From positions 294,955 to 358,954 of the forward strand of contig CBDEVG010000045.1 of assembly GCA_965243535.1 (NCBI GenBank): 64,000 bases of DNA, in the 5' to 3' direction. Shown here in pieces: positions 1 through 64,000 of this stretch. This stretch comes from Amaricoccus sp. GTDB taxonomy: Bacteria; Pseudomonadota; Alphaproteobacteria; Rhodobacterales; Rhodobacteraceae. A model generated the notes under the pieces. It made no database searches. It worked only from the letters and a program-made list of their open reading frames with translations, and was not told the origin of the DNA. The number at the start of each line of letters is the position of its first letter. Within the stretch, counting starts at the first letter, position 1. A program made the translations under genes and the position numbers.

Positions 1-98
1 CCGACCGCATCCTGCATATGCGCGACGGACGCCTGATCCAGGAATTCGTCCCCGCCCGCACCACGCTCGCCCATGTCGAGGAGGCGGTCCATGCCTAA
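1..98 (+). CDS. ABC transporter ATP-binding protein, C-terminal fragment (5' end outside window)
   Basis: Frame beginning at nt 3 reads ...DRILHMRDGRLIQEFVPARTTLAHVEEAVHA and ends at TAA 96-98, immediately before and overlapping the start of the first permease (ATGCCTAA). Position upstream of two CUT2-type permeases fits an ATPase subunit. Confidence 0.45.
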   Translation, partial: DRILHMRDGRLIQEFVPARTTLAHVEEAVHA

Positions 99-1116
99 CC
101 CGCTTTCCGCGATCGGCCCGACCGAGCGCTGGCTCTTCGTGGTCATCGCCTGCATCTGCGCCGGCCTCGCCCTGACCACCGACACCTTCTTCACGCTGGT
201 CAACGCCTTCGACCTGCTCAACTCCTCGGCGGTCAACGTCATCTTCGCCTCCGGGCTCCTGGTCGTGCTCGTCGCCGGCGGCATCGACATCTCCTTCGCG
301 GTGGCGGCCTCGGTCGTCCAGTACGTCGCCGTCACCCTGCTGATGAAGATCGGCGGCGGAACCTGGGCGGTCGGCTTCCTCCTCTGCGCCTTCCTCGGCT
401 TCTGCCTCGGGGCGCTGAACGCCACCCTCATCTACCGCTTCCGCCTGATCTCGATCGTCGTGACCATCGCGACCTTCAACCTCTTCTTCGGCCTGCTGAT
501 GTTCTTCACCGGGGGCGTGTCGATCTTCGTCCTGCCGGACTGGCTGTCGCGCCGGGTCATCCTCTTCGAATACGAGACCGCCTCGGGCTGGGCCGAGATC
601 ACCCTGCCGGTCCTCGTCATGGCCGTCGTGGTCCTCGCCACTTGGTTCCTGATGCGCAGGCTCAGCTACGGCCGGCAGCTCTTCGCCATGGGCGACAACG
701 TCGAGGGCGCCCGGCGGCTCGGCGTCAACATCGGAGCCATGCACTACCTCGCGTACGGCTGGCTCGGCGCCTGCGCCGGCGTCGCCGGGCTGATGCAGGC
801 CCACTACGCCCAGGAGGTGGTGCCGAACGCCCTCTACGGCCGGGAGCTCGAGGTGCTCGCCGCCGTGGTCCTGGGCGGCGCGCGCCTGGGCGGCGGGCGC
901 GGCACCCTGCTCGGCGCCATCCTCGGCCTCGCGCTCATCGCCATCACCCAGAACGGCCTGAACCTGCTCGGGGTCTCCCCCTACGCCTTCCGCATGATCG
1001 TGGGCTTCATCATCCTCGTGGCCATCAGCATGTCGAGCGAAAGCCTCTCCTACCTCGCCGAACGCCTGCGCCGCCCCGGCCGCACGCCCCGCCCCGCCGA
1101 TGGAGGCGCGAAATGA
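91..1116 (+). CDS. Sugar ABC transporter permease (CUT2, RbsC/AraH-like)
   Basis: Six-frame ORF 73..1116. The likely start is the second Met (MPNPLS) at 91, overlapping the upstream stop. The product is multi-TM and hydrophobic, with the Gly-rich C-terminal segment (LGGARLGGGRGTLLGAILG) typical of ribose-type permeases. Its stop overlaps the start of the next permease (ATGA at 1113-1116). Confidence 0.85.
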   Translation: MPNPLSAIGPTERWLFVVIACICAGLALTTDTFFTLVNAFDLLNSSAVNVIFASGLLVVLVAGGIDISFAVAASVVQYVAVTLLMKIGGGTWAVGFLLCAFLGFCLGALNATLIYRFRLISIVVTIATFNLFFGLLMFFTGGVSIFVLPDWLSRRVILFEYETASGWAEITLPVLVMAVVVLATWFLMRRLSYGRQLFAMGDNVEGARRLGVNIGAMHYLAYGWLGACAGVAGLMQAHYAQEVVPNALYGRELEVLAAVVLGGARLGGGRGTLLGAILGLALIAITQNGLNLLGVSPYAFRMIVGFIILVAISMSSESLSYLAERLRRPGRTPRPADGGAK

Positions 1117-2129
1117 GAGAGACCCTCGCGCGCATGTTCTCCGGCCGGCCCGCCTCCGGCCGGGCCTCGGTCCCGGCCAGCCGGGAGAACCTCGCCCTCG
1201 TGGCGCTGCTCCTCGCCCTCGTGGCCCTCTTCTCCCTGATCAGCCCGCGCTTCCTCACCGGGGCGACCTTCTCCTCCGTCGCCTACCAGCTGCCGGAACT
1301 GGGGCTGCTCACCCTCGCCATGCTGATCCCGATCCTGTCGGGCGGCCTCAACCTCGCCATCACCTACTCGGCGAACATCGCGGGCCTGGTGCTCGCCTGG
1401 ACGCTGATGTGGGGCGGCGGCGCCGAGGCGGGCCCCCTCGTCCTCCTCCTCGCCATCCTCCTCGCCCTCGCCGCCGGCGCGGCGATCGGCTGGGCGCTCG
1501 GCGCCGTCGTCGCCTACACCGGCGCCCACCCCATCCTCGCCTCGCTGGCGATGATGATCTTCCTGCGGGGCCTCGGCGAATTCCTCACCCGCGGGGGCAG
1601 CATCTCGGGCTTCCCGCCGGAGCTGATCTGGCTCGGCCAGGGCGAGATCCTCGGCGTTCCCGTGCCGCTCGTCATCTTCGGGCTCTGCGCGCTGGGCTGG
1701 GGGGTGATCCTCACCCGCACCCGGCTCGGCTTCTCCATCTACCAGATCGGCTCGAACCTCGAGGCGACGCGCTATTCCGGCGTCAACACCAAGCGGGCGC
1801 TGACCATGGTCTACGTCCTCTCCGGGCTGATGTGCGCCGTGGCCGGCGTGGTGATGGCCTCCCGCTTCAACTCGGTCCGGGTCGGCCATGGCGAGGCCTA
1901 TCTGCTCATCACCGTGCTCGCCTGCTTCCTCGGCCGGGTCGATCCCTTCGGCGGCTTCGGGCGGGTGACGCCGGTGATCCTCGCGCTGGTGATCCTCCAG
2001 GTCATCGGCTCGGGCCTCAACCTCCTCGGGGTCAACCAGCACCTCGCCACCGCCCTCTGGGGCGGCATCCTGATCGCCGTGATGGTGATGCGCTACGTCT
2101 GGGGCTGGCTCGTCACCGGCCTCCGGTGA
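1113..2129 (+). CDS. Sugar ABC transporter permease (CUT2, second membrane subunit)
   Basis: In frame with listed ORF 642..2129. Start ATG at 1113 (MRETLARMF...) sits after a GGAGG at 1103-1107. Product is a hydrophobic multi-TM protein with RbsC-family character (YSGVNTKRALTMVYVLSGLMCAVAG). Confidence 0.85.
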   Translation: MRETLARMFSGRPASGRASVPASRENLALVALLLALVALFSLISPRFLTGATFSSVAYQLPELGLLTLAMLIPILSGGLNLAITYSANIAGLVLAWTLMWGGGAEAGPLVLLLAILLALAAGAAIGWALGAVVAYTGAHPILASLAMMIFLRGLGEFLTRGGSISGFPPELIWLGQGEILGVPVPLVIFGLCALGWGVILTRTRLGFSIYQIGSNLEATRYSGVNTKRALTMVYVLSGLMCAVAGVVMASRFNSVRVGHGEAYLLITVLACFLGRVDPFGGFGRVTPVILALVILQVIGSGLNLLGVNQHLATALWGGILIAVMVMRYVWGWLVTGLR

Positions 2130-2170
2130 CCGCGGACGCCCCTCTCCACCCTATTGAAAGGAAACCTGAA

Positions 2171-3025
2171 ATGAGCGTGAGCGGCTTTGGCGTCCACACC
2201 GCGATGTGGGCCATGGAATGGGACCGCGCGGCGGCGGAATTCGCCATCCCCGAGGCGGTGAAATACGACATCGACTTCCTCGAGATCACCATGCTCGATC
2301 CCGAGGGCCTCGACATCGCCCACACCCGCGGCCTCCTGGAGAAGCATGAGGTCGAATGCGTCGCCTCCCTCGGGATGCCGCTCGACCGGCTGCCCACGAA
2401 CAACCCCGAGGGCGCGCTCGACTTCCTCAGGATGGCGATCGACGTCTCCGACGCCATCGGCGCCAAGGCGCTCAGCGGCGTCATCTACGGCGGGATCGGC
2501 CAGCGCACCGGCAAGCGGCCGACCGAGGCGGAATACGACGCCACCGCCCGCGTGGTCGAGAAGGCCGCGGCCTACGCCCGCTCCAAGGGCATGGGCTACG
2601 GGCTCGAGGCGGTGAACCGCTACGAGAACCACCTCGTCAACTCCGCCGACCAGGCCGTCCGGCTCTGCGAGCGGATCGGGGCGGACAACGTCTTCGTGCA
2701 CCTCGACACCTATCACATGAACATCGAGGAAAAGGGCCTCGCCAACGGCATCCTCCGCGCGCGGGAGCATCTGAAGTACATCCACCTCTCGGCCTCCGAC
2801 CGCGGCACTCCCGGCATGGACACGATCCAGTGGGACGAGGTCTTCGCCGCCCTCGCGGCCATCGAGTTCAAGGGCGGCATGGCGATGGAAAGCTTCATCA
2901 CCGTCCCCCCGCAGATCGCCTCGGCCCTGTCGGTCTGGCGCGACGTCGCCCCCTCCCGCGAGGAGGTGCTGACCGACGGGCTCGACTTCCTCAAGATGAA
3001 GGCGCGCCAGTACGGCCTCATCTGA
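2171..3025 (+). CDS. Ketose 3-epimerase (D-psicose/D-tagatose 3-epimerase family; xylose-isomerase-like TIM barrel)
   Basis: ATG at 2171, in frame with ORF 1100..3025. The segment NRYENHLVNSADQAVRLCERIGADNVFVHLDTYHMNIEE aligns with the metal-binding core of Agrobacterium D-psicose 3-epimerase (NRFENHVLNTAAEGVAFVKDVGKNNVKVMLDTFHMNIEE). Length is 284 aa. Confidence 0.8.
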   Translation: MSVSGFGVHTAMWAMEWDRAAAEFAIPEAVKYDIDFLEITMLDPEGLDIAHTRGLLEKHEVECVASLGMPLDRLPTNNPEGALDFLRMAIDVSDAIGAKALSGVIYGGIGQRTGKRPTEAEYDATARVVEKAAAYARSKGMGYGLEAVNRYENHLVNSADQAVRLCERIGADNVFVHLDTYHMNIEEKGLANGILRAREHLKYIHLSASDRGTPGMDTIQWDEVFAALAAIEFKGGMAMESFITVPPQIASALSVWRDVAPSREEVLTDGLDFLKMKARQYGLI

Positions 3026-3433
3026 GAAACGGGTCATCTGAGAGACGGGCCGGACCCGCGCCGGCAAAGCGCCGGCGCGGGATTTCCGGGCTCCCGGCAG
3101 GAACTCCTGTCCCTCAGCCGATAGCAGCGGACCGGCGCGACGCCCCGGGGCAGGAAAGAACCCCTCGGGTCGACCCCTCCGAACCTTCAGGCGGCCTCTG
3201 AAGCGAGGCCGCGGAGATCCGGTCCGGACTTCCCCGACCGGGGCCTCCCCCGGACCAAAGCACCGGACCGGAGCCTCCCCCGGCCGGCTCCCGCGAAGGA
3301 CGCCCAGCCCTTCGCCCCGACGCATCCCCCCGCGCCCCGGGGTTTTCGGACGGCCGCGGGACCGGCCCGGCCCCCCCTCGGCTGCCCTTTCCCCAGCATC
3401 AGAAAAAACTGGATCGAATCGTCGCCGACTGTT

Positions 3434-3463
3434 AATGACACCGATGTCATGACACCGGTGTCA
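3434..3463. promoter_or_regulatory. Two overlapping palindromic operator-like sites (ATGACACCGATGTCAT / ATGACACCGGTGTCAT) upstream of the LacI-family gene
   Basis: Read directly from the sequence. 3448-3463 is a perfect 16-bp palindrome and 3434-3449 is a 1-mismatch copy. Both sit 25-55 nt upstream of the GTG start at 3488, just before a GGGAGGGGGAG RBS. Confidence 0.5.
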
Positions 3464-3487
3464 TGACTCGGGAGGGGGAGTCCTCGG

Positions 3488-4570
3488 GTGTCGACGATCT
3501 ATGATGTCGCCCGGTCGGCCGGCGTTTCGCCCAAGACGGTGTCGCGGGTGATCAACGGCGACGCGCCGGTCAACGCCCGCACGCGCGCGGCGGTGCTCGC
3601 GGCGATGGGCGACCTCGACTACGTGCCGTCGAGCGCGGCGCGGGCGATGCGCTCCCAGCGCACCGGCCTGGTCGGCCTCGTCACCGGGGCGATCAGCGGC
3701 CGGCCCGCGGGCGGAGCCGCCACCGGCCTGCCGGACCTCCAGATCGTGCAGGGCATCCAGCGCAGCCTCGCGGCCCAGGGGCTGACGCTGCTGATCTCCG
3801 ACACCGGCGGCGACATCGCCGCGGCCCCCCGGCTCTTCCGCACCTTGCAGGAGCACCGGGTCGAGGGGGTCTTCTACGTCGCCTCCCACCACATGCGCAT
3901 CGACCTGCCGGAAATGGCGGGGCCCGGCCCGGGCGGCCCGGCGCCGCTCCTGCTCGTCAACGCCTTCGACGACGCAGGCACCCCTTGCGTGCTCCCCGAC
4001 GACGTCCACGGCCAGGAGACGCTGACCGCGGCGCTGATCGCCGAGGGGCATCGGCGCATCGGCTACCTGACCCTGCCCCCGGCGCTCCGCGCCCAACCTT
4101 TGCGGCTCGAAGGCTACCGCCGGGCGCTCGCGGCGGCGGGGCTCCCCTTCGATCCGGCCCTGGTGGCCGAGGCCGACCGGGACGGCGGCCCGGAGGAACA
4201 GGAGGCGATCGGCGCGGCCATCGACGCCATGATGGCCTCGGCCGAGCCGCCGACCGCGCTCCTCTGCGGCAACGACCGGCTGGCGGTCGCGGTCTACGGG
4301 CTCTTGCGCGCCCGCGGGCTGGCGGTGCCGGAGCGGATGTCGGTCGCGGGCTACGACGACTACCGGATGATCTCCGAGATCCTGCACCCGCCGCTCACCA
4401 CCATGGAGCTTCCCTATCTTCGGATGGGCGAGACGGCGGCGCAGCTGATGATCGGCGCGCTGCGCGGCGATGCGCCGCTCGCGCGCGGAACCCGCATCGA
4501 GGTGCGCGGCGCGCTGCGCTGGCGCGACTCGGTCACGCCGGGCCCGGCGCGGCCGCAAGGCCAACGATAA
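3488..4570 (+). CDS. LacI family transcriptional regulator
   Basis: N-terminal HTH MSTIYDVARSAGVSPKTVSRVINGDAPVNARTRAAVLAAMGDLDYVPSSAARAMR is a classic LacI/GalR DNA-binding domain, followed by a periplasmic-binding-protein-like effector domain. Apparent GTG start. Confidence 0.85.
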   Translation: MSTIYDVARSAGVSPKTVSRVINGDAPVNARTRAAVLAAMGDLDYVPSSAARAMRSQRTGLVGLVTGAISGRPAGGAATGLPDLQIVQGIQRSLAAQGLTLLISDTGGDIAAAPRLFRTLQEHRVEGVFYVASHHMRIDLPEMAGPGPGGPAPLLLVNAFDDAGTPCVLPDDVHGQETLTAALIAEGHRRIGYLTLPPALRAQPLRLEGYRRALAAAGLPFDPALVAEADRDGGPEEQEAIGAAIDAMMASAEPPTALLCGNDRLAVAVYGLLRARGLAVPERMSVAGYDDYRMISEILHPPLTTMELPYLRMGETAAQLMIGALRGDAPLARGTRIEVRGALRWRDSVTPGPARPQGQR

Positions 4571-4590
4571 AACCAGGAGGAAAGACAAGC

Positions 4591-5856
4591 ATGACCAGGA
4601 TCACCGGGGCGCTCGCCGCCCTGCTCGCAGCCAGCTGCCTCTCCGGGGCCGCCTTCGCCCAGACCGAGCTCAGCCTCTGGTACCACGGCGCCGGCAACGA
4701 GGCGGAGCGTAACATCCTCGAAGGCATCGTCGCCGACTTCAACGCCTCGCAGGGCGACTGGAAGGTGGCGATCGAGCAGTTCCCGCAGGTGGGCTACAAC
4801 GACTCCGTCACCGCCGCCGCGCTCTCGGGCAAGCTGCCCGACATCCTGGACGTGGACGGCCCCATCATGCCCAACTGGGCCTGGGCGGGCTATCTCGCGC
4901 CGCTGACGATCGACCCGGCCAAGCTCGAGGGCTTCCTGCCCGGCGTGATCGGCAAGTGGAACGACCAGATCTATTCGGTCGGCTTCTGGGACGCGGCGCT
5001 CGCCATGTTCGCGCGGAAATCGGTGCTGGAGGAGAACGGCATCCGCATTCCGACGCTTGACGCCCCCTGGACCCGGGAGGAGTTCGACGAGATCCTCGCC
5101 ACCCTCAAGGCGACGGGCAAGTACCAGTTTCCGCTCAACATCGGCATGGCCGACAAGGGCGAATGGTATCCCTACGCCTACCTGCCCTTCCTCTGGAGCT
5201 TCGGCGGCGACCTGGTGAACCGCGACGGCTACGCCACCGCCGAGGGCGCGCTGAACGGCGAGGCCGGCATCGAGTGGGGCGAGTGGTTCCAGGGCCTGGT
5301 GACCTCGGGCATGGTCCCGGGCACCTCCCAGTCCCTCGCCGACCACCAGAACGGCTTCTCCGAGGGCAAGTACGCGCTCAACTGGACCGGCAACTGGCTG
5401 GCGCTGTCGAGCCTCGAGAAGTTCGGCGACGACCTCCTCTTCCTTCCCGCCCCCGACTTCGGCCAGGGCCCGAAGATCGGCGCGGCCTCCTGGCAGTTCG
5501 GCGTCTCCGCCAAGAGCCCGCACCAGGACGGCGCGAACGCCTTCATCGAATTCGCGCTCCAGGACAAGTACTTCACCGCCTTCTCCGACGCGATCGGGCT
5601 CATCCCGCCCACCCGCGCCGCGGCGGAGGCCAGCAAGTACTACGCCCCCGGCAAACCGATGGAGGTCTTCTACGACCTCTCCGAGAAGCAGGGCGAGCTC
5701 CGGCCGGTGACGCCGGGCTACGTGGTCGAGAGCAAGATCTTCCAGAAGGCGGCGGCCGACATCGCCGACGGGGCGGATCCGGCGAGCGTGCTCGACGCGG
5801 CCGTCGACGAGATCGACGCGGACATCGCCAACAACAAGGGCTACGGCCACCAGTAA
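4591..5856 (+). CDS. ABC transporter substrate-binding protein (CUT1, family 1 SBP)
   Basis: ATG at 4591 after AGGAGGAAAG. Signal peptide MTRITGALAALLAASCLSGAAFAQ. Product of about 420 aa has sugar-SBP character, and two permease genes follow. Confidence 0.85.
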   Translation: MTRITGALAALLAASCLSGAAFAQTELSLWYHGAGNEAERNILEGIVADFNASQGDWKVAIEQFPQVGYNDSVTAAALSGKLPDILDVDGPIMPNWAWAGYLAPLTIDPAKLEGFLPGVIGKWNDQIYSVGFWDAALAMFARKSVLEENGIRIPTLDAPWTREEFDEILATLKATGKYQFPLNIGMADKGEWYPYAYLPFLWSFGGDLVNRDGYATAEGALNGEAGIEWGEWFQGLVTSGMVPGTSQSLADHQNGFSEGKYALNWTGNWLALSSLEKFGDDLLFLPAPDFGQGPKIGAASWQFGVSAKSPHQDGANAFIEFALQDKYFTAFSDAIGLIPPTRAAAEASKYYAPGKPMEVFYDLSEKQGELRPVTPGYVVESKIFQKAAADIADGADPASVLDAAVDEIDADIANNKGYGHQ

Positions 5857-5937
5857 AGCCTAAGCCCCCCGCGGCGCCGCCGGCCCCTCGGCCCACGGCG
5901 CCGCGCCGTCCCAACGCAACATTCTCGGGAGGAAGGC

Positions 5938-7020
5938 ATGGCCGCATCCGGCTCTCGCCTCTTGTCGTCGAACGGCGCCGGCTGGGGAATGGCCGCGCCC
6001 GCCTTCGGCCTGATCCTGCTGTTCATCATCCTGCCCTTCGTGCTCGCCTTCGGGCTCAGCTTCACCAACCAGCGGCTGTTCTCGCCCAATCCGACCGAAT
6101 GGGTCGGCACGCAGAACTTCCGCCAGCTGCTCGGCGTCGGGGTGCTCACCCTCGAGCCCGAACGCGACGCCGCCGGCGCGATCGAGCGCGACGCGGCCGG
6201 CGAGCCGACCTACCCCCGGCTGCGCGGCTACACCCGCAACAACCCGGACTATCCCCGTCTCCAGGGGATGCAGGAATGGTTCAGCTTCCAGCACGGGGAA
6301 AAGCGCACCTACGTGCTGGCGCGCGACGTGGTGTTCATGAAGGCGCTGCGCAACACCTTCGTCTTCGTGATCTTCGTCGCGCCGCTCCAAGGCGGGCTCG
6401 CGCTCCTGCTCGCGCTCATGGTCAACCAGAAGCTCCGCGGCATCAACGTCTTCCGGGCGGTCTACTTCATGCCCGTGGTCGTCTCGATCGTCGTCGTCTC
6501 GCTGCTCTGGCGCTTCATCTACGCGCCCTCCAACGGGCTTCTGAACAACGTCCTCGCCTGGATGACCTTCGGCGGCTTCCAGCCCGTCGACTGGCTCGGC
6601 AACCCCTCGACCGCGCTTCCCGCCATCATCGCCATGTCGATCTGGCAGGCGGTCGGCTTCCACATGGTCATCTGGCTCGCCGGCCTCCAGACCATCCCGC
6701 CGACCCTCTACGAGGCGGCGAACATCGAGGGCGCGTCCCGCTGGCAGGCGTTCCGCTACGTCACCTGGCCGGGCCTGCGCAACACCGCGGTGCTGGTGCT
6801 CATCGTCATCACCATGCAGGCCTTCGCCCTCTTCGCCCAGATCGACGTGATGACCAAGGGCGGCCCGGTCGACTCCACCCAGACCATGGTCTTCCAGGCG
6901 GTCGAGCGCGGCTACCGCAAGCAGGACATCGCGGCCGGCTCGGTGATCTCGGTCGTGCTCTTCCTGATCGTGCTCTCCATCTCGCTCATCCAGCGCCACC
7001 TCACCCGGGAGAAGACCTGA
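5938..7020 (+). CDS. Sugar ABC transporter permease (MalF/UgpA-like)
   Basis: Six TM segments with an EAA-like loop (EAANIEGASRWQAFRYVTWPGLRN). Start ATG 5938. Confidence 0.85.
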   Translation: MAASGSRLLSSNGAGWGMAAPAFGLILLFIILPFVLAFGLSFTNQRLFSPNPTEWVGTQNFRQLLGVGVLTLEPERDAAGAIERDAAGEPTYPRLRGYTRNNPDYPRLQGMQEWFSFQHGEKRTYVLARDVVFMKALRNTFVFVIFVAPLQGGLALLLALMVNQKLRGINVFRAVYFMPVVVSIVVVSLLWRFIYAPSNGLLNNVLAWMTFGGFQPVDWLGNPSTALPAIIAMSIWQAVGFHMVIWLAGLQTIPPTLYEAANIEGASRWQAFRYVTWPGLRNTAVLVLIVITMQAFALFAQIDVMTKGGPVDSTQTMVFQAVERGYRKQDIAAGSVISVVLFLIVLSISLIQRHLTREKT

Positions 7021-7898
7021 TGGCCGCCGTCGAAGGAAAGAACCAGGGCCTCGACCGCGCTTGGCGCTACGGCCTGCTGCTGATCGGCGCGGCGATCTTC
7101 GTCGGACCGCTGCTCTTCATGGTGATGTCCTCGCTCAAGCCCGACGCCCAGCTCCTCGCCGACACGTCGAGCCTGCGCGCCTTCCTGCCGGTGGGCGACG
7201 TCTCCTTCACGAACTACGTCGGCGCCTTCGCCCGGGCGCCGGTGGCCACCTTCATCTTCAACTCGGTGCTGGTGACCGGGGTGACGGTGGCGCTCTCGCT
7301 CTTCATCTGCTCGATGGCGGCCTTCTCCTTCGTCTTCCTGAACTGGCGGGGGCGCGACGTGGCGCTCGCGGTCATCATCGCGACGCTGATCGTTCCCTTC
7401 GAGACCATCGCCATCCCGATGCTGATCGTGGTGAACAACCTGCCCTGGATCGGGCCCGAGGGGATCAGCGTCGGCTGGCTCAACAGCTACCGGGTGCAGA
7501 TCGTGCCCTTCATCTCGGACGGGCTGACGATCTTCCTCTTCGTGCAGTTCTTCAAGGACCTGCCGCGCGAGCTGATCGAGGCCTGCCGCGTCGAGGGCGC
7601 GTCCTGGTTCCAGATTTACTGGCGGGTGGTCATGCCGCTCTCCGGCCCGGTCATCGCCACCGCGGCGATCCTGAAGTTCCTCTACATGTACAACCAGTAC
7701 CTCTGGCCGCTCATGGTCACCCAGGCCGAAGAATACCGGCCGGTGATGGTCGGGCTCCAGTACTTCTTCCAGCTCAACACCCCCTGGGGCGAGCTGATGG
7801 CGTATCTCTCGGTCATCACCGTGCCCGTGCTCGCCTTCTACCTCGTGCTCCAGCGCGCCTTCATTTCCTCCATCGCTTCCACCGGCGTGAAAGGCTGA
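7020..7898 (+). CDS. Sugar ABC transporter permease (MalG/UgpE-like)
   Basis: ATG at 7020 overlaps the upstream TGA (TGATGG). EAA motif IEACRVEGASWFQIYWRVVMP. In frame with long ORF 5163..7898. Confidence 0.85.
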   Translation: MAAVEGKNQGLDRAWRYGLLLIGAAIFVGPLLFMVMSSLKPDAQLLADTSSLRAFLPVGDVSFTNYVGAFARAPVATFIFNSVLVTGVTVALSLFICSMAAFSFVFLNWRGRDVALAVIIATLIVPFETIAIPMLIVVNNLPWIGPEGISVGWLNSYRVQIVPFISDGLTIFLFVQFFKDLPRELIEACRVEGASWFQIYWRVVMPLSGPVIATAAILKFLYMYNQYLWPLMVTQAEEYRPVMVGLQYFFQLNTPWGELMAYLSVITVPVLAFYLVLQRAFISSIASTGVKG

Positions 7899-7900
7899 TC

Positions 7901-8860
7901 ATGACCATCGCACTCCCCGACAAGTGGATCTGGGACAGCTGGTACGTCCGCGACGGCGACCTCTGGCACGGGTTCTTCCTTCAGGCCGACAAGTCGCTCG
8001 GCGACCCCGACCTGCGCCACTTCAACGTGACCCAAGGGCACGCGACCAGCCGCGACCTCGTGAACTGGGAGCACAAGGGCACGACCTTCGCCCCGGCGCC
8101 CAGCCCCGCCTGGGACGACTACACCACTTGGACGGGTTCGGTGGTCAAGGGCGACGACGGGCTCTGGCACCTCTTCTACACCGGCACCTGCCGGGCCGAG
8201 GAGGGGATGAAGCAGCGGATCGGCCACGCCGTCTCGACCGACCTGCACGCCTGGACGCGGGTCGGCTCGGGCCTCGCGCTCGACATCGACGCGCGCTACG
8301 AGGAATACACCCCCGGCCACTGGCACGACCGCGCCTGCCGCGACCCCTGGGTCATGCGCGATCCCCGGGGCGGCTGGATGATGTTCTTCACCGCCCGCAT
8401 CCCCGGCACGGCGGAGCCGAACGCCGGCGGCGCCGTCGGCTTCGCCACCTCGCCGGACCTGATGACTTGGACGCTCCAGGATCCGGTCTATGCGGGCGGC
8501 GCCTTCGGCCAGCTCGAGGTGCCGCAGGTCTTCGAGATCGACGGCCGCTGGTGCTGCCTCTTCTGCACCGCGCCGGAGCACTACGCCGAGGCCTACCGCG
8601 CGACCTACCCGGGCGCGCCGGTGCGCGGCACGCACTACCTCGTCGCCGACGATCCCCGCGGCCCCTGGGAGGTGGCGCCGGGCGCGTTCCTCGACGGCGA
8701 TCCGGCGGTGAACCGGTATGCGGCGCGCATCGTCATGGCGGACGACGGGATGAAGCTCCTGGGCTTCCTGCACAATCCCGGGGGCGGCGCCTTCGTGGGC
8801 GAAATCTCCGATCCGGCGCCGGTCACGGCGCAGCCGGACGGCCTGCTGAAGCTCGGCTGA
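7901..8860 (+). CDS. Glycoside hydrolase, GH32-like (clan GH-J five-bladed beta-propeller, catalytic domain only)
   Basis: N-terminal WIWDSWYVRDGDLWHGFFLQ resembles the GH32 nucleophile box (WMNDPNG...WHLFYQ). An RDP motif (CRDPWVMRD) and an EVP/EC-like motif (LEVPQVFEI) are also present. Length 319 aa. It sits inside the transporter operon. Confidence 0.55.
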   Translation: MTIALPDKWIWDSWYVRDGDLWHGFFLQADKSLGDPDLRHFNVTQGHATSRDLVNWEHKGTTFAPAPSPAWDDYTTWTGSVVKGDDGLWHLFYTGTCRAEEGMKQRIGHAVSTDLHAWTRVGSGLALDIDARYEEYTPGHWHDRACRDPWVMRDPRGGWMMFFTARIPGTAEPNAGGAVGFATSPDLMTWTLQDPVYAGGAFGQLEVPQVFEIDGRWCCLFCTAPEHYAEAYRATYPGAPVRGTHYLVADDPRGPWEVAPGAFLDGDPAVNRYAARIVMADDGMKLLGFLHNPGGGAFVGEISDPAPVTAQPDGLLKLG

Positions 8861-8880
8861 GGACAAGGGGGGAAGCGACA

Positions 8881-9951
<1,071 letters not shown>

Positions 9952-9958
9952 TCCCGAA

Positions 9959-10002
9959 GGCGCGGCGGCCCGGGCCAGGGAAATCGCCCGGGCCGCCGCG
10001 CC
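9959..10002 (+). terminator. Putative intrinsic terminator hairpin after the ABC ATPase gene
   Basis: Perfect 15-bp inverted repeat GGCGCGGCGGCCCGG (9959-9973) / CCGGGCCGCCGCGCC (9988-10002) with a 14-nt loop, 8 nt after the stop at 9951. No U-tract, which is usual for high-GC genomes. Confidence 0.4.
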
Positions 10003-10239
10003 TCCCGAACCCTGCCCGGGCGGTCGCCCCCCCGGGCGCCGCGCCGCCGGGCCCTGGAGGGTGGGCGCCCGGCCGCCCGGCCCGCCGGGCGTGGGAAAAG
10101 AGGCCGGAGGCGTCGCGCCCGACGCCGCCCGCCGCGCTTCACCCCTTCTCAACCCACCTTTCCATCCGGTTGATGGAAATTTGAATACCAAGCAATATCA
10201 TTGCCTTGACCCCGATAACACGTGTGTTACGGGGCCCCT

Positions 10240-11346
10240 TCAGCCCAGGGGCCCGGTGGAATGCAGGCGGATCTTCAGCCCCCCATGGTCCACGGGCGGC
10301 CCCGGCGGCCCGAAGGGCAGGCCGGCGGCGCGGGCGAGGCCGGCGTCGCTGGTGACGATCCCGACCCGCCAGCCCTTGAACCGCTCCCGCAGGGTCTTGC
10401 CGAGCGCCCCGTAGAGGCCGAAGAGCAGCCGCTGCTCGCCGATCCGCGCCCCATAGGGGGGGTTCGCGATGACGAGGCCCGGCGGTCCCGGCGGCGGCTC
10501 CAGGTCGCTGACCGCCGTCCGGGCGAAGTCGCACCAGTCCGCGACTCCCGCCCGGGCCGCGTTCTCCGTCGCCATCCGCGCCGCGCCCTGGTCCCGGTCC
10601 GACCCCTGGAAGCGCGCCGCCGGGGTCCGCGGCGCCGCGGCCGCCTTCATCGCCGCCCAGGCCTCCGGGTCGAAGCCCGCGAACCCCTCGAAGGCGAAGC
10701 GCCGCCCCCGTCCGGGGGGGAGCCCCGCCGCGATCTCCGCCGCCTCGATGACGAAGGTCCCCGACCCGCACATCGGATCGACCACCGGCTCCGTCCCCCG
10801 GAACCCGCAGCCCCGCAGGAACAGCGCCGCCAGCGTCTCCCGCAGGGGGGCCTTGCCGACCGCGAGCTTGTGGCCCCGCTTGTGCAGCCCCTCCCCAGAG
10901 GTGTCGAGGCTGACCGTGCAGAGGTCGTCCTCGATCCGGACCAGGACCCGCACCCCCTCCGGCGCGATCCGGGCGTCCATCTCCTCCCGCAGCGCCGTCT
11001 CGATCCGCTGCGCCGCCGCGCCCGCGTGATAGATCCGCGACCGCCGGCAAACCGCCTCCACCCGCACGGCCGCGCCCCGGGGCAGGACCTCGGCCCAGGG
11101 AAACTTCCGCGCCCGCTTGTCGAGCTGGGCGAGGTGCATCGCCCGGAACGCCCCCAGCCGGACCAGCGCCCGGGTCGCGCCGCGCAGGGTCAGGTTCGCC
11201 CGCCAGACCTCGGGCCAGCCGCCGGCGGTCTCCACCCCGCCGGGAACCGCCCGCGGCGCGGCGAAGCCCGCCTCCGCCGCCTCGTCGCGCAGCAGGGGCT
11301 CCAGCCCCGGGGGGCAGACGAGGAAAATGTCGCGCGGCTCGGTCAT
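10240..11346 (-). CDS. THUMP-domain class I SAM-dependent RNA methyltransferase (RlmL / COG0116-like)
   Basis: 368 aa with MCGSGTFVIEAA (SAM motif I) and VIANPPYGARIG (N6/N2-MTase motif IV); N-terminal THUMP-like region. Confidence 0.75.
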   Translation of the reverse strand: MTEPRDIFLVCPPGLEPLLRDEAAEAGFAAPRAVPGGVETAGGWPEVWRANLTLRGATRALVRLGAFRAMHLAQLDKRARKFPWAEVLPRGAAVRVEAVCRRSRIYHAGAAAQRIETALREEMDARIAPEGVRVLVRIEDDLCTVSLDTSGEGLHKRGHKLAVGKAPLRETLAALFLRGCGFRGTEPVVDPMCGSGTFVIEAAEIAAGLPPGRGRRFAFEGFAGFDPEAWAAMKAAAAPRTPAARFQGSDRDQGAARMATENAARAGVADWCDFARTAVSDLEPPPGPPGLVIANPPYGARIGEQRLLFGLYGALGKTLRERFKGWRVGIVTSDAGLARAAGLPFGPPGPPVDHGGLKIRLHSTGPLG

Positions 11347-11468
11347 CCGCCCTCCTTATCCGGGCGGGGCCCCCGCGGCGAGAGGCTTGACGGCGGGCCC
11401 GCCCCGGGGCGAGATCCCGAGGCTGACCGGGACAGTCCCCCGCCTCCCCACCCGCCAAGGAGCGCGCC

Positions 11469-11909
11469 ATGGCCCTCTATCTCGAGGATCTGCACGAAGG
11501 CCAGACCTTCGCCAGCCGCGCGGAGGAGGTGACGACCGAGTCGATCAAGGCCTTCGCCGGTCAGTACGACCCCCAGCCCTTCCACCTCGACGAGGCGGCG
11601 GCGGAGGGGACCTTCTTCGGCGGCCTCGCCGCCAGCGGCTGGCAGACGGCCGCGGTCACCATGCGCCTGCTGACCGAGAGCGTCCCCCTCGCGGGCGGCG
11701 TCATCGGCGGCGGCGGGGAAATCCGCTGGCCCCAGGCGACCCGCCCGGGGGACCGGCTGACGGTGGAGAGCCGGGTGGAGAAGGTCGCCGCCTCCCGCTC
11801 CCGCTCCGACCGGGGAATGGTGACCCTGCGCAGCGAGACCCGCAACCAGCGCGGCGAGGTCGTGCAGATCCTGACCGCGACCCTCCTCGCCTTCCGCCGG
11901 CCGGAGTGA
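11469..11909 (+). CDS. MaoC-family (hot-dog fold) dehydratase
   Basis: 146 aa. LEDLHEGQTFASRAEEVTTESIKAFAGQYDPQPFHLDEAAA is a typical MaoC N-terminus. Confidence 0.8.
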   Translation: MALYLEDLHEGQTFASRAEEVTTESIKAFAGQYDPQPFHLDEAAAEGTFFGGLAASGWQTAAVTMRLLTESVPLAGGVIGGGGEIRWPQATRPGDRLTVESRVEKVAASRSRSDRGMVTLRSETRNQRGEVVQILTATLLAFRRPE

Positions 11910-11946
11910 CCTCCCGCCGGACAGAGCTCGAAGTCGGGCCTCAGGA

Positions 11947-12867
11947 TCAAGCCCTCGGGATCTGAGGGTCGGGGTCGGGCTTCAGGCCGCGCCGCCCGCC
12001 ACGGCGAGCGGCTGCGCCTCGTAGCCGAGCGCCCGGCAGATCTCGAAGCTCAGGTCGGGGTTGTTGAGGGGTGTAAACGTGCAGATGCTCCACCCCCTCG
12101 GCGATCAGCTCGCGCCACTGGTCGGCCGCCACCTCCACCGACAGGGCCCAGGCCGCCGCGTCGTCGGTCGCCTTGCCGAAGGCCTCGTGCAGCCGCTCGG
12201 GCACCCGCGCCTGGCAGCGCGCGGCGAAGTTCACCATGCGGGAGAACTTCTCGATCGGCAGCACCCCCGGCAGGATCGGGGCGGAGATGCCCGCCGCCGC
12301 GCAGGCGTCGCGGAACCGCAGGAAATCCCCGTTGTCGAAGAAGAACTGGGTGATCGCGTTCGAGGCGCCCGCGTCGATCTTGCGCTTGAGGTTGTCGATG
12401 TCCGCGGCGAGGCTCGCCGCCTCCGGATGCTTCTCGGGATAGGCCGCCACCGAGATCTCGAACTCGCCCGCCGCCAGCGCCGCCACCAGCTCCGCGGCCG
12501 AGCGGAAGCCTTCGGGATGGGGCTCGAACCGCGTCGCGCCCTGGGGCGGGTCGCCGCGCAGCGCCACGATCCGCCGGGCGCCCATCCGCCCGTAGCCCCG
12601 GGCCACCGCCAGGGTTTCCTCGCGGGTGGCGCCGACGCAGGTCAAGTGGCCCGCGACGTTCAGGTGCGCCCGCTCGATGATCGCCTGGATCGCCGCCGCC
12701 GTGCGGTCCCGGGTCGCCCCGCCCGCGCCGTAGGTGACGGAGACGAAGCGCGGCGCGAGGGGCGCGAGCCGCTCCACCGAGCGCCACAGCCGCAGGCCGC
12801 CTTCCGGCGTGCCGGGGGGAAAGAATTCGAAGGACAGACCCGGCAGGGCCTTGGACGTCGTGGTCAT
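11947..12867 (-). CDS. metF: 5,10-methylenetetrahydrofolate reductase MetF (apparent +1 frameshift near 3' end; see findings)
   Basis: Start ATG at 12867 (MTTTSKALPGLSFEFFPPGT...). Body matches MetF (NVAGHLTCVGATREE, AYPEKHPEA, ITQFFFD). The true C-terminus HFYTLNNPDLSFEICRALGYEAQPLAVAGGAA* lies in a different frame ending at 11982. As sequenced, the reading frame instead runs to 11947. Confidence 0.8.
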   Translation of the reverse strand: MTTTSKALPGLSFEFFPPGTPEGGLRLWRSVERLAPLAPRFVSVTYGAGGATRDRTAAAIQAIIERAHLNVAGHLTCVGATREETLAVARGYGRMGARRIVALRGDPPQGATRFEPHPEGFRSAAELVAALAAGEFEISVAAYPEKHPEAASLAADIDNLKRKIDAGASNAITQFFFDNGDFLRFRDACAAAGISAPILPGVLPIEKFSRMVNFAARCQARVPERLHEAFGKATDDAAAWALSVEVAADQWRELIAEGVEHLHVYTPQQPRPELRDLPGARLRGAAARRGGRRGLKPDPDPQIPRA

Positions 12868-12975
12868 GCGCACCGGTCCGAACCGACAATGAATGTTGCG
12901 CGACGTCATTACCTCTGGCCAGCGGCCCGGGCAACGGCTAACTGGCGAGGGTCCGTCCGAGCGAAGGGGGTTCCC

Positions 12976-13278
12976 ATGCCCGAGGTCCGCATCCTGTACT
13001 GGCGCGACATTCCCGCCCAGGTCATCGTCGGCGAGGGCCGCGCGGCCGCCAAGGCCCGGCTCTCCCACCGCTTCGAGGAAGCGATCGACGCCTGCGTCCT
13101 GCGCGGCCGCGACGCCGAGGCCTATCGCGCCGAATGGCGCCCGGGCGAGGCCTATGTGGTGGACGGCGACGCCGTCGAGATCGCGGCGGTCGAGGTCGAG
13201 CGCATCGAGTTCGCCTTTCCCGCCGAAGCCGTCCGCGCCCTCGTCGCTAACGAGGGCTGGGCCGAACCCCGCGCCTGA
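12976..13278 (+). CDS. Small conserved protein, probably PF13769-like ('virulence factor' family often adjacent to metF in alphaproteobacteria)
   Basis: ATG 12976 after GAAGGGGG. 100 aa, MPEVRILYWRDIPAQVIVGEGRAAAKARLSHRFEEAIDACVLRGRDAEAYRAEWRPGEAYVVDGD... Divergent from metF. Family assignment is from memory. Confidence 0.45.
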   Translation: MPEVRILYWRDIPAQVIVGEGRAAAKARLSHRFEEAIDACVLRGRDAEAYRAEWRPGEAYVVDGDAVEIAAVEVERIEFAFPAEAVRALVANEGWAEPRA

Positions 13279-13447
13279 GAGGCCATCCGAAACTTCGGAC
13301 GGGTCGACCCGACGGATCTTTTCCCGGAACGTCGATCCTTCCCGCCCATATCCCGATATTGACGGAAAGGCTCTCCTGCCGGATTCCCGAAACGCCCGCG
13401 TCGGCTCTCCGTCGCCGCATGTCCAGACAGTCTCTGAGGCCCGCCCG

Positions 13448-14100
13448 ATGCCCCGCTTCGCCCTGCTCTTCGACCTCGACGGCACGCTGATCGAAAGCGA
13501 CCACCTGCACCACGCCGCCTTTTCCCGGGTGATGGAGGAAATCGGTCTGCCGCCTCTGGGCTGGGAGGCCTATCGCACCGGCATCATGGGCAAGCCGAAC
13601 CTCCAGATCGCCCGGGACTGGTTTCCCGACCGCCCCGACGCGCTCGCCCTGGTCGACCGCAAGGAGGCGCTGTTCCGCGAGGCGCTCGCCGCCTCGGTCG
13701 CCCCGGTGGCGGGGCTTGCGCCCCTGCTCGACTGGGCGGAGGCCGCGGGCGCGGGGCTCGCCGTGGTGACCAACGCCCCCCGGGCCAACGCCGAGGCGAT
13801 GCTAGCGGCGGGCGGCCTCGCGGCGCGGCTGACCGAACTGGTGATCGGCGAGGAATGCGTCCGCTCCAAGCCCGACCCCCTGCCCTACCAGGAAGCGATG
13901 CGCCGGCTCGGCGTCACGCCCTCGCTCAGCTTCGCCTTCGAGGATTCCCCCTCCGGCCTGCGCGCCGCCCGCGCCTCGGGCGCCCATGTCTTCGGCCTGA
14001 CGAGCAGCCTGACCCCGGAAGAATTGCGGCAGGCGGGGGCCCACGAGGCCATCGCCGATTTCGCCGACCCCGCCCTCTGGACCGCGCTCGATGCGCTCCA
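13448..14100 (+). CDS. HAD-superfamily hydrolase (beta-phosphoglucomutase/CbbY-like); 3' end not defined by a stop codon
   Basis: MPRFALLFDLDGTLIESDHLHH (motif I DxDGT), VVTNAPRANAEA (motif II), SKPDPLPY and FEDSPSGLRAARASGAHVFGL (motifs III/IV). The protein-like sequence ends near ...FADPALWTALDAL (about 14095), but the frame stays open to 16567 through unrelated sequence. Confidence 0.65.
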
Positions 14101-16498
14101 CCTCGACCTCGGTCTCGCGCACGAGCTCCACGCGGAAGCGACGTACGCCGAGGCCCATCGCGCGTGGCACCTGCGACGCGGCGGACTGCGCATGCGCATG
14201 GAACACGGTGTTGCGACAGCCCACGTCGGCCTCGACGGGATGCTCCATGCCCGCGCGATCCTGGAGACCCACCACGTGCTTCTCGCACGGTCGACCACAC
14301 GTCTTGTGATCGCGCCCCTCCGACAGCAGCGCCGCGATCACGCAGTGCTCCATGTGGAAGAGCGGCATCGGGTGGTGCACCACGAGCTCGGCCCACGGAC
14401 CGAACGGCGAGTCGAGCAGCGCGAGCAGCTGCGTCGCGTCGAGATCGAACGAGGGCACGAACGCGTCGAGCCCCGCATCGAGGATCTCGCGCGCGCTGAT
14501 CCTGTTCGTCACGTTCAGCGAGAAATCGCCCACGAAACAAGGCGATCCAGAGGATCGTCCGGCGCGCGCACGGCCGACCTCGCGCAGGTGCCCGAGGCCT
14601 CGCACGAGCACCGCATCGGGCGCGAGCGAGTCGAGGTAGCCCTGGATCTTCTCTTCGCCCGGCTTGCGAATGCGCGGAGGGGCGACGCCCACGAACCTCG
14701 CGCCCTCGCTCCGCAGCGCGCGCACGGCCTGACCGGTGCCCGTGAGCTCGAGGAAGTCGAGGTAGACACCATCGGCACCTGCGGCGATCGCGGCGCGCGC
14801 CTGCGCGAGGTTGCGACAGAGCACGAAGAGGCCGCCCGAGGGTGCGTCGCGCTCGGGCGGCCGCGCCCGATCCACGAGCGCGCTCGCGGTGATGGACGAG
14901 GTCGCGATCGAACGCGACGCGGCCTTCGTGAGCGCGTCCGTCAGCGCGCGTCGCGCGCGGTGGAGAGACGAGACCGGCAGGAAGCGATCCTCGGGCAGAT
15001 CGATCGTCAGCGAGTCGAGCACGAACGTCGTCTCGCCGAGGCGCTCCATCGACTCGCGGATCGTCGTATCCGGCGTGGGCAGCTTCTTCGCGCGATCGAC
15101 GACCGCGTCGCCCACCACCTCGGCCACCAGGCCCCGCCGGCTCTCTGCGCGCAGCGTGAACGGCGCACCGGTCTCGCCAGAGATCGTGATGGCGATCGGC
15201 TCGCGGTGCGGATCGCGATCGAGCCGAGTGATCACGGCCTTCTCGAGCGAAGGGTCATCGTTCTTGAACACGCGACGTCCCACGAGCGACGCGTCGGGCG
15301 TGCGATCGGGGCCGAGCCAGACGCGCACCACGCTGCCCTCGCCGGCATGCTCGACGTCGCGCGCACCCCGCTCGCCACGCGCGCGCGTCTCCACGTTCCA
15401 CACGCGACCACCGAGCTCGCCCTCGCCGCCCAACGCGCCCTCGACGAGCAGACCATCGCCGCGCGCGACGCGCGTCTCGGTGTGCTCGATCACGATCATC
15501 GCGCGGCGCGCGTCGTGCTCGATCGCAGCGACGCGACCGACCACGAGGCCGCGGTGATCGCAGCCGCGCGCCTCGACCAGGCGCTGGTGATCGATGCCCG
15601 CGAGGAAGCCGGGCCCCGAGCCGCGCGAGTAGGTCTGGAGAGCCTCGGCTCGCAGCGCGCCGAGGGCGTCGTCGTCCATGCCGTCGATCGCGGCGCGGTA
15701 GAGGCGCGTGGTGCTCGCGACGTACGCCGGGCCTTTGAGGCGACCTTCGATCTTGAGCGAGCTGACGCCGACGTCGGCGAGCTCGGGCACCAGCGCGCTC
15801 GCCTCGAGATCCTCGGGCGACAGCAGGTACGCACGATCGTCGAGCGGGCGCCTCTCCCCATCGACGACGAGCGTGTACGGCAAGCGACAGGCCTGCGCGC
15901 ACGCGCCGCGGTTGGCGCTGCGGCCACCGATCGCCTCGCTCGTGAGGCACTGCCCGGAGTACGCGATGCAGAGCGCGCCGTGCACGAACACCTCGAGCTC
16001 CATGCCGCCTTCGCGCTCGCACGCACGCTGGATGGCCGTGATCTCGGTCAGACCCAGCTCGCGCGCGAGCACCACCCGCGAGACGCCGCGGTCCTTGGCG
16101 AAGAGCACGCTCTCGGCGTCGGTGCACGTCATCTGCGTCGAGGCGTGCAAGCGCAGCTCGGGCGCGATCGCGCGCGCCATCGCGAGCACGCCGAGATCCT
16201 GCACGATCACAGCGTCCACCCCTGCGCGCGCGCAAGCGCGGATCGCGGACTCCATCGCGCCGAGCTCGTGATCGAACACGAGCGTGTTGAGCGTGACGTA
16301 GCCCTTCACGCCGCGGGCATGGAGCGAGGCGAGGATCTCCGCGAGGCCCGCTTCGTCGAAGTTCGCGGCCCGTGCGCGCGCGTTGAAATGCGCGAGGCCG
16401 AAGTACACGGCGTCGGCGCCTGCGCGCATCGCGGCCTCGAGCGCCGCACGATCACCAGCGGGCGCGAGGACTTCGGGGCGCGTGCGGAGAGACTTCAT
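13802..16498 (-). CDS. Peptidase U32 family protein (collagenase-like; YhbU/YdcP family); last ~100 codons probably not genuine
   Basis: Start 16498 MKSLRTRPEVLAPAGDRAALEAAMRAGADAVYFGL... Conserved U32 core (ELEVFVHGALCIAYSGQCLTSEAIGGRSANRGACAQACRLPY) and C-terminal Cys module (HPMPLFHMEHCVIAALLSEGRDHKTCGRPCE). After ...VELVRETEVEVERIERG (about 14100) the frame runs antisense through the HAD gene to a stop at 13802. Confidence 0.7.
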   Translation of the reverse strand: MKSLRTRPEVLAPAGDRAALEAAMRAGADAVYFGLAHFNARARAANFDEAGLAEILASLHARGVKGYVTLNTLVFDHELGAMESAIRACARAGVDAVIVQDLGVLAMARAIAPELRLHASTQMTCTDAESVLFAKDRGVSRVVLARELGLTEITAIQRACEREGGMELEVFVHGALCIAYSGQCLTSEAIGGRSANRGACAQACRLPYTLVVDGERRPLDDRAYLLSPEDLEASALVPELADVGVSSLKIEGRLKGPAYVASTTRLYRAAIDGMDDDALGALRAEALQTYSRGSGPGFLAGIDHQRLVEARGCDHRGLVVGRVAAIEHDARRAMIVIEHTETRVARGDGLLVEGALGGEGELGGRVWNVETRARGERGARDVEHAGEGSVVRVWLGPDRTPDASLVGRRVFKNDDPSLEKAVITRLDRDPHREPIAITISGETGAPFTLRAESRRGLVAEVVGDAVVDRAKKLPTPDTTIRESMERLGETTFVLDSLTIDLPEDRFLPVSSLHRARRALTDALTKAASRSIATSSITASALVDRARPPERDAPSGGLFVLCRNLAQARAAIAAGADGVYLDFLELTGTGQAVRALRSEGARFVGVAPPRIRKPGEEKIQGYLDSLAPDAVLVRGLGHLREVGRARAGRSSGSPCFVGDFSLNVTNRISAREILDAGLDAFVPSFDLDATQLLALLDSPFGPWAELVVHHPMPLFHMEHCVIAALLSEGRDHKTCGRPCEKHVVGLQDRAGMEHPVEADVGCRNTVFHAHAQSAASQVPRAMGLGVRRFRVELVRETEVEVERIERGPEGGVGEIGDGLVGPRLPQFFRGQAARQAEDMGARGAGGAQAGGGILEGEAERGRDAEPAHRFLVGQGVGLGADAFLADHQFGQPRREAARR

Positions 16499-16523
16499 GG
16501 GGGCGGCGGGTCTACGGCGCGGC

Positions 16524-17453
16524 TCAGCCCGACGCCATCCCGGCGACCGTTCCGTCTTTGCGCTTGAGAGGGCGCAGATCGATGCGGCAGGTGGTCCCGC
16601 CGTGCTTGGGGATCGTCTTGGTGAGCTGGTAGCGAAGGCCGAACACCGACGAGATGCCGGCCTGGAACTGTCCGAAGATCCCGCAGTGCATCATCGACCA
16701 GCCCGGTGAGGTGAACCACGGGCAGGCCGTGCCCTCGATCATGCCGGTGTTCGCCGCGGCGTCGGCCTCGTGCCAGTGGTGCGGGTTCACGCGGAACACG
16801 TACTCGCTCATGCGCAGCACCTCGATCGCGCTCTCGGGGCGATCGGGCAGCGAGAACGTCGCCTTGGCGCGCTCGGCGCTCGCGCGACCGCCCTCGAAGC
16901 AGATCTGACCGAGCGCGGCGTTCGCGCCGACCGGCACGGCGCGCGGCAGCGTCTGCGTGAGCGCGATCAGGATCTCACCGAGGTGCGTCGTCACCTCGTG
17001 CCAGCGATCGATCACGGGCACGTCACGCAAGAGGCGCCACTCGAGCGCGAGGTGATCGCGCCGACGCGTGGGCGGCGCACCCGAGAGCCCACGGAACGGC
17101 CACGCACGACGCTTCGGATCACGCGCCACCATCGAGAGCGCACCGAGCACGGACGCCGCTCGTGCTTCATCCCCCGCGAGGCGCGGATGTCGCTCGACGA
17201 GTCGATCCCATCGCTTGCGGTACCCGATCGCCGCGGCCTTCGCGATCTCGTCCTCCGCTCGCTCGCGCGATCCGAGCACCGGCGTGAGCCCCTTGCGCAG
17301 CATCGCGTACCACGCGTGCATCCCGTCGGCGGCGAGCGTCCAGAGCAGCCACGGAGGCAGCTGCTCACGTCGATAGGCCTCGCGAACCACCCGCTCGAGC
17401 ATCGCGCGAGGATACCAGCGACTCGCGTCGAGGGCGTGGTAGCCCTCGGCCAT
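16524..17453 (-). CDS. Conserved hypothetical protein (about 309 aa)
   Basis: Protein-like part of ORF 16524..17951 begins at Met-167 (MAEGYHALDASRWYPRAMLERVVREAY...). The upstream serine-rich part is antisense junk. No family recognised (HHWHEADAAANTGMIEGTACPWF). Confidence 0.45.
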   Translation of the reverse strand: MAEGYHALDASRWYPRAMLERVVREAYRREQLPPWLLWTLAADGMHAWYAMLRKGLTPVLGSRERAEDEIAKAAAIGYRKRWDRLVERHPRLAGDEARAASVLGALSMVARDPKRRAWPFRGLSGAPPTRRRDHLALEWRLLRDVPVIDRWHEVTTHLGEILIALTQTLPRAVPVGANAALGQICFEGGRASAERAKATFSLPDRPESAIEVLRMSEYVFRVNPHHWHEADAAANTGMIEGTACPWFTSPGWSMMHCGIFGQFQAGISSVFGLRYQLTKTIPKHGGTTCRIDLRPLKRKDGTVAGMASG

Positions 17454-17733
17454 GTCCGCACCGACCGCCGATGAGCAGCTCGCTTCGTTGCGCGACGAGA
17501 TCGACACGATCGATCGCGTGCTGCTCGAGACGCTGGCGCGCCGACGCGGCGTCGTGTCGCGCATGCGCGACGCCAAGGCCGCCTTCGCCCTCCCCCGCAT
17601 CGATGCCGCGCGCGAGAGCGCCGTCCGCGGTCGCTGGCTGTCCGTCGCGCGAGAGAGGGAGCTGCCCGACGCACTCGCGCTCGCGCTGCTCGAGCTCGTG
17701 CTCGCCGACAGCCGAGCCCTCGTCGCGCGCTGA
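17452..17733 (+). CDS. Chorismate mutase-like protein (AroQ class)
   Basis: 93 aa. LASLRDEIDTIDRVLLETLARRRGVVSRMRDAKAAFALPRIDAARE matches the AroQ helix-1/2 pattern. Confidence 0.55.
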   Translation: MSAPTADEQLASLRDEIDTIDRVLLETLARRRGVVSRMRDAKAAFALPRIDAARESAVRGRWLSVARERELPDALALALLELVLADSRALVAR

Positions 17734-17763
17734 ACGAACGCAGGCGCTGCTATCGTACGCGCC

Positions 17764-18234
17764 ATGGCCCCCGCACCGTTCCGCACGGCGATGGACTCCG
17801 CGATCGCGAGCCAGACGCTCCAGAATTCCGAGGACCGCACGCACGCCGCGGCCGCGCACCTGCTCGGCGCCTTCGTGGGACTGATCACCGCAGGCGTCCT
17901 CTTCCCCGTGGCCGCGCCGACGCTCGTGCTCGTGATCAACTCGAGCCGCAACCCCTTCGTGCTCTTCCACGTGAACCAGGCTGCGTGGTTCCAGGCGCTG
18001 CTCAGCTCGATCCAGATCGTCGCGACGATCGTCTTCTTCGTCCTCTACTTCGTGACGTGCGGCGTGGGCGTGATCCTGCTCGTGCCGTTCATCCCGCTCT
18101 TCCTCGTCGGCTGGGCGCTCTCGGTGCTCTACCCCGCGTACATCGCGTACCAGGCGTACCAAGGTCAGTGGGCGCTCTACCCGTACCTCGGCAGCTGGGT
18201 GCTCGATCAGGAGTCGCCGCTCGTCGCCGATTGA
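17764..18234 (+). CDS. Small membrane protein, DUF4870-like
   Basis: 156 aa with 3-4 TM segments; AAAAHLLGAFVGLITAGVLFPV...HVNQAAWFQALLS pattern resembles the DUF4870/TM2 family. Confidence 0.5.
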   Translation: MAPAPFRTAMDSAIASQTLQNSEDRTHAAAAHLLGAFVGLITAGVLFPVAAPTLVLVINSSRNPFVLFHVNQAAWFQALLSSIQIVATIVFFVLYFVTCGVGVILLVPFIPLFLVGWALSVLYPAYIAYQAYQGQWALYPYLGSWVLDQESPLVAD

Positions 18235-18245
18235 TCACGCGAGGA

Positions 18246-18881
18246 TCAACAGCCGTCGTCGTTCAGACCGTCGCAGTCGTCGTCGACACCGTTGCCGCAG
18301 ATCTCGGCCACGTCGCACGTCGAGACCGTGCACAGACCGCCCGAGCAGATCTGGCCTGCTGCGCAGTCGCCGTCCGTCGCGCACGCCATGCCACAGCGCT
18401 GGCCGCTCTGCGTGCGATCGTCGGGAGCGCAGTCGATCACGTCGGGGGAGCCGTCGACATCACGGTCGCTGCCTCCGGGTGCGCCCACCACGGTGCCGCC
18501 CTCGAGGCGCACGGCGATCTCGAACGTGTCGGCCGTGTCGCTCAGGCCCTCGAGGAAGAGCGTGTCGATGGTGGCGCCCGGCAGCGTCGCGCCGAACGAG
18601 CCGTCAGCCGCCGTGTAGATCGCGACGCTCGCGCTCGACATCGGCGCCGAGGGATTCGTCACGCGCAGGGCGCGACCGCCCGGTCGCACCGCGCCCGCGC
18701 GGCCCGAGAGCCGCACCTCGCTCGCGCTCGCCTGCACCAGGCTCATGCGCGCCACGTCGAGCGAAGGCGGATCCGGGATCGGCGTCGCCAGACACGCCGA
18801 GAGACCCCACGAGACGACCAGCGCCGTGAGCGAGCGCCGAAGGACGCGGGAGACGGAGCGGTCGTTCGTGGGTCGGTGCAT
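18246..18881 (-). CDS. Cys-rich lipoprotein with MopE-type putative metal-binding motif (CxNGVDDDCDG)
   Basis: Signal/lipobox LVVSWGLSAC. The C-terminus carries CGNGVDDDCDGLNDDGC and other Cys pairs. Paralogous to the next gene. Confidence 0.6.
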   Translation of the reverse strand: MHRPTNDRSVSRVLRRSLTALVVSWGLSACLATPIPDPPSLDVARMSLVQASASEVRLSGRAGAVRPGGRALRVTNPSAPMSSASVAIYTAADGSFGATLPGATIDTLFLEGLSDTADTFEIAVRLEGGTVVGAPGGSDRDVDGSPDVIDCAPDDRTQSGQRCGMACATDGDCAAGQICSGGLCTVSTCDVAEICGNGVDDDCDGLNDDGC

Positions 18882-18933
18882 CGAGGCCTCTCAGGCTGAC
18901 AGATCACGCGGGATCAGAGGAGCTGCGTCGGGG

Positions 18934-19752
18934 TCATGCGGCCGTGCACAGGCCCGACACGCACACCTGACCCGCGGCGCAGTCGGCATCGGTCGCGCAC
19001 GCGTCCTCGCAGCCGTCGTCGACGAGGCCGTCGCAGTCGTCGTCGACGGCGTTGCCGCACACCTCGGCGCCGCACATCGGATCGCCGGAGCACACACCCG
19101 ACACGCACACCTGACCCGCGGCGCAGTCGTCGTCCGCGCTGCAGACGAGGCCACGGCCTTCGCAACGTCCGCCGACGCACGCGCTGCCCGCGCCGCAGTC
19201 GGCATCGGTCGCGCACTCGAGCTCGGAGGTCACGCACGCGCCCATCGCGCACACCTGTCCCGCCGCGCAGTCCGCGTCGAGCGTGCACTCGCTCGTGCAG
19301 TCTTCGTCGACCACACCGTCGCAGTCGTCGTCGACGCCGTTGCTGCACGCCTCGGCGCTCGGCTCACAGCCGCTCGAAGCGCGACATGCGCCCGCATCGC
19401 AGCGCGAGCCGGCGGGGCAGTCCGCATCGGCCGCGCACGCGAGCGAGCCAGGAAGGTCCGCGCACGCGCCCGCGACGCAGAGCCGCATCGGCCCGCACGC
19501 GCTGTCGGTCTCGCAGGCCTCGCCGCGTCCCGCCCAGCACGAGCCATCGACGCACACGGCCTCGCTCGGACAGTCGGCGTCCGACGCACACGCCGCGAGG
19601 CACCGGTCCTCGACGCAGCTCGCGCCCGCCGCGCAGAGCTCGTCTTCGGTGCACGCCGTGACCGCGTAGCTCGATCGACCGAGAGGCTCGGCCTGACATG
19701 CAGCGAGCGAGGCGAGGGATGCAGCGGCGAAGAGCACGTGACCGAGACGCAT
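18934..19752 (-). CDS. Cys-rich repeat lipoprotein (multiple DADCPAG..C modules plus two MopE-type CxNxVDDDCDG motifs)
   Basis: Start MRLGHVLFAAASLASLAACQ (lipobox). 272 aa with about 40 Cys in repeated modules. The DNA-level repeats encoding the DDDCDG motif are also seen at 18250-18305 and 19320-19357. Confidence 0.6.
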   Translation of the reverse strand: MRLGHVLFAAASLASLAACQAEPLGRSSYAVTACTEDELCAAGASCVEDRCLAACASDADCPSEAVCVDGSCWAGRGEACETDSACGPMRLCVAGACADLPGSLACAADADCPAGSRCDAGACRASSGCEPSAEACSNGVDDDCDGVVDEDCTSECTLDADCAAGQVCAMGACVTSELECATDADCGAGSACVGGRCEGRGLVCSADDDCAAGQVCVSGVCSGDPMCGAEVCGNAVDDDCDGLVDDGCEDACATDADCAAGQVCVSGLCTAA

Positions 19753-19865
19753 GAGGAACCTCCGAGAAGGGGATGCGCTCCTTCCGCAAGCAGGGTGCCA
19801 GCGAGGCCACGCGATGAATCAGCGCGATCCTCGACATTCATGGGCGTCTAACTGTCTCGCGACAT

Positions 19866-21182
19866 TTGTTATTGTCTCACTGCGACATGGCCCACGGCGC
19901 CCGGATCGACCGCTATGCGATGCACACCGTGCTCGGGCCCGACGTAGGGCGCGCGAGCGATCGGCTCGGCGGCCCCGACGTCATCGTGAAGCGCGCGAAG
20001 GAGGGCCCGGCGCGCGACGCGCTCGAGCGCGAGGTGAGGCTCGCGATCGATCTCGAAGGACACGCCGCCGCGCGTGCCGTTCACGCGGTCGCGTCGCACG
20101 AAGACGGATCGCTCACGGTCGTGCTCGAGGACGTGATCGGCCGACCGCTCGACCTCGTGTCGCCTGCGCCGCGCGAAGCACACCGACTCGCGGTCGAGCT
20201 CCTGCGCGCGTTGCTCTCTCTCCACGACCGCGGTCTCGTGCACGGCGACCTCAAGCCTGCGCACGTGCTCGTCGACGAGGACGGTGCGATCCGCCTGCTC
20301 GACCTCGGCCTCGTGACGCCCCTGGGCGCGCCGGCACGCGGCGGCACGCACGGCTTCCTCGCCCCCGAGCTCCTCCTCGGCGCGGCGACGAGCGCGCAGA
20401 CGGAGCTCCACGCGTTCGGCCGCACGCTCGTGGCGGCCAGCATGCGAGGGCTCGACGCTGGGCTCGACCGGCTGATCGATGCGTGCGTCGCGATCGATGC
20501 ACGCGAACGACCGCCTTCGATCGAAGCCGCGCTCGCGATGCTCGACGCGCTGCCCCGTCACCGTTCGGTCTCGCGAGACGATCCGCTCGCGAGCGTGCTC
20601 GTCGAGATCGATCGTGCGCTCGAGGCGGACGACGGACGCACCCTGACGATCGCGCTCGCACGCGGCGGAGGTCGCACGCACCTCACGCGCACGGCCGTCC
20701 ATCGCTCCTCGGCGCGGCCCGCGCGATCACTCGTGGCGGTCGGAGGCGGAGCGTTGGTGGGCGGGCTCGTCGCCGCAGCACCGCTCTTCGAGACACCGCA
20801 CACCGAGGATCGCGAGCGTCTCGTCGAGCGCACGCTCTCACGCGCGATCGACGCTGGCGTTCGCTGGCTCGTCGACGGAGGGGGACGACGCGAGCCCCGA
20901 CCTCCGCGCCGATCTCGTGACAGCGGCGCGCGCATCGTTCGCTCTCGGCCGAGGCCTCCTCGTGATCGTCGGTGTCGACGACGCCCTCCACCGCGCGCTC
21001 GCGGACGTGAGCCCCTCGCTCGCGACGCTCAGCGTGCCCGAGATCGACGACGCCGAGCTTCATCGCGCGCTCGAAGGCGCCGACGTCGCGCTCGACGCGA
21101 GCGGGCGCGCCGAGCTCCTCGCGCGGACCGAGCGACGACGAGGCGTGGTGCACCGCGCGATCCGGAGGCTGGCGCGAGGTGA
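19866..21182 (+). CDS. Ser/Thr protein kinase domain ORF (probably the N-terminal part of a frameshifted STK/sigma-54 activator fusion)
   Basis: Hanks kinase motifs HGDLKPAHVLV (subdomain VIb), DLGL (VII) and GTHGFLAPE (VIII). Protein-like sequence runs to about 20882, and the remaining ORF tail is poly-Arg junk. An alternative start is MAHGARIDRY at 19887. Confidence 0.7.
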   Translation: MLLSHCDMAHGARIDRYAMHTVLGPDVGRASDRLGGPDVIVKRAKEGPARDALEREVRLAIDLEGHAAARAVHAVASHEDGSLTVVLEDVIGRPLDLVSPAPREAHRLAVELLRALLSLHDRGLVHGDLKPAHVLVDEDGAIRLLDLGLVTPLGAPARGGTHGFLAPELLLGAATSAQTELHAFGRTLVAASMRGLDAGLDRLIDACVAIDARERPPSIEAALAMLDALPRHRSVSRDDPLASVLVEIDRALEADDGRTLTIALARGGGRTHLTRTAVHRSSARPARSLVAVGGGALVGGLVAAAPLFETPHTEDRERLVERTLSRAIDAGVRWLVDGGGRREPRPPRRSRDSGARIVRSRPRPPRDRRCRRRPPPRARGREPLARDAQRARDRRRRASSRARRRRRRARRERARRAPRADRATTRRGAPRDPEAGAR

Positions 21183-24100
21183 CGTCTCGCTCGAGGTCGC
21201 GATCGCACGGGCGGTCGGGATCGTGGCGGTGGCGGAGCCCGATCCCTCCGTGCGACGCGAGCGGGCGCGCGCCGCGCGAGCGAACGACGCGCCGCGTGCC
21301 GCCCTCGTCGCCCTCGACACCGACGACGACGACGAGGCGCTCCGCCTCTCTTCCTGGGCCCACGCACGAACGGGCGCGGTCGCGCAGGCGATCGTGTTCC
21401 TCGATCGCATCCCCGCATCGCATCGTTCGGCGACCGATCGAGCCCAGCGCGCGCGATGGCTCGAGCGCGTGGGCAGGCTGGAGGAGGCCTTCGACGAGGC
21501 GGCGGCGCTGCTCGATCACACCGATCTGCCGCCCGAGACCCACACGATCGCGATCCTCGCCGCGGCCACGAGCGCGCACCGCCGCGGTCGTCTCGAGGAC
21601 GCGCGAGCAATCCTCGAGCGGGTGCCACCGACGCTCGACGCGATCGCCCGCTGCCGCCTCGACACCGTCGCGAGCGACGTGGCGCTGGCACGCGGCGATC
21701 ATGCCGAAGCGAGACGTCTCGCGTTGCAAGCGCTTGCGCGTGGAGAGGCGCTCGGCGATCGAAGTCTGCTCGCGCTCGTCGAAGCGCGCCTCGGTGCGAT
21801 CTCTGGTCTGGGTGGCGATGCCGGACGCGCGCTCGATCACCACGAGCGCGCGCTCGCTCACGCAGAGGCGGCGGGTGAGCTCAGCGCGCTCCCGCCCTAC
21901 CTCGGCAACGTCGCGAGCGCGCACCACTTGCTCGGTCACGTGGATCTCGCGATCGCGACCTACGAGCGCGCCGCAGGGCTCGCCGAGCGTCTGGGACGTT
22001 CTTCCTCGCTCGCGACGACGCTCGTGAACCTCGCCGGCCTGCACCAGCTCTTGCGCGCCGACGAAGAAGCGAACGCGCTGCTCGATCGCGCCGCAGACGT
22101 GGCGCGAGGCGTCGGCGCCGAGCTCGTCGTCGTGCAGTCGGTGCTCATCCGCGCGGAGCTCGCACGCGATCGAGGCGCCACGAGCCTCGCGAGGCGTGAG
22201 GCGACGCGAGCGCGCGACGCCTTCGAGGCCGCGGGGGCCGCGCGGCAGGCGCTCGAGGCCTCGGTGCTGCTCGCGGAGCTCGACGCGAGGGAGGGGCGAG
22301 CGAGCGACGCGATCGAGCGTGGCGCCACCGAGGAGCTCGAGAGCGCAGGACTCGACGCGCGCGCGGCGCTGGTCCGTGCAGAGCTCGCGTGGCACGCACG
22401 ACGAACGAGCGAAGCGTGCACGCTCGCCGAAGACGCCGCGGATCGCGCGCGCCGCGCACGACAGCCCGAGCAGGAGCTTCGCGCCTCGGCGTTCCTGGCT
22501 CGCGCACACGCGTCACTCGGCACGGGAGCCGCGGACGTCCACGCGAGCTCGTTCCGTCGTCGACTGGGCGACCTCGCGGCACGCACGCCACCGGGCCTCC
22601 GCGAGCGCTTCGTCCGTCGATGGACCGAGGCCGCGGGGCTCGACGACGTCGCGCACACCACCACGCGATCCGCGCGAGCCGCTGCGTCCCACGAAGGCTT
22701 GGGCCTCGCGGGCCACCGGCTCGTGTCGCTCGTACGGCGCACGCTCCTCGAGGCCGACGAAGCGCGGCTCCTCGAGGCCGCGCTCGACGAAGCGATCACC
22801 GCCTCCGGGGCCGAGCGAGGGTTCCTCCTGCTCGCGCGCGATGGAAAGCGTGCGGAGATCGCCGTCGCGCGCAACCTCGATCGCGACACGATCAAGCGAC
22901 CGCGCTTCCGCATGAGCCGATCGGTGGCCGATCGCGTGCTCGCGACGAACGAGCCTCTCGTGACGGCGAGCGCCACCGAGGATCCCGAGCTCGCGGGATC
23001 GCGTTCGATCCTCGATCTCGGCCTGCGATCGATCGTGTGCGTGCCCGTGCGTTCGCCCTCGGGCGTGGTGGGCGCGCTCTACCTCGATCACCGCTTCGAG
23101 CGCGGTCGCTTCGACACCGAGGTGTCCGAGATCGCGCAGGCGTTCGCGGACGTCGTCGGCCTCGCGCTCGAGAACACACGCCTGCATCGCGCGAACGAGG
23201 CGCGCCTGCACGAGGCCGAGGCGCTGCGCGCGGCGGCCGAGGAACGAGCGAGCGCCCACCTGCTCGACGCCGATCGCATGGCCGCGCTGTTGGCGAGCCG
23301 GAGCGTCGATCGCGCCGACGCACCAGGAGGCATCGTCGGACAGACGCCGGCGATCCGCGCAGCGATCGAGCTCGTGCGCAAGGTCGCCCGCTCCGACCTC
23401 GCGATCTGCATCGAGGGCGAGTCCGGCACGGGCAAGGAGCTCTTTGCGCGCCTCGCCCACGACGAGAGCCCGCGCCGCTCGGGCCCCTTCCTCGCGATCA
23501 ACTGCGGCGCCTTGCCCGAGGCACTGCTCGAGAGTGAGCTGTTCGGTCACGTGCGCGGTGCGTTCACCGGCGCGACACGCGATCACGAAGGACTTCTGCG
23601 GAGCGCGCACGGCGGCACGATCTTCCTCGACGAGGTCGGCGAGATGCCGTCCTCGATGCAGGTGCGCCTGCTGCGCGCGCTACAAGAGCGCGAGGTCCGG
23701 CCGGTCGGCGGGCGCGGCACGATCACCATCGACGTGCGCGTCGTCAGCGCCACCCACCGAAGTCTCGCGGACGAGATCGAGCGAGGGACCTTTCGCCGTG
23801 ACCTCTACTTCCGCCTCGCGGGCGTGACGGTCTCCTTGCCGCCGCTCCGCGAGCGCAGCGCGGACGTGCCTCTGCTCGCGACGGCAATCCTCGACCGCGT
23901 CGGTGGTCCCGGACGCAGGCTCTCGCGTCGTGCCCTCGCACGACTCCTCGCGCACCCGTTTCCCGGCAACGTGCGCGAGCTCGAGCAAGCCTTGCGTCGC
24001 GCCTGCGCGGTCGCGCAGTCCGACGTGCTCGAGCCCGACGACCTCGGGCTCGCGACGCCAGGCGAGCGCGTCGCGCGCGTGCAGCGCGTGGAGCTCACCT

Positions 24101-24258
24101 CGGGTCGCGTCGAGCGCGCTCTCTCGGACGCCGGAGGCAATCGCACGGTCGCGGCACGCGCGCTCGGCGTGAGCCGCGCCACGCTTCATCGCTTTCTCCT
24201 CCTCCAACCGCCGAGGGAGCCCGGTCGCCGCGGCAGGCCCTCACGCGGAGGACGCTAG
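20917..24258 (+). CDS. Sigma-54-dependent transcriptional activator with TPR-like repeats and GAF domain (frame is open upstream of the listed ATG back to the kinase frameshift point)
   Basis: Sigma-54 interaction domain: GESGTGKELFARLAH (Walker A), GAFTGA (GHVRGAFTGA) and DEVGEMPSSMQVRLLRAL. GAF-like segment LGLRSIVCVPVRSPSGVVGALYLD. C-terminal Fis-type HTH TVAARALGVSRATLHRFL. Long TPR/Ala-rich region at the N-terminus. Confidence 0.8.
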   Translation: MTAARASFALGRGLLVIVGVDDALHRALADVSPSLATLSVPEIDDAELHRALEGADVALDASGRAELLARTERRRGVVHRAIRRLARGDVSLEVAIARAVGIVAVAEPDPSVRRERARAARANDAPRAALVALDTDDDDEALRLSSWAHARTGAVAQAIVFLDRIPASHRSATDRAQRARWLERVGRLEEAFDEAAALLDHTDLPPETHTIAILAAATSAHRRGRLEDARAILERVPPTLDAIARCRLDTVASDVALARGDHAEARRLALQALARGEALGDRSLLALVEARLGAISGLGGDAGRALDHHERALAHAEAAGELSALPPYLGNVASAHHLLGHVDLAIATYERAAGLAERLGRSSSLATTLVNLAGLHQLLRADEEANALLDRAADVARGVGAELVVVQSVLIRAELARDRGATSLARREATRARDAFEAAGAARQALEASVLLAELDAREGRASDAIERGATEELESAGLDARAALVRAELAWHARRTSEACTLAEDAADRARRARQPEQELRASAFLARAHASLGTGAADVHASSFRRRLGDLAARTPPGLRERFVRRWTEAAGLDDVAHTTTRSARAAASHEGLGLAGHRLVSLVRRTLLEADEARLLEAALDEAITASGAERGFLLLARDGKRAEIAVARNLDRDTIKRPRFRMSRSVADRVLATNEPLVTASATEDPELAGSRSILDLGLRSIVCVPVRSPSGVVGALYLDHRFERGRFDTEVSEIAQAFADVVGLALENTRLHRANEARLHEAEALRAAAEERASAHLLDADRMAALLASRSVDRADAPGGIVGQTPAIRAAIELVRKVARSDLAICIEGESGTGKELFARLAHDESPRRSGPFLAINCGALPEALLESELFGHVRGAFTGATRDHEGLLRSAHGGTIFLDEVGEMPSSMQVRLLRALQEREVRPVGGRGTITIDVRVVSATHRSLADEIERGTFRRDLYFRLAGVTVSLPPLRERSADVPLLATAILDRVGGPGRRLSRRALARLLAHPFPGNVRELEQALRRACAVAQSDVLEPDDLGLATPGERVARVQRVELTSGRVERALSDAGGNRTVAARALGVSRATLHRFLLLQPPREPGRRGRPSRGGR

Positions 24259-25496
24259 AAGATCGTGCCGTCGGTGCGCGCGAGGATGGGCGGCGTTCCA
24301 TCACTGCGATGCTCGCGCGCGGCCTCGCGACCCGCGGCCCACGTGCCGCCTTCGATCACGCACGCGGCCGGCATCACCTCTCCCTCGACGCCGAGCGTCT
24401 CGCGCAGGCCCTGACCGACGCGCGCGAGCAGCGCGAGCGAGAGCGCGCGCCACTCGACGATCGGCTCGCTGCCCACGTCGTGCACGATCGATCGCAGGTC
24501 CGCCGAGACCGGGACGAGCACGCCATCGTCCACGAAGAGCCCACACGTGCGGTACTCGGTCATGCCCGGCAGCTCCGCGACGTCGTCGACGAAGACACCC
24601 GCCTCCTCGAGCACCGAGATCAGCGAGTACGTCATCCACTGTGAGAACGTGTGGAACGGTACGAGCCCCGCGCTCGGTCCCGCGCCGCCCGCCCGTGGGT
24701 GCGGCCACACGTCGCCGACGCTCACACCCATCACGGTGTGACGGCTAGGCCAGATCGGCGAGAAGGCCTCGAGGATCATCGAGAGCATGCGGCGTGCGGG
24801 GATCGCACGGCCGCGCTCGGTGCGACTCGCGCGCGACTTCATGGCATCGAAGAGGCATCCCAGCCGCGGCGCATCGTCGCCGAAGAAGTGAGAGGCCGCG
24901 CGCATCGCCGATCCGAGCTGGCTCAGGAGCTCCGTGCGACCAGCGAGGCCCTCCATCGGGTTGTCCGCTCGCACGTCGAGCGCGCGCGCGAAGCGCAAGG
25001 GATCGAGCGCGTCGAGCGCGTCGGCGTCGGCGCGCAGGGGCTGCTTCGGATCGTTGGAGAACAGGCCATCGACGTAGGCGTGAAAGCTCGCCAGCGCGAG
25101 GCCCTCCGTGCGACCGAGCCCGATGCCGGTCGCGCGCTCGAGGTAGCGCCACTTCGGTCCTGCGCCCGCGCCTAGAAGGATCGAGATGATCGCGATCTCG
25201 AAGAGGACACGCGCACGCTCGTCGGGGTCGCCGGCGAGCGCGGCGCGGATCGCCGCGAGTCGGTCGTGACCGCCGAGCCGCAGACGATCCAACCGGCTCG
25301 GCCACGGCACGCGTAGATCCGGGTAGCGCTGGCGCGTGATGCGCGCGACACGATCGATCACGCGCGGCATCGCGTCGAGCTGCACGCGGAAGTGCGCCAG
25401 CGAGCCCTCGAGCCCCGCCGTCAGCACCGACTCCGCGCGCTGGCGCACGGCATGCGGTGAGCGGAGGAACGCGATCGGGCTCTGCGCGTCCTGCAT
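24255..25496 (-). CDS. Conserved hypothetical protein (possibly DUF1688/URC4-like)
   Basis: Coherent 413-aa protein from MQDAQSPIAFLRSPHAVRQR... Family assignment is from memory only (…FHTFSQWMTYSLISVLEEAG). Confidence 0.45.
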   Translation of the reverse strand: MQDAQSPIAFLRSPHAVRQRAESVLTAGLEGSLAHFRVQLDAMPRVIDRVARITRQRYPDLRVPWPSRLDRLRLGGHDRLAAIRAALAGDPDERARVLFEIAIISILLGAGAGPKWRYLERATGIGLGRTEGLALASFHAYVDGLFSNDPKQPLRADADALDALDPLRFARALDVRADNPMEGLAGRTELLSQLGSAMRAASHFFGDDAPRLGCLFDAMKSRASRTERGRAIPARRMLSMILEAFSPIWPSRHTVMGVSVGDVWPHPRAGGAGPSAGLVPFHTFSQWMTYSLISVLEEAGVFVDDVAELPGMTEYRTCGLFVDDGVLVPVSADLRSIVHDVGSEPIVEWRALSLALLARVGQGLRETLGVEGEVMPAACVIEGGTWAAGREAAREHRSDGTPPILARTDGTIF

Positions 25497-25652
25497 GCTC
25501 GGGCGTGTGGAGTCGTGGCCGATGCGACCATGGTGCACGATCGCGCCGTCGCTCGACCACCCTGCCTTGACGCAGCGCGTCGGTCGGAGAATCCCGCGGC
25601 GCTTCGTTGGTCGTGTGACGGGAACGTGTCAAGATCGTGTCTGCCCCGCGCC

Positions 25653-27404
25653 ATGAGCTCGTCCACCGCCAAGCGAAAGAAGTCGAGCGACGAGGATCGA
25701 CTGATCGCGAGCACGCGTCGACTCTCGCTCGAGCCAGCGCCCGATCCGCGTCGCGAAGCCAAGCCCGCTGACGAGACGGAAGAGTCGGACGTCGAGGACG
25801 ACGCGGGCGGCTGGGCGCCGGATCGTCAGAGCGACTGGGGCTCGCTGCTCGCGGACCTCTCGCGTCCCGACGAGAACACGACGCTGCGTGTGCACGACCG
25901 CACGCACCTCGAGTTCCTCCTCGACTACGACCTCCGCGCGGACGCTCGCGCCGAGACATTCGAGTGGGAGGCGTACTTCTTCGCGCCCGAGAGCCTGCGC
26001 CTCACGAGCCGCACCTACGACAAGCAGGACCTCTACTCCGACCTCCAGTCGTACGTGCGCTTCGCCGTACCGGAGACGCCGTTCAGCGAGCTCTGCGGTG
26101 CACCGCTCGATCGCGTCCGCGCCGCGTTCGCGAAGAAGGACCCGACCTCGATCCTCTGCGAGCTCCGGTTCTACGCGTGCGTCGTGCGCGCCGCAGGCGT
26201 CGAGGCGCGGCGGTCGATCCTCGCGGGCCTCGAGGTCGCGACGCCCTCGATGGTGCCTCCGCCGCCCGGCTCGGGTCCGCGCGAGATCGCGCCGTCACGG
26301 CGAGCGATCGCGCTCGCCGCCGCCGATCGCATGATCGCGGACGTCGCCACGATCGCGAGCTCGATGCGCACGGCGCTCGAGCCCGCGCGCACGATGACCG
26401 ATCCGGTGCTCACGGCCGCGAGCTGGACCGACGAGGACGTCTCGCGTCTCCTCGAGACGTTGATGGCCAACCTCGCGTTCGGCCTGCGCGACGCGCGTGC
26501 ACCGGAAGGCCTGATCGCGAAGGCCGAGGCCGCCGCCGTCGCGGAGGCGCGCTACCGCGATGCGCACGGGCTCGATGGCATCGGTCACGTGGGCATGCCC
26601 TCGCGCCAGGCCGAGCACCTCGAGTTCCGCCGTCACGTGCTCAAGCGCTTCACCTCGTCGGTGCTGTGGCTCGAGCCCGAGGTGAAGGCCGCCTCGACCT
26701 GGGTGCTCCACTTCTTCTATGCGATCGCCGCGAGCGTCGCGATGGCGTTCGCCGTGGCCGCGGCGCTGTGGGGACCCGCGGGCATGAGCGTGGGGCCCAC
26801 GGGCTTCCTCGGCACGGACTTCTTCAAGTGGGCGGTGGTCGCGATCCTCGCGTACGCCGCGAAGGACCGCATCAAGGCGCTGCTCCAGACGATCTTCACG
26901 AACGTCGTGGCCCGTCACTTCCCGGATCGCAGCTGGCGCATCCGCGACGCGAGCAAGAAGCACGAGCTCGCCAGCATGGAAGAGCAATCCGGCTTCATCC
27001 CGTTCGAGGAGCTGCCGCCGGAGGTGCTCGAGGTCCGTCGCGCGACGCGCGTGTCGGCGCTCGAAGAAGAGGCGCGCCCCGAGACGGTCCTCTATCACAA
27101 GAAGACCGTGGTCGTGGATCGCTCGCTCGTGCGCAAGGTGGAGCCTCGCTACGACGCCATCACCGAGGTCTACCGCTTCGATCTCCGCCGCTGGCTCGCG
27201 CACACAGACGATCCCAAGCGTCAGTTCGCGTTCGCCGATCCACGCGAGGGCGTGGTCGCACGCGCCTCGGCGCCGCGCGTCTACAACCTCGGGATCGTCT
27301 ATCGCCTCAAGCGCGCGGGCGATCCGAGCGACACCGGCCGATGGCACCGCGTGCGCGTCGTCGTCACGCGCAAGGGCATCCGCCGCATCGAAGCGATCAG
27401 CTAG
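25653..27404 (+). CDS. Hypothetical protein with central TM segments (583 aa)
   Basis: ATG 25653 (MSSSTAKRKKSSDED...). Coherent non-repetitive sequence with hydrophobic segments STWVLHFFYAIAASVAMAFAVAAALWGPA and FFKWAVVAILAYAA. No family recognised. Confidence 0.5.
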   Translation: MSSSTAKRKKSSDEDRLIASTRRLSLEPAPDPRREAKPADETEESDVEDDAGGWAPDRQSDWGSLLADLSRPDENTTLRVHDRTHLEFLLDYDLRADARAETFEWEAYFFAPESLRLTSRTYDKQDLYSDLQSYVRFAVPETPFSELCGAPLDRVRAAFAKKDPTSILCELRFYACVVRAAGVEARRSILAGLEVATPSMVPPPPGSGPREIAPSRRAIALAAADRMIADVATIASSMRTALEPARTMTDPVLTAASWTDEDVSRLLETLMANLAFGLRDARAPEGLIAKAEAAAVAEARYRDAHGLDGIGHVGMPSRQAEHLEFRRHVLKRFTSSVLWLEPEVKAASTWVLHFFYAIAASVAMAFAVAAALWGPAGMSVGPTGFLGTDFFKWAVVAILAYAAKDRIKALLQTIFTNVVARHFPDRSWRIRDASKKHELASMEEQSGFIPFEELPPEVLEVRRATRVSALEEEARPETVLYHKKTVVVDRSLVRKVEPRYDAITEVYRFDLRRWLAHTDDPKRQFAFADPREGVVARASAPRVYNLGIVYRLKRAGDPSDTGRWHRVRVVVTRKGIRRIEAIS

Positions 27405-28572
27405 CGCGCACGACGAGACCGTCCGTGCCGCGGGCCAGCACGCCGACGCCACCCTCGCCTCGCTCGATCACCGAGGTGCGCCACGCGATGGCGCGACCGT
27501 CGTCGATGCCGAGCCGCAGCGCCCACGCGGTGCCGAACACGACCTCACGCGGATCGGCGAATCCCTCCGCATCGAACGTGCACGCGTGCGAGCCACGCGC
27601 GACGGGCCCGAGCGGCCAGCCCACGCACGTCGAGGTGAGGCCGAGCCCACGCCGCCGCACCGCGCTCCATGCGATCTCCGCGATCTCGCTACCGAGCACC
27701 CGACCTCGCTTCGCGCGCTCGTCGATCGCGCGAGCGATCTCGTCCTCGGACGCGGCCACCACCGTCGCGAGGCTCGCGTGCGCCGCGCTCTCGCTGCCGA
27801 CGAAGAGATCGATCGAGCTCGGCACCAACACGCGCGAGACGCTGCCGCGCCGCATGGCCCACAGATCCAGGCGTGCGCTCGATCCGGGCACGATCGCGCC
27901 ACCGTCGCGCTCCGAAGCACGCTGCGCGCGCGCGAGCTGATCGATCGCGAAGCCCGACTCGTCCGCGAGCACGAGCATGCGCGCGGCCGCCTCGGACTCG
28001 ATGCGTGTCCAGAGCTCCTGCCACGTCGCGAACGTGCTCGACGCGAGCGTGCGCCCGAGCGCTGCGCGGAGCGCCGCGAGATCCGCGATCACGTGCCCCA
28101 CCTCGTCCCGCTCCGCCTCGCCGAGCGGTCCCGCGAAGCGGTTCACGAGCTCGAGCGAGCTCCTCACCAGCGTGTCACGGCCTCGCAAGAGAGACAGCGT
28201 CGCTTCGTCGACGATCGCGAGGTCCGCGATCTGCGCGAACGGTGCTTGCTCGACGAGCACCGTACCCTCGCGCGGCACGTGCGCCTCGAGCGTCGCGCGG
28301 AGCTCGATCGCCGTGCGGTAGCGCGCGCGCTCGCCCGGGAGATCGGGTAACCCCGTCGCGTCGTCGTCGTGCACGATCGCCACGGGCAGCCCTTCCGCGG
28401 GGATCCAATAGAAGAAGCGACGCTCGGTCCCGCACGCGCGGAGGCCGAGCAGACGCGCCGCCACCAGGCTCCGACCGCGCAGGTCGTAGATCAGCCACCC
28501 ACGCGCGCGCTCGGCCACCAGCGCGAGCTGGATGGGACCGAGCAGCGTGTGGATCGAAGGCTCGACGCTCAC
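27397..28572 (-). CDS. Hypothetical protein, translationally coupled downstream of plsC-like gene
   Basis: GTG start at 28572 overlaps the TGA of the acyltransferase (GTGA overlap). 391 aa, VSVEPSIHTLLGPIQLALVAERARGWLIYDLRG... Vaguely creatinase/prolidase-N-like but without metal motifs. Confidence 0.4.
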   Translation of the reverse strand: MSVEPSIHTLLGPIQLALVAERARGWLIYDLRGRSLVAARLLGLRACGTERRFFYWIPAEGLPVAIVHDDDATGLPDLPGERARYRTAIELRATLEAHVPREGTVLVEQAPFAQIADLAIVDEATLSLLRGRDTLVRSSLELVNRFAGPLGEAERDEVGHVIADLAALRAALGRTLASSTFATWQELWTRIESEAAARMLVLADESGFAIDQLARAQRASERDGGAIVPGSSARLDLWAMRRGSVSRVLVPSSIDLFVGSESAAHASLATVVAASEDEIARAIDERAKRGRVLGSEIAEIAWSAVRRRGLGLTSTCVGWPLGPVARGSHACTFDAEGFADPREVVFGTAWALRLGIDDGRAIAWRTSVIERGEGGVGVLARGTDGLVVRAS

Positions 28573-29291
28573 ACGCCCTTCTCCGCCTCGGCCGCGGCGC
28601 GCGATCGATCGACGAGCTCTTGAACCTTGCGACGCACCTGCTCTTCGTCCTTCACGACGGTGTCGGCGGGGATCGGCTCGCCGATCGAGATCCACGCGCG
28701 GTTCGAGGGTCGCGAGAGGAAGCCGCGCGCGTGGGCGCCGAGGGACTGCCCCGTGAACTCGTGGCCCGACGGGTACGCGATGCCCACGGGGACGATCTCC
28801 ACGTCGAGGCCCTTGGCCGCGAGGAACGCCCCGCGCTGGAACGCGCGCACCTCGTCGCCACCGTGCGTCGTGCCCTCGGGGAACACGATCACCGTGCGCT
28901 TCTCCTCGAGGTAGCGCTTCATCGTGCGGATCGCGTTCGCACCCGATCGACGATCGTCTCGATCGACGAAGATCGTGCCGACCATCTCCGCCGCCATGCC
29001 CACGACGGGCGCCGTGCGCGTCTTGTGGTTCGCGAGGAAGTGGCCACCGAAGAGGATGTCCAGCGGGATGATGTCGAGCGGCGTCCGGTGGTTCGAGACG
29101 ATCAGCCGCGCCTTCGTCGGCTCGCTCACCGCCCCGCCGACCACGCGGAAGTCGACGCCGAGGATTCGACGCGCACCGCGTGCCCAGAAGCGCAGACCCT
29201 TCGCGTGCGTGCCCTCGGGCGGCGTGCCCTTGATGCGATGAATCGTCACGACCCAATAGGTCCACGTCGTGATCACGAACATGCGCCACAT
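28569..29291 (-). CDS. 1-acyl-sn-glycerol-3-phosphate acyltransferase (PlsC/LPLAT family)
   Basis: N-terminal TM MWRMFVITTWTYWVV; acyltransferase motif I VSNHRTPLDIIP (NHxxxxD) and motif III VIVFPEGTT. 240 aa. Confidence 0.75.
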   Translation of the reverse strand: MWRMFVITTWTYWVVTIHRIKGTPPEGTHAKGLRFWARGARRILGVDFRVVGGAVSEPTKARLIVSNHRTPLDIIPLDILFGGHFLANHKTRTAPVVGMAAEMVGTIFVDRDDRRSGANAIRTMKRYLEEKRTVIVFPEGTTHGGDEVRAFQRGAFLAAKGLDVEIVPVGIAYPSGHEFTGQSLGAHARGFLSRPSNRAWISIGEPIPADTVVKDEEQVRRKVQELVDRSRAAAEAEKGV

Positions 29292-29449
29292 GCGGCGCAG
29301 CGTGCCGACGAGGCCGTAGGACACCTCCGACTTCGAGGTTGCGACGACTTCGATCGACGCAGTCGGCGCCGTCTCCGCGGGACGTTCAGCTTCGGCCTGT
29401 TCGCTCACGCGACCGGATCTGCCCTGTTTCGAGGCGGAGGTCGAGACCC

Positions 29450-29923
29450 TCAGCGCTTCGCGAGCGCACGGATCTCGGCCGCGAGCACCTCGACGTCGAA
29501 CGGCTTCTCGATGATGCGATCGAACACCGGATCGGTCTGGGGCGAGCCGGACACGCACATCGCCTTCAGACCCGGACGCACACGTCGCGCGTGCTCGACG
29601 AGCTCGCGACCGGTTCCGTCCGGCAGGTAGTGATCCGTCACCAGCACGTCGAGCTCGCCGGCCACCACGGCCGCGAGCCCCTCGGACAGCGAGCCCGCAC
29701 CGCGCACGTCGATGCCCTCGTACGCGAGCGCCGAGACGACGAGACGACGAAGCGGCGCGAGATCCTCGACGAACACGACCCTCACGCGCGCCCTCTGCGC
29801 GTCGTCGTGGTTCGGAGAGCCGGGCACCCCGGCCTTGTCGTCGTCGTCGGGTTCCACCCTCGTTCGTGCGAACGGTAGCCGGGACCGAGGAGGCAGGCCA
29901 AGGCCGACGAACGAGACCGTCAC
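29450..29923 (-). CDS. Response regulator receiver-domain protein (stand-alone CheY-like)
   Basis: VRVVFVEDLAPLRRLVVSALAYEGIDVRGAGSLSEGLAAV...LDVLVTDHYLPDGTGRELV with conserved D/D/T/K positions. The true start is probably the GTG at 29785 (VRVV...); the listed N-terminal 45 aa are low complexity. Confidence 0.6.
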   Translation of the reverse strand: MTVSFVGLGLPPRSRLPFARTRVEPDDDDKAGVPGSPNHDDAQRARVRVVFVEDLAPLRRLVVSALAYEGIDVRGAGSLSEGLAAVVAGELDVLVTDHYLPDGTGRELVEHARRVRPGLKAMCVSGSPQTDPVFDRIIEKPFDVEVLAAEIRALAKR

Positions 29924-29970
29924 CGATCGGAATCGAACGGTGAGCGACGGCGTCTGGCAGACTGCACCCC

Positions 29971-30735
29971 GTGGACGAGCTGCTCGCCATCCTGTTCTCG
30001 ATGCCCACGCTGCCGTGGACGTGCCTCGTCCTCGCGTCGGTCGTGTACTGGCTGACCGTCATCCTCGGCGCGCTCGACATCGAGGTGCTGGGCGGCGCGG
30101 AGGGCAAGGTGGCAGACGTCGGGCACGCGCACGACCTCGGCGACGTGGGCCACGCGCACGACGTCGGCCACGCGAGCGAAGGCCACGACCTCGCCGAGGG
30201 CGCGGCGGCGAAGGAGGGCGTGCTCTCGTCGCTGCTCTCCGCGCTCAAGCTTCGCAGCGTGCCGGTCACCGTCTCCCTCTCCTTCCTCGGCCTCTTCGGC
30301 TGGATCGTGAGCTACGTGCTCGCGAAGAACGCCGCCCCGCTGCTGCCGCTGCCCACGCTCGCGACCGAGATGCTCGTGTTCGTCGTCACGGCCGCCACCA
30401 GCCTCTTCCTGACGAGCGCGGCCGTTCGCCCGCTCGCACCGCTCTTCGCGAGGAAGCAGGGCACCAAGCACGTGGACCTCGTGGGCAAGGTCGTCCGCAT
30501 CACGACTGGCCGCGTCGACGGCAAGTTCGGCGAGGGTCACCTCGACGACGGAGCCGCGGGCCTCCAGCTCCAGGTCCGCTGCGCCGATCCGGACGCGCTC
30601 GCGCGTGACGACGAGGCTCTGATCCTCGGCTGGGACGCGAAGTCCGAGAGCTTCGAGGTCGAGCCGATGAGCGCCATCGACGAGAACGCCCACAAACGCA
30701 AGGGATCTGCGAAGGCCTCGGGAAAGCGGAGCTGA
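29971..30735 (+). CDS. NfeD/YqiJ-like inner-membrane protein (3 TM + C-terminal OB-fold beta domain) with His-rich loop
   Basis: TM helices LPWTCLVLASVVYWLTVILGAL, SLSFLGLFGWIVSYVLA and LATEMLVFVVTAATSLFL. C-terminal VDLVGKVVRITTGRVDGKFGEGHLDDGAAGLQLQVRC resembles the NfeD OB-fold. It sits directly upstream of a flotillin gene, as in yqiJ-yqiK / yuaF-floT. His-rich HAHDLGDVGHAHDVGH loop. Alternative ATG start at 30001. Confidence 0.55.
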   Translation: MDELLAILFSMPTLPWTCLVLASVVYWLTVILGALDIEVLGGAEGKVADVGHAHDLGDVGHAHDVGHASEGHDLAEGAAAKEGVLSSLLSALKLRSVPVTVSLSFLGLFGWIVSYVLAKNAAPLLPLPTLATEMLVFVVTAATSLFLTSAAVRPLAPLFARKQGTKHVDLVGKVVRITTGRVDGKFGEGHLDDGAAGLQLQVRCADPDALARDDEALILGWDAKSESFEVEPMSAIDENAHKRKGSAKASGKRS

Positions 30736-30899
30736 CCCATCGGTTCCTTCCCAGGCCCTTCACAGCCCCGAGGGAATGTCGAGGGTCCTCGCTCGTTTTC
30801 GGCTCGTCACGGAGGAGAGAGCGGCGGTGACAACACCGCGCGGGTCTGATTGGATCCGCGCCGCTCGTCGCCTCGTTCACACGAGGCAGAGGGAGGATC

Positions 30900-33101
30900 A
30901 TGTCGTCGAACCAGCTGATGATCGTGGGCGTCGTTCTAGCCGCGGTGGTGCTCGTCCTGGGCTTCTTCGCGATGCTCGCCCGCTTCTACCGCCTCGTCGA
31001 TCAAGGTCGCGCGCTGATCAAGACGGGCGTCGGCCTCGGCGGCGGCGAGCCGCACGTGACGTTCACGGGCTTCACGGTCTGGCCGATCATCAACCGCGCC
31101 GAGCTCATGGACATCTCGGTGAAGACGGTCGAGATCGATCGCCGCGGCAAGGACGGCCTGATCTGCGCGGACAACATCCGTGCTGACATCAAGGTCACGT
31201 TCTTCGTGCGCGTGAACAAGACAGTGGAGGACGTGCTCAAGGTCGCGCAGTCGATCGGCGCCGCGCGCGCCTCCGACCCGAAGACCGTCGAGCACCTCTT
31301 CACGGCGAAGTTCTCCGAGGCGCTCAAGACCGTCGGAAAGCAGCTCGAGTTCGAGGACCTCTACAAGAAGCGCGAGACGTTCCGCGATCAGATCAAGGAG
31401 GTCATCGGACGCGACCTCAACGGCTTCGTCCTCGACGACGTCGCGATCGACTATCTCGAGCAGACGCCGCTCGAGCTCATGGACGCGCAGAACATCCTCG
31501 ATGCGCAGGGCATCAAGAAGATCACCGACATCACGACCGTGCAGAACGTGATGACGAACGAGCTCCGCCAGAAGGAGCGCATGGACATCGGCAGCCAGAC
31601 GCTGAAGGGCGACGAGGCGATGTTCGCGTTCAACCAGCGCCGCGCCGAGGCCGAGGCCAAGACGAACAAGGAGATCGCCTCGACGCAGGCGCGCGAGCAG
31701 CAAGAGGCGCAGCGCATCTCCGACGAAGAGTCCAAGAAGACGCAGGTCCTGCGCGCGAAGTACGAGGAAGAGATCCTCGTCGCCCAGCAGAACAAGGAGC
31801 GCGGCGCCGCGATCGCGCAGAAGGGTCGCGAGCGCGAGATCGCCGTCGAGACCGAGCGTGTCGAGAAGGCCCGCGCCCTCGAGCAGATCGTGCGCGAGCG
31901 CGAGGTCACGCTGGGCACGATCGCCAAGGAGAAGGAAGTCGAGGTCCAGAAGAAGGACATCGCCGACGTCGTCCGAGGCCGCATCGCGGTCGAGAAGACG
32001 GTCGCGGAGGAAGAAGAGCGCATCAAGGATCTCCGCCTCATCGCGGAGGCCAAGCGCCAGAAGGAAGCCGTCGTCATCACGGCGAGCGCGTCGGCCGAAG
32101 AGGCCGCGGTGAAGCTCGTGAAGAAGGCCGAGGCGGACGAGACCATCGCGCGCCACGAAGCCAAGAAGCGCATCACGATCGCGGACGCGGATCTCGAGAC
32201 CGCCGACAAGAGCGCGCGCGCCAAGATGCGCGTCGCCGAGGGCGTCCAGGCCGAGCACGCGGCGGCGGGCCTCGCCGAGGTGCGCGTGCGCGAGGCGCAG
32301 GCTGTGGCGATCGAGAAGCAGGGCCTCGCCGAGGCGCTCGTCATCGAGAGGAAGATGACGGCCGAGGCGACGGGACTCGAGAACAAGGGCATGGCCGAGG
32401 CCAAGGTCCTCGAGAAGCGCGGCGATGCTCAGGGCAAGGCGGGCCTCGCCGAGGCGGCCGTCCTGCGCGAGCGCACGAACATCGAGGTCGGCGGTGAGGA
32501 GGCCAAGGGCATGGCGCTGGCGCGTGTCCGCGAGGCCGAGGCGCTCGCCATCTCCAAGCGCGGCGAGGCCGAGGCCGGCGCGATCCAGCAGAAGCTCGAG
32601 GCCGAGGCCGCAGGCCTCGCGCAGAAGGCCAACGCGATGAAGGCGCTCGACGGCGTGGGCCGCGAGCACGAGGAGTTCCGCCTCCGCCTCGACAAGGAGA
32701 AGGCGGTGGAGCTCGCGGCGATCGACGTGAAGAAGGAGATCGCGAAGTCTCAGGCGGAGGTCATGGCCACCGCGATGGGCAACGCGAAGATCCAGATCGT
32801 CGGCGGCGACGGGCAGTTCTTCGAGCGCTTCGCCAACGCCCTCACGATGGGCCAGGCGATCGACGCGACGGTCGACAACAGCCAGACCGTCCAGACGGTG
32901 CTGTCGGAGTACCTCCAGAAGAACCGCAGCCTCCCCGAGGACCTCACCGAGATCCTCAAGAATCCCAAGCTCGACACCGAAGCGCTGAAGAACCTCAGCG
33001 TGAGCGCCTTCCTCACGAAGCTCTCTGCGGAGTCCGGCGACGCGAGCACCAAGAGCCGCCTCGAGGCGCTCTTGACGCAAGCCAAGAAGCTCGGACTCTG
33101 A
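30900..33101 (+). CDS. Flotillin-family SPFH/band-7 protein (YqiK/FloT-like)
   Basis: N-terminal TM, SPFH domain (YRLVDQGRALIKTG...VKTVEIDRRGKDGLICADNIRADIKVTFFVRV), then a long E/A/K-rich coiled coil and a flotillin-type C-terminus. 733 aa. Start has a strong RBS GAGGGAGGATCATG. Confidence 0.85.
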   Translation: MSSNQLMIVGVVLAAVVLVLGFFAMLARFYRLVDQGRALIKTGVGLGGGEPHVTFTGFTVWPIINRAELMDISVKTVEIDRRGKDGLICADNIRADIKVTFFVRVNKTVEDVLKVAQSIGAARASDPKTVEHLFTAKFSEALKTVGKQLEFEDLYKKRETFRDQIKEVIGRDLNGFVLDDVAIDYLEQTPLELMDAQNILDAQGIKKITDITTVQNVMTNELRQKERMDIGSQTLKGDEAMFAFNQRRAEAEAKTNKEIASTQAREQQEAQRISDEESKKTQVLRAKYEEEILVAQQNKERGAAIAQKGREREIAVETERVEKARALEQIVREREVTLGTIAKEKEVEVQKKDIADVVRGRIAVEKTVAEEEERIKDLRLIAEAKRQKEAVVITASASAEEAAVKLVKKAEADETIARHEAKKRITIADADLETADKSARAKMRVAEGVQAEHAAAGLAEVRVREAQAVAIEKQGLAEALVIERKMTAEATGLENKGMAEAKVLEKRGDAQGKAGLAEAAVLRERTNIEVGGEEAKGMALARVREAEALAISKRGEAEAGAIQQKLEAEAAGLAQKANAMKALDGVGREHEEFRLRLDKEKAVELAAIDVKKEIAKSQAEVMATAMGNAKIQIVGGDGQFFERFANALTMGQAIDATVDNSQTVQTVLSEYLQKNRSLPEDLTEILKNPKLDTEALKNLSVSAFLTKLSAESGDASTKSRLEALLTQAKKLGL

Positions 33102-33304
33102 GTCTCCCGCGTCCTCACTGCCCTCCGCCGCGTCTCCTCTGCGACTCGAAGCCCACGTGGCGCGAGCGGAGGGACGCGGGGGTGGGGGGTCCAGGGCCGA
33201 GTTCCGCAGGCCGAAGGGCGAGGATGTCCGAGGCATCGGACCCCCCTCCCCCGTGGCCCGACCCAGCACGCTCGAGGCGTCTCTGCACGAGACCGAGGTC
33301 GTAA

Positions 33305-36300
33305 GTGGCTGAGCAGATCGATCAGGGCAATTACGAGATCCTCCGGCGCCGTCTCGACGAGCAGGCCAAAGCCCTCGCCGAGCGGACCGGACAGCTCGAT
33401 GACGCCCGCAAGAAGACGTTCGGCGGCTCCGAGCTCGCGGTGGTCGCGAACGAGCGGGTCCGCACCGAGAACAACTGCGTTCCTCGAGACCTCGTGTCGT
33501 TCCGAGGCACGCTGGTCATGGGCTACAAGGTCTTCCTCGGCCTGCGCGCGGAGACTCAAGTCCACGACGTGCTCTCGCTCCACCGCTCGGTGAAGGGCGA
33601 GGACGGCAGCTGGGATCTCTCCGAGCTCCCCCGCGACACCATCCCCGGGTTCTTGAACGATCCGCGCTTCCTCAAGGAGTTCACGGATCTCTTCAAGTAC
33701 TACCGAGAGACCAAGCTCCTCCAGCTCCGCGTGGAGAGCGATCGCATCCTCGCGATCTTCCAGACGGGCGCCACGCTCGGTGACCAGCGCGTGCTCCGCT
33801 GGAGCGTCGATGCCGCGGGCAACGTCGCCTACCTCGACGAGCGTGGTGATCGCGACCACGTCTTTCCGACCCCCTTCGACTTCGAGTGGAGGGCCGTCGG
33901 CCGCGAGCAGCAACGCACGGGACGACATCCCCACCTCTCGATCGAAGACGAGCTCTTCGTGGAGACCATCCACGGCGATCTGACCATCAAGATCGAGGAC
34001 AACACCGAGACCGGACAAGGCATCTACTCGGAGCAGGTCGAGGACCCGAATCAGGCGCTCGACGACGCAGAGATCAAGTACGCAGTCGTCGGCGGCTTGA
34101 TCCTCCTCTCGATGAAGCCTTATCGCGAGACCAAGACTCGCTACCTGGTCTTCAACCGCCGCACCAAGGAAGTGCAGCGCATCGACGCGATCGGGCAGAG
34201 CTGCCGCCAGCTGCCCGAGGACCACGGCATCGTGTTTCCCGGCGGCTACTACCTCGATGTCGGCGAAGGAAAGGTCTTCGATCATCAGGTCGAGGGGCTC
34301 GAGCTGTTCAAGGTCATCAAGTCGCCGAACGGCGAAGACGTGCTCTTCGTCTACCACCGTCGCGATCAGGGCCTCTACCAGCTGCTCTCGTACAACCTGA
34401 TCCGCAAGGAGGTCGCGACGCCGATCGTCTGTCACGGCATGTCGCTCTTCGCCGATGGAACGCTGGTCGTGTTCCGCTCGGCGTCCGAAGAGCCCTCTCG
34501 CATCCATCCGGTGCAGATCTGGCGAACGCCCTATACCTCGGCGGAGCACGCTGCTCAGGCGCAGACCGACGGCTCGTTCCTCTCGAAGATCGGCAATGCC
34601 GAGCTCGTGCGCGGCATCTCGGACAGCTACTCGATCGCGAAGATGGCCCAGAAGGCCGAGCTCGTTCGCTCGACCTACGAAGAGATCGTCAAGAACTCGG
34701 AGCGTGTCTCGGACGCGTACCACTGGGTCGGGCACGTCGAGGCGTTCCAGCTGAAGAGCGCCATCTTCGAGGTGAAGAAGACCGCCGAGCTCGTGATCGA
34801 CGAGCTCGAGAAGGTCCTCGCGATGAAGAAGCGCGCGGCGGACGCGCTCGATCAGGCCAAGAGATCGCGCGACGAGCTCGTCCGCAAGACGCGCCCCGAG
34901 GACATGCGCTCGGTGGACGACTTCATGGGCGCGCTCACCTCGCTCCGCGGTCAGCGTGGTCAGCTCGTGAGCTTGCGCGAGATCCGCTACGTCGATCTCG
35001 CGGCGATCGACGCGCTCGAGAAAGCCACCATCGCCGATCAGGAGAAGGTCTCCACAGCTTGTGTGGTCTTCTTGTCGGGCGACGACGCGCTCGTGCCGGT
35101 CTCGAGCAAGCTCGACGAGATCGATCACAGCATCGCCAAGGTCGAGAAGACCGTGGACGCGCGCCCGCTCGGTGAGGAGCTCGAGCGCGTCGGCAGCGGG
35201 CTCACGGTGCTGTCCGAGGTCGTCGGTGGCCTCGAGGTGGACGATCCCGTCCAGCGCGCGAAGATCCTCGAGAACATCGGCGACGTCTTCGCCAAACAGA
35301 ACCGCGTGCGCGCCGTGCTCGAAGCGCGTCGTAGGGAGCTCGCGGCGATCGAGGGGCGCGCGTCCTTCGGCGCCCAGATGAAGCTGCTCGGTCAGAGCGT
35401 GAGCAGCTCGCTCGCGGTCGCCGACAGCCCCGAGAAGTGCGACGCGGAGCTCGCGCGGCTCCTCGTCTCGCTCGAAGAGATCGAGGCGAAGTTCGGCGAG
35501 CTCGACGAGTTCGTGCTCGAGCTCACCAAGAAGCGCGAGGAGATCACCGACGCGCTCGGCGCCAAGAAGCAGCAGCTCCTCGAAGAGCGGCAGAAGCGCG
35601 CGCAGTCCCTCATGTCGGCGGCCGAGCGCATCCTCGAAGGCGTCGGTCGTCGGTCACGCACGTTCAAGACCGAGGACGAGCTCAACGCCTACTTCGCGTC
35701 CGACGCGATGGTCGCCAAGCTTCGCCAGATCGCGGAGCAGCTGCGCGGCATCGGCGACTCGGTGCGCTCCGACGAGGTCGACGGCAAGGGCAAGGCCGCG
35801 CGCAGTCAGGCCCTGCGCGCGCTGCGCGACAAGCTCGATCTCTTCGAGGAGGGCGACAGCGTCGTCCGCCTCGGGCGTCACAAGTTCTCGGTCAACAACC
35901 AGCCGCTCGAGCTCACGATCGTACCGCGCACGATCGGCGACGAGTCGGAGACGACGCTCGCGCTGCACCTCACCGGCACCGACTTCTTCGAGACGATCGA
36001 CGATCCGGCGCTGCGCGCCGCCAAGCCCTACTGGACGCAGGCGCTGGTGAGCGAGACGAGCGACGTCTACCGCGGCGAGTACCTCGCGGGCTCGATGCTC
36101 TTCGATGTCGAGGAGGGCAAGAGCGGCCTCACGATCCCGAAGCTCACCGAGGCGCTGCGAGAGGACGCTGCGTTTCTCGATCTCGTGCGCGGCTACGCGC
36201 AGCCCCGCTACGACGAAGGCTACGACCGCGGCGTCCACGACGCGGACGCGGCGAAGATCCTCGCGCAGGTCCTCACGCTGCGCGCCTCCGCGGGTCTTCT

Positions 36301-38644
36301 GCGCTTCGCGACGACGCCACGCGCGATCGCGTGTGCATTCTGGGCGTTCGGATTCGCTCCGGCAGGTGCGAGCTCCCAGACGGGGCTCCTCGACGCGTCG
36401 CTCAAGACGTCCCTCCAGCGGCGCGCCGCGAGCCTCGGTCGCGTCCGCGCCACGACGTCCGACGGGTCGGGTCTCTCTCAGCTCGCGGACGAGCTCGCTG
36501 TCGCGATCGAGAAGAACGCGAAGGCGCTCGAGATCGATGCCGACTCCTCCGACGCGCGTGTCGCCGCTGCGTATCTCGTCGAAGAGCTCAGCAAGGAGTC
36601 GGTGCGATTCGCCACGAGCGCGTCGGCCGAGCAGCTCGCCGAGGCCTTGAGGGCGCACCTCGACGTGTCGGGCGCCCGACGTTCCTTCGACGACGACCTC
36701 CGAGCGCTCGAGGGAGAGCCGCGCGCGCGCCTCGCGCTCGTGCGCGCTTGGATGCGAGGCGTCGCGCAGCGATCGCCCGAGCTGTCGCACGCCGAGCTCG
36801 AGGCCAGCGTGCTCGTCGCGACGGACCGCAAGCTCGACCGCGAGGTGGTTCACGCGCTCGTTCAGGCCGACGTGCGAGATCTGTTCGGTCAGCACCCGCG
36901 CATCACCGACCGCAAGCTCACGCTCCGCCTCGACGAGCTGCTCTCGCGTCTGTTCGCCTATCGCACGCACCACGTGCCGGGCTTCCGCGCGTACCGCGAG
37001 CTGCGTCACACGATCCTCGAGCGCGAGCGGAAGCGCCTGCGGCTCGACGAGCTCAAGGCGAAGCCGATGGCGTCGTTCGTGCGCAATCGGCTGGTCGATC
37101 AGGTCTACCTGCCGATGGTGGGCGACAACCTGAGCAAGCAGCTCGGCGCGCTCGGCGAGGGCAAGCGCACCGACACGATGGGTCTCCTCTTGCTCGTCTC
37201 GCCGCCCGGCTACGGCAAGACGACACTCATGGAGTACGTGGCCAATCGGCTCGGCCTCGTGTTCGTGAAGGTCAATGGCCCATCCCTCGGGCACGAGGTG
37301 CGCTCGGTCGATCCTGCGCAGGCGCCCAACGCGACGTCGCGCCAAGAGGTGGAGAAGATCAACCTCGCCCTCGAGATGGGCAACAACGTGATGCTCTATC
37401 TCGACGACATCCAGCACACGAGCTCGGAGCTGCTCCAGCAATTCATCTCGATGTGCGACGCACAGCGCCGGATGGAGGGCATCTGGAACGGAAAGACGCG
37501 CACGTACGATCTGCGCGGCAAGAAGTTCTGCGTCGTGATGGCTGGCAATCCGTACACCGAGACGGGCGAGAAGTTCCGGATCCCCGACATGCTCGCGAAC
37601 CGCGCCGACACGTACAACCTCGGTGAGGTGCTCGAGGGCAAGCTCGAGGCGTTCGCGCTCAGCTACGTCGAGAACTGCCTCACCTCGAATTCCGTGCTCT
37701 CCCCCCTCGCGACGCGGAGCAGCAAGGACGTCGACAAGATCCTTCGCATCGCCATGGGCGAGCAGATCGCGACGACGGAGCTCGAGCACGGCTACTCGGG
37801 CGCAGAGCTGTCCGAGATGACGACGGTGCTGCAGAAGCTCTTCCGCGTGCGCGACGTGCTGTTGAAGGTCAACGCCGAGTACATCCTGAGCGCCAGTCAG
37901 GAAGACGCCTATCGCACCGAGCCGCCCTTCAAGCTGCAGGGCAGCTATCGCAACATGACGAAGATGGCGGGCAAGGTCGTCGCCGCGATGAACGACGACG
38001 AGCTCGAGCGCCTGATCGACGATCACTACCGTGGCGAGTCGCAGACGCTGACCGTCGGCGGCGAGCAGAACCTCCTCAAGCTCGCAGAGCTCCGGAACCG
38101 CATGAGCGACACCCAGCGCACGCGCTGGGCCGAAATCAAGACGGAGTTCAAGCGCCGAAAGACCATGGGCTCGGGCGACGACGACCCGGTCGCGCGCGTG
38201 ACTGGCACCTTGAGCGTGCTCGGGCAGAACCTCGACGAGATCCGGGTCGCGCTCGGGCACGCCGTCTCACGCGCCGACATCGCCGAGAAGGATCGAAAGG
38301 ACATGATCGTCGCGCTCGCGGAGACTGCGAAGCTGCAAGGCGAGATCACGCGGGCGGCGCTGACGGACGGTCGCGACAAGAACCCACCCCCGTGGCTCGC
38401 GGACGGGCTCGCCGAGCTCAACCGCTCGCTGACCGGCCTCGGCAAGCCCGAGGTCAACATCACCGTCGAGCCCCCGGCCGGCTACGCCGAGATGCTCTCG
38501 CACCAAGTGGCGCTCACCGAGCAGACACTCGTTCCGCTCGTGCAGAGCGCCGCGAAGAACCTCGAAGACGCCCATTCGCTCCACGAGCACATGATCCAGC
38601 TGCTCGATCTCTTGAAGAAGATCGATCTCCGTCTCAGGGGCTGA
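33305..38644 (+). CDS. Giant (1779 aa) protein with a single MoxR/AAA_5-type AAA+ ATPase domain near the C-terminus; N-terminal beta-rich (propeller-like) and coiled-coil regions; function unknown
   Basis: GTG start after GAGG. AAA+ motifs LLLVSPPGYGKTTLMEYVA (Walker A), VMLYLDDIQH (Walker B), CVVMAGNPYTETGEKFRIPDMLANRADTYNL (sensor-1 / NP..G..LP...nR pattern typical of MoxR/midasin-type AAA_5). About 1150 aa precede the ATPase, with beta-strand-like repeats in aa 80-420 followed by a coiled coil. No family recognised by eye. Confidence 0.8.
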   Translation: MAEQIDQGNYEILRRRLDEQAKALAERTGQLDDARKKTFGGSELAVVANERVRTENNCVPRDLVSFRGTLVMGYKVFLGLRAETQVHDVLSLHRSVKGEDGSWDLSELPRDTIPGFLNDPRFLKEFTDLFKYYRETKLLQLRVESDRILAIFQTGATLGDQRVLRWSVDAAGNVAYLDERGDRDHVFPTPFDFEWRAVGREQQRTGRHPHLSIEDELFVETIHGDLTIKIEDNTETGQGIYSEQVEDPNQALDDAEIKYAVVGGLILLSMKPYRETKTRYLVFNRRTKEVQRIDAIGQSCRQLPEDHGIVFPGGYYLDVGEGKVFDHQVEGLELFKVIKSPNGEDVLFVYHRRDQGLYQLLSYNLIRKEVATPIVCHGMSLFADGTLVVFRSASEEPSRIHPVQIWRTPYTSAEHAAQAQTDGSFLSKIGNAELVRGISDSYSIAKMAQKAELVRSTYEEIVKNSERVSDAYHWVGHVEAFQLKSAIFEVKKTAELVIDELEKVLAMKKRAADALDQAKRSRDELVRKTRPEDMRSVDDFMGALTSLRGQRGQLVSLREIRYVDLAAIDALEKATIADQEKVSTACVVFLSGDDALVPVSSKLDEIDHSIAKVEKTVDARPLGEELERVGSGLTVLSEVVGGLEVDDPVQRAKILENIGDVFAKQNRVRAVLEARRRELAAIEGRASFGAQMKLLGQSVSSSLAVADSPEKCDAELARLLVSLEEIEAKFGELDEFVLELTKKREEITDALGAKKQQLLEERQKRAQSLMSAAERILEGVGRRSRTFKTEDELNAYFASDAMVAKLRQIAEQLRGIGDSVRSDEVDGKGKAARSQALRALRDKLDLFEEGDSVVRLGRHKFSVNNQPLELTIVPRTIGDESETTLALHLTGTDFFETIDDPALRAAKPYWTQALVSETSDVYRGEYLAGSMLFDVEEGKSGLTIPKLTEALREDAAFLDLVRGYAQPRYDEGYDRGVHDADAAKILAQVLTLRASAGLLRFATTPRAIACAFWAFGFAPAGASSQTGLLDASLKTSLQRRAASLGRVRATTSDGSGLSQLADELAVAIEKNAKALEIDADSSDARVAAAYLVEELSKESVRFATSASAEQLAEALRAHLDVSGARRSFDDDLRALEGEPRARLALVRAWMRGVAQRSPELSHAELEASVLVATDRKLDREVVHALVQADVRDLFGQHPRITDRKLTLRLDELLSRLFAYRTHHVPGFRAYRELRHTILERERKRLRLDELKAKPMASFVRNRLVDQVYLPMVGDNLSKQLGALGEGKRTDTMGLLLLVSPPGYGKTTLMEYVANRLGLVFVKVNGPSLGHEVRSVDPAQAPNATSRQEVEKINLALEMGNNVMLYLDDIQHTSSELLQQFISMCDAQRRMEGIWNGKTRTYDLRGKKFCVVMAGNPYTETGEKFRIPDMLANRADTYNLGEVLEGKLEAFALSYVENCLTSNSVLSPLATRSSKDVDKILRIAMGEQIATTELEHGYSGAELSEMTTVLQKLFRVRDVLLKVNAEYILSASQEDAYRTEPPFKLQGSYRNMTKMAGKVVAAMNDDELERLIDDHYRGESQTLTVGGEQNLLKLAELRNRMSDTQRTRWAEIKTEFKRRKTMGSGDDDPVARVTGTLSVLGQNLDEIRVALGHAVSRADIAEKDRKDMIVALAETAKLQGEITRAALTDGRDKNPPPWLADGLAELNRSLTGLGKPEVNITVEPPAGYAEMLSHQVALTEQTLVPLVQSAAKNLEDAHSLHEHMIQLLDLLKKIDLRLRG

Positions 38645-38651
38645 TCTCCCG

Positions 38652-39170
38652 ATGCGAACACTGGCATTCTCGCTCGCGCTCTGGTCGGTCACCGCGTCCG
38701 TCGCGCGCGCCGATGCGATCACGCCATTCGAAGGAGACTGCCCTCCTGGGCTCGTCGTCGAGATCTCTGGGCATGCCGAGGTCTGCGCGCCGCGTGCGTG
38801 CTCGACAGACGTGCAGTGCGGAGCGCGCGCAGCGTGTCGCGAGATCGGCGAGTGCTGGGCTCCGCGCGAGGTGAGCCCGAGCGGCGGCCGGATCTTCGAC
38901 GACATGGTGATGCGCGACGTGCCGATCGGCCTGTGCGGCGCGGGCGGCTCATGCGCCGAGGGCAGGTGCGCGACGCGACGACAGTGCGAGCCGACCCTCG
39001 CAACCGACGCGTGGGACCCCGCTGCGCGCCGATGGACGGCAGAGCCCTACCACGCACCGCTCCTGAGCTGTGCTGCCTCCGTGCATCGCCACCCGTTCCC
39101 GCTCCCGCTCCTCGCGATCATTGGCGCGCTGCTCGGCACCGCATGGCGTCATCGCTCTCGCCACGGGTGA
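38652..39170 (+). CDS. Secreted Cys-rich protein with C-terminal TM plus basic tail (MYXO-CTERM-like sorting signal)
   Basis: Starts 8 nt after the giant gene. Signal peptide MRTLAFSLALWSVTASVARA, 12 Cys, C-terminal ...LSCAASVHRHPFPLPLLAIIGALLGTAWRHRSRHG resembling MYXO-CTERM (Cys, then hydrophobic helix, then Arg-rich tail). Confidence 0.5.
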   Translation: MRTLAFSLALWSVTASVARADAITPFEGDCPPGLVVEISGHAEVCAPRACSTDVQCGARAACREIGECWAPREVSPSGGRIFDDMVMRDVPIGLCGAGGSCAEGRCATRRQCEPTLATDAWDPAARRWTAEPYHAPLLSCAASVHRHPFPLPLLAIIGALLGTAWRHRSRHG

Positions 39171-39193
39171 GCCAGCTCGGGAGTCTCTCGCGC

Positions 39194-39406
39194 ATGCGGA
39201 TGGTGCCGTCGTGCGGGTCGCGTCGCTGGGTGTCGGGCCTCGCCCTCGCCGACGTCTCGGTCTATGGCGCCGTCCCCGTCGATCGGGACACGCGCTACCG
39301 CGTGAGCGCGACCACGCGCCGCGAAGGGCGCATCGAGCCGTTCGAGGTCGTGCGCACGTCGCGCAACGCGCTCATCATGATGGGCCGTGAGCTCGTCCCC
39401 GACTGA
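39194..39406 (+). CDS. Small hypothetical ORF (70 aa)
   Basis: MRMVPSCGSRRWVSGLALADVSVYGAVPVDRDTRYRVSATTRREGRIEPFEVVRTSRNALIMMGRELVPD; only support is position and absence of a better frame. Confidence 0.2.
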   Translation: MRMVPSCGSRRWVSGLALADVSVYGAVPVDRDTRYRVSATTRREGRIEPFEVVRTSRNALIMMGRELVPD

Positions 39407-39431
39407 TGGGTCCTGCGCGCGACCGACGCCG

Positions 39432-40388
39432 TCAGTCTCCTCTCGGGCGCTTGCGCGCCGTCTCGGGGCCGAGCTCGGCGAGGACGATGTCGCGGAACGC
39501 GCGGACTTTTGCCGGCACGAAGGCGCTCGCCGCGTGGAGCAGCGCGAGCGGCACGGTGATGTCGATCTCGTAGCCAGGCAGCACCCGCACGAGGCGGCCG
39601 GCGGTGACGTCGCGATCGCCCACCAGACGAGGCATTCCCGCGATCGCGCCGCCGTGCGCCACGAGCTCGCGCACGAAGGCGCCGTCGCCGATCAGCGTGG
39701 GCTCGAGCGTCACGCGCGTGACCGTGGCCCCGTGACGGATCGGGAGCTCGAGTGGACGCGGCATGTTCGTGTACGCCGCGATGCGGTGCAGCCTCAGATC
39801 CTCGGGTCGCTTCGGTGTGCCGTGCTGATGCAGGTACGACGCGCTCGCGTACAGACCGACCCGCAGGTCGCGGAGCCTGACGACACGGAGGCTCGAGTCG
39901 CGCAGCACGCCGACACGCAGCGCGCAGTCGATGTGCTGCGCGTCGAGATCGAGGCGCGCGTCGCTCGCGAGCACCTCGATGCGCACCTCGGGGTGGCGAT
40001 CGACGAAACGTGCGCACAGCTCGGGCACCAATCCCACGCCGAGGTCCGACGGTGCGGTGATGCGCAGCAGGCCGCGTGGCACGTCGCGCGCACCGACCAG
40101 CGCGCGGGCCGCGTCGTCGAAGGCCTCGACGGCCTGACCCGCGCTCGCGCGGTAGGCGCGCCCTTCGTCGGTCGGCACCACACGCCTCGGTGAGCGGCGG
40201 AGCAAAGAGACACCGAGCGCCGCTTCGAGCCGGGCGAGGCGACGGCTCACCGCGCCTTTGGTCTCACCGAGCACGTTCGCCGCGCCCGTCACCGAGCCGA
40301 GATCGACGACCGCGCAGAACGCACGGACGTCGGGAAGCGTGATCGACTCCGTCGCGATGGTTTCCGTTTCAGCAACCTCGTGTCGCAT
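39432..40388 (-). CDS. LysR family transcriptional regulator
   Basis: HTH LPDVRAFCAVVDLGSVTGAANVLGETKGAVSRRLARLEAALGVSLLRR, then a LysR substrate-binding domain. Likely start MRHEV at 40388. Divergent from a DoxX gene. Confidence 0.8.
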   Translation of the reverse strand: MRHEVAETETIATESITLPDVRAFCAVVDLGSVTGAANVLGETKGAVSRRLARLEAALGVSLLRRSPRRVVPTDEGRAYRASAGQAVEAFDDAARALVGARDVPRGLLRITAPSDLGVGLVPELCARFVDRHPEVRIEVLASDARLDLDAQHIDCALRVGVLRDSSLRVVRLRDLRVGLYASASYLHQHGTPKRPEDLRLHRIAAYTNMPRPLELPIRHGATVTRVTLEPTLIGDGAFVRELVAHGGAIAGMPRLVGDRDVTAGRLVRVLPGYEIDITVPLALLHAASAFVPAKVRAFRDIVLAELGPETARKRPRGD

Positions 40389-40454
40389 GGCGCGAGTCTT
40401 GTAAGCAATGCGGTGGAACGCCATAGCTCACTCAGACATTTCGCCGAGGAAATC

Positions 40455-40895
40455 ATGACGAACACCGCGACCGCCCACGTTTCCGCCACGTCAACGTCGA
40501 CCGCGCCTCGAGGCCTCTCGATCGCCCTCTGGGTGGTTCAAGCCCTGCTCGCGTTCGCGTTCGTGGGCTCGGGCTTGATGAAGCTGACCACCCCGCACGA
40601 AGCGCTCGTCGCGCAGATGCCCTGGGTTGCAGACGCGCCCTCGTTCCTGCCGCTGTTCATCGGCGCGGCGGAGGTGCTCGGCGCGCTCGGCCTCATCCTC
40701 CCGTCGATCACGCGCATCCAGCCCAAGCTCACGCCGCTCGCGGCCGCAGGCCTCGCGACGGTGATGGTGCTCGCGGCCGCGACACACGTGATGTACGGCG
40801 AATTCTTCATGCTGCTGCCGAACACCGTGCTCGGTGGCCTGGCCGCCTTCGTCGCTTGGGGACGCTTCGGCCCCGCGGCGATCACGGCGCGGTGA
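40455..40895 (+). CDS. DoxX-family membrane protein
   Basis: Four TM segments with DoxX pattern (LSIALWVVQALLAFAFVGSGLMKL...LPLFIGAAEVLGALGLILP). Confidence 0.7.
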   Translation: MTNTATAHVSATSTSTAPRGLSIALWVVQALLAFAFVGSGLMKLTTPHEALVAQMPWVADAPSFLPLFIGAAEVLGALGLILPSITRIQPKLTPLAAAGLATVMVLAAATHVMYGEFFMLLPNTVLGGLAAFVAWGRFGPAAITAR

Positions 40896-40899
40896 CGGG

Positions 40900-41865
40900 T
40901 TAGAATCCCCAGACGATCGACAGGAACGCCGTCGTGGTGAGCCCGAGCCACGCGAAGCGGCGTAGGTCGCTGGGGGCTCGCAGGAGTCCAACGAGCGAGA
41001 CGAGCGAGACGACCACGGCGATGCTCGCGAGCGGGAGCCCCCCACCGAGGTCGAGCCGCGCGAAGATGCGCGAGAGCGGGTCGTCATCGAGGCGCTGCCC
41101 TTCGGCGGAGAGGGGCACGACGTAGTCACCGTGGTCGTAGGCCGAGACGAGCCTGGCTCGACCCCGCTCCATCGTCACCTGGCTGAAGATCCCGAGCGGC
41201 GCACGCACGAGCTCATGCTCCTCGTCTCGCGTGATCGTCACCCCGACGGCGAAGAGAGCAGCGTCCTCGAGGTCGACCCGGTACCCGAGCGACTCCGTGG
41301 CATGCGGTGGGATGGGCCGCGTGCGATCGACGCGCCACATCGGCGCGGAGACGAGCATCGACACGAGGAGCGGCCCGGTGATGGCGAGGATCGTGACGCA
41401 CGGCATCGTCCAGACGCGCGTCGCAGCGTAGGCGCTCGTCCACCACCATCGTCGAGTCCGCACGAGCACGCCGCTCATGGCGCCCAACGCGAGGGGCAGC
41501 GCCAGGACTGCAGGATCGCCGAACACGAGGATCAGCAGGCACGGTGCGCCGAACGCCGCCCCGACGAGCCATCCTCGCCCGACCCACGCGATGACTCCTG
41601 CGCGACTCCATCGCTCGATGGACCGACTGAGGCTCGAGACGGGGCTCTCGTGCGCAGAATGAACGAGCGTCAGCCACGGAAGGAGGAGTGGACCGAGGAG
41701 CACGGCGAGCAACCAGGCGCTGACACCGAGCGTCGCGTGGTCCACGACTCCGGCGAGGTCGATCGCCCAGAGCCACGCGCCGGACGCGACCGCGATGAAC
41801 GGCGCCAGCTGCGGCTGCCAGATGCCATCTCGCTCGACACGCGCCGGGTGGTTGTCGGGTGTCAT
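40900..41865 (-). CDS. Integral membrane protein (hypothetical); last gene of the KASIII-to-GNAT operon
   Basis: 321 aa, multiple TM helices. Its start lies 7 nt downstream of the FemAB-like gene stop. Confidence 0.5.
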   Translation of the reverse strand: MTPDNHPARVERDGIWQPQLAPFIAVASGAWLWAIDLAGVVDHATLGVSAWLLAVLLGPLLLPWLTLVHSAHESPVSSLSRSIERWSRAGVIAWVGRGWLVGAAFGAPCLLILVFGDPAVLALPLALGAMSGVLVRTRRWWWTSAYAATRVWTMPCVTILAITGPLLVSMLVSAPMWRVDRTRPIPPHATESLGYRVDLEDAALFAVGVTITRDEEHELVRAPLGIFSQVTMERGRARLVSAYDHGDYVVPLSAEGQRLDDDPLSRIFARLDLGGGLPLASIAVVVSLVSLVGLLRAPSDLRRFAWLGLTTTAFLSIVWGF

Positions 41866-41872
41866 GGGTCGT

Positions 41873-43027
41873 TCAGAGGTCGAAGTGCTCGATGAGGGGC
41901 GCGCCGAGGTGATCCATCAGGGCGCCGAGCGCGCGCCAGGGGGCTCGGCGGTGGCGCGGTAGATGGCGATCGAACACGGCGAGGTGCTCGAGCTCGGGCA
42001 CTGCGCCGCGGTTCTGCTTGAAGTCGCTCACCCCCGCGCTGTCGTGGACGAGCACGCCACGCGCGAGCGCATCCGCGGACGAGAGCGCAGCGAGCATGCG
42101 GTAGAGACCGCGCTCCTGCGGGAGGCGCGTGTCGTAGCCGAGGATGGGCACGTAGTAGAGACCGTGACGCACCCACGCGGCGAAGGCACCGTCGAGCGAT
42201 CCCTCGCGCGAGACGAGCGCGCGGCCTTCGAGGAAGCCGCAGCGGATCGTGTGGATGACGTAGGCGCGCGTGAGCTGCGGGTTGTGGCGCGACCACTTCT
42301 CCACGTAGAGCAGATCATAGAGGTCGCGCACGCGAGAGAGGCCGTCGTCATCGAGCTCGCGCAGATCGACCACACGGTAGCTGCCCTCGGTCAGTGCACG
42401 ATCGAGGAGACGTTGGTCCTTGCGACCGTCACGGTGACCGAGCGCGTCTCTGGGATCCTGGAAGAGCACACGTCGACTGAACACGAAGCGGGCGCCGAAG
42501 GCCTCGAGCGCATCGCGCAGCTGACCGCTCGAGCGTCGGTCGACACCACGCACGACGATGGCGTGATCGGGGAACCGCTCACGAAGCGCGGCGATCAGCA
42601 CGTCCCACGCGTCGTCGAAGAGGAGCGCGTGGAGCGTGGTCGAAGTGAGCCAGTTGTCGACGTAGACGACGCGATCGAAGCGCGCGCGGCGGAACGCGCG
42701 ACCGAGGCCGGCGACGACGCGTCGCAGCGGTCGCTCGATCGAGGGTGCCTCGAGCTTCTCGATCTCCTCGGCGCCGTAGGTGATGTAGTGCGTGTACGGC
42801 GAGACGATGTAGCTCTGGCCCTCGCGCTCGCGCGAGACGGTGAACGGCACCACGACGCCGTCGACGATCGCGATGCCCAGCTCCGCGTCGAGGTTCGGCG
42901 CCGCGAACGTCGGACCGTGGGTGAGCAGCGGAGCGAAGTACGCGTGCGCGGCGCGCCCTTCGTCGGTCTCGGGCCAGGGCACTTGCGAGGGTGCGCACGC
43001 CGTGTGGAGCGAGACCCGGTGCGTCAC
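41873..43027 (-). CDS. FemAB/GNAT-fold (Acetyltransf_6-like) acyl- or aminoacyl-transferase
   Basis: Protein-like part of long ORF 41873..45025. The proposed GTG start at 43027 overlaps the TGA of the upstream gene (GTGA). Sequence YVDNWLTSTTLHALLFDDAWD...LYDLLYVEKWSRHNPQLTRAYVIHTIRCGFLEGRALVSREGSLDGAFAAWVRHGLYYVPILGYD resembles FemAB-related / BioF2-like N-acyltransferases. Confidence 0.45.
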   Translation of the reverse strand: MTHRVSLHTACAPSQVPWPETDEGRAAHAYFAPLLTHGPTFAAPNLDAELGIAIVDGVVVPFTVSREREGQSYIVSPYTHYITYGAEEIEKLEAPSIERPLRRVVAGLGRAFRRARFDRVVYVDNWLTSTTLHALLFDDAWDVLIAALRERFPDHAIVVRGVDRRSSGQLRDALEAFGARFVFSRRVLFQDPRDALGHRDGRKDQRLLDRALTEGSYRVVDLRELDDDGLSRVRDLYDLLYVEKWSRHNPQLTRAYVIHTIRCGFLEGRALVSREGSLDGAFAAWVRHGLYYVPILGYDTRLPQERGLYRMLAALSSADALARGVLVHDSAGVSDFKQNRGAVPELEHLAVFDRHLPRHRRAPWRALGALMDHLGAPLIEHFDL

Positions 43028-44340
43028 GCGCCGGCCTCGGGGCCGAGGGCACAGACGATGCGCCGCAGCTTCTTCATGGGGTCGCGCGCGGGCGAGCCGA
43101 GACGATCGATCGTCACGCGTACGCCGCGAGAGGCGAAGAGCGCGACGAGCGCCGACGCCGCCCGGTCCCACGCGTCGGTCGGATCGACGTGGAGCGAGAT
43201 GCGGTCGATCGCTGTCTGCAGCACGCGGTAGTCGGTGATGCGCGCGTCGGCGAGCATCACCGCGCGGCGCGCGAAGTCGGGGAACAGTGGCGCGCTGTGG
43301 TCGTGGGTCTGGAGGAGATCGTCGGCGCGGCCCTCGATGCGATCGAGCCCGACGGTCACCAGGCCGCAGGGGCACGGTGAGCGGCGCGGCACCAGCACGT
43401 CGTCGAGTCGGTAGCGTACGATCGGCTGCGAGCGCCTCCGGAAGTCCGTGACGATCGGGTGGAACGCGCCTTCGTGCGAGCCGCACACCGGCTCGCGCTC
43501 GATGACCGCGACGTCCTCCGCCAGGTGCACGGTACCGAACGCACAGCTCGCGCCGAGGAAGCCCTCGGTGGCTTGGTAGATCTGGTGGACCGTGACGCCG
43601 AAGCCGCGACGGATCACGCCCTCGTCGATCGGATCGAGCACCTCGGCCACGGACACCACGATGCGCGGCGCGATCTCGAGCTCGCCGCGCACGCGGGCCT
43701 CGGCGAGCAGACGAAGCATCGAGGGCGGCGCGATCAGGATCGTCGGGCGCTGATCGCGGAGCGCCGCGACGTGCGCGTCGAAGGGGATCGCGAGATCGAA
43801 GAAGCGGAACGCGATGCGGCGGCTGCCCACGCTCTCGTAGAGGTTCGAGCTCGCGCGGAGGAAGAACGCGACACGCTCGGGCGGAAACCCCGGGATCCCC
43901 GTGGTGAGCACGCGCGCGATCGCCGAGCCGGCCCACTCCGCGCGCTCGTCGGTGGAGGCGACGAAGAGACCGCGGTTTCCCGACGTGCCGCTCGAGAGGC
44001 CCACCGTGTAGCCACGCAGCATCGGGGAGAAGTCGCGATCGCGCTCGGCACGCAGCGCGACCTCGAGCGCCTCGTCGCGCCGAACGCGCACGGTCACGAC
44101 ATCGTCCCAGCGCGCCATCATCTGGGCCTTGTTCGTGATCGGGAGCTCGCGCCAGCGCGTGCTCGAGCGGCCCTCGAAGCGCTCCGCGAGGTGGCTGGAT
44201 CGCGACCGAGCCCACTCGAGGAAGCGCACGACCTTGCGCTCCTGCCAGACCTCGAGCGAAGCGCGCGTCGGAAACACCGTGGGCTCGATGCGCGCGCGCA
44301 GGAACGAGCGCACGAGGATGCGGCGGTCGACGTCGCTCAC
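43024..44340 (-). CDS. Adenylate-forming enzyme, PaaK / coenzyme-F390-synthetase-related family
   Basis: GTG start at 44340 overlapping the upstream TGA. Motif GYTVGLSSGTSGNRGLFVAS (P-loop of the ANL/PaaK superfamily), QIYQATEG (A5-like) and a C-terminal domain. About 438 aa. Confidence 0.65.
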   Translation of the reverse strand: MSDVDRRILVRSFLRARIEPTVFPTRASLEVWQERKVVRFLEWARSRSSHLAERFEGRSSTRWRELPITNKAQMMARWDDVVTVRVRRDEALEVALRAERDRDFSPMLRGYTVGLSSGTSGNRGLFVASTDERAEWAGSAIARVLTTGIPGFPPERVAFFLRASSNLYESVGSRRIAFRFFDLAIPFDAHVAALRDQRPTILIAPPSMLRLLAEARVRGELEIAPRIVVSVAEVLDPIDEGVIRRGFGVTVHQIYQATEGFLGASCAFGTVHLAEDVAVIEREPVCGSHEGAFHPIVTDFRRRSQPIVRYRLDDVLVPRRSPCPCGLVTVGLDRIEGRADDLLQTHDHSAPLFPDFARRAVMLADARITDYRVLQTAIDRISLHVDPTDAWDRAASALVALFASRGVRVTIDRLGSPARDPMKKLRRIVCALGPEAGA

Positions 44341-45239
44341 ACGATCGCCCGGGCGTCGCTCGATGGGGCGACCGTCGGGCCGACGTGCGCCGAGGGGATG
44401 CGCAGTCGTCGGACCGCTTCGCAGTGCGCAGGCACGATGCGGATGGAGGGCGTGCGCTCCGCGAGATCGGCGATGCGACCGAGCGTGGTGCCGTAGAGGC
44501 CGTAGCTCGAGAAGAGCGCGCGCGTGATCGGGTGCGGGAGTTGGCGACGGCGCACGCTCTCGGTCGTCCAGCACGCGTCGGCGACGAGGAAGTCGAGCGA
44601 GCCGTCCGCTGCGCGCAGGAACGCGCCGAGCTGTCCCTCGACGTGACCCGGCAGCTCGACCAGCAAGATCGAGCCATCGCCGAAGAGATCGACACCGTAG
44701 TGGAACGGCGCGCACTCGGGCGGCAGGCGGACGGCCTCGGACTCGAGGCGCGGCACGAGCGCGCGCGAATCGAGATCCGCGGGCAAGAGCGCGCGGAGGA
44801 AGCCCGCCGCCGTGCCTCGGATGCGACCGAGCGGCAGAAACGAGCGGAGCGCGCGCTCGAGGTAGACGAGCCGCGCACGAGGGAAGTCGCAGAGCCCTGC
44901 CACGTGGTCGGCGTGGAAGTGCGAGACGATGACGTGCGTGATGTCGCTCGCGCGGATGCCGCGTGCCTCGAGCTGCGCGAGCGCGGTGCGCGCGGGATCG
45001 ATCGTGATGGGCGTGACCCACGCATAGAACCGCTCGGGAAATGGGCGCGTCGCGTGGAGGAAGCGCGGCGAGTAGCCGGTGTCGAACAAGATCGGTCCGC
45101 GCGTGGGGTGATGGATGAGCGCGACGATCGCGGGAAAGCGCAGCGGTGCGAAGCGTCGGTTCTGGAGCACCACGTGCTCCGGGTGCATGCAGTGGCCCAC
45201 CTCGAGCAGCTCGAGTCGGACGCTCGCCTGGTTCGTCAT
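44337..45239 (-). CDS. Metallo-beta-lactamase-fold hydrolase
   Basis: HxHxDH motif VIVSHFHADHVAGL. Start ATG at 45239 overlaps the upstream stop (ATGA). 300 aa. Confidence 0.75.
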   Translation of the reverse strand: MTNQASVRLELLEVGHCMHPEHVVLQNRRFAPLRFPAIVALIHHPTRGPILFDTGYSPRFLHATRPFPERFYAWVTPITIDPARTALAQLEARGIRASDITHVIVSHFHADHVAGLCDFPRARLVYLERALRSFLPLGRIRGTAAGFLRALLPADLDSRALVPRLESEAVRLPPECAPFHYGVDLFGDGSILLVELPGHVEGQLGAFLRAADGSLDFLVADACWTTESVRRRQLPHPITRALFSSYGLYGTTLGRIADLAERTPSIRIVPAHCEAVRRLRIPSAHVGPTVAPSSDARAIV

Positions 45240-46252
45240 GCGGATCCTTTCGGGGGCGGGCGCAGATCGAGCGACGCCAGATACCGTGCGAGACCTTCCT
45301 CGAGCGCCACGCACGGCGCGTAGCCGAGGTCGCGGCGGGCGGCGGTGAGGTCGAGCGTCATCGTGCGCGCGAGCAGGCCGAGCGTGTACCGCGTGATGCG
45401 CGGCTCGATCGAAGGAAGGAGCGTGCGGTGGAGCGCCTCGAGCACACCCGCGACGACGAGCGCACGGTCCGCGCTCACGTGGCGCGTGGGTCTCGCGAGG
45501 CCGAGGCCATCGGCGAGCGCCGCGATCACCTCGCCGATCGGTCGCGGGTCGCCGCTCGTCACGTGGTAGGTGCCACCGATCGCACGATCGGAGGAGAGCG
45601 CACGCACGAGCGCCTGCACCGCGTCGTCGATGAAGGTGAGATCGACGAGCGAGCGTCCGCCGTCGAGCAGCGGGAATTGCCCGCGGCGCAGAGCCTCCAC
45701 GACGCGCGGCAAGATCGTGGTGTCGCCCGGTCCGTAGAGCGCGCGGGGCCGCAGGATGACGGTCGCGAGGCCTCGTGCGTGGGCGCGCGTGACGACGCGC
45801 TCGGCCTCGAGCTTGGTGCGCGCGTAGTCGTTCACCATCACCCCCGGCAGCGGATCGCTCTCGCGGATGCCCTCACGCGCGCGGAAGTCGAAGTACACGG
45901 CGGGCGTCGAGACGTGGACCAAGCGCGCGACGTGGAAGCGCTCACACGCATGGACGACGTTCTCGGTCGCGCGAACGTTCGCGCGATCGAAGGCACGCGG
46001 ATCGCCCCACGGGCTCGAGAGCGCAGCCGAGTGAACCACGGCGAGCGCGCCGCGGATCACGCGATCCGTCTCCGTCGGCATCGCGAGATCGGCGGGCTCG
46101 AAGCGCGCGCCCGTCTCGCGTGCGAGCGCGGCGCCGCGACGACGGTCCCGGCCGGTCGCGATCACGGAACGCCCCTCTGCGCGGAGACGACGCACGAGCG
46201 CGCCGCCGAGGAAGCCCGTCGCGCCGGTCACGACGATCGGCAGATCCGTCAC
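45236..46252 (-). CDS. NAD-dependent epimerase/dehydratase (extended SDR) family protein
   Basis: Rossmann motif IVVTGATGFLGGALVRRL, catalytic YARTK (YxxxK). GTG start at 46252 overlaps the upstream TGA. Confidence 0.75.
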   Translation of the reverse strand: MTDLPIVVTGATGFLGGALVRRLRAEGRSVIATGRDRRRGAALARETGARFEPADLAMPTETDRVIRGALAVVHSAALSSPWGDPRAFDRANVRATENVVHACERFHVARLVHVSTPAVYFDFRAREGIRESDPLPGVMVNDYARTKLEAERVVTRAHARGLATVILRPRALYGPGDTTILPRVVEALRRGQFPLLDGGRSLVDLTFIDDAVQALVRALSSDRAIGGTYHVTSGDPRPIGEVIAALADGLGLARPTRHVSADRALVVAGVLEALHRTLLPSIEPRITRYTLGLLARTMTLDLTAARRDLGYAPCVALEEGLARYLASLDLRPPPKGSA

Positions 46253-47424
46253 GAGCTCACCTCCGGCGCACCCGGATCGTGCGGACCGTTCCACTCGATG
46301 TCGAGCGTCGAGGCCGCGAGCGGCGAGCATCGATGAACGATCGCGCGACGCAGGAGCTCGCCTGCAGTGGCGATCTGCACGAGCGTCGCCGCGGGATCGT
46401 GGCGATCCCACGCGACGTCACGCGACGCGCTCAGCGTGGACACGAACGAGGCACCGAGCTGCCGCGGGCCGTAGAGCCACATCGGGAGCGCCAGCATCGC
46501 AGAGGCCGTGGCTCGCGGTCTCGCGAGCGGTGCGTGCGGATCGACGTAGGCGCGCGGCAGGCTCGGATCGCCGCGGAAGAGGTGCGCGCCGCTGGTCGCG
46601 CGCGGGTTGCACTCGATCGCGAGGATGCCGCGGCCCGGAACGTCGAAGAGGTCGAACGCGACCTGCCCCGTGAAGCGCTCGCGTGCGACGAACGCCGCGA
46701 CCCACGCCTCGACGCGCGGGTCGAGCAAGGGACGGAACAAGATCGCGGAGCCCTCGCCGCTGCGCGGGCCGGCGGTGACCTCGAGCGCATACGCCGAGTG
46801 CAGCGTGAGACGTCCCTCGTGCGCGATCGAGAACGTCGCGATCGGCGTGCCGCGCAGGCGCTCCTGCACGACCCACGCGCGCGTCTCGCTGACGTCGTCG
46901 ACGCGAGCCAGATCGCGCGGCGACACGACGGCGTTCGACGCGAAGCGCGAGAACGCCGGCTTGAGCACCACCTCGGGGCCGCGCTCGCGCACGATCCGCG
47001 CGAGCAGGCCGCGATCGGTGACGCGCTCGGTCGCCGGAGCGTCGAGGCCCGCGGCGAGCGTGCGCTTCGCGAAGGCGTGCTTGTCGTGGAGCGGCGTGAG
47101 CGCCTCGATCGACATCGCGAAGACACGCGTCTGCGGCGCGAGCACGTCGAGGCGTCGCGCGACGTGAAACGTCTCTTCGCACGTGGGCACGAGGAGCTCG
47201 ATCGACTCGCGGCGGATCACGTCGCGCAGCCCTTCGGCGAACGCGCGTGCGTCGCGATCGCGACGCGGCGCGGGCACCCGGTAGGAGCGCCGCACCGCGC
47301 GCGAGCCGCGCAAGAGGTGCGCACGGAACGACTCGGCGACGAAGACCTCGTGACCGCTGGCGTGGAACGCACGCGCGAGCTCGAGCGTGACCGGCGCGCG
47401 CGCGCCCGTGAGGAGGACTCGCAT
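46249..47424 (-). CDS. ATP-grasp domain protein
   Basis: MRVLLTGARAPVTLELARAFHASGHEVFVAES (pre-ATP-grasp), VVLKPAFSRFASN and LAIECNPRATSGAH (ATP-grasp core). 391 aa. Confidence 0.65.
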   Translation of the reverse strand: MRVLLTGARAPVTLELARAFHASGHEVFVAESFRAHLLRGSRAVRRSYRVPAPRRDRDARAFAEGLRDVIRRESIELLVPTCEETFHVARRLDVLAPQTRVFAMSIEALTPLHDKHAFAKRTLAAGLDAPATERVTDRGLLARIVRERGPEVVLKPAFSRFASNAVVSPRDLARVDDVSETRAWVVQERLRGTPIATFSIAHEGRLTLHSAYALEVTAGPRSGEGSAILFRPLLDPRVEAWVAAFVARERFTGQVAFDLFDVPGRGILAIECNPRATSGAHLFRGDPSLPRAYVDPHAPLARPRATASAMLALPMWLYGPRQLGASFVSTLSASRDVAWDRHDPAATLVQIATAGELLRRAIVHRCSPLAASTLDIEWNGPHDPGAPEVSS

Positions 47425-47443
47425 GTGCTCAGCGCCTCATCGC

Positions 47444-48445
47444 TCAGAACCGAAGCACCATCGCGCCGAGCGAGAGACCCGCGCCCGTCCCGCAGAGGAG
47501 CGTGAGGTCGCCGCGACGAAGTCGGCCGCTCTCGATCGCCTCGTAGAGCGTCGCGGGGATCGATGCGGCCACACAGTTGCCGAGGCGATCGATCGTGCGG
47601 ACCACACGCGACTCGTCGAGCCCGAAGAGCGGCAACATGGCGAGCCCGGCGTGACTCGCTTGGTGAGGGATCACGACCGCGTCGCGGAGCGACACAGCCT
47701 CGGGGAGTGCGCGTGAGAGCACGTCGAGGAACGGACGCCCGCGCCCGAGCACGCGACGCAAGAGCTTCGGTCCCTCCATGTGGAACACGTTCTGCGAGGC
47801 GCGGGTGAGCTCGTCGTTGGGGTGGACGCGTGTCCCGCCGCCTTCGATCGCTGCGAGGTCCGCGTCGTCGCCGAAGGTGCCGAAGCGGGCGGCGAGGATC
47901 TGCGAGCTCGTGCGCTCCGCGGGCACGAGCACCGCGGCCGCGGCGGCATCACCGAAGAGCGCGGCGCTCTCGCGATCGCGCCAGTCGATGCCCGCGGAGC
48001 CGACGTCGCTCGAGACGATCAGCGCGCGTCGGCAGCGCCCGGTCGCGATCGACTGCGACACGAGATCGAGCGCGGCGAGGAACGAGAGACACGTGGCGTG
48101 CACGGACATCGACGCGATGCCGCTCTTGCCGAGGCCGAGCGCGCGCTGGATCAGCGCGCCGCCATCGGGGATCGACTGCTCGGCCGTGCCGGACGCGTTC
48201 ACGATCAGATCGAGGGACTCGGCGCGGACCTCGGCCTTCTCCAGCGCCTCGCGCGCGGCGTTTGCTCCCATCAGGCTCGCGGTCTCGTCTCCGCTGCGGT
48301 CCGCGTAGCGACGCTCGTGGACGCCGGTCGCACGCGCGAGCTCGTCGGCGTCGACGCCGAGGCGCGCGGCAACTTCGTGCGTCGTGACGATCCGTCGAGG
48401 GAGGTAGCGGCCGACGCCTGCGATGCGAACGGCGCTGCCGCTCAT
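47444..48445 (-). CDS. 3-oxoacyl-ACP synthase III (KAS III / FabH-like)
   Basis: Start MSGSAVRIAGVGRYLPRRIVTTHEVAARLG, active-site region GIASMSVHATCLSFLAALDLV (Cys), HQASHAGL (His) and GNCVAASIP (Asn). 333 aa. Confidence 0.8.
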   Translation of the reverse strand: MSGSAVRIAGVGRYLPRRIVTTHEVAARLGVDADELARATGVHERRYADRSGDETASLMGANAAREALEKAEVRAESLDLIVNASGTAEQSIPDGGALIQRALGLGKSGIASMSVHATCLSFLAALDLVSQSIATGRCRRALIVSSDVGSAGIDWRDRESAALFGDAAAAAVLVPAERTSSQILAARFGTFGDDADLAAIEGGGTRVHPNDELTRASQNVFHMEGPKLLRRVLGRGRPFLDVLSRALPEAVSLRDAVVIPHQASHAGLAMLPLFGLDESRVVRTIDRLGNCVAASIPATLYEAIESGRLRRGDLTLLCGTGAGLSLGAMVLRF

Positions 48446-48469
48446 GGTGGCCGGACGGTAGCATGCGGC

Positions 48470-49435
48470 GTGACCACGCCCGCCCCTCCGAGGCGCGACG
48501 ACTCGAGCCTCCCCGTCCGCGTGCGCGGCCTCGTGAAGCGCTACGGCGACCGCAACGTCGTCGACGGAATCGACCTCGACGTGGTGCACGGCGAGACCGT
48601 GGGCCTGCTCGGCCCCAACGGCGCCGGCAAGACGACGACGCTCGAGATGGTCCAAGGGCTCACGACGCCGACTGCTGGGAGTGTGAGAGTTCTCGGTCTC
48701 GAGCAGCCGCGTGATCGCGAGTCGGTGGCGGCGCGCATCGGCGTCGCGCTGCAGGAGACGAGCCTGCCCGACAAGCTCACGGCGCTGGAGACGATCACGC
48801 TGTTCCGATCGTTCTACGCGCGCGGGCCCGACGAGGCGGCGCTCCTTCGCGACATGCACCTCGAGGCGCACGCGAGCACGCTCGTGCGCGCGCTCTCCGG
48901 CGGCGAGCGACAACGCCTGGCGCTCGCGTGCGCGCTCGCAGGCGACCCCGAGCTCGTGATCCTCGACGAGCCCACGACGGGCCTCGATCCCGAGGCACGA
49001 CACCGCCTCTGGGATCGCATCGAAGCCCTCGCCGACGCGGGCACCACGGTGCTCCTCACCACGCACTTCATGGACGAGGCGACGCGGCTCTGCGATCGCA
49101 TCGTCGTGATCGATCGCGGACGCATCATCGCGGAGGGCACGCCCGAGGCGCTCGTCGCGGCACACGTCGGATCGCACGTCGTCGAGCTCGAGCTCACACG
49201 CGGCGCGCTGTCGGTCGAGCACGCGCAGGCGATCGAGGGAGTGCGCGTCGCGCGCCTCGTGGGGCGCACGCTCCGCCTCGGCACCGATCGCGCGGACGAC
49301 GTGCTCGGGCGTGCGCGCGCGCTCGCGACCTCGAAGGACGTCGCGCTCGGTCGGGTCGCGATCACCCCCGCGACGCTCGAGGACGTCTTCCTCGTGCTCG
49401 CGGGCCGCGGCCTCGGAGAGGGCGAGCCACGATGA
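48470..49435 (+). CDS. ABC transporter ATP-binding protein (ABC-2/DrrA-like exporter)
   Basis: Walker A GPNGAGKTTTL, signature LSGGERQRLALACAL, Walker B LVILDEPTTGLD. GTG start (alternative GTG near 48509). Divergent from the KAS III operon. Confidence 0.8.
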   Translation: MTTPAPPRRDDSSLPVRVRGLVKRYGDRNVVDGIDLDVVHGETVGLLGPNGAGKTTTLEMVQGLTTPTAGSVRVLGLEQPRDRESVAARIGVALQETSLPDKLTALETITLFRSFYARGPDEAALLRDMHLEAHASTLVRALSGGERQRLALACALAGDPELVILDEPTTGLDPEARHRLWDRIEALADAGTTVLLTTHFMDEATRLCDRIVVIDRGRIIAEGTPEALVAAHVGSHVVELELTRGALSVEHAQAIEGVRVARLVGRTLRLGTDRADDVLGRARALATSKDVALGRVAITPATLEDVFLVLAGRGLGEGEPR

Positions 49436-50454
49436 TGCGTCACCCGCTCGTGCAGCTGCTCCTCGTCCGCCTGCGCACCTTTCAGCGCGAGCCCGAGGCG
49501 CTGTTCTGGACGTTCGGCTTTCCGCTCGTGCTGACGCTCGTGCTCGGCATCGCGTTCCGTCCCGTCGAGGGCGAGCCGATCCCGATCGTGGTGATCGAGG
49601 GGCCCGACGCAGACGAGATCACCGCACGGCTCGAGCGCGACGAGGATCTCGCGATCAGGCGCGCGACGGATGCGAGCGAGGCGCGACGCCTGTTCGTCCG
49701 GGGCAGCGCGCTCGCGATCGTGGAGGGATCCACGGAACGCCCCGTTCTTCATACCGATCCGACTCGCCCCGAGTCTCGGCTGGCGCACGCGCGGGTCGAA
49801 CGCGCCCTGATCGATGCGCCGCTCGCGATCGAGGACGCGCCGATGCGCGAGCCGGGTACGCGATACGTCGACTTCGTGGTGCCGGGGCTCGTGGGCATGA
49901 ACGTGATGACGGTGTGCCTCTGGGGCATCGGATGGAACGTCGTCGAGTCGCGATCGAAGAAGCTCCTGCGCCGCCTCGCGGTCACGCCGATGAAGAGACG
50001 CCACTACCTCGGCGCGTTCCTCCTCGCGCACGTGGTGCTGGTGCTCGTGACGCTCGCGGTGGTGCTGGGCTTCGCGTGGGCGAGCTTCGGCGTCGGCGTC
50101 GAGGGGCGCGCCATCGACTACGTCGTCATCGTCGTGCTCGGCTGTCTGGCGTTCTCCGCGATGGGCGTGCTCCTCGCGAGCCGCACCGACAACGTCGAGG
50201 TGCTCTCGGGCATGGTGAACGCAGCGTCGCTCCTCCAGCTCGTGGCGAGCGGCGTCTTCTTCTCCACGTCGCGCTTCCCCGAGTGGGCGCTCGTGGTGCT
50301 GCGGGGCCTGCCGCTCACGGCGCTCGTCGACGCGCTCCGAGCGATCGCGCTCGAGGGACGCGGGCTGACGGAGCTGCCCGTGGAGGTCGCGGTGCTCACG
50401 GCGTGGACCGTCCTGGCCGGTGCGATCGGGGTACGGATCTTCCGCTGGAGCTGA
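49432..50454 (+). CDS. ABC-2 type transporter permease
   Basis: ATG overlaps the ATPase stop (ATGATG). Six TM segments and an ABC-2 family profile. Confidence 0.75.
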   Translation: MMRHPLVQLLLVRLRTFQREPEALFWTFGFPLVLTLVLGIAFRPVEGEPIPIVVIEGPDADEITARLERDEDLAIRRATDASEARRLFVRGSALAIVEGSTERPVLHTDPTRPESRLAHARVERALIDAPLAIEDAPMREPGTRYVDFVVPGLVGMNVMTVCLWGIGWNVVESRSKKLLRRLAVTPMKRRHYLGAFLLAHVVLVLVTLAVVLGFAWASFGVGVEGRAIDYVVIVVLGCLAFSAMGVLLASRTDNVEVLSGMVNAASLLQLVASGVFFSTSRFPEWALVVLRGLPLTALVDALRAIALEGRGLTELPVEVAVLTAWTVLAGAIGVRIFRWS

Positions 50455-50508
50455 CCGGTCGACGACCTCGGGATCGACGCTCTCGTGCTCGGTGGTAGAC
50501 CCGCGCGC

Positions 50509-51297
50509 ATGCGTCGGACGGTTCACGTTCATCGCCTCGGCACGGTCGGCTACGGTGAGGCGCACACGCTGCAGAAGCGCCTGCAGGAGGCGCGCGCACG
50601 CAAGCTCGTGCCCGACACGCTGCTCCTGCTCGAGCATCCGCCGGTGATCACGCTCGGTCGCGGCGCGAAGGAGCAGAACCTGCGTTTTCCTCGCAGCTCG
50701 CTCGTCGCGCGCGGCATCGAGGTGCACGAGACGGGGCGCGGCGGCGACGTCACGTACCACGGCCCCGGACAGCTCGTGGGGTACCCGATCCTCGATCTCT
50801 CTCCCGATCGACAGGACGTGCGCCGCTACGTGAAGGACCTCGAGGAGTCGATGATCCGCCTGGTCGCGCGCTGGGGTCTGACCGCGACGCGCATCGAGGG
50901 GATGAACGGCACGTGGCTCACCGATGGCGAGCTCGGTGATCGCAAGATCGGCGCGATCGGCGTGCGCCTCTCGCGCTGGGTCACGATGCACGGCTTCGCG
51001 ATCAACGTCTCGACGTTGCTCTCGCATTTCTCGTTGATCGTGCCGTGCGGGATCGTGGACAAGGGCGTGACCTCGCTCGAGCTCGAGCTCGGCCGCGCGA
51101 TCCCGATCGACGAGGTCATCGCCGCGTACCTCCCGATCTTCGGCGACCTCTTCGACGCCGATCTCGTCGAAGTGCACGGCGATCCGCTCGCGGCGCTGAG
51201 CCCCGACGCGCTCGCCGAGATCGACGACGTGCTCGGAGCAGCCGCGAAGAACGAGGCCGAGCGCGCGGCGGAGCGTGCGGCCGAGCTCCGCACGTGA
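50509..51297 (+). CDS. lipB: Octanoyltransferase LipB
   Basis: LLLLEHPPVITLGRGAK, HETGRGGDVTYHGPGQLVGYPILDL and KIGAIGVRLSRWVTMHGFAINV are conserved LipB motifs. Confidence 0.8.
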   Translation: MRRTVHVHRLGTVGYGEAHTLQKRLQEARARKLVPDTLLLLEHPPVITLGRGAKEQNLRFPRSSLVARGIEVHETGRGGDVTYHGPGQLVGYPILDLSPDRQDVRRYVKDLEESMIRLVARWGLTATRIEGMNGTWLTDGELGDRKIGAIGVRLSRWVTMHGFAINVSTLLSHFSLIVPCGIVDKGVTSLELELGRAIPIDEVIAAYLPIFGDLFDADLVEVHGDPLAALSPDALAEIDDVLGAAAKNEAERAAERAAELRT

Positions 51298-51307
51298 GCG
51301 AGGGCCC

Positions 51308-52213
51308 GTGAGCGAGACGCCGCGCTCGAGCGCCGCGACCGGCACGGCGCTCGTCGTGTTCTCGGCCGTGATGTGGGGCACGTGGAGCCTGTGGTTCCGT
51401 CCGACGGAGCTCTCGGGACGAACGACCGCGCCGTTCGTGTTCGCGTGCATGGCGCTGAGCTCGGTGCCGCTGATCCTCCGCGAGCGCGCCGCGCGAACGA
51501 CCCCGATCGTCTGGGATCGCCGCGTGATCGCGATGCTCGCGGCGTACACGATCTTCGATGCGCTGAACGCCGCGACCTTCTTCCACGCGATGACGATCAC
51601 CACCGTCGCTGTCGCGGTCCTCACGCACGACCTCGCCCCGGTGCTCGTCGCCTTGCTCGCGCCACGCGTCGACGGCGTGCGCGTGCCGGGCGCAGGTCCA
51701 GCCGCGCTGCTCGCGCTCGCGGGCGTCACGCTCTTGCTCGAGCCTTGGCGCGAAGGCGCGCTCGGCGGCGACGTGCTGCTCGGCGCGGGGCTCGGGCTCA
51801 CCAGCGCCTTCGCCTACGCAGGCAACGTGTTCCTCGGTCGCAAGCTCACGATCGCGATCGGGCCTGCGACGACGCTCGGCGTGCACGCGCTCGGCGCGCT
51901 CCTGCTCTTGCTCCCGCTCGCGGGCTCCGAGCTCTTCGCCATCGAGGGACGAGACCTCCCGTACCTGCTCTTCGCGGGGCTCGTGCCGGGCGCGCTCGCA
52001 GGCCTCGCGTTCTTGCGCGGCGCGGCCGCGATCGGCAGCGCGCGCGCCGCGATCCTCGCGTTCGTCGAGCCCGTGATCGCGTGCCTCGTGGGCTGGCTCG
52101 CGTTCGGTGAGCGCTTGTCGCCGTGGGCGATCGTGGGTGGAGCGCTGGTGCTCGTCGCAGGCGCGATCGTGTCGCGTGGGCCTCGCGCCGAGGCACTCGT
52201 GCACGAAGCGTGA
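51308..52213 (+). CDS. EamA/DMT-family transporter
   Basis: Ten predicted TM helices in two EamA-like halves. Probable GTG start at 51308 just after the lipB stop. Confidence 0.6.
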   Translation: MSETPRSSAATGTALVVFSAVMWGTWSLWFRPTELSGRTTAPFVFACMALSSVPLILRERAARTTPIVWDRRVIAMLAAYTIFDALNAATFFHAMTITTVAVAVLTHDLAPVLVALLAPRVDGVRVPGAGPAALLALAGVTLLLEPWREGALGGDVLLGAGLGLTSAFAYAGNVFLGRKLTIAIGPATTLGVHALGALLLLLPLAGSELFAIEGRDLPYLLFAGLVPGALAGLAFLRGAAAIGSARAAILAFVEPVIACLVGWLAFGERLSPWAIVGGALVLVAGAIVSRGPRAEALVHEA

Positions 52214-52288
52214 GTTCCCTCGCCGGTCCCTCGTGCGCATGCGGATCGGCGCTAGCGAGGGCTCGGTCGCGTGCCATTCTCGCGAACC

Positions 52289-53605
52289 ATGAGCAGCACG
52301 CCCGTCGATCTCTCGTCGTTCGTTCGTCCTCACGACTCGACCAGTCCGCGCGTGTCCGCGATGGCCGGCAAGATCGTCGGCTCCGAGATCCTGAAGATCG
52401 CGGGAGAGATTCGCGCCCTCGTCGCGAAGGGTCAGCCTGTCTGCAACCTCACGGTGGGCGACTTCGACCCGAAGCAGTTCTCGATCCCCGAGTCGCTGCG
52501 CCAGCACATCGTCGCCGCGTACGACGCGCACGAGACGAACTACCCGCCCTCGAACGGGATGCCGCAGCTGCGCGACGCGGTGCAGCGGTTCTACCAGCGC
52601 GAGCTCGGCCTCTCGTATCCGCTCGACTCGATCCTCATCGCGTCGGGCGCGCGCCCGGTCATCTACGGCATCTACCGCGCGGTCGTCGATCCGGGAGACA
52701 CGGTCGTCTATCCGGTGCCGAGCTGGAACAACAACCACTACGTCACCATGACGGGCAGCAAGAGCGTGACGGTGCAGTGCGGCCCCGAGACGCGTTTCCT
52801 CCCCACGCGCGAGATGATCGAGAAGGCGCTGCCGGGGGCGCGGCTCGTGTGCCTCAACACGCCGCTCAACCCCACGGGCACAGCGATGGCGCGCGACATG
52901 GTGCTCGGCGTGTCCGAGGCGATCGTGCGCGAGAACGAGCAGCGTCGTTCGCGCGGCGAGAAGCCCGTCTATCTCATGTACGACCAGATCTACTGGATGC
53001 TCACGGCCGCGGGGACCGAGCACGTCTCGCCGCCGCAGCTCGTGCCGGAGATGGCGCGCTACACGATCTTCGTGGACGGAATCTCGAAGGCGTTCGCGGC
53101 CACGGGTGTGCGTGTGGGCTGGGCGATCGGACCGACGGACGTCATCGATCGCATGAGCGCCATCCTCGGTCACGTCGGCGCGTGGGCACCACGCGCGGAG
53201 CAGATCGCGACGGCGAAGATGCTCGAGGAGCCGGGCGCGTGTCGCGCGTACGTCGACACGCTGAAGTCCGGCATCGTCGGTCGCTTGAGCGCCCTCCACG
53301 AGGGCTTCCAAGCGCTCAAGGGGCAAGGGCTCCCCGTCGACTCGCTCTCACCCGAGGGCGCGATCTACCTCACGGTCCAGCTCGCACCGTTCGGCAAGAA
53401 GACGCCCGCGGGGCAGACGCTCACGACGAACGAAGAGGTGCGTCGCTACGTGCTCGATGCCGCGGGCATCGGCATCGTGCCGTTCCAGGCGTTCGGCTAT
53501 CCCGGCGACACCGGATGGTTCCGGCTCAGCGTGGGCGCGGTCTCGATGCGGGAGATCCAGGACGCGCTGCCGCGACTCGGTGAGGCGCTGCGCGCGCTGG
53601 CCTGA
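52289..53605 (+). CDS. Pyridoxal-phosphate-dependent aminotransferase (class I/II, AspAT-like)
   Basis: NLTVGDFDP, PLNPTG, and PLP-lysine in FVDGISKAFAATGVRVGW. 438 aa. Confidence 0.8.
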   Translation: MSSTPVDLSSFVRPHDSTSPRVSAMAGKIVGSEILKIAGEIRALVAKGQPVCNLTVGDFDPKQFSIPESLRQHIVAAYDAHETNYPPSNGMPQLRDAVQRFYQRELGLSYPLDSILIASGARPVIYGIYRAVVDPGDTVVYPVPSWNNNHYVTMTGSKSVTVQCGPETRFLPTREMIEKALPGARLVCLNTPLNPTGTAMARDMVLGVSEAIVRENEQRRSRGEKPVYLMYDQIYWMLTAAGTEHVSPPQLVPEMARYTIFVDGISKAFAATGVRVGWAIGPTDVIDRMSAILGHVGAWAPRAEQIATAKMLEEPGACRAYVDTLKSGIVGRLSALHEGFQALKGQGLPVDSLSPEGAIYLTVQLAPFGKKTPAGQTLTTNEEVRRYVLDAAGIGIVPFQAFGYPGDTGWFRLSVGAVSMREIQDALPRLGEALRALA

Positions 53606-53657
53606 TCGGCATCCGCTCGATCGAGGCAGCGCGCGCCCTCGAGCCGCTCGCGCGGTC

Positions 53658-54116
53658 TCACATGCAGGTGTCGGGGACTTCTCGCGCGATGGGATCGAGC
53701 GAGCGGATGTGAGCGACGATGTTGCACACCTCGGTACCGTTCATCCCTGCGATGCGGAAGCGCGTCATCGACGTGCAGAGCCGATCGCCCGCCTCGTCCT
53801 CGCCATCGAGGATCGCGCTGGTGATCTGCTGATCACTCCAGCCGCCCAGGTTCGTGGAGGTGAGGTTCGGCCCCGGGGTGCCCGTCGTCGCGCCGCCGAG
53901 ATCGGCGGCGTGGCAGCTGGCGCACGCGCGCATGCCCACCGCCACGCGACCCGCGGCCGCGTCACCGCTCGAACAGTCCGCAGGGGCAGCGGCATCGACG
54001 GGCGCCGCCGCGTCGGGATTGCCGCCAGGCCCACACGCACCTGCGAGCGCCGCCATCGAGAAGAAGACACCGACTCCGACCGCGCGCGCGAAGAGAGAAC
54101 CCGACTGTGTCGTCAT
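53658..54116 (-). CDS. c-type cytochrome lipoprotein
   Basis: Signal/lipobox FFSMAALAGAC; single heme-binding CASCH motif. Confidence 0.6.
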   Translation of the reverse strand: MTTQSGSLFARAVGVGVFFSMAALAGACGPGGNPDAAAPVDAAAPADCSSGDAAAGRVAVGMRACASCHAADLGGATTGTPGPNLTSTNLGGWSDQQITSAILDGEDEAGDRLCTSMTRFRIAGMNGTEVCNIVAHIRSLDPIAREVPDTCM

Positions 54117-54198
54117 GAGCCCTCTTGTAACAGAGGGCCCGAGTGACGTCCGCAATCACGCGCGTCCTCCTCGCGAGCGGACGTACTAGGCTCCGCGT

Positions 54199-55002
54199 GT
54201 GCCGCGTCCTCCGCGTGATCGTGATCGCTCCGCCCCCTCGCCCGTGCGCTCGACGTTCGACTCGAGCGAGCCCTCCGAGATCGTGTTCGGCCTCCGCGCC
54301 TGCCTCGCGATCCTCGCGACGCGGCCCACCTCGATCCGCGAGGTCTTCGTGTCGCACGATCAACGCGACGCCGCGCGCGCGCTCCTCGCGCACGCACGCG
54401 CGAACGCGCGGGAGCTGCCCGACCGTGAGCTCGAGCGGCTCGCGGAGACGGCGCACCACGAGGGCGTCGTGGTGCGCACGACGCCTCGGAAGTGGACGAG
54501 CGGCAAAGAGCTACGCGCGCTCTTCGAGAACCGCAGCAAGAGCCCCGTCGGCATCGCCCTCGATCGCGTGCGCAATCCCTACAACATCGGCGCGATCCTC
54601 CGCACCGCTGCGTTCTTCGGCGTCGACGTCGCGATCCTCGGCGCGCCCGCGCCTCATCCCGCGCTGCCTCCGGACGCAGCTCGCGTGGCAGAAGGTGGCG
54701 CCGAGCAGCTCGCGCTCGCGCGCACGACCGACCTCGCCGAGACGCTCGCGCAGCTGCGCAAGGTGGGTGTGCACGTCTACGGGGCAGAGAACGACGGCGC
54801 ACACGACCTCACACGCTTCAGCATCGCGCGCCCCTGCGTGCTCGTCGTGGGGCACGAGCGCGAGGGCATCTCGCCCCGTGTGAAGGAGCAGTGCGAGGCG
54901 ATGGTCGCCATCCGCGGCACCGGCACGATCCAGTCGCTCAACGTCTCGATCGCGACGAGCCTCTTGCTGCACGAGCTCGTGAGAGATCGCCCTCGAACGT
55001 GA
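54199..55002 (+). CDS. TrmH/SpoU-family RNA 2'-O-methyltransferase (RlmB-like)
   Basis: SPOUT motifs VGIALDRVRNPYNIGAILRTAAFFGV, VVGHEREGIS and SLNVSIATSLLLHEL. GTG start. Confidence 0.75.
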   Translation: MPRPPRDRDRSAPSPVRSTFDSSEPSEIVFGLRACLAILATRPTSIREVFVSHDQRDAARALLAHARANARELPDRELERLAETAHHEGVVVRTTPRKWTSGKELRALFENRSKSPVGIALDRVRNPYNIGAILRTAAFFGVDVAILGAPAPHPALPPDAARVAEGGAEQLALARTTDLAETLAQLRKVGVHVYGAENDGAHDLTRFSIARPCVLVVGHEREGISPRVKEQCEAMVAIRGTGTIQSLNVSIATSLLLHELVRDRPRT

Positions 55003-55008
55003 GCGACG

Positions 55009-55728
55009 TCAGCGGCCGAACGAGCTCGTCAGCGAGACGTCGCGGAGCGTGACGCGGCTGACGTTCGACAGGTTGCCCTCGGCGTCGACGAACGCGAGGT
55101 CCAGATCGGTGCCTGGGGTGGGCGGCGTGTAGCCGGGCAGCGGACCGCGACAGCGACCCGGGAAGAGGAGGAAACGCGTTCGATCCGTGCCGACGGGCAT
55201 GAAGAACGAGGAGCTCCCCGAAGCGTCTTGCCACCGCGCGACGAGACCGACTGCGTCGGGAGGCGCGGCCGCGCCGAGCACGATCGTGGGCGCGAAGAAG
55301 CCCGTGCCGACCATCTGTCGATCGATCGACGGCCCCGTCGGCGCGGTCGTGATCGGCGTGGCCGCCGTGAAGCCATGCGCGTGCTCGAACGTGCCGCGAG
55401 CGCCGGCCGTGGTGATCTCGTAGGCGCCCGTCACCGCGGGGATCGTCATCGCGTAGAGGTTGGGCGCGAGCTCGCGGAGCCTCCCCTGCGAGGTGCACCG
55501 GCGCGTGCAGCCCGTGGTCTGCCGCAGGGCGAGCACGCTCGGCGTAGCCCCCCTGAGTAAGTCACTTTCGGAGATCGCCGGCCGGCGCTGGAGCAGCACG
55601 ATGCCGTGCTCTGCGCGCGGGTTGAGCACGACGAGCTGATCACCAGGCGACATGCGGCAGCGTGCGCGCGAGGCGCTCGGGATCGCGAGCGCGAGCACAG
55701 TGAGCACGAGAAGCGCGAAGCGTTGCAT
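55009..55728 (-). CDS. Secreted hypothetical protein
   Basis: Signal peptide MQRFALLVLTVLALAIPSASRA. 239 aa, no family recognised. Confidence 0.4.
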   Translation of the reverse strand: MQRFALLVLTVLALAIPSASRARCRMSPGDQLVVLNPRAEHGIVLLQRRPAISESDLLRGATPSVLALRQTTGCTRRCTSQGRLRELAPNLYAMTIPAVTGAYEITTAGARGTFEHAHGFTAATPITTAPTGPSIDRQMVGTGFFAPTIVLGAAAPPDAVGLVARWQDASGSSSFFMPVGTDRTRFLLFPGRCRGPLPGYTPPTPGTDLDLAFVDAEGNLSNVSRVTLRDVSLTSSFGR

Positions 55729-55781
55729 GCGAGCTTCGACGTCGAGGGCTGGACGACCTTGGCTCTCCACGTGCACCCGCT

Positions 55782-56732
55782 TCAGCAGCCGGCGCCCGCC
55801 CGCTCGCAGCCGTTGCTCGCGCGACCGTCGCAGTCGAGCCAGCCTTCGTCGCAGCGAGTGATCCGACATGCGCCCGTAGCGCACGACGCCGTGGCGTGGC
55901 TCGGGGCGCACGCGACGTTGCAGTCACCGCAGTGCGTCGAGGTGTTCGTCGGCTGCTCGCAGCCAGGCGCTCCGTCGCAATTGGCGAGCCCGACGGCGCA
56001 GCCCGTCGGCGAGCAGGATCCGCTCGCGCACGTGGCAGCACCGCCCGCGACCGTGCAGGGCACGCCACACGCAGCGCAGTCTGCCGTCGTGCGCAGGCTG
56101 GTCTCGCAGCCGTTGGAGGCGAGGCCATCACAGTCGCCGACGTCGGCACGAAGACAGGCGACGACCTGGCAGGTGCCCGTCGAGCAGTCGCCGATCGCGC
56201 TCGACGGCGCACAGAACACGCCGCATCCACCACAGTCGCTGTTCGTGGCGAGCAGTGTCTCGCAACCATTCGCTGGCAGGCCGTCACAGTCCCCGCGCCG
56301 AGGCGGACACGTTGGGGCATCCGTGGTCAGCGCTGCGTCGTCGGGCTCACGCGCATCACGGGTTTCGGCATCGACGGCCGCGCCCGCGTCGTCCGCCTCG
56401 ATCGAGCCCGCGTCGATCGAGCCCGCGTCGATCGAGCCCGCGTCGATCGAGCCCGTGTCGATCGAGCCCGTGTCGAACCGTGACGGATCGAGGAAGGCGT
56501 CCGTCTCCGACCCATCGACGAGCGACGTCAGCGCATCGAGGTCGGTCGCATCCGGGAGGGCGACGTCTGCGCGCGCGTCCTGGACGAAGGTCGACGCATC
56601 GAGCGACCGCGCATCGCCGAGGTCGGGCGCGGCGTCGGGCGCATCGACGTTGGGGCATCCCGGCGCGAGTGCGAGCGCGAGCGTGGTGACGATCACAAGA
56701 GGGCGGTGGTCGCGGCGCATGGGTCCTCGCAT
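55782..56732 (-). CDS. Cys-rich repeat lipoprotein (four GDCDG..NGCE..C..CG..C modules) with (T/A)GSID pentapeptide run
   Basis: Lipobox LALAPGC. Modules GDCDGLPANGCETLLATNSDCGGCGVFC, GDCDGLASNGCETSLRTTADCAACGVPC, ANCDGAPGCEQPTNTSTHCGDCNVAC and LDCDGRASNGCE. The pentapeptide run is encoded by the 15-bp tandem DNA repeat. Confidence 0.6.
   Translation of the reverse strand: MRGPMRRDHRPLVIVTTLALALAPGCPNVDAPDAAPDLGDARSLDASTFVQDARADVALPDATDLDALTSLVDGSETDAFLDPSRFDTGSIDTGSIDAGSIDAGSIDAGSIEADDAGAAVDAETRDAREPDDAALTTDAPTCPPRRGDCDGLPANGCETLLATNSDCGGCGVFCAPSSAIGDCSTGTCQVVACLRADVGDCDGLASNGCETSLRTTADCAACGVPCTVAGGAATCASGSCSPTGCAVGLANCDGAPGCEQPTNTSTHCGDCNVACAPSHATASCATGACRITRCDEGWLDCDGRASNGCERAGAGC
56391..56470. 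repeat. 15-bp tandem repeat (GATCGAGCCCGCGTC x5, last two copies with G->T) inside the Cys-rich lipoprotein gene
   Basis: Read directly: cgatcgagcccgcgtcgatcgagcccgcgtcgatcgagcccgcgtcgatcgagcccgtgtcgatcgagcccgtgtcg. Encodes DTGSIDTGSIDAGSIDAGSIDAGSIE on the minus strand. Confidence 0.85.
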
Positions 56733-56733
56733 G

Positions 56734-57780
56734 TCAGAGCCGCATGAGGGCGGCGCCCCAGTTGAGGCCGGCGCCGAGCGCGAGGAAGCAGATCAGGTGG
56801 CCTTCCTTGAGGCGGCCGTCGCGGCGCATCTCGTCGACGAGGATCGGGATCGTGCCCGCCGACGTGTTGCCGTAGTTGGCGATGTTCGACGGCACCTTCG
56901 CCTCGGGCACGCCGAGCGACTGGCGCACCGAGGCGTTGATTCGATCGTTGGCCTGGTGGGCGACGAACCAGTCGATCTGATCGAGCGTCACGCCGGCTTT
57001 CTCGCACACCTCGCGCACGGCCTTCGGCAAGAGCGTCACCGCGCTCTTGAAGAGGTCCTTGCCCTTCATCGTGGGCACGTGCGAGTCCGCGACGGCGTCC
57101 CAGTAGTGACGCTTCGTGAACATGCCGCCGGGCACCCAGATCTGATCGGCGACGCGCCCATCGGAGTGGTTCGCCGCCGCGAGGAAGCCGTGACCTGCGT
57201 GCGGGCTCTTGCGCACCACGAGCGCGCCCGCGCCATCGCCGAAGAGCACGGCGGTGCCGCGGTGCTTCGTGGCGAACTCGTACTCCTCCGGCGTGACCTC
57301 GCGATCGCTCGTGCCGAGCAGAACGTCCCACGCGTACGGCATGAAGCCGGCGTGGGCCTCTGCGCCGACGATCATCACGGTGCGCGCAGCACCGGAACCG
57401 ATGAGGCCGTCCGCGAGCTGCATGCTGAAGGGCATCGCCGCGCACTGCTGCCGGATGTCCAGCGCGGGCACGCCGGGGATGCCGAGCTTGGCGCCGAAGA
57501 GCGCGCCCGAGCCGGGGAACACGTGCTCGGGCGTCATCGTCGCGAAGATGATGTAGTCGATCTCCGCTCGATCGACGCTCGCCGACTCGAGCGCCTGCAG
57601 CGCGGCCGGCACAGCGAGGTCGGACACGCCCTGGCCTTCTTCGACGTAGTGCCGCTGCGCGATGCCGGAGCGCGGACGGATCCACTCGTCGTTCGTGTCC
57701 ATCACCTTCGAGAGCTGGTCGTTCGTGACTGGGGTGCCCGGGAAGAAGCGCCCCGAGCCGATGATCGTCGTGCCCGGCAT
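56734..57780 (-). CDS. fabH: 3-oxoacyl-ACP synthase III (FabH)
   Basis: Start MPGTTIIGSGRFFPGTPVTNDQLSK. FabH motifs AHQANDRI and GNTSAGTIP, and C-terminal FLALGAGLNWGAALMRL. 348 aa. Confidence 0.8.
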   Translation of the reverse strand: MPGTTIIGSGRFFPGTPVTNDQLSKVMDTNDEWIRPRSGIAQRHYVEEGQGVSDLAVPAALQALESASVDRAEIDYIIFATMTPEHVFPGSGALFGAKLGIPGVPALDIRQQCAAMPFSMQLADGLIGSGAARTVMIVGAEAHAGFMPYAWDVLLGTSDREVTPEEYEFATKHRGTAVLFGDGAGALVVRKSPHAGHGFLAAANHSDGRVADQIWVPGGMFTKRHYWDAVADSHVPTMKGKDLFKSAVTLLPKAVREVCEKAGVTLDQIDWFVAHQANDRINASVRQSLGVPEAKVPSNIANYGNTSAGTIPILVDEMRRDGRLKEGHLICFLALGAGLNWGAALMRL

Positions 57781-57979
57781 GGGGGCGACGCATACCACGC
57801 AGCACGCACGCCACACACGAGGCGTCCCGGCTTCGCCGTTCTTCACGCGGACTTCAGGGTTCGCAGAAGAAATGACCGGCGTTCGTCGTACGTTCCAAGC
57901 CGCACGCGGTAGTCTCGGTCTGCGCGGCAGAGGTCGCGTACGAAGTGCGACGCGCCTCCCACCCAAGAGAGCCACGACC

Positions 57980-58873
57980 ATGAGCGACACGTTGAGCTTC
58001 GGGGACTTCGTCGAGAAGCAGCGCAGTGGCGGCTACGGGCGCGCGGACGACGCGCGCTACGCCTACTCCGCGGACCTCGCGATGCTGCGCGGGTTCTCGC
58101 GCGTGCGGCCCGTCGAGATCGCGGCGGCCACCGTGGTGCGCATGAACAAGGAGTTCCTGCGCGGGACGCTGCTCGGGTCGACCGTGAAGGTCACCGAGAG
58201 GCAGTTCCCATCGCTCTACAAGCTCGTCGCGAAGTGTGCAGCGACGCTTCAGGTGCCGGTGCCACAGGTGTACGTCGCCAACAGTCCGGTGATGAACGCT
58301 TTCACGTTCGGCACCGAGGACGACTCGTTCATCGTGCTGCACTCGGCGCTCGTCGACGCGTTCTCGGAGAAGGAGCTCCTCTTCGTGATCGGCCACGAGA
58401 CGGGCCACATCCAGAACAAGCACGTCGTCTACAGCACCGCGCTCGTGCTCTTGCAGCGGATGGCCGAGATGTTCGTCGGACCGCTCATCCTGCCGGCGGT
58501 CGTCGCGCTGAACGCGTGGTACCGCCGCGCGGAGATCACGTGTGATCGTGCGGGCCTGCTCTGCTCGCAGGATCTCGACTCGGCCTCGCGCTCGTTCATC
58601 AAGCTCGCCGTCGGCAGCAAGCGCCTCTCGGACGAGGTCGACATGACCGAGTTCCTCGCGCAGCACGACGAAGGGCAGGGCTCGATGGGTCGCTACATGG
58701 AGGCCTTCTCGAGCCACCCGTACTTGCCGAAGCGCATCAAGGCCCTGCAGGCCTTTGCGGAGAGCGAGCTCTACCGAACCGCGATCGGGCAGAGCGGCGG
58801 AAGCACGATCGAGCAGGTCGACGAGAAGACCAGCGCGATCATCAGCATGGATGGAAAGGAATCTGCGACATGA
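57980..58873 (+). CDS. M48-family zinc metallopeptidase (HtpX/Ste24-like)
   Basis: HEXXH in FVIGHETGHIQNKH. 297 aa. Its stop overlaps the start of the dynamin-like gene (ATGA). Confidence 0.75.
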   Translation: MSDTLSFGDFVEKQRSGGYGRADDARYAYSADLAMLRGFSRVRPVEIAAATVVRMNKEFLRGTLLGSTVKVTERQFPSLYKLVAKCAATLQVPVPQVYVANSPVMNAFTFGTEDDSFIVLHSALVDAFSEKELLFVIGHETGHIQNKHVVYSTALVLLQRMAEMFVGPLILPAVVALNAWYRRAEITCDRAGLLCSQDLDSASRSFIKLAVGSKRLSDEVDMTEFLAQHDEGQGSMGRYMEAFSSHPYLPKRIKALQAFAESELYRTAIGQSGGSTIEQVDEKTSAIISMDGKESAT

Positions 58874-60684
58874 CGGATGCTCCCGAGTCTCATCGCCTGG
58901 GCGCGGCGGACTATCAAGCCAAGCGCGGCAAGGTGCTCGACATGCTGCGAGAGGTCGCGATCCTCTCCGAGGACACCGGCGCCGCGACGTTGGCGAAGAA
59001 GCTTCGTGACGATCGCATTCCGCGCCTCGAGGAAGAGAAGTTCCACCTCGTGGTCCTCGGTGAGTTCAACCACGGCAAGACGACGTTCGTGAACGCGCTG
59101 CTCGGCGCGCCCGTGCTGCCGATGGGTGTCACGCCGACGACCGCCGTGATCCACCAGGTCGTACACGGCGTGCGCGGCGCGAAGGCGATCATGGAGAGCG
59201 GCGAGTCGAAGATCGTGCCGTTCGACGAGGTCGGTAGCTACGTGGTGGGCGGCAGCGCGACGACCGATGCCGTGCGCTACCTCGAGGTCCACTACCCCAG
59301 CGCCCTCTTGAACATGGGCAGCGGCGAGGCCGCGGGTGGCGGCGTGGTGCTCGTCGACACGCCTGGCGTGAACGATCTCAACTCGACGCGCGCCGAGATC
59401 ACGTACAGCTACGTGCCCAAGGCCGACGCGATCCTCTTCCTCCTCGATGCGGGCCAGATCCTGAAGGAGAGCGAGCGCACCTTCCTCGCGAACAAGCTGC
59501 TCAGCCAGTCGCGCGACAAGGTGCTCTTCGTCATCAACAAGATCGATCTCCTCGACGAGGACGAGAAGCAGCAGGCGCTCTCGTACGCCAAGACCCAGCT
59601 CGCGAAGCTCGTCGTCGAGCCGCGCGTGTACGCGGTGAGCGCGGAGAAGGCGCTCGCCGGCGAGCGCGAGGCGTCGGGCCTCGGCGCGCTCGAGCGCGAC
59701 CTCGTGAAGTTCCTCGAGGAGGATCGCGGTCGCGTGCTGCTCGACAACGCGCTCGACGAGGGCCTGCGCACCGCCGTCACGCTCCGCCGGGGCATGGACG
59801 TGCAGAAGCAGGCGCTCTTGCTCGATCACGGCGAGCTCGAGAAGCGCCTCGCGACGCTCGAGCAAGATCTCTCGAGCACGCGCGACTCGCACGCGCGGCG
59901 GGAGCAGAAGATCCGCGAGTCGCTCGCGGGCATCAAGGCGCTCGTACGCAAGGAGTGCGAGGAGTTCGGCAAGCGTTTCTCGGCGTCGCTGCCCGCCGAG
60001 ATCGAGTCGAGCAAGGCGGATGACCTCAAGCGGTACCTGCCGAACTTCATGGAGGAGCGGTTCCGCAACTTCGCCGATCGTCAGGGCCTCGAGCTCGCCA
60101 AGCGCCTCGAGCGCGTGGCCGAAGAGGCGATCGCGTTCGTGAGCGAAGAGGCGCGGGCGAAGGGCGAGAAGATCGCAGAGGCCTTCCCCGGCGCACCGAA
60201 GGTGGACCTCCAGGTCTCGACGCTCGCGTACGACGTGGGCGTGATCGCGCTCGGCGCGTTCGGCCTCACGGTGATGGCGGTGTCGAACATCTTCGTCGGC
60301 GGCGCGATGGCGCTCGCGGCGCCGGTGCTCGCGTACGTGTTCCGCGAGCGCGCGGATCGGGACCTCAAGAAGCGCGCGATGGAAGAAGCGCCGCAGGCCG
60401 TGGAGAAGGCCGCCGGTGATCTCGCGACGGCCTTCGAGCAGCAGATCGACGAGTTCGGCGACAAGCTCGTCGACTTCGTGAAGAACGCGAGCGAGGAGCT
60501 CACGCAGTCGATGGCCGAGGTCGTTCGGCACGCCAAGGTCGCGCAGCAGCGCGGTGAGGGCGAGGTCGGCCGCGTGCGCGAGGAGACGGGCATGGCCCTC
60601 TCGCGGCTGGGCATCGTCGAGCAGGAGATGGGCGCGCTGCGCACGTCGCTCTGGGCCAACGGCTCGGGCGCAGCGCCCAACTGA
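58870..60684 (+). CDS. Bacterial dynamin-like GTPase (BDLP/DynA-LeoA family)
   Basis: G1 GEFNHGKTTFVNALLG, G3 DTPG, G4 NKID. Long helical stalk, and a hydrophobic paddle-like segment VGVIALGAFGLTVMAVSNIFVGGAMALAAPVLAYVF. 604 aa. Confidence 0.8.
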   Translation: MTDAPESHRLGAADYQAKRGKVLDMLREVAILSEDTGAATLAKKLRDDRIPRLEEEKFHLVVLGEFNHGKTTFVNALLGAPVLPMGVTPTTAVIHQVVHGVRGAKAIMESGESKIVPFDEVGSYVVGGSATTDAVRYLEVHYPSALLNMGSGEAAGGGVVLVDTPGVNDLNSTRAEITYSYVPKADAILFLLDAGQILKESERTFLANKLLSQSRDKVLFVINKIDLLDEDEKQQALSYAKTQLAKLVVEPRVYAVSAEKALAGEREASGLGALERDLVKFLEEDRGRVLLDNALDEGLRTAVTLRRGMDVQKQALLLDHGELEKRLATLEQDLSSTRDSHARREQKIRESLAGIKALVRKECEEFGKRFSASLPAEIESSKADDLKRYLPNFMEERFRNFADRQGLELAKRLERVAEEAIAFVSEEARAKGEKIAEAFPGAPKVDLQVSTLAYDVGVIALGAFGLTVMAVSNIFVGGAMALAAPVLAYVFRERADRDLKKRAMEEAPQAVEKAAGDLATAFEQQIDEFGDKLVDFVKNASEELTQSMAEVVRHAKVAQQRGEGEVGRVREETGMALSRLGIVEQEMGALRTSLWANGSGAAPN

Positions 60685-60753
60685 TCGACTCGCGCACACC
60701 AACGTTCGAACGCCGCGCGGAGCGATCCACGCGGCGTTCGTGCTCCGTCTCGT

Positions 60754-62613
60754 TCAGCGTGTCTCGAGGTAGGCGACGAGCGCGGCGCGCTCGCGCTCCG
60801 TGACCTCGACTGCGTGACGATCGAGCGCGTCCTCGAGGTCCAGCGCGCGGCCATCGGTGAGGTACGGCGCGCGGGCGGCGATGCCCGCCAGCGGCGGCGT
60901 GAGCGCGGTACCCGTCGCGATCTCGTGGAGCTGACGATCGGTCCCGAGCTCGCCCGCGTGACAGCTCGCGCACGCCTCGCGCGCGAAGAGGGCTTCACCT
61001 TCGGCGACGAGCTCGGGCGTCGCGCTGATGCCGCGCGGCGTGGCCGGCATCGCCGCGAGCCAGCGCTCGAGGGCGTCGGTGCGCGCGTCGTCGAGCGGCG
61101 GGGCGTCCATCTGCGGCTCGAGCCCGCGGAGCAGAGCCTCGAAGCTCGGGACGTTGCCTGCACGGTGGTAGGGCGGAAGGCCCACCACGCCCTCGAGCGT
61201 CTGCGTGCGGATCGAGCCCGTAGCCATGAAGGTCCACACGTGACCGTCGTCACCGCCGCCGGGATGACAGGTCGCGCACGCGATCGTGCCACCGAGATCC
61301 ATGTGGAAGAGCTGGTGGCCCGTGTCCGCGACCGGCTCGCCGCCGAGCGCGATCACCTCGCGGCGATCATCTTCGCCGATCACGAGCGTGGAGGGCTCGC
61401 GCGTCTGGACCACCATCGTCTCGCCCGCGAACGCGACCGAGACGACCTGCCCGGGGAAACGACGGCGCTCTTCGCCGGGCAGGCACTCCGTTCGATTGCG
61501 AGGGCTGCGCATCACGTCCCCGACGACCGCGGAGATCACCTGCGGGCCCGCGCTGTAGCGACCTCCCGGATCGCCCGCGAGCGCGACGGCGACACGACCG
61601 CTCGAGGACACCGCGAGATCGACCGGCGTCACGCCGCGACGCAGCGGCATGCCTGCAGCCAACGCCGCACCGTCGGCGCTCAGCACGGACACGCTCACGT
61701 GCGCGACGGCGTTGTCGCAGGGGTCCTGCCACGTGACGAAGCCATCCGACGTGGGCCGCGACGAGTAGCTGTACGTCGAGGCCGGCGCGCGCACGACGGA
61801 CTCCGGACCCACACGCGCGCGCTGATGGAGCACCAGCGCGCCCGACGGCAGACCGACGAGGCGCACCGCCGTGTTCGCCTCGTAGGTCTGCTCGAGCTCG
61901 GGGCTCGCGGGCGAGCTGAGCTGCGAGGGTGGCAACGTCCGAGGCTCGCCGACGGTTCCATCTGCGAGCACGCGCACCGTCTCGGCGCTGCGGAAGCGCG
62001 AGACCAGGAGCGCGCCGTCCACGACCGACACGTCTCGCAGATCGCCGCCGACGTACACGCTGCGGTCGCGAGCCCGCGCAGGGCCGAGGGTGACGAGCGT
62101 TCCGTCGGCGCACGCGACGTGGAGGCGATCGCCTTCGGCCTCGTAGGCCAGACCGCGCGGCGCATCGCAGACCTCGCGTCGTGCGATCTCGGTCATCGTG
62201 TCGGGATCGATCTCGATCACGAGACCCGCGCGACGCGCGAGCGCGTGCACGTGACCCGAGCTGTCTTCCACCATGCGCCCGAGCTCGAGGTGCGAGCCGT
62301 CCGACGGACGCGTGAGGCGCAGCTCGCGTGTCGCTCCGCTCGCGAGCTCGACCCGCACGACGCGATCCCGATCGGGATCGCCGGCGATCACGTGCGCGCG
62401 ATCGGCGAGGACGAGCAGCGTGCCTCCGTGGATCGCAGGCGGCGCATCCGCGAGCGTCACGACGTCCTCCGCGAGCCAGCCGTCGTCGCGGTTGAAGCCA
62501 CACCCAGGAGCGAGGCCTGTCAGCGCGGACAGACAGGAGAGGACGGTGACCGCGTGCTCACGACTTCGCATGCGGCATGCGACGCGCGGCCCGGAGGATC
62601 GATTCATGTGCAT
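60754..62613 (-). CDS. Lipoprotein with N-terminal beta-propeller-like region and C-terminal di-heme cytochrome c peroxidase (CCP/MauG)-like domain
   Basis: Likely start MHMNRSS... with lipobox LTGLAPGC. Two heme motifs CATCH and CASCH, and a CCP-like C-terminus PYLTDGRALDLEDALDRH. Confidence 0.6.
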   Translation of the reverse strand: MHMNRSSGPRVACRMRSREHAVTVLSCLSALTGLAPGCGFNRDDGWLAEDVVTLADAPPAIHGGTLLVLADRAHVIAGDPDRDRVVRVELASGATRELRLTRPSDGSHLELGRMVEDSSGHVHALARRAGLVIEIDPDTMTEIARREVCDAPRGLAYEAEGDRLHVACADGTLVTLGPARARDRSVYVGGDLRDVSVVDGALLVSRFRSAETVRVLADGTVGEPRTLPPSQLSSPASPELEQTYEANTAVRLVGLPSGALVLHQRARVGPESVVRAPASTYSYSSRPTSDGFVTWQDPCDNAVAHVSVSVLSADGAALAAGMPLRRGVTPVDLAVSSSGRVAVALAGDPGGRYSAGPQVISAVVGDVMRSPRNRTECLPGEERRRFPGQVVSVAFAGETMVVQTREPSTLVIGEDDRREVIALGGEPVADTGHQLFHMDLGGTIACATCHPGGGDDGHVWTFMATGSIRTQTLEGVVGLPPYHRAGNVPSFEALLRGLEPQMDAPPLDDARTDALERWLAAMPATPRGISATPELVAEGEALFAREACASCHAGELGTDRQLHEIATGTALTPPLAGIAARAPYLTDGRALDLEDALDRHAVEVTERERAALVAYLETR

Positions 62614-62636
62614 CGCAAGTCTCCGCGAGCTCGGGT

Positions 62637-63680
62637 TCAAGGTCGGACGTGGAGGCCGAGACCGACGTGCGGTCCGGCGTAGGTCGTGGCCTCGCAGACG
62701 AGGCCGAAGCGGCACACGGGCTGGTACGAGACGGCCGATCCGCCTGCGAGCAAGGCGAGGCCGACACCGCGGCGCACGGCGCCTTCGGGCCACCACACGA
62801 CGCCGATCTCGCCGAGGGACACGCCCGACATGCCGTAGAACGCGCGCGCCAGGATCTCCACCGAGTCGATCGGCAAGGACGCGAACGCATCGAGGTTGAA
62901 GTCGATCTCGTCGTCGTTGGGGAAGGCCACGAGCACGCTCGCGCCTGCGTGGAAGTCATCGACCGCGCCGAAGGTCAGGCGCATCGCGAGCGCGGCGGCC
63001 TCGCGTTGCTGCACGCCTTCCGCGCGCCGCGAGAGCGTCGTCGCGCCGCCACCGATGCCGAACGACACGAAGCCGATGTCGTAGCCGACGGTGAGCTGCA
63101 CAGCGCCCGCGAGCAGCCCACCGCCGATGCCGCCTGCCAGGCCCATCGGCGCGCCGTCGAGCCGGAACACGAGACCCCCGAGCTCGTCGAAGCGCGCGGC
63201 CACCCACGCGTCGGCCACCAGACCTTGCCCGTCGGGGCCGATCATCGCGCGGGCGTGGAAGCCGAAGTCCCAGTCCACCGGCGGGATGGGCACCTCTTGA
63301 TCATCGACGCGCCACACGACGCGCCCGCCGCACGAGCCGCCGGAATAGCAGCCGAGTGCGAGGTGGTGCGTGCCCGTGCGCGTCGCGCGGAACGAGATGC
63401 GTGAGCCCAGGCCGCCGCACGCGTCGTCGCTGTACGCGACGTCAGCCCCATCCGGATCACGGAGGCGGAGCGTGGTGTCGAAGTCGTGTCGCGCGCCGCT
63501 CATGCCGCACGTGCCGGCTGCGATCCACTCGCCCGCGCGCAGCTCGATGGGGATGAGCGTGTCGGCCACGTGCTCGGCGGAGCCCGACCGTGACTCGCTC
63601 TCGGCGAGCACGCGTGCGCTGCTCGACGCGATCGCGAACGCGACGAAGGCGAGGACACGGACGGCGACCCGCGGGCGCAC
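62637..63680 (-). CDS. Secreted hypothetical protein (Gly-rich, possible beta-barrel)
   Basis: Protein-like part starts near VRPRVAVRVLAFVAFAIASSSARVLA (GTG, signal peptide). The listed N-terminal 68 aa are Arg-rich junk. No family recognised. Confidence 0.35.
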   Translation of the reverse strand: MRPRVAVRVLAFVAFAIASSSARVLAESESRSGSAEHVADTLIPIELRAGEWIAAGTCGMSGARHDFDTTLRLRDPDGADVAYSDDACGGLGSRISFRATRTGTHHLALGCYSGGSCGGRVVWRVDDQEVPIPPVDWDFGFHARAMIGPDGQGLVADAWVAARFDELGGLVFRLDGAPMGLAGGIGGGLLAGAVQLTVGYDIGFVSFGIGGGATTLSRRAEGVQQREAAALAMRLTFGAVDDFHAGASVLVAFPNDDEIDFNLDAFASLPIDSVEILARAFYGMSGVSLGEIGVVWWPEGAVRRGVGLALLAGGSAVSYQPVCRFGLVCEATTYAGPHVGLGLHVRP

Positions 63681-63733
63681 GTCGAGGAGATGACACGCAG
63701 CCTCGCGCGGCGCGAGCGCGCGCGCGTGAGTGT

Positions 63734-64000
63734 TCAGTAAGGAACTGTGAAGGACGTGCCGGCGTAGCACCCCTGGAAGGTCGTCTCCGCGAGACCGGTG
63801 AGACCGCGGATCGCGGCGATCGTGCGCCGGATGTCGCTGCCGCCGGTGTTGTGCTCGGGCTCCCACCCGAAGCCGAAGTCGCACGCGTCGATCACCTCGG
63901 GCGTGACGCCCGCAGGCAGGCCCGTGACGATCGACGCGATGCCGCCGGGGAAGTCGCTGACGAGCACGCGCTCGATCGTCGCGCCCGGCTCGATCGTGAG
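63734..64000 (-). CDS. Hypothetical protein, C-terminal fragment (start beyond window end)
   Basis: Minus-strand frame open to the window edge, ending ...GCYAGTSFTVPY* at 63734. No family recognised. Confidence 0.3.
   Translation of the reverse strand, partial: LTIEPGATIERVLVSDFPGGIASIVTGLPAGVTPEVIDACDFGFGWEPEHNTGGSDIRRTIAAIRGLTGLAETTFQGCYAGTSFTVPY

Follow-up and report, generated by a model that had tools for sequence, protein, structure and literature searches.

A gene for a HAD-IA hydrolase on the plus strand and a gene for a U32-family peptidase on the minus strand converge at about 14.09 kb of the window, the whole stretch of 64,000 nucleotides that was analysed. Both genes are cut there. 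The HAD gene is the last of a series that runs through sugar ABC permeases, an AP_endonuc_2 TIM-barrel protein, LacI, an SBP, two permeases, GH32, an ABC ATPase, RlmL, MaoC, metF, and a PF13769 protein. On the other side, the U32 gene is followed by a 289-aa gene, chorismate mutase, MamF_MmsF, DUF7107/MopE-type lipoproteins, an STK-sigma54 enhancer-binding protein (EBP), DUF1688, and onward. I analysed the two sides, the join, and the contig on which the join is deposited.

Table 1. Coordinates of the segments, genes, frames and sequence features in the window.
Feature	Position	Strand	Remarks
Alphaproteobacterial (Rhodobacterales, Amaricoccus-like) chromosomal segment	1..14091		By identity, tetranucleotides, Pfam and synteny; extends beyond the left end of the window
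+1 frameshift in metF (MTHFR), G-run	12066..12073	-	GAGGGGTG in the window vs GAGGGTG in nine relatives
Plus-frame ORF	12893..16567	+	HAD-like part from Met 13448; antisense of U32 onward to 16567
Inverted repeat, left arm, 22 nt	13188..13209	+	Inside the PF13769 gene; encodes VEVERIE
HAD-IA hydrolase gene, truncated	13448..14091	+	215 of 222 codons, no stop; Pfam HAD_2, P0121
Minus-frame ORF	16498..13802	-	Antisense of HAD past the junction, to 13802
Junction (zone of ambiguous parentage)	14084..14091		GCGCTCGA
U32-family peptidase gene (Peptidase_U32 + DUF3656), truncated	14084..16498	-	About 804-806 of 842 codons, no stop
Myxobacterial (Sandaracinaceae/Polyangiales-like) chromosomal segment	14084..64000		By identity, synteny and tetranucleotides
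Inverted repeat, right arm, 21/22 complementary	14087..14108	+	Starts inside the junction; U32 strand encodes VEVERI
+1 frameshift at a G5 run, gene for the STK-sigma54 EBP	20877..20883	+	In a native myxobacterial gene
tRNA-Thr	49781..49869		Only tRNA of the window

Two truncated genes and their read-through frames

The HAD_2 domain of the hydrolase is complete (profile positions 1-177 of 178, E=1.5e-25), and the DxDGT-type motif FDLDGTL lies at residues 8-14. The protein is 97% identical to a 222-aa homologue (P0121) up to residue 215-216, and it lacks the last seven residues (RLKARAA) and the stop codon; the C-terminus of its relatives reads WTALDRLKARAA and then stops. In the U32 gene, Peptidase_U32 and DUF3656 domains were both found by Pfam. 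Its product is 98% identical to a homologue (P0001) over residues 1-804/805 and diverges afterwards, with 36-38 of the 842 residues and the stop codon missing. The homologues of this peptidase are 803-851 aa long.

An earlier sequence-only reading of the window had described the two genes as convergent, without stop codons and shorn of their C-termini. The intact relatives bear this out, while the loss from the HAD protein is small, only seven residues. It had also traced both frames as antisense through the opposite gene, which the ORF coordinates confirm. In either ORF, the sequence is protein-like only as far as the junction, and neither frame has a homologue or a domain beyond it, as judged by Pfam and homologue comparison. 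Homologous proteins that extend through the region, which had been named as evidence against a join, were not seen; all HAD homologues stop 7 residues beyond the break, and all U32 homologues 36-38 residues beyond it. The frames run on past the junction because stop codons are few in DNA of 70% GC, and both read-through ORFs are artefacts of the missing stops.

Two parental genomes and the site of the break

About 20 independent alphaproteobacterial metagenome contigs from different samples share 96-99% identity with the left side of the window, and in all of them this similarity ends exactly at position 14091. One of these contigs (L002) is 97.7% identical to window positions 3458-14091 and runs 10 kb beyond the break, a stretch without a match in the window. 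Two others (L055 and L056) are 98.6% identical to the first 8.5 kb (from position 1). The contigs that reach beyond the break have the last seven HAD codons, which complete a hydrolase of 222 aa, and then downstream alphaproteobacterial genes; in most of them the gene after HAD is DUF167, and in two an extra HSDR_N-like gene comes first. The contigs with the exact PF13769 and PBP proteins belong to other strains, with a DNA identity of 94-99%. The genes of the alphaproteobacterial segment are ordinary housekeeping chromosome genes. As a separate observation, two loci from MAGs labelled Chloroflexia and Solirubrobacterales (L015 and L028) are alphaproteobacterial-like throughout the 10-13 kb examined, and no similar breakpoint was seen in them.

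On the right side, a contig of a myxobacterial MAG (L001) is 96.6% identical to window positions 14084-19355. It carries an uncut U32 peptidase gene of 842 aa, followed by more myxobacterial genes, and runs 10 kb beyond the break with sequence that has no match in the window. Altogether, three myxobacterial assemblies have an uncut U32 gene (842-846 aa) with myxobacterial genes after it, and the right segment is syntenic with two myxobacterial-side loci (L038 and L039). The myxobacterial continuation was also found on a separate low-coverage contig (L052 from ERZ26052449, with the name tag '2x'), which ends 173 nt from the break.

Thus, the relatives of each side, at 96-99% nucleotide identity, are collinear past the break with the gene intact, and the window combines DNA from two genomes. 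The two sides align to the genomes of different organisms. The sequence-only reading had called the upstream DNA alphaproteobacterial and the downstream DNA myxobacterial; the relatives refine the former to Rhodobacterales (Amaricoccus-like), and homologues and synteny refine the latter to Sandaracinaceae/Polyangiales-like. The separate homology comparison of each half, which it had proposed, thereby placed the halves in different phyla. Its further proposal that the cut in both convergent genes marks an artificial or recombinational junction is supported by the same intact collinear relatives.

The break is a shift in oligonucleotide and codon usage. GC content does not change with it: values lie at 0.70-0.72 left and right of the junction, and the profile is flat at about 0.71. 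In an unbiased scan, the maximum of the tetranucleotide Jensen-Shannon (JS) change-point lies at position 14080 with a score of 2183, while the next-best splits score 299 and 251. Shuffling the window in 500-bp blocks (500 shuffles) gave null scores of 228 +/- 56, none of them above 501, while the observed value was 2144 (z of about 34). The compositional discontinuity therefore sits at the breakpoint, as the sequence-only reading had located it at about 14.1 kb, and the tetranucleotide profiling that it had suggested puts the change-point far above every block shuffle. The left tetranucleotide profile correlates at 0.93-0.98 with independent Rhodobacterales loci and at 0.75-0.81 with myxobacterial loci; the right profile correlates with myxobacterial loci at 0.98-0.99. 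CCGG is 3.4 times commoner left of the junction, while CGCG (2.1 times) and CACG (3.5 times) are commoner right of it. The preferred codons on the left and the right are GCC versus GCG for alanine, ACC versus ACG for threonine, and CTG versus CTC for leucine, and the phase of third-position GC flips at about 14100. For both parents, the parental sequence that is absent from the window has the tetranucleotide signature of its own side. Flat GC content may hide a chimera, and tetranucleotide and codon statistics expose it at single-gene resolution.

The exact site was read from a three-way base-level alignment of the window with L002 and L001. The left parent matches through position 14091, and the match to the right parent begins at 14089, or at 14084 if a mismatch at 14088 is allowed, so that the parental overlap at the join is only 3-8 bases. 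Parentage is ambiguous in the zone 14084-14091, and the switch from alphaproteobacterial to myxobacterial sequence takes place within these eight bases. The sequence-only reading was right about the location, while its exact site (14095-14110) gives way to this zone in the alignments with the relatives.

The deposited contig and the sequence around the junction

From Met24 to the stop codon at 13802, the minus-strand read-through ORF of the window matches at 100% identity a deposited protein of 875 aa (P0242), which is recorded on one contig of 376,386 bp. Exact proteins of both sides of the window are recorded on the same contig. The deposited contig thus contains the join. The chimeric ORF occurs on this contig only, among about 15 billion proteins; its 90% cluster has three further members, all with a normal C-terminus. 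The alphaproteobacterial DNA extends over at least about 16.8 kb of the contig. No cluster member of the alphaproteobacterial continuation (DUF167, ChpT, Gmk, and YicC) or of the myxobacterial continuation (a 347-aa protein, an F420 oxidoreductase, a beta-lactamase, and DUF1275) was found on the contig. Each reference therefore continues with sequence absent from the contig, with the proteins judged by cluster membership, and a simple insertion with its flanks kept was not seen. A junction-spanning 41-mer was absent from genome_contigs and metagenome_contigs; a conserved myxobacterial 41-mer right of the junction was likewise absent from metagenome_contigs, and these absences are uninformative about the junction.

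No integrase, transposase, conjugation, or phage gene was found among all genes of positions 1-14091 and 14084-25500. No direct repeat flanks the junction, and no tRNA lies at it. The microhomology GCGCTCGA is imperfect, with 7-8 of 8 positions shared. The left arm of the inverted repeat holds the sole exact match of at least 18 nt that is common to the alphaproteobacterial and myxobacterial relative loci, and this shared 20-nt identity of the two genomes adjoins the break; of the 49,893 22-mers on the right side, only two match the left part at one mismatch or fewer. Neither a simple de Bruijn join nor a homologous or HFIR crossover at this 20-mer was accepted as the origin of the junction, since each would set the reverse complement of 13208-14091 beside the myxobacterial DNA.

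Each half carries one +1 frameshift in a G-homopolymer. In metF, for which a residue-level check was made, the frame downstream of the shift is perfectly conserved. The occurrence of the same type of G-run frameshift in a native myxobacterial gene argues for sequencing error rather than decay. The two frameshifts suggest an error-prone long-read consensus and, with it, an assembly based on long reads.

Interpretation of the junction

The junction is very probably an inter-genome mis-join in a metagenome assembly and no biological feature. DNA of two unrelated organisms in the same metagenome, a Rhodobacterales alphaproteobacterium and a Sandaracinaceae-like myxobacterium, would have been joined either in a chimeric DNA molecule or read from library preparation or sequencing, or by the assembler, which would have linked them wrongly where they are similar over a short stretch. 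The HAD and U32 genes would be merely cut, with nothing functional at the junction. This reading is favoured because only one contig shows the junction, no cluster member of either continuation is recorded on that contig, mobility features are lacking, the alphaproteobacterial composition is unameliorated, the alphaproteobacterial genes are housekeeping genes, and homopolymer errors are present. Published chimera rates set the prior. Chimeric reads make up 1.7-8.2% of ONT libraries, interspecies chimeras included (PMC10025935), and benchmarks give 2.6-22 chimeric contigs per genome (PMC11261854).

The case resembles an interspecies-translocation misassembly in that the flanks belong to different phyla, the references are collinear past the break, the signature switches abruptly, genes are cut in the middle of the ORF, the junction is seen once, and indels are of the long-read type. 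It differs in that a standard de Bruijn k-mer join needs a longer overlap than the 3-8 bp seen here, and that the 20-mer beside the join is wrongly oriented for a simple graph error. The direct join with 0-10 nt of microhomology and nothing intervening is rather like that of in-vitro chimeras (ONT ligation/follow-on, or MDA/PCR template-switch), which occur at per-cent frequency in long-read libraries (PMC10025935), except that no adapter remnant lies at the junction of the window. A restriction-ligation join of the TaqI type (TCGA) would require a T at 14088 in the myxobacterial parent.

The short overlap is a point against a chimera, and the imperfect 8-nt microhomology with the adjacent shared 20-mer also fits a sequence-guided biological recombination. 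Is the junction then a real and very recent transfer between phyla? Microhomology-mediated illegitimate recombination would have attached a piece of Rhodobacterales chromosome, at least 17 kb long, to a Sandaracinaceae-like chromosome, destroying the 3′ ends of the HAD and U32 genes and deleting at least 4 kb of myxobacterial DNA. A short microhomology is typical of illegitimate recombination, the length of the contig with genes of both organisms fits, and the metF frameshift could represent the early decay of foreign DNA. This transfer is nevertheless unlikely. The frameshift of the same type in the native myxobacterial gene points to sequencing error, the 20-mer is wrongly oriented for a homologous crossover, and the junction is found on a single contig, from which the myxobacterial flank past the break is absent by cluster membership. 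Moreover, the alphaproteobacterial DNA is 97-99% identical to that of free-living relatives, its composition is wholly unameliorated, and it carries housekeeping cargo without mobility functions.

The join shares with the border of a genomic island an abrupt compositional and phylogenetic break and a short microhomology. Unlike such a border, it has no integrase, transposase, tRNA target or attachment site, or direct repeats, its cargo is core housekeeping chromosome without amelioration, no cluster member of the recipient flank is recorded on the contig, and the window contains this one border and no second. Myxobacteria are predators, and the uptake of prey DNA is conceivable. That a predatory Sandaracinaceae-like myxobacterium very recently took in chromosomal DNA (at least 17 kb) from a Rhodobacterales alphaproteobacterium living alongside it, by microhomology-mediated illegitimate recombination at GCGCTCGA, beside the 20-nt identity, and was caught before amelioration or purging, is if anything more doubtful still than a transfer as such. 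If true, it would show a predatory bacterium just after it acquired DNA from another phylum.

Another route considered was a fold-back chimera within the alphaproteobacterial DNA, in which 14091 is joined to the reverse strand at 13209 and the assembly graph then turns into the myxobacterial DNA. It would account for the coincidence of the 20-mer, but two artefacts would have to occur together, and the C that the window has at 14099 contradicts it. It is highly improbable that the join arose when the window was cut, from two contigs concatenated without a spacer and with the join in no public record. The missing junction 41-mer and the lack of a match for the window's proteins in the gene-position index would fit this, but the cross-junction ORF is itself deposited and exact proteins from both sides are on one contig. 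Overlapping convergent genes or a natural fusion, with the 1039-aa and 898-aa ORFs as real proteins, would explain the long stop-free frames on both strands but can be practically dismissed, as the lengths of all homologues, the lack of homologues or domains past the junction in either frame, and the switch of third-position GC phase contradict it.

With a mis-join as the preferred reading, the junction is probably unimportant as biology, since the genes would be cut by a technical join. The meaning lies rather in data quality: a 376-kb contig that is public at both NCBI and ENA seems to unite DNA from two phyla. Such a chimera would mislead the taxonomy of the contig or bin, screens for horizontal gene transfer, pangenome analyses, and gene catalogues, for which the 875-aa read-through 'U32 peptidase' has already been deposited.

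Convergent genes at the break

The sequence-only reading proposed that an artificial or recombinational junction near 14.1 kb cuts a HAD hydrolase gene and a U32 peptidase gene. This was supported, since relatives of each side carry the intact gene past the break, which lies at 14084-14091. It was found that the two genes do converge and that both frames overrun the break and are degenerate beyond it, as listed in the table. In the + frame, the HAD is complete from its Met (opening MPRFALLFDLDGTL), and the frame turns into Arg/His/Glu-rich junk past ...ADFADPALWTALD; compared with the sequence of the alphaproteobacterial relatives, seven codons and the stop codon are lacking. The U32 frame turns to non-protein-like sequence past ...VRETEVEVERI. 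The codon position with the highest GC content changes phase at about 14100. HAD homologues are 216-234 aa and U32 homologues 803-851 aa in length, and none of them stretches through the junk tails.

Features at the break between the two parts (window positions)
Feature	Position	Strand	Remark
+ strand ORF	12893..16567	+	holds HAD-type hydrolase from Met 13448
strand ORF	16498..13802	-	U32 peptidase frame (Peptidase_U32 + DUF3656)
22-nt inverted repeat	13188-13209 and 14087-14108		21/22 complementary, one arm at junction; contains the shared 20-mer

Relatives of the two sides

The left side had been read as alphaproteobacterial, and this holds: it shares 97.7% identity across 10.6 kb with the locus of an alphaproteobacterial relative (L002), and its homologues are those of Rhodobacterales. 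The named HAD homologues are from Amaricoccus and Rhodovulum, the locus is found in GTDB genomes of Amaricoccus, Rhodovulum, Roseivivax, and other Rhodobacterales, and the permease at the left end has its nearest named relatives in Pseudorhodobacter, Celeribacter, and Paracoccus. An intact HAD of 222 aa (P0121) shares 97% identity with the HAD of the window as far as residue 215-216. It is carried on nine contigs from different samples, all of which align up to exactly 14091 and none further. In those reaching past the HAD gene, DUF167 comes next, and the longer ones go on to DUF3553, a ChpT-like HPTransfase, a hexapeptide transferase, Gmk, and YicC. Nowhere in the window is there a homologue of DUF167 or ChpT. 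For related strains, 12 further contigs were compared (L040-L049, L053, L054), and the match ends at 14091 wherever they reach that far. Leftward, two loci (L055, L056) share 98.6% identity with the first 8.5 kb, and their synteny carries on beyond the window start.

Some variation was seen among the alphaproteobacterial strains. A spacer of about 150 bp between PF13769 and HAD (13285-13433) is missing in one strain group (L040-L049 compared), and in two strains (L043, L044) HAD and DUF167 are separated by an additional HSDR_N-like gene. The Rhodobacterales-type PF13769-HAD-DUF167 arrangement was also found in a MAG labelled Chloroflexia (L015; 10.6-23.3 kb of a 1.15-Mb contig) and at a contig end of a MAG labelled Solirubrobacterales (L028). 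Their tetranucleotide profiles correlate with the left part at r 0.94-0.97, except for one terminal sub-window at 0.89, and both may be additional cases of chimeric or misbinned contigs in MAG sets from long reads.

The right side was likewise confirmed as myxobacterial by its DNA identity to L001, a locus of a myxobacterial relative (96.6%; window 14084-19355 against L001 5273-1), and by synteny with two Sandaracinaceae assemblies. The closest named U32 homologues are from Sandaracinaceae, Polyangiaceae, Minicystis, Chondromyces, and Labilithrix. The top match, an intact U32 of 842 aa (P0001; MAG GCA_017303575.1), shares 98% identity with the window ORF across residues 1-804/805 and has no similarity to it after that point. 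L001 extends 10 kb past the break with a 347-aa gene, an F420-type oxidoreductase, beta-lactamase, DUF1275, MMPL, and others, which are absent from the window. Both Sandaracinaceae assemblies have an intact 846-aa U32 (78% amino acid identity), followed downstream by myxobacterial genes, and match the upstream synteny of the window (a 289-aa gene, chorismate mutase, MamF_MmsF, a DUF7107 lipoprotein, a 348-aa gene, and STK-sigma54 EBP). A separate 6.6-kb contig (L052; ENA ERZ26052449, ctg38125_2x_l) carries the myxobacterial genes due after U32. It shares 96.5% identity with L001 and stops 173 nt before reaching the break. The tag '2x' in its name suggests that coverage was low, and it may be the true continuation, which the same dataset or one like it kept as a contig of its own.

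Sequence around the break

A compositional break near 14.1 kb had been claimed. GC content stays level at 0.70-0.72 on both sides, so that base composition does not mark the break; what changes is the usage of oligonucleotides and codons. Over the whole window, an unbiased Jensen-Shannon change-point scan peaked at 14080 (score 2183), while the best further splits within each part scored just 299 and 251. In the block-shuffle control (500 shuffles, 500-bp blocks), the score was 228 ± 56 (maximum 501), against 2144 observed. Tetranucleotide profiles of 4-kb windows correlate at r 0.96-0.99 with the side they come from, against 0.70-0.84 with the opposite side. The stretches past the break that the window is missing follow the same division: that of L001 correlates with the right side (r 0.989) and that of L002 with the left (r 0.978). 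CCGG is 3.4 times commoner on the left, while CGCG (2.1 times) and CACG (3.5 times) are commoner on the right. The left part uses GCC for Ala, ACC for Thr, and CTG for Leu, where the right part uses GCG, ACG, and CTC. A second shift lies in the myxobacterial part (about 28600 and 30800-38700), where GC falls to 0.63-0.67 and two very long ORFs (30831-33101 and 33305-38644) are low in second-position GC; the shift probably reflects no more than the usual differences between genes.

Across the junction, the window reads ...CTCTGGACC GCGCTCGA TGCGCTCCACCTCGACC..., the alphaproteobacterial relatives ...GGACCGCGCTCGA up to the break and CCGCCTCAAGGCCCGGGCCGCGTGA after it, and the myxobacterial relative ...GCTGCGCACGA and then TGCGCTCGACC.... 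The zone of ambiguous parentage is CGA (3 nt) and at most GCGCTCGA (8 nt, one mismatch in L001), and no extra bases or adapter remnant lie between the two parts. The 20-mer GGTCGAGGTCGAGCGCATCG is the sole exact match of at least 18 nt on either strand between the alphaproteobacterial (20.7 kb) and myxobacterial (15.4 kb) relative loci. The myxobacterial copy adjoins the break (14089-14108), the alphaproteobacterial copy lies 884 nt upstream in the opposite orientation (13188-13207), and both encode VEVERI. In the window's own copy, a C at 14099 breaks the identity. Of the 49,893 right-side 22-mers, only 2 occur in the left part with at most one mismatch, one being the junction 22-mer, and the chance of an inverted-repeat arm falling at the junction is about 0.001-0.003. 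The 20-mer and the 7-8/8 microhomology suggest that the join was sequence-guided, not a random blunt-end ligation. A simple k-mer graph join and a homologous crossover at the 20-mer were both rejected for the wrong orientation, and I found no single-step mechanism employing it.

Origin of the join

The 90% cluster of P0001 contains a deposited 875-aa protein (P0242; NCBI, ENA) from one contig of 376,386 bp, while the remaining three members have a normal C-terminus. From Met24 to the stop at 13802, and with the junk tail, P0242 is 100% identical to the read-through ORF of the window; it consists of U32 residues 24-804 and a 94-aa antisense-HAD tail. Seven exact window proteins, five from the alphaproteobacterial side (LacI, permease, RlmL, MaoC, PF13769) and two from the myxobacterial side (MamF and a 211-aa lipoprotein), are all on a 376,386-bp contig. 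Thus, the window is a faithful piece of the deposited contig, and a join created when the window was cut is ruled out. The cluster of a periplasmic binding protein, encoded in relatives about 2 kb to the left of where the window starts, also has a member on this contig, so the alphaproteobacterial block is at least about 16.8 kb. The contig has no member of the alphaproteobacterial continuation clusters DUF167 and Gmk (complete cluster lists) or ChpT and YicC (among the matches listed), and none of the myxobacterial continuation (347-aa protein, F420 oxidoreductase, beta-lactamase, DUF1275; complete lists).

Each part has one frameshift. The metF gene of the alphaproteobacterial part (- strand, about 11985-12867) has a +1 frameshift in a G-run at 12066-12073 (GAGGGGTG versus GAGGGTG in nine relatives). 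Read in the shifted frame, the final 28 codons show 100% conservation, and the frameshift has the appearance of a homopolymer error in the consensus. In the myxobacterial STK-sigma54 EBP gene (+ strand, about 19965-24258), ortholog residues 2-317 align in frame 3 and 320-1430 in frame 1, a +1 G-run frameshift with the switch at the G5 run 20879-20883 (site 20877-20883). The other indels against close relatives are all intergenic, in-frame, or mutually compensating. Being of one kind and present in each half, the two frameshifts have the look of homopolymer-length errors such as a long-read consensus of modest depth would contain.

In the window, two genomes from different phyla are joined head-on within two convergent genes, making it a hybrid. 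For each half, near-identical organisms whose loci are intact occur independently in many metagenomes. The junction would be a technical chimera of the two genomes. I consider this by far the likeliest explanation, because the join was seen on a single contig that lacks both continuations, the alphaproteobacterial part is unameliorated housekeeping chromosome, mobility features are lacking, and the consensus errors are of long-read type. Such artefacts are common, since chimeric reads, interspecies ones among them, make up 1.7-8.2% of ONT libraries (PMC10025935) and assembler benchmarks gave 2.6-22 chimeric contigs per genome (PMC11261854). A genuine and very recent transfer between phyla through illegitimate recombination is improbable: no direct repeats flank the junction, no integrase or transposase is among the genes of 1-25.5 kb, every one of which was accounted for, and the sole tRNA of the window is at 49.8 kb. 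With a technical chimera preferred, the junction is most likely not a biological feature and its biological interest is low. The finding is useful for flagging a public contig and the junk-tailed P0242, which is deposited as a predicted protein and clustered at 90% with genuine U32 peptidases.

Follow-up and report, generated by a model that had tools for sequence, protein, structure and literature searches.

Fusions of a Ser/Thr kinase-like domain with a sigma-54 activator are annotated in myxobacteria as 'sigma 54-interacting transcriptional regulator' in NCBI and, in some cases, as 'PknK' in JGI; P0048, P0051 and P0092 (Polyangium spumosum) are examples. Our query returned more than 100 proteins carrying both Pkinase and Sigma54_activat, mostly from myxobacterial MAGs and with Polyangium spumosum among them, so the architecture is common, as an earlier note on this DNA had held. 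The same note had looked to Sorangium and Polyangium for relatives, which can be refined: the closest named relatives are Sandaracinus-like, P0051 coming from a Sandaracinus sp. MAG. A literature search found no experimental characterisation of the kinase-sigma-54-activator fusion architecture and no paper on it. Here we analysed a stretch of 64 kb (G+C 70%), hereafter the window, in which such a fusion appears as two overlapping ORFs. We conclude with high confidence that the two ORFs are one kinase-plus-sigma-54-activator gene broken by one extra G, and that the frameshift is not designed. In practical terms, annotation should treat them as a single frameshifted gene and not as a kinase followed by a separate activator.

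The upstream ORF (19866..21182, + strand, frame coord%3==0) likely starts at ATG 19887, which is consistent with the N-terminus of P0048, and it shares an overlap of 266 nt with the downstream ORF (20917..24258, + strand, frame coord%3==1). Both ORFs are present as the earlier note described them, and the proposed frame switch at a G5 run was confirmed. The string that it named, GAGGGGGAC, is correct, while its position is 20878-20886, one base to the left of the reported 20879-20887. In frame 0 the translation reads ...RAIDAGVRWLVDGGGRREPRPPRR... (also ...RAIDAGVRWLVDGGG) and continues into about 100 Arg/Pro-rich residues. The frame +1 translation reads ...EGDDASPDLRADLVTAARASF... Between ~20850 and 20900, the second codon position, which is low in GC, changes its phase from coord%3==1 to coord%3==2, and a Viterbi tracker based on codon usage locates the change of frame from +0 to +1 at 20852/20853, which is 330 nt ahead of the frame-0 stop. 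What follows the break in the upstream ORF is no real C-terminus. Deletion of one G gives a protein of 1456 aa from ATG 19887, close to the 'about 1460 aa' that had been estimated. The coordinates of the gene, its domains and its surroundings are collected in Table 1.

Table 1. Features of the frameshifted gene, its encoded domains and the divergent promoter region. Nucleotide positions are those of the window; residues are those of the merged protein.
Feature	Nucleotides	Residues	Strand	Remarks
5' gene part, frame 0 (coord%3==0)	19887..20883		+	kinase-like domain and first half of STAND/AAA+-like NTPase domain
Kinase-like domain		8-232	+	
Pkinase (Pfam)	20103-20435	73-183	+	PF00069, 50.6 bits, cut-off 31.7
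Degenerate P-loop GGGRTH	20664-20681		+	
G5 run, frame break 0 to +1	20880..20884		+	one base more than orthologues
3' gene part, frame +1 (coord%3==1)	20884..24258		+	second NTPase-like half, TPR, GAF, sigma-54 AAA+, AAA lid, HTH_8
Out-of-frame tail of upstream ORF	20886..21182		+	~100 Arg/Pro-rich codons, no coding signature
TPR region	~21325-22677		+	
TPR_12	21901-22107	672-740	+	Pfam
GAF	22762-23169	959-1094	+	Pfam
Sigma54_activat (sigma-54 AAA+ domain)	23332-23832	1149-1315	+	PF00158, E 2.1e-67
AAA lid (AAA_lid_14)	23848-24048		+	Pfam
HTH_8	24112-24192	1409-1435	+	Pfam
Stop codon of gene	24256-24258		+	
Sigma-54 type -24/-12 promoter TGGCACCCTGCTTGC (TGGCAC-N5-TTGC)	19786..19800		-	faces divergent gene 18934..19752
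Inverted repeat 1 TGTCTCGCGACA	19853-19864		.	one mismatch or none in each of six aligned loci; once in window
Inverted repeat 2 TGTCTCACTGCGACA (TGTC-N7-GACA)	19873-19887		.	conserved only in window, L004, L006, L007 (4/6)
Divergent Cys-rich gene	18934..19752		-	272 aa; lipoprotein-type signal peptide; DUF7107/MopE-like repeats
Divergent Cys-rich gene	18246..18881		-	211 aa

Homologues were found by querying with the full-length merged protein. Five of them, P0048 to P0052, are orthologues encoded by single ORFs of 1442-1490 aa that cover 98-99% of the merged protein. P0048 (1457 aa) has 73% identity at 99% coverage, the other four (P0049, P0050, P0051 and P0052) have 62-63% identity, and a further homologue, P0053, has 44%. 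The merged reading aligns with these six single proteins without a gap across the junction, well beyond what chance would produce; with the break marked by a slash, the window reads WLVDGG/DDASPDLRADL against WLIDGADAASPDLLADL, and VRWLVDGG/DDASPDLRADLVTAAR against VRWLIDGADAASPDLLADLVTAAR in P0048. Intact copies of P0050 and P0052 are present on 13 and 21 contigs, respectively. At the nucleotide level, the five orthologous loci follow the pattern GAY GGN GCN GAM and lack the G run (GAC GGC GCA GAC; GAT GGC GCC GAC; GAC GGC GCG GAC; GAC GGA GCC GAA; GAC GGC GCC GAC), whereas the window has GAC GGA GGGG GAC, exactly one extra base. Besides the insertion there is a substitution, in that the merged reading has Gly where all six homologues carry Ala (DGAD/DDAD). 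The window and the orthologues also share a common neighbourhood comprising Peptidase_U32, chorismate mutase, DUF4870/MamF, two Cys-rich genes, the regulator and DUF1688, with an acyltransferase and a response regulator farther out. A query with the N-terminal 763 aa alone retrieved distant kinases and TPR proteins, none of which extends across the junction, and metagenome scans for relatives found none. Because full-length single-ORF orthologues that span the junction occur in the same neighbourhood, the two ORFs are one gene, which bears out the STK-sigma54 fusion that had been proposed.

The same comparison bears on the possibility that the shift is programmed or phase-variable. Under such a scheme, the ribosome would slip +1 on GGG-G while the rare GGA codon occupies the A site, or RNA or DNA polymerase would slip in the G run, and the cell would make mostly a short kinase fragment together with a regulated share of full-length activator. 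Parts of the site are compatible with this: if tRNA-Gly slipped by +1, from GGG 20880-82 to GGG 20881-83, the product would be a protein collinear with the orthologues, the next frame-0 codon is GGA, the rarest Gly codon (6.9%), and an SD-like GGAGG overlaps the shift site. Nevertheless, we consider recoding or phase variation highly improbable, since conservation of the shift is lacking, five bases make a short tract and no clear stimulatory element is seen. Neither the frameshift nor the G run occurs in any of the five orthologous loci, whose ORFs are uninterrupted. Phase-variable homopolymer tracts usually measure 7 nt or more, and G5 is far shorter than these. In prfB, the SD-like element lies a few nucleotides upstream of the shift site, whereas here it overlaps the shift codon. 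In addition, frame 0 lacks a stop at the shift site, the next lying 300 nt on, and the 90 nt downstream fold worse than shuffled sequence (z = +1.63). An undesigned insertion into a single gene remains our preferred reading.

The position of the break within the protein leads to the same conclusion. Residues 221-509, between the kinase and TPR regions, gave no Pfam match even at E<=10, AAA_16 included. When a profile of the orthologue group was aligned by hhalign to the AAA_16-bearing region of relatives, the two matched with a probability of 96.5% and an E value of 7.5e-10, and the alignment paired GGGRTH with Walker A (GxGKS) and WLVDGGDD with the Walker-B strand. An AlphaFold model of the P0048 segment (mean pLDDT 90.6) has a five-stranded alpha/beta core in which the junction falls directly after the strand VRWLID, and a Foldseek search with this model matched the NTPases RFC (clamp-loader subunits), Hda, MalT and NLRP2 (NLR) with a probability of 1.0. 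The model and the profile alignment point to a degenerate STAND/AAA+ NTPase-like domain with a P-loop NTPase fold. Its Walker A Lys is replaced by Arg (GGGRTH) in the window and in all close orthologues; more distant family members keep GxxGxGK[ST] and have AAA_16 Pfam matches. We suggest that the domain is probably a non-hydrolysing scaffold. In the window, the Walker-B strand VRWLVD is encoded in the 5' part directly before the break, which leaves the P-loop and two or three strands upstream and the remaining two strands downstream.

Two independent natural proteins are not credible with a break placed inside one folded domain, and a retained gene fission into a stand-alone kinase-like protein and a separate TPR-GAF-sigma54 activator is thus very unlikely, the cut passing through the core of the NTPase-like fold. 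Such a fission would fit the strong purifying selection on the downstream part, for which dN/dS is 0.075 against the MAG UWPOB_DELTA5 (neighbouring genes, 0.06-0.12). With no lesion, or with one that arose very recently, a value this low would be just as expected. Possible starts for a separate activator exist as in-frame GTG codons at 20917 and 20962, the latter with GAGG 7 nt upstream; however, GTG 20917 lacks an SD, and we regard the GAGG at GTG 20962 as fortuitous. The upstream ORF, for its part, ends in about 100 Arg-rich codons that do not resemble coding sequence, and it has a 266-nt overlap with the downstream ORF. Furthermore, no homologue is split at the junction, so that the arrangement which the earlier note had set against its own proposal, two separate genes in the orthologues, came out the opposite way.

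The domain content of this gene was examined by running Pfam on the merged protein, that is, the reading after deletion of one G. The PF00069 match passes the Pfam cut-off for a Hanks-type Ser/Thr kinase domain and is partial, covering profile positions 70-189 of 263. The kinase motifs VIVKRA (Lys), HGDLKPAH (Asp and Lys), DLG and APE are present, the Gly-rich loop is degenerate in the window (LGPDVGRA), and the metal-binding Asn of the catalytic loop is replaced by His in the window and in P0048-P0052 and kept in P0053. Given the His for Asn and the degenerate Gly loop of the kinase, and the Arg for the P-loop Lys of the NTPase, the kinase-like and NTPase-like domains may both be non-catalytic. 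In the output half, PF00158 scores 226 bits on the merged protein against a cut-off of 20.2, the sigma-54 AAA+ motifs GESGTGKE (Walker A, residue 1177), GAFTGA (sigma-54 contact loop, 1224), FLDEVGE (Walker B, 1246) and RRDLYFRL (Arg finger region, 1303) are all found, and the PDB structures of ZraR, NifA and FleQ match this part with E values of 1e-63 to 1e-71. With its Sigma54_activat domain, these motifs, an HTH and an adjoining -24/-12 promoter, the merged protein qualifies by sequence as a bacterial enhancer-binding protein.

The adjoining promoter lies in the region between the regulator gene and two divergent Cys-rich genes. The site at 19786-19800 (-) is the only perfect TGGCAC-N5-TTGC in the 64-kb window, where about 0.1 would be expected by chance from composition. 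Each of the five orthologous loci has it in the corresponding position (L004/L005, L006 with 1 mismatch, and L007-L009). In the window the ATG of the divergent lipoprotein gene follows 34 nt downstream of it, and GGAGG lies 6 nt before this ATG. Two inverted repeats span 19853..19887, 53-101 nt upstream of the -24 element. These repeats are a candidate binding site (UAS) for the activator, a candidate operator of the regulator gene, or both. The promoter is probably the target of the activator, and from it we infer that the two Cys-rich genes are probably the regulated genes.

From the domains and the conserved DNA motifs, a mechanism can be proposed. The kinase-like, NTPase-like, TPR and GAF modules would sense signals and release the AAA+ domain by gating its oligomerisation; the AAA+ domain would then oligomerise on the conserved palindromes, to which the protein would bind through its HTH, and would remodel sigma-54 RNA polymerase to open the -24/-12 promoter of the divergent lipoprotein genes. 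The window and the five orthologous loci share this compact module of activator, palindromes, -24/-12 promoter and two Cys-rich lipoprotein genes. It may offer a convenient study system for an abundant and apparently uncharacterised class of myxobacterial regulators.

We also asked how the break compares with the rest of the window. A Kadane-type coding-segment score was too noisy for frameshifts, and the Viterbi frame tracker was used instead. About 55 coding segments cover 60 kb, and this break is the only same-strand frame change that is not at a stop; all the others in the window lie at most 40 nt from a stop codon. A candidate second frame break at 55782-56736 (-) was rejected, as this region is an intact Cys-rich lipoprotein of atypical composition. 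Coding segments contain 58 G/C runs of at least 5 nt, including 11 of at least 6 nt, and none of the 20 G/C runs of 6-7 nt in the window (11 in coding segments) is tied to a frame break. The earlier note had proposed checking other G/C homopolymers in the contig for indels; within these 64 kb, no other in-gene frame break was found.

The gene itself bears no marks of decay beyond the single base. The one close relative found, UWPOB_DELTA5 (L001), has 96.3% DNA identity and overlaps the window at 22325-28644; over these 6.3 kb, the sole indel is an in-frame GCG. In a relative-rate test of the window against P0048, with P0049-52 as outgroup, 21 changes in the window and 13 in P0048 were counted before the junction, a difference that is not significant (p=0.23), and 58 and 61, respectively, after it. 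The AAA+ and HTH motifs show no damage, nor do the kinase motifs named above as present. A decayed pseudogene was rejected on the basis of the single lesion, the lack of rate acceleration, the dN/dS of 0.075 and the intact motifs. If the lesion is real, these comparisons indicate that it is evolutionarily very young.

The origin of the extra G may therefore be sought in two directions. For a consensus indel introduced by sequencing or assembly we see about an even chance; a mutation that arose very recently by slippage, or a strain variant, is a serious possibility that we place somewhat short of that. The division between them rests on priors, because L001, the one close relative found, does not reach the junction: its contig stops 1.4 kb away, at position 22325 of the window. 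On the side of an artefact stand the homopolymer context, the complete absence of decay, and the fact that the regulatory module and its target genes are all intact; the latter two favour either an artefact or a lesion so young that its age is negligible. A real mutation is somewhat favoured by the otherwise clean window, in which longer G/C runs are also unaffected and which speaks against an assembly with many errors overall, and it is favoured by the Gly-for-Ala substitution at the same site. This substitution could have created a G4 run, from which slippage could then have led to G5. A further and weak point for an artefact is that the contig continues past a place where a MAG of this species, built from short reads, breaks off; this suggests that long reads were used. 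Of the three causes named in the earlier note, the programmed or phase-variable shift is disfavoured, which leaves a sequencing indel or a very recent mutation; recoding or phase variation and retained fission, taken jointly, are improbable.

The consequences for the cell would differ between the two origins. If the extra G is an artefact, the organism would make the full-length protein. If it is real, translation would give a kinase/half-NTPase fragment of 332 aa carrying a junk tail rich in Arg and, at best, also an activator that starts at an internal GTG and so lacks its N-terminal part. One further outcome of a real G5 would be a newly gained, low-level +1 slippage in which the short kinase-like fragment is the major product and the full-length activator a minor, tunable one. 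We find this barely credible; if true, a sigma-54 regulator would here have acquired a recoding switch de novo. The reading that we carry forward is that of a single fusion gene with one undesigned extra base.

Comparison with known systems places this gene among familiar elements. The programmed +1 shift of prfB (RF2) resembles the break in that a +1 shift is needed and an SD-like, G-rich element is present, but the break in the window has no frame-0 stop and no conservation, and its SD spacing is wrong. In its output half, the merged protein resembles NifA/ZraR-type activators: NifA (PDB 9qq6_C) matches residues 1005-1429 (E 4e-70) and ZraR (PDB 1ojl) residues 1149-1434 (E 1e-71), and the GAF-AAA+-HTH arrangement, the GAFTGA and Walker A/B motifs, the Fis-type HTH and the adjoining -24/-12 promoter are shared. 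Unlike these activators, it has an extra N-terminal module of 950 aa with kinase-like, NTPase and TPR parts, and it has no receiver domain. The middle domain recalls MalT/PknK-type STAND proteins in its P-loop NTPase fold, after which come a helical arm and TPR-like repeats; among the matches shown, MalT (PDB 8bob_C) had the highest query-normalised TM-score (TMq 0.55), and the 'PknK' labels in JGI agree with this likeness. In contrast to those proteins, the output is a sigma-54 AAA+ domain with a Fis HTH rather than LuxR, and the Walker A motif is degenerate. The closest correspondence is with the myxobacterial STK-sigma-54 activator fusions themselves, which have the same domain order and lengths of 1400-1700 aa, and of which P0048-P0052 are syntenic with the window gene at 62-73% identity. 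The window gene differs from these fusions by its one-base break, and its orthologue group differs by the change of the P-loop Lys to Arg and of the kinase Asn to His. The gene is an ordinary frameshifted copy of this widely annotated class of myxobacterial kinase-sigma-54-activator fusions.

A sigma-54-type -24/-12 element, the sole perfect match to this consensus in the 64-kb window, sits in the 135 nt that separate the regulator gene from the divergent gene for a Cys-rich lipoprotein. The element is kept in five of five orthologous loci (L004/L005, L006 with one mismatch, and L007-L009). A conserved block of two inverted repeats adjoins the regulator ATG; its distance upstream from the -24 element is 53-101 nt. 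Six loci keep the first repeat and four keep the second. The block may act as an enhancer (UAS) or as an operator for autoregulation.

Positions of features in the window
Feature	Position	Strand	Sequence
Sigma-54 -24/-12 consensus	19786-19800	(-)	TGGCACCCTGCTTGC
Conserved block, two inverted repeats	19850-19887		TGTCTCGCGACA + TGTCTCACTGCGACA
Cys-rich repeat protein genes (three)	18246-19752 and 55782-56732	(-)	
Divergent Cys-rich lipoprotein gene	18934..19752	(-)	
Distal Cys-rich gene	55782..56732	(-)	
Kinase-like domain	19887-20582		HGDLKP[AS]H
NTPase P-loop	20664-20681		GGRTH
Plus-strand 'coding' patches	11947-14017	(+)	
ORF opposite patches	11947..13569	(-)	
ORF opposite patches (Peptidase_U32)	13802..16690	(-)	
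GCG indel	26288		
592-aa gene with indel	25626..27401		

Lipoprotein-type signal peptides are found in at least two of the three Cys-rich genes, the divergent and the distal one, and the former also carries DUF7107/MopE-like 'CxxGxDDDCDG' motifs. The distal gene is atypical in codon composition and resembles non-coding DNA to the codon-usage tracker. Elsewhere, the frame-tracker output is messy where short plus-strand patches lie antisense to two minus-strand ORFs; these patches are probably shadow-frame effects.

Comparison with the 96.3% identical MAG contig JAFLCL010000066.1 (L001) revealed a single indel over 6.3 kb, an in-frame GCG; the end of that contig falls at window position 22325, within the regulator gene.

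The kinase-like and NTPase motifs of the regulator are shared throughout the orthologue group, and both depart from catalytic residues: the Walker A Lys is replaced by Arg, and His takes the place of the metal-binding Asn of Hanks kinases. Either domain may be a non-catalytic scaffold. The more distant homologue P0053 retains the metal-binding Asn in its kinase-like domain.

Follow-up and report, generated by a model that had tools for sequence, protein, structure and literature searches.

In E. coli and B. subtilis, the gene pairs yqiJ–yqiK and yuaF–floT encode a partner protein with several transmembrane segments and an OB-fold, followed by a flotillin with an N-terminal membrane anchor (Hinderhofer et al. 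2009, PMC2636767). A longer arrangement has been described by Ravi et al. (2024, mSystems, PMC11237479; preprint 2020), in which a YqiJ–YuaF gene precedes one for a Band-7, coiled-coil and flotillin protein and another for a β-propeller, coiled-coil and AAA-ATPase protein. This operon is often extended by CesT/Tir–PspA and a PLD gene, and abbreviated operons with only the three genes are explicitly mentioned; Dokdonia donghaensis ANH61663.1 serves as an example. The coverage consists of a single genomic-context paragraph and holds no experiment, and no experiment on any of the three proteins was found in literature searches directed at the operon.

The window, as the whole 64-kb stretch of DNA analysed here is called, carries three genes whose architectures, order and common strand are alike to those of the Ravi et al. 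operon. The first two are homologous to the E. coli and B. subtilis pairs, with the same order and topology, while the third encodes a giant ATPase at the place where E. coli has sibD/ibsD. An initial annotation had proposed an undescribed system; that claim does not stand, because the same operon is already in PMC11237479. The present analysis differs from that paper, in which the AAA+ module is unclassified, DUF3686 is unnamed and the linkage is unquantified. The features are as follows.

27397–28575, minus strand: ORF of ~390–400 aa without a Pfam match, divergent and upstream of the trio
28569–29441, minus strand: PlsC-like acyltransferase gene (PF01553 match, 80.9 bits)
29450–29923, minus strand: receiver gene (Response_reg match, 35.7 bits)
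29971–30735, plus strand: yqiJ/yuaF-like (NfeD2-type) membrane protein gene, 254 aa
30900–33101, plus strand: long flotillin (SPFH2/YqiK-type) gene, 733 aa
33102–33304, no strand: variable intergenic spacer with a hairpin, 203 nt
33305–38644, plus strand: giant β-propeller, coiled-coil and AAA+ ATPase gene, 1779 aa
33437–34534, plus strand: β-propeller domain, aa ~45–410, with a helix (aa 9–39) ahead of it, from an AlphaFold2 model and Foldseek
34535–37171, plus strand: helical/coiled-coil stalk, aa ~411–840 (including DUF7902), and middle region, aa ~850–1250, from the models' secondary structure
37172–37654, plus strand: AAA+ ATPase core, aa ~1290–1450, from motifs
38652–39170, plus strand: Cys-rich ORF, 172 aa

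When the coordinates were rechecked, the four ORFs of the proposed system were found where they had been placed. Third-position GC is 0.90–0.94 in the first three genes, in a window of ~70% GC, and is strongly coding-like; in the Cys-rich ORF it is 0.80. Positions 29971–38644 form a conserved operon for a YqiJ/YuaF-like protein, a YqiK-type flotillin and a giant soluble ATPase.

Pfam searches of the window's 254-aa and 733-aa proteins returned no matches; the identity of both is supported instead by family profiles. A profile of 64 YqiJ-like sequences aligned with E. coli YqiJ over 130 columns (hhalign 95.2%, E 2.5e-8), and the flotillin family profile with E. coli YqiK over 416 columns (99.9%, E 7e-33), bearing out the YqiJ/YqiK-type NfeD–flotillin pair of the initial annotation. 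Pfam matches among the 64 YqiJ-like orthologues are few (YqiJ_N 5, NfeD 2, YqiJ_OB 1), and the Hymenobacter counterpart carries the annotation ‘DUF1449 family protein’; flotillin orthologues exceed the Band_7 gathering score of 23.6 bits (29.6, 33.5 and 32.4 bits). By hydropathy the YqiJ-like protein has three hydrophobic segments (aa ~13–42, 96–118 and 124–153), with a His/Asp-rich loop at aa 44–80 and an OB-fold-like C-terminal region at aa ~165–230. The flotillin, whose ATG is preceded by a strong Shine–Dalgarno sequence (AGGGAGGA), has an N-terminal membrane anchor (aa ~7–30), an SPFH domain (aa ~30–230), an Ala/Glu-rich coiled-coil region (aa ~231–600) and a conserved C-terminal tail. It is ~180 residues longer than YqiK, and this C-terminal extension is conserved.

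The linkage of the three genes was quantified in 82 ATPase-anchored loci drawn from Myxococcota, Actinomycetota, Gammaproteobacteria and Planctomycetota. In 78 of these loci a same-strand flotillin gene precedes the ATPase, directly adjacent in 77, and in 67 a YqiJ-like homologue also lies upstream on that strand (tblastn). Starting from flotillins, 56 of 64 informative metagenome loci show the ATPase gene immediately after the flotillin, and 61 of 67 have a YqiJ-like homologue upstream; the adjacency, for which the initial annotation had proposed to look, recurs strongly across phyla. Plasmid records extend the trio to Bacteroidota (Hymenobacter) and Deinococcota (Deinococcus), with pQBR103 as another case; the operon is conserved across six or more bacterial phyla. 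Cross-phylum identity is 41–62% for the flotillin and 44–57% for the ATPase, start/stop overlaps of 1–4 nt are frequent between the genes, and identity to the window proteins correlates across all three (r ~0.75). One metagenomic family member has an NfeD1b_N domain fused to the propeller. The partnership is not obligatory, since for seven of the 64 flotillins of this subfamily (about one in nine) the downstream sequence at hand, at most 8 kb, contains no ATPase gene, and one ATPase, that of locus L054, stands without a flotillin.

In the window itself, the flotillin and ATPase genes are separated by ~200 nt, as first noted. Where two long inverted repeats had been claimed, the spacer has a single long one (22-nt arms, 86% complementary, 33171–33192 and 33238–33259), together with shorter ones of 14 nt and 9 nt. 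The spacer RNA has a predicted fold of −111.7 kcal/mol (z = −2.76 against shuffles), no T-tract was found after the hairpin, and the arm sequence occurs once in the window. The hairpin is not a canonical intrinsic terminator and the spacer is unconserved; that of the relative L085 is non-homologous. A sister genome (L084) lacks the spacer, and there the stop codon of the flotillin is separated from the start of the ATPase by 6 nt. The spacer, on which the earlier doubt about transcriptional coupling rested, is a local insertion. The three genes are inherited as one unit and probably also expressed as one.

The initial annotation had also drawn in the flanking genes. A larger system, comprising the trio with the Cys-rich protein, the receiver and the acyltransferase and tying lipid synthesis to the microdomain module, would fit the gap of 7 nt (given earlier as 8 nt) between the giant gene's stop and the Cys-rich ORF, and the divergent upstream placement of the receiver, acyltransferase and ~390–400-aa ORF in the window and its two closest relatives, L084 and L085. 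The Cys-rich protein, however, has its sole homologue (71% identity) in L084, where it is not adjacent but ~880 nt downstream of the trio with another ORF between; none is found in L085 or in the other 81 ATPase-anchored loci. Apart from the window, only L084 and L085 place the receiver and acyltransferase beside the trio, and neither gene turns up in the neighbour clusters that are conserved over 80 loci. These neighbourhood data largely refute the larger system, which is very improbable. The label ‘MYXO-CTERM-like’ for the Cys-rich protein has no HMM support, and what stands of it is the signal peptide, the 12 Cys residues and a tail of Cys, hydrophobic and basic residues.

The third protein of the trio is a soluble, cytoplasmic protein with a single MoxR/midasin-like AAA+ module. 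No transmembrane segment was found by hydropathy in its 1779 residues. Pfam identifies DUF3686 (4.6e-193, aa 24–473), DUF7902 (7.2e-25, aa 594–678) and, at aa 1295–1418, AAA (35 bits) and AAA_5 (29.4 bits). Homologues number >5800, in at least 567 species of the GTDB representative set, and those of the propeller form 719 clusters at 50% identity; no solved structure has sequence kinship to the protein apart from the P-loop. The giant protein was not found to belong to a well-characterised family, and its co-occurrence with flotillin is conserved, two points on which the original proposal had been staked. The propeller part was modelled with a mean pLDDT of 88.6, and its Foldseek matches in the PDB are 6–7-bladed (CyRPA, YncE, PON1, prolyl oligopeptidase and WD40; E 1e-4 to 1e-6). 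The middle region is conserved and of mixed α/β structure, bears the motif EGYxRGxHDxD (56/82 orthologues by strict regex) and has no similar solved fold that could be identified; it could carry the real activity of the protein.

In the AAA+ core, the motifs reported initially (GYGKTT, DDIQH, AGNPY and IPDMLANR) were recovered at aa 1302–1433 and are conserved in 80–82 of 82 orthologues: Walker A (SPPGYGKTT), sensor-1 (N1415) and the Arg motif (R1433) in all 82, and Walker B (hhhhDDIQH, with Asp-Asp instead of Asp-Glu) in 80. This conservation indicates a working nucleotide site. A pre-sensor-1 β-hairpin spans aa 1389–1402, and a lid and then long C-terminal helices lie beyond the core. The closest structural relatives of the module are CbbQ, NorQ, midasin and dynein. 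Compared with these and RavA, no helix-2 β-hairpin insert is visible in the model; compared with the MoxR family (CbbQ, NorQ, RavA), Walker B has DD in the place of DE, and ~1290 residues precede the ATPase, whereas MoxR proteins are ~300 aa in all. A VWA protein is the usual partner of MoxR-type ATPases; its absence from this locus had been remarked upon, and no VWA partner is conserved among the trio loci.

Databases name the giant protein ‘DNA repair ATPase’, following RefSeq and the Pfam description of DUF3686. A repair role would accord with weak P-loop matches to the RuvB_N/RuvB models (E 2e-4 to 9e-4, far under cut-offs) and with the presence of RuvB in the Foldseek list; the RuvB matches, however, span only ~45 residues round Walker A, Pfam gave no DNA-binding domain and no nuclease or helicase, the conserved partners are membrane proteins, and the literature searches brought up no paper tying the family to repair. 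The RefSeq name is unsupported here, and a repair function is exceedingly improbable.

With its Asp-Asp Walker B, the protein might switch slowly instead of working as a motor. An alternative reading makes it mainly structural or tethering, a coat-like propeller with helical arms that would shape or stabilise flotillin-marked membrane patches without actively remodelling them, its AAA+ module serving as a nucleotide-gated switch for oligomerisation. Slow hydrolysis is compatible with the Asp-Asp, the ~1150 non-ATPase residues equal the ATPase in conservation, and Foldseek of the propeller with the long helical region retrieves IFT-A, CORVET and clathrin-type chains. These coat-protein matches are of a generic kind for a propeller plus helix, with very low TM-scores of 0.04–0.19; sensor-1 and the Arg motif are invariant, which speaks for genuine ATP hydrolysis by an oligomer, and the closest structural relatives are remodelling or motor ATPases. 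A mainly structural protein is therefore considered rather unlikely.

The balance leans modestly towards an ATP-driven factor that would remodel or assemble the flotillin/NfeD scaffold, in envelope maintenance of the PspA type. We infer each step of the mechanism. At the inner membrane, on its cytoplasmic side, the flotillin and its NfeD partner would build a large oligomeric scaffold shaped as a ring or dome, a proposal that draws on other SPFH proteins that assemble so: the QmcA–YbbJ cage is reported to comprise 26 heterodimers (cited in PMC13086221) and a flotillin dome 44 subunits (PMC13000311). The ATPase would dock on this scaffold, most plausibly with its propeller bound to the conserved C-terminal region of the flotillin, and would oligomerise via its AAA+ module. 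ATP binding and hydrolysis, relayed along the helical stalk, might then assemble, open, remodel or recycle the scaffold or its clients, which in extended operons may include PspA polymers. In the cell, the system would serve to maintain or repair the membrane when the envelope is stressed.

HflK/C lies on the periplasmic side of the membrane and flotillins on the cytoplasmic side. The HflK/C cage is reported to operate with the AAA+ protease FtsH (PMC13220708) and is an established precedent for the trio, in that an SPFH scaffold is coupled genetically and functionally to an inner-membrane AAA+ ATPase. FtsH is a membrane-anchored protease of the classical clade, whereas the window ATPase is soluble, lacks a protease domain, and has a MoxR/midasin-like module, a propeller and long helices. 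PspA is a relative of ESCRT-III. A second likeness, in concept, is to Vps4/ESCRT-III and PspA-associated AAA+ ATPases, where the genes for an AAA+ ATPase and for a polymer that remodels membranes are linked, since the extended operons put PspA beside the ATPase; the SPFH protein YdjI is reported to connect PspA to the membrane (PMC8581546).

Such extended loci were recovered here: DUF2170 (CesT/Tir-like) and PspA genes lie upstream in 14 gammaproteobacterial loci and Hymenobacter, and rhomboid, PLD or TelA genes downstream, in agreement with the operons of Ravi et al. (PMC11237479) and in favour of a tie to membrane stress. The window is the ‘abbreviated’ form of this PspA-linked operon, with no PspA, CesT/Tir, PLD, rhomboid or TelA gene within its 64 kb. 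The missing PspA, like the missing VWA partner usual for MoxR-type ATPases, counts against a scaffold remodeller. So do the Asp-Asp Walker B, the flotillins and the ATPase that occur without each other, and the middle region as a possible seat of the main activity.

The distribution of the trio bears on whether it might instead be an anti-phage or conflict system, in which the coiled-coil NTPase would sense infection and the flotillin and NfeD proteins (with PLD or rhomboid) would be membrane effectors that abort it. In architecture the giant protein recalls some defence NTPases, being a large P-loop protein that combines coiled coils with a propeller ‘sensor’. The trio is patchy within genera, is absent at DNA level from all 5,426 complete E. 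coli genomes (distant-mode DNA search with the ATPase gene of an enterobacterial carrier, Limnobaculum L077, as query) and has megaplasmid copies in pQBR103, Hymenobacter, Deinococcus and Streptomyces. Some loci have gained PLD (HKD) and rhomboid genes, a LexA-family regulator adjoins the Hymenobacter locus, and Uma2-family genes are inserted in locus L006. Nevertheless, PADLOC models, in a defence-HMM comparison of the kind first suggested, gave nothing but P-loop noise for the trio proteins; there is no copy in phage records, and plasmid records with the trio number 13 of 72,556. Conservation across phyla is very high and the flanks are stable among close relatives, unlike defence islands and more in the manner of housekeeping genes. 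The additional partners that recur belong to the envelope-stress proteins (PspA, CesT/Tir-like and TelA) and are not nucleases or toxins. The anti-phage reading is accordingly improbable.

Much work on bacterial flotillins concerns their part in organising membrane microdomains, and we know of no energy-consuming partner for them. In the operon of the window, genes for a flotillin and its NfeD partner are joined by one for a very large AAA+ protein of MoxR/midasin-like type and high conservation, an arrangement that recurs in at least six phyla and hundreds of species. All four ORFs that the initial annotation had assigned to this region were found:

29971-30735, +, YqiJ-like gene (254 aa)
30900-33101, +, flotillin gene (733 aa)
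33305-38644, +, giant ATPase gene (1779 aa)
38652-39170, +, Cys-rich ORF (172 aa)

The window has a GC content of ~70%, and the proteins most closely related to its own belong to assemblies of Sandaracinaceae (Myxococcota). Third-position GC is 0.80 in the Cys-rich ORF and 0.90–0.94 in the first three genes (the trio), which therefore look like genuine genes of this genome. A strong Shine-Dalgarno sequence precedes the flotillin gene, and at their N-termini the 254-aa protein and the 1779-aa protein match the consensus of their respective families.

Direct searches with the two smaller trio proteins were uninformative. Neither matched Pfam, even at E = 10, and PDB sequence searches with both were empty; in NCBIfam the 254-aa protein had no match and the 733-aa protein only a weak one to FloT (E 1.8e-4). 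Family profiles were therefore built from orthologues in related loci, using 77 sequences for the 733-aa family and 64 for the 254-aa family. With hhalign, the 733-aa profile aligned to E. coli YqiK over 416 columns (probability 99.9%, E 7e-33), spanning the YqiK coiled-coil region up to residue 439, and several orthologues of 45–49% identity pass the Band_7 gathering score. The protein has the build of an SPFH2/bacterial flotillin (YqiK, FloT): an SPFH domain, an anchor and coiled coil, and an NfeD2-type partner encoded directly upstream. Its membrane anchor is the one hydrophobic segment that hydropathy places within aa 1–34, and residues 231–600 (20% Ala, 17% Glu) make up an Ala/Glu-rich coiled-coil region; unlike YqiK, it is longer by ~180 residues, with a conserved C-terminal extension. 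The 254-aa profile aligned to E. coli YqiJ (probability 95.2%, E 2.5e-8) across TM2–3 and the OB region. Pfam matches occur in a few of the 64 orthologues (YqiJ_N in five, NfeD in two, YqiJ_OB in one), the Hymenobacter counterpart is a ‘DUF1449 family protein’ in RefSeq, and the topology is that of three hydrophobic segments followed by a C-terminal soluble part. On these profile comparisons the 733-aa protein is a divergent flotillin and the 254-aa protein probably a divergent YqiJ/YuaF-type protein, and the hhalign matches together with the topology support the original call of a ‘yqiJ-yqiK / yuaF-floT type pair’. Between TM1 and TM2 the YqiJ-like protein carries a His/Asp/Gly-rich loop, HAHDLGDVGHAHDVGHASEGHD (aa 44–80; window 30100–30210), which has no conserved counterpart in the family consensus; it may serve lineage-specific metal binding.

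The giant ATPase has clear Pfam matches: DUF3686 (PF12458) at aa 24–473, with 642 bits where the cut-off is 25, DUF7902 at aa 594–678, and AAA and AAA_5 at aa 1295–1418. Hydropathy revealed no TM segment. Homologues number more than 5800 among the scored candidates, and the protein occurs in at least 567 GTDB species representatives. Clustered at 50% identity, its propeller domain falls into 719 groups, whose full-length members are nearly all 1600–1930 aa long and of identical architecture. Among PDB sequences, including in a search with the whole-family profile, no solved structure was related beyond the P-loop.

The giant ATPase alone was modelled in two pieces with AlphaFold2. The N-terminal model (aa 1–840, pLDDT 88.6) comprises a helix at aa 9–39, a beta-propeller at aa ~45–410 (pLDDT ~90), for which Foldseek returned 6–7-bladed propellers, and long helices. 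The C-terminal model (aa 841–1779, pLDDT 82.5) opens with a small beta unit and helices that bear a conserved EGYxRGxHDxD motif; a single AAA+ module follows, equipped with pre-sensor-1 hairpin and lid and with long helices towards the C-terminus. For this model Foldseek did not distinguish RuvB from NorQ/CbbQ. The propeller, the long helical region, the single C-terminal AAA+ module and the position directly after flotillin and YqiJ/YuaF genes are those of the DUF3686 family. Within the middle region (aa ~850–1250), which matched no known fold in the comparisons, this EGYxRGxHDxD motif (aa 971–981; window 36215–36247) could mark a ligand-binding or catalytic site. The Walker A sequence SPPGYGKTT, the sensor-1 GN and the PDMLxNRAD arginine motif are each present in all 82 orthologues compared. 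The Walker B motif, hhhhDD(I/V)QH, is kept in 80 of the 82 and has Asp in place of the usual catalytic Glu (aa 1367–1371; window 37403–37417), a substitution that could give slow, switch-like hydrolysis. The ATPase motifs quoted in the initial annotation are thus present, and its ‘MoxR/midasin-type’ label holds in part: structural relatives are MoxR-type proteins, midasin and dynein and the pre-sensor-1 hairpin is there, but no helix-2 hairpin is visible in the model and a VWA partner is missing. The model connects strand 2 to helix 2 by an 18-residue loop (aa ~1325–1342; pLDDT ~90) and predicts no hairpin there. The lack of a VWA gene, also pointed out earlier, extends to the trio and its conserved neighbour clusters; one locus, L002, has an unconserved VWA gene on the opposite strand, ~3 kb off. 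Two Polyangiaceae relatives, P0049 (Sorangium, 1890 aa) and P0100 (from a Polyangiaceae MAG, 2086 aa), carry at the C-terminus an additional PilZ domain (PF07238; 28.1 and 24.3 bits, cut-off 22.5) that the window’s protein lacks. This points to c-di-GMP input in that lineage.

Most homologues are named ‘DNA repair ATPase’ by NCBI. That a DNA repair ATPase is what this protein is, as the database label has it, is hardly credible: Pfam searches found no DNA-binding, helicase or nuclease domain, RuvB matches are confined to the P-loop and lie far under cut-offs, and the genomic context is one of membrane proteins. The RefSeq name, borne by thousands of proteins, finds no support here and is probably misleading.

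The linkage of the three genes was examined from both ends. In 82 loci anchored on the ATPase gene, from Myxococcota, Actinomycetota, Gammaproteobacteria and Planctomycetota, a same-strand flotillin orthologue (41–62% identity) lies upstream in 78, immediately adjacent in 77. Of the four exceptions, two lack any DNA upstream and L054 is truly without partners; in this Labilithrix MAG (L054:9923-15712) the giant ATPase gene stands alone behind AraC and aldehyde dehydrogenase genes. A YqiJ-like gene is upstream in 67/82, with a divergent version in five further actinobacterial loci (cluster 20). Many loci, actinobacterial ones above all, show gene overlaps of 1–4 nt. Starting from the flotillin, 80 metagenome loci were collected, 64 of them with sufficient downstream DNA; the ATPase gene follows directly in 56 of these and at a distance of 2.2 kb in one more, and the remaining seven, which end in a convergent gene, are two-gene versions. 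The gene-neighbourhood check proposed earlier therefore found the flotillin–ATPase adjacency to recur (78/82 and 56/64 loci), and identities to the window proteins are correlated across the trio genes (r ~0.75). The identity of the trio and the linkage of its genes are near certain.

Several loci depart from this order. Three envelope-protein genes (OmpA, DUF11 and LamG) are inserted between flotillin and ATPase in L012:3570-9930, and in L006:4666-7705 two genes of the Uma2 family (restriction-endonuclease-like) separate the yqiJ-like gene from flotillin. In P0184, a metagenome cluster representative of 1345 aa, NfeD1b_N (PF25145, 56.6 bits, aa 74–215) is fused N-terminal to DUF3686 (aa 498–970), a Rosetta-stone-type fusion that would tie the giant ATPase to NfeD proteins. 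This representative stands alone and may be cut at a contig end or reflect a gene-calling artefact. A MAG labelled ‘uncultured Clostridia bacterium’ (L009, CAZQBW010000056.1) has a trio 55% identical to the window’s, as close as the myxobacterial ones, and is probably a mis-binned contig. DNA-level searches of complete E. coli genomes yielded no copy of the giant ATPase gene.

The trio also occurs in plasmid records, of Hymenobacter (Bacteroidota), Deinococcus and pQBR103 of P. fluorescens SBW25. That it is an anti-phage or conflict system is nonetheless quite improbable, given its high conservation and stable flanks and the few plasmid and no phage copies. The suggested comparison with defence-system HMMs (PADLOC-DB v2) gave P-loop noise alone, namely ATPase matches to IetA and mad8 (E 1e-3 to 1e-2, ~30–65 residues), and no match for the 254-aa, 733-aa and 172-aa proteins.

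Clustering of the flanking ORFs, followed by Pfam searches, revealed recurrent neighbours. DUF2170 (YjfI, CesT/Tir-like) and PspA genes precede the trio in 14 gammaproteobacterial loci, and a PLD (HKD) gene follows it in eight. A rhomboid protease gene follows in seven gammaproteobacterial loci (L036, L044, L046, L062, L071, L077, L078), 0–60 nt past the ATPase stop and in some cases overlapping it. In five loci, four of them from Xanthomonadales genera, a TelA (toxic anion resistance) gene lies ~0.7–1.2 kb downstream of the ATPase gene (L067, L072, L073, L076, L081; sources Lysobacter, Pseudoxanthomonas, Solilutibacter, Xanthomonas and Stenotrophomonas). Hymenobacter has the order ‘Tir chaperone - PspA - DUF1449 - hypothetical - DNA repair ATPase’, beside a LexA-family gene in divergent orientation.

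Such an operon has been described. Ravi et al. 2024 (PMC11237479; preprint 2020) reported CesT/Tir-PspA joined to three further genes, including one for a YqiJ/YuaF 3TM protein, sometimes with PLD added, and noted that ‘abbreviated operons’ of only these proteins are more widespread. In the architecture they published, the ATPase gene comes straight after those for YqiJ/YuaF and the flotillin, as in the window. The extended operon of Hymenobacter and the Gammaproteobacteria is exactly theirs. Searches of the 64-kb window by tblastn with PspA, DUF2170, PLD, rhomboid and TelA proteins from related loci found none, so that the window holds the abbreviated form. On pQBR103 (L087, record 86507-97641) the trio directly follows a DUF2491 - DUF350 - DUF1190 - glutathionylspermidine-synthase-family cluster, a PspA-associated neighbourhood of polyamine type that Ravi et al. 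(PMC11237479) discuss as well. Literature searches for DUF3686, PF12458 and flotillin with DNA repair ATPase returned no dedicated paper and no experimental work on any trio member, and other SPFH surveys do not mention the giant ATPase. Shewanella SO1376/SO1377 (PMC1468410), considered as a further example, was rejected as a two-gene YqiJK-type pair followed by a terminator. The initial annotation thus described a real finding and most of its anatomy correctly, but the system was not undescribed and two of the proposed components did not stand; the trio is a very widespread module, already reported from comparative genomics, and its annotation is probably mistaken.

Established here are the three architectures, a linkage both close and broadly distributed, a nucleotide site whose motifs are intact, an ATPase located in the cytoplasm and recurrent PspA-type envelope-stress neighbours. 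The reading slightly favoured is that the trio is a flotillin/NfeD scaffold with an ATP-driven ATPase partner, acting in PspA-type envelope maintenance. The flotillin/NfeD pair would oligomerise into a scaffold lining the membrane’s inner face; the giant ATPase would dock through its propeller, oligomerise through its AAA+ module, and spend ATP on assembling, opening or recycling that scaffold or its clients, PspA included where present. The remodelling mechanism itself is plausible but somewhat less likely than not. Published reports describe comparable assemblies: a cage of 26 QmcA-YbbJ heterodimers (cited in PMC13086221), a 44-mer flotillin dome (PMC13000311) and the HflK/C complex with FtsH (PMC13220708); B. 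subtilis YdjI offers an experimental precedent for an SPFH-PspA link (PMC8581546).

PspA adjoins the operon in many carrier species. Were the ATPase to remodel the scaffold, active cycling would replace the picture of flotillin assemblies as passive rafts, and SPFH and ESCRT-III-type membrane maintenance in bacteria would become connected. It is possible, if on balance doubtful, that the giant ATPase is a midasin/dynein-like mechanochemical machine, and with it the first ATP-driven partner dedicated to a bacterial flotillin. Its propeller would then grip the scaffold of flotillin (and of PspA/ESCRT-III where present) and a long helical lever would open, disassemble or recycle cages, in an energy-driven microdomain assembly cycle analogous to that of Vps4 with ESCRT-III or FtsH with HflK/C. 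A role for the protein as a nucleotide-gated structural or coat-like element is unlikely.

The genes and spacer around the trio were compared with the two closest relatives, the sister genome L084 and L085:

20917-24258, +, large sigma-54 enhancer-binding protein gene (TPR + GAF + Sigma54_activat + HTH_8), ~6 kb upstream of the operon
27397-28575, -, gene of ~390-400 aa without Pfam match
28569-29441, -, PlsC-type acyltransferase gene (PF01553, 80.9 bits), divergent, upstream of the trio
29450-29923, -, receiver gene (Response_reg, 35.7 bits), divergent, upstream of the trio
33102-33304, flotillin/ATPase spacer (203 nt)

A larger system that included the Cys-rich, receiver and acyltransferase genes, as first proposed, is very improbable. 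Synteny of the receiver and acyltransferase genes is limited to L084 and L085, as is that of the ~390–400-aa gene. The Cys-rich ORF has a homologue (71% identity) in L084 only, non-adjacent there, ~880 nt downstream with another ORF between, and none in L085 or any other locus. Its ‘MYXO-CTERM-like’ label is not supported, with no match to the model, NCBIfam or Pfam; the tail ‘...SCAASVHRHPFPLPLLAIIGALLGTAWRHRSRHG’ merely resembles the Cys/hydrophobic/basic pattern. The spacer, earlier taken to cast doubt on coupling, contains a stable hairpin without a T-tract, whose arm sequence is unique within the window. At this position L084 has 6 nt from flotillin stop to ATPase start and L085 an unrelated spacer; judged from this comparison, the spacer is a local insertion and gives no reason to question functional coupling, and the three genes are probably expressed together.

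Window 39100–39406 shows strong third-position GC periodicity (0.8–0.92) in the frame of an ORF at 38798–39406 (+), which differs from that of the Cys-rich ORF, whose frame stops at 39170. The stretch, which is not conserved in L084, might reflect a frameshift, a small ORF in overlap, or periodicity in noncoding sequence. Because the sigma-54 activator gene sits 6 kb upstream, a sigma-54 promoter (-24/-12 element) was sought ahead of the operon, and none was found. At the homologous position L084 encodes a version of this activator with an additional N-terminal protein kinase domain (Pfam Pkinase).
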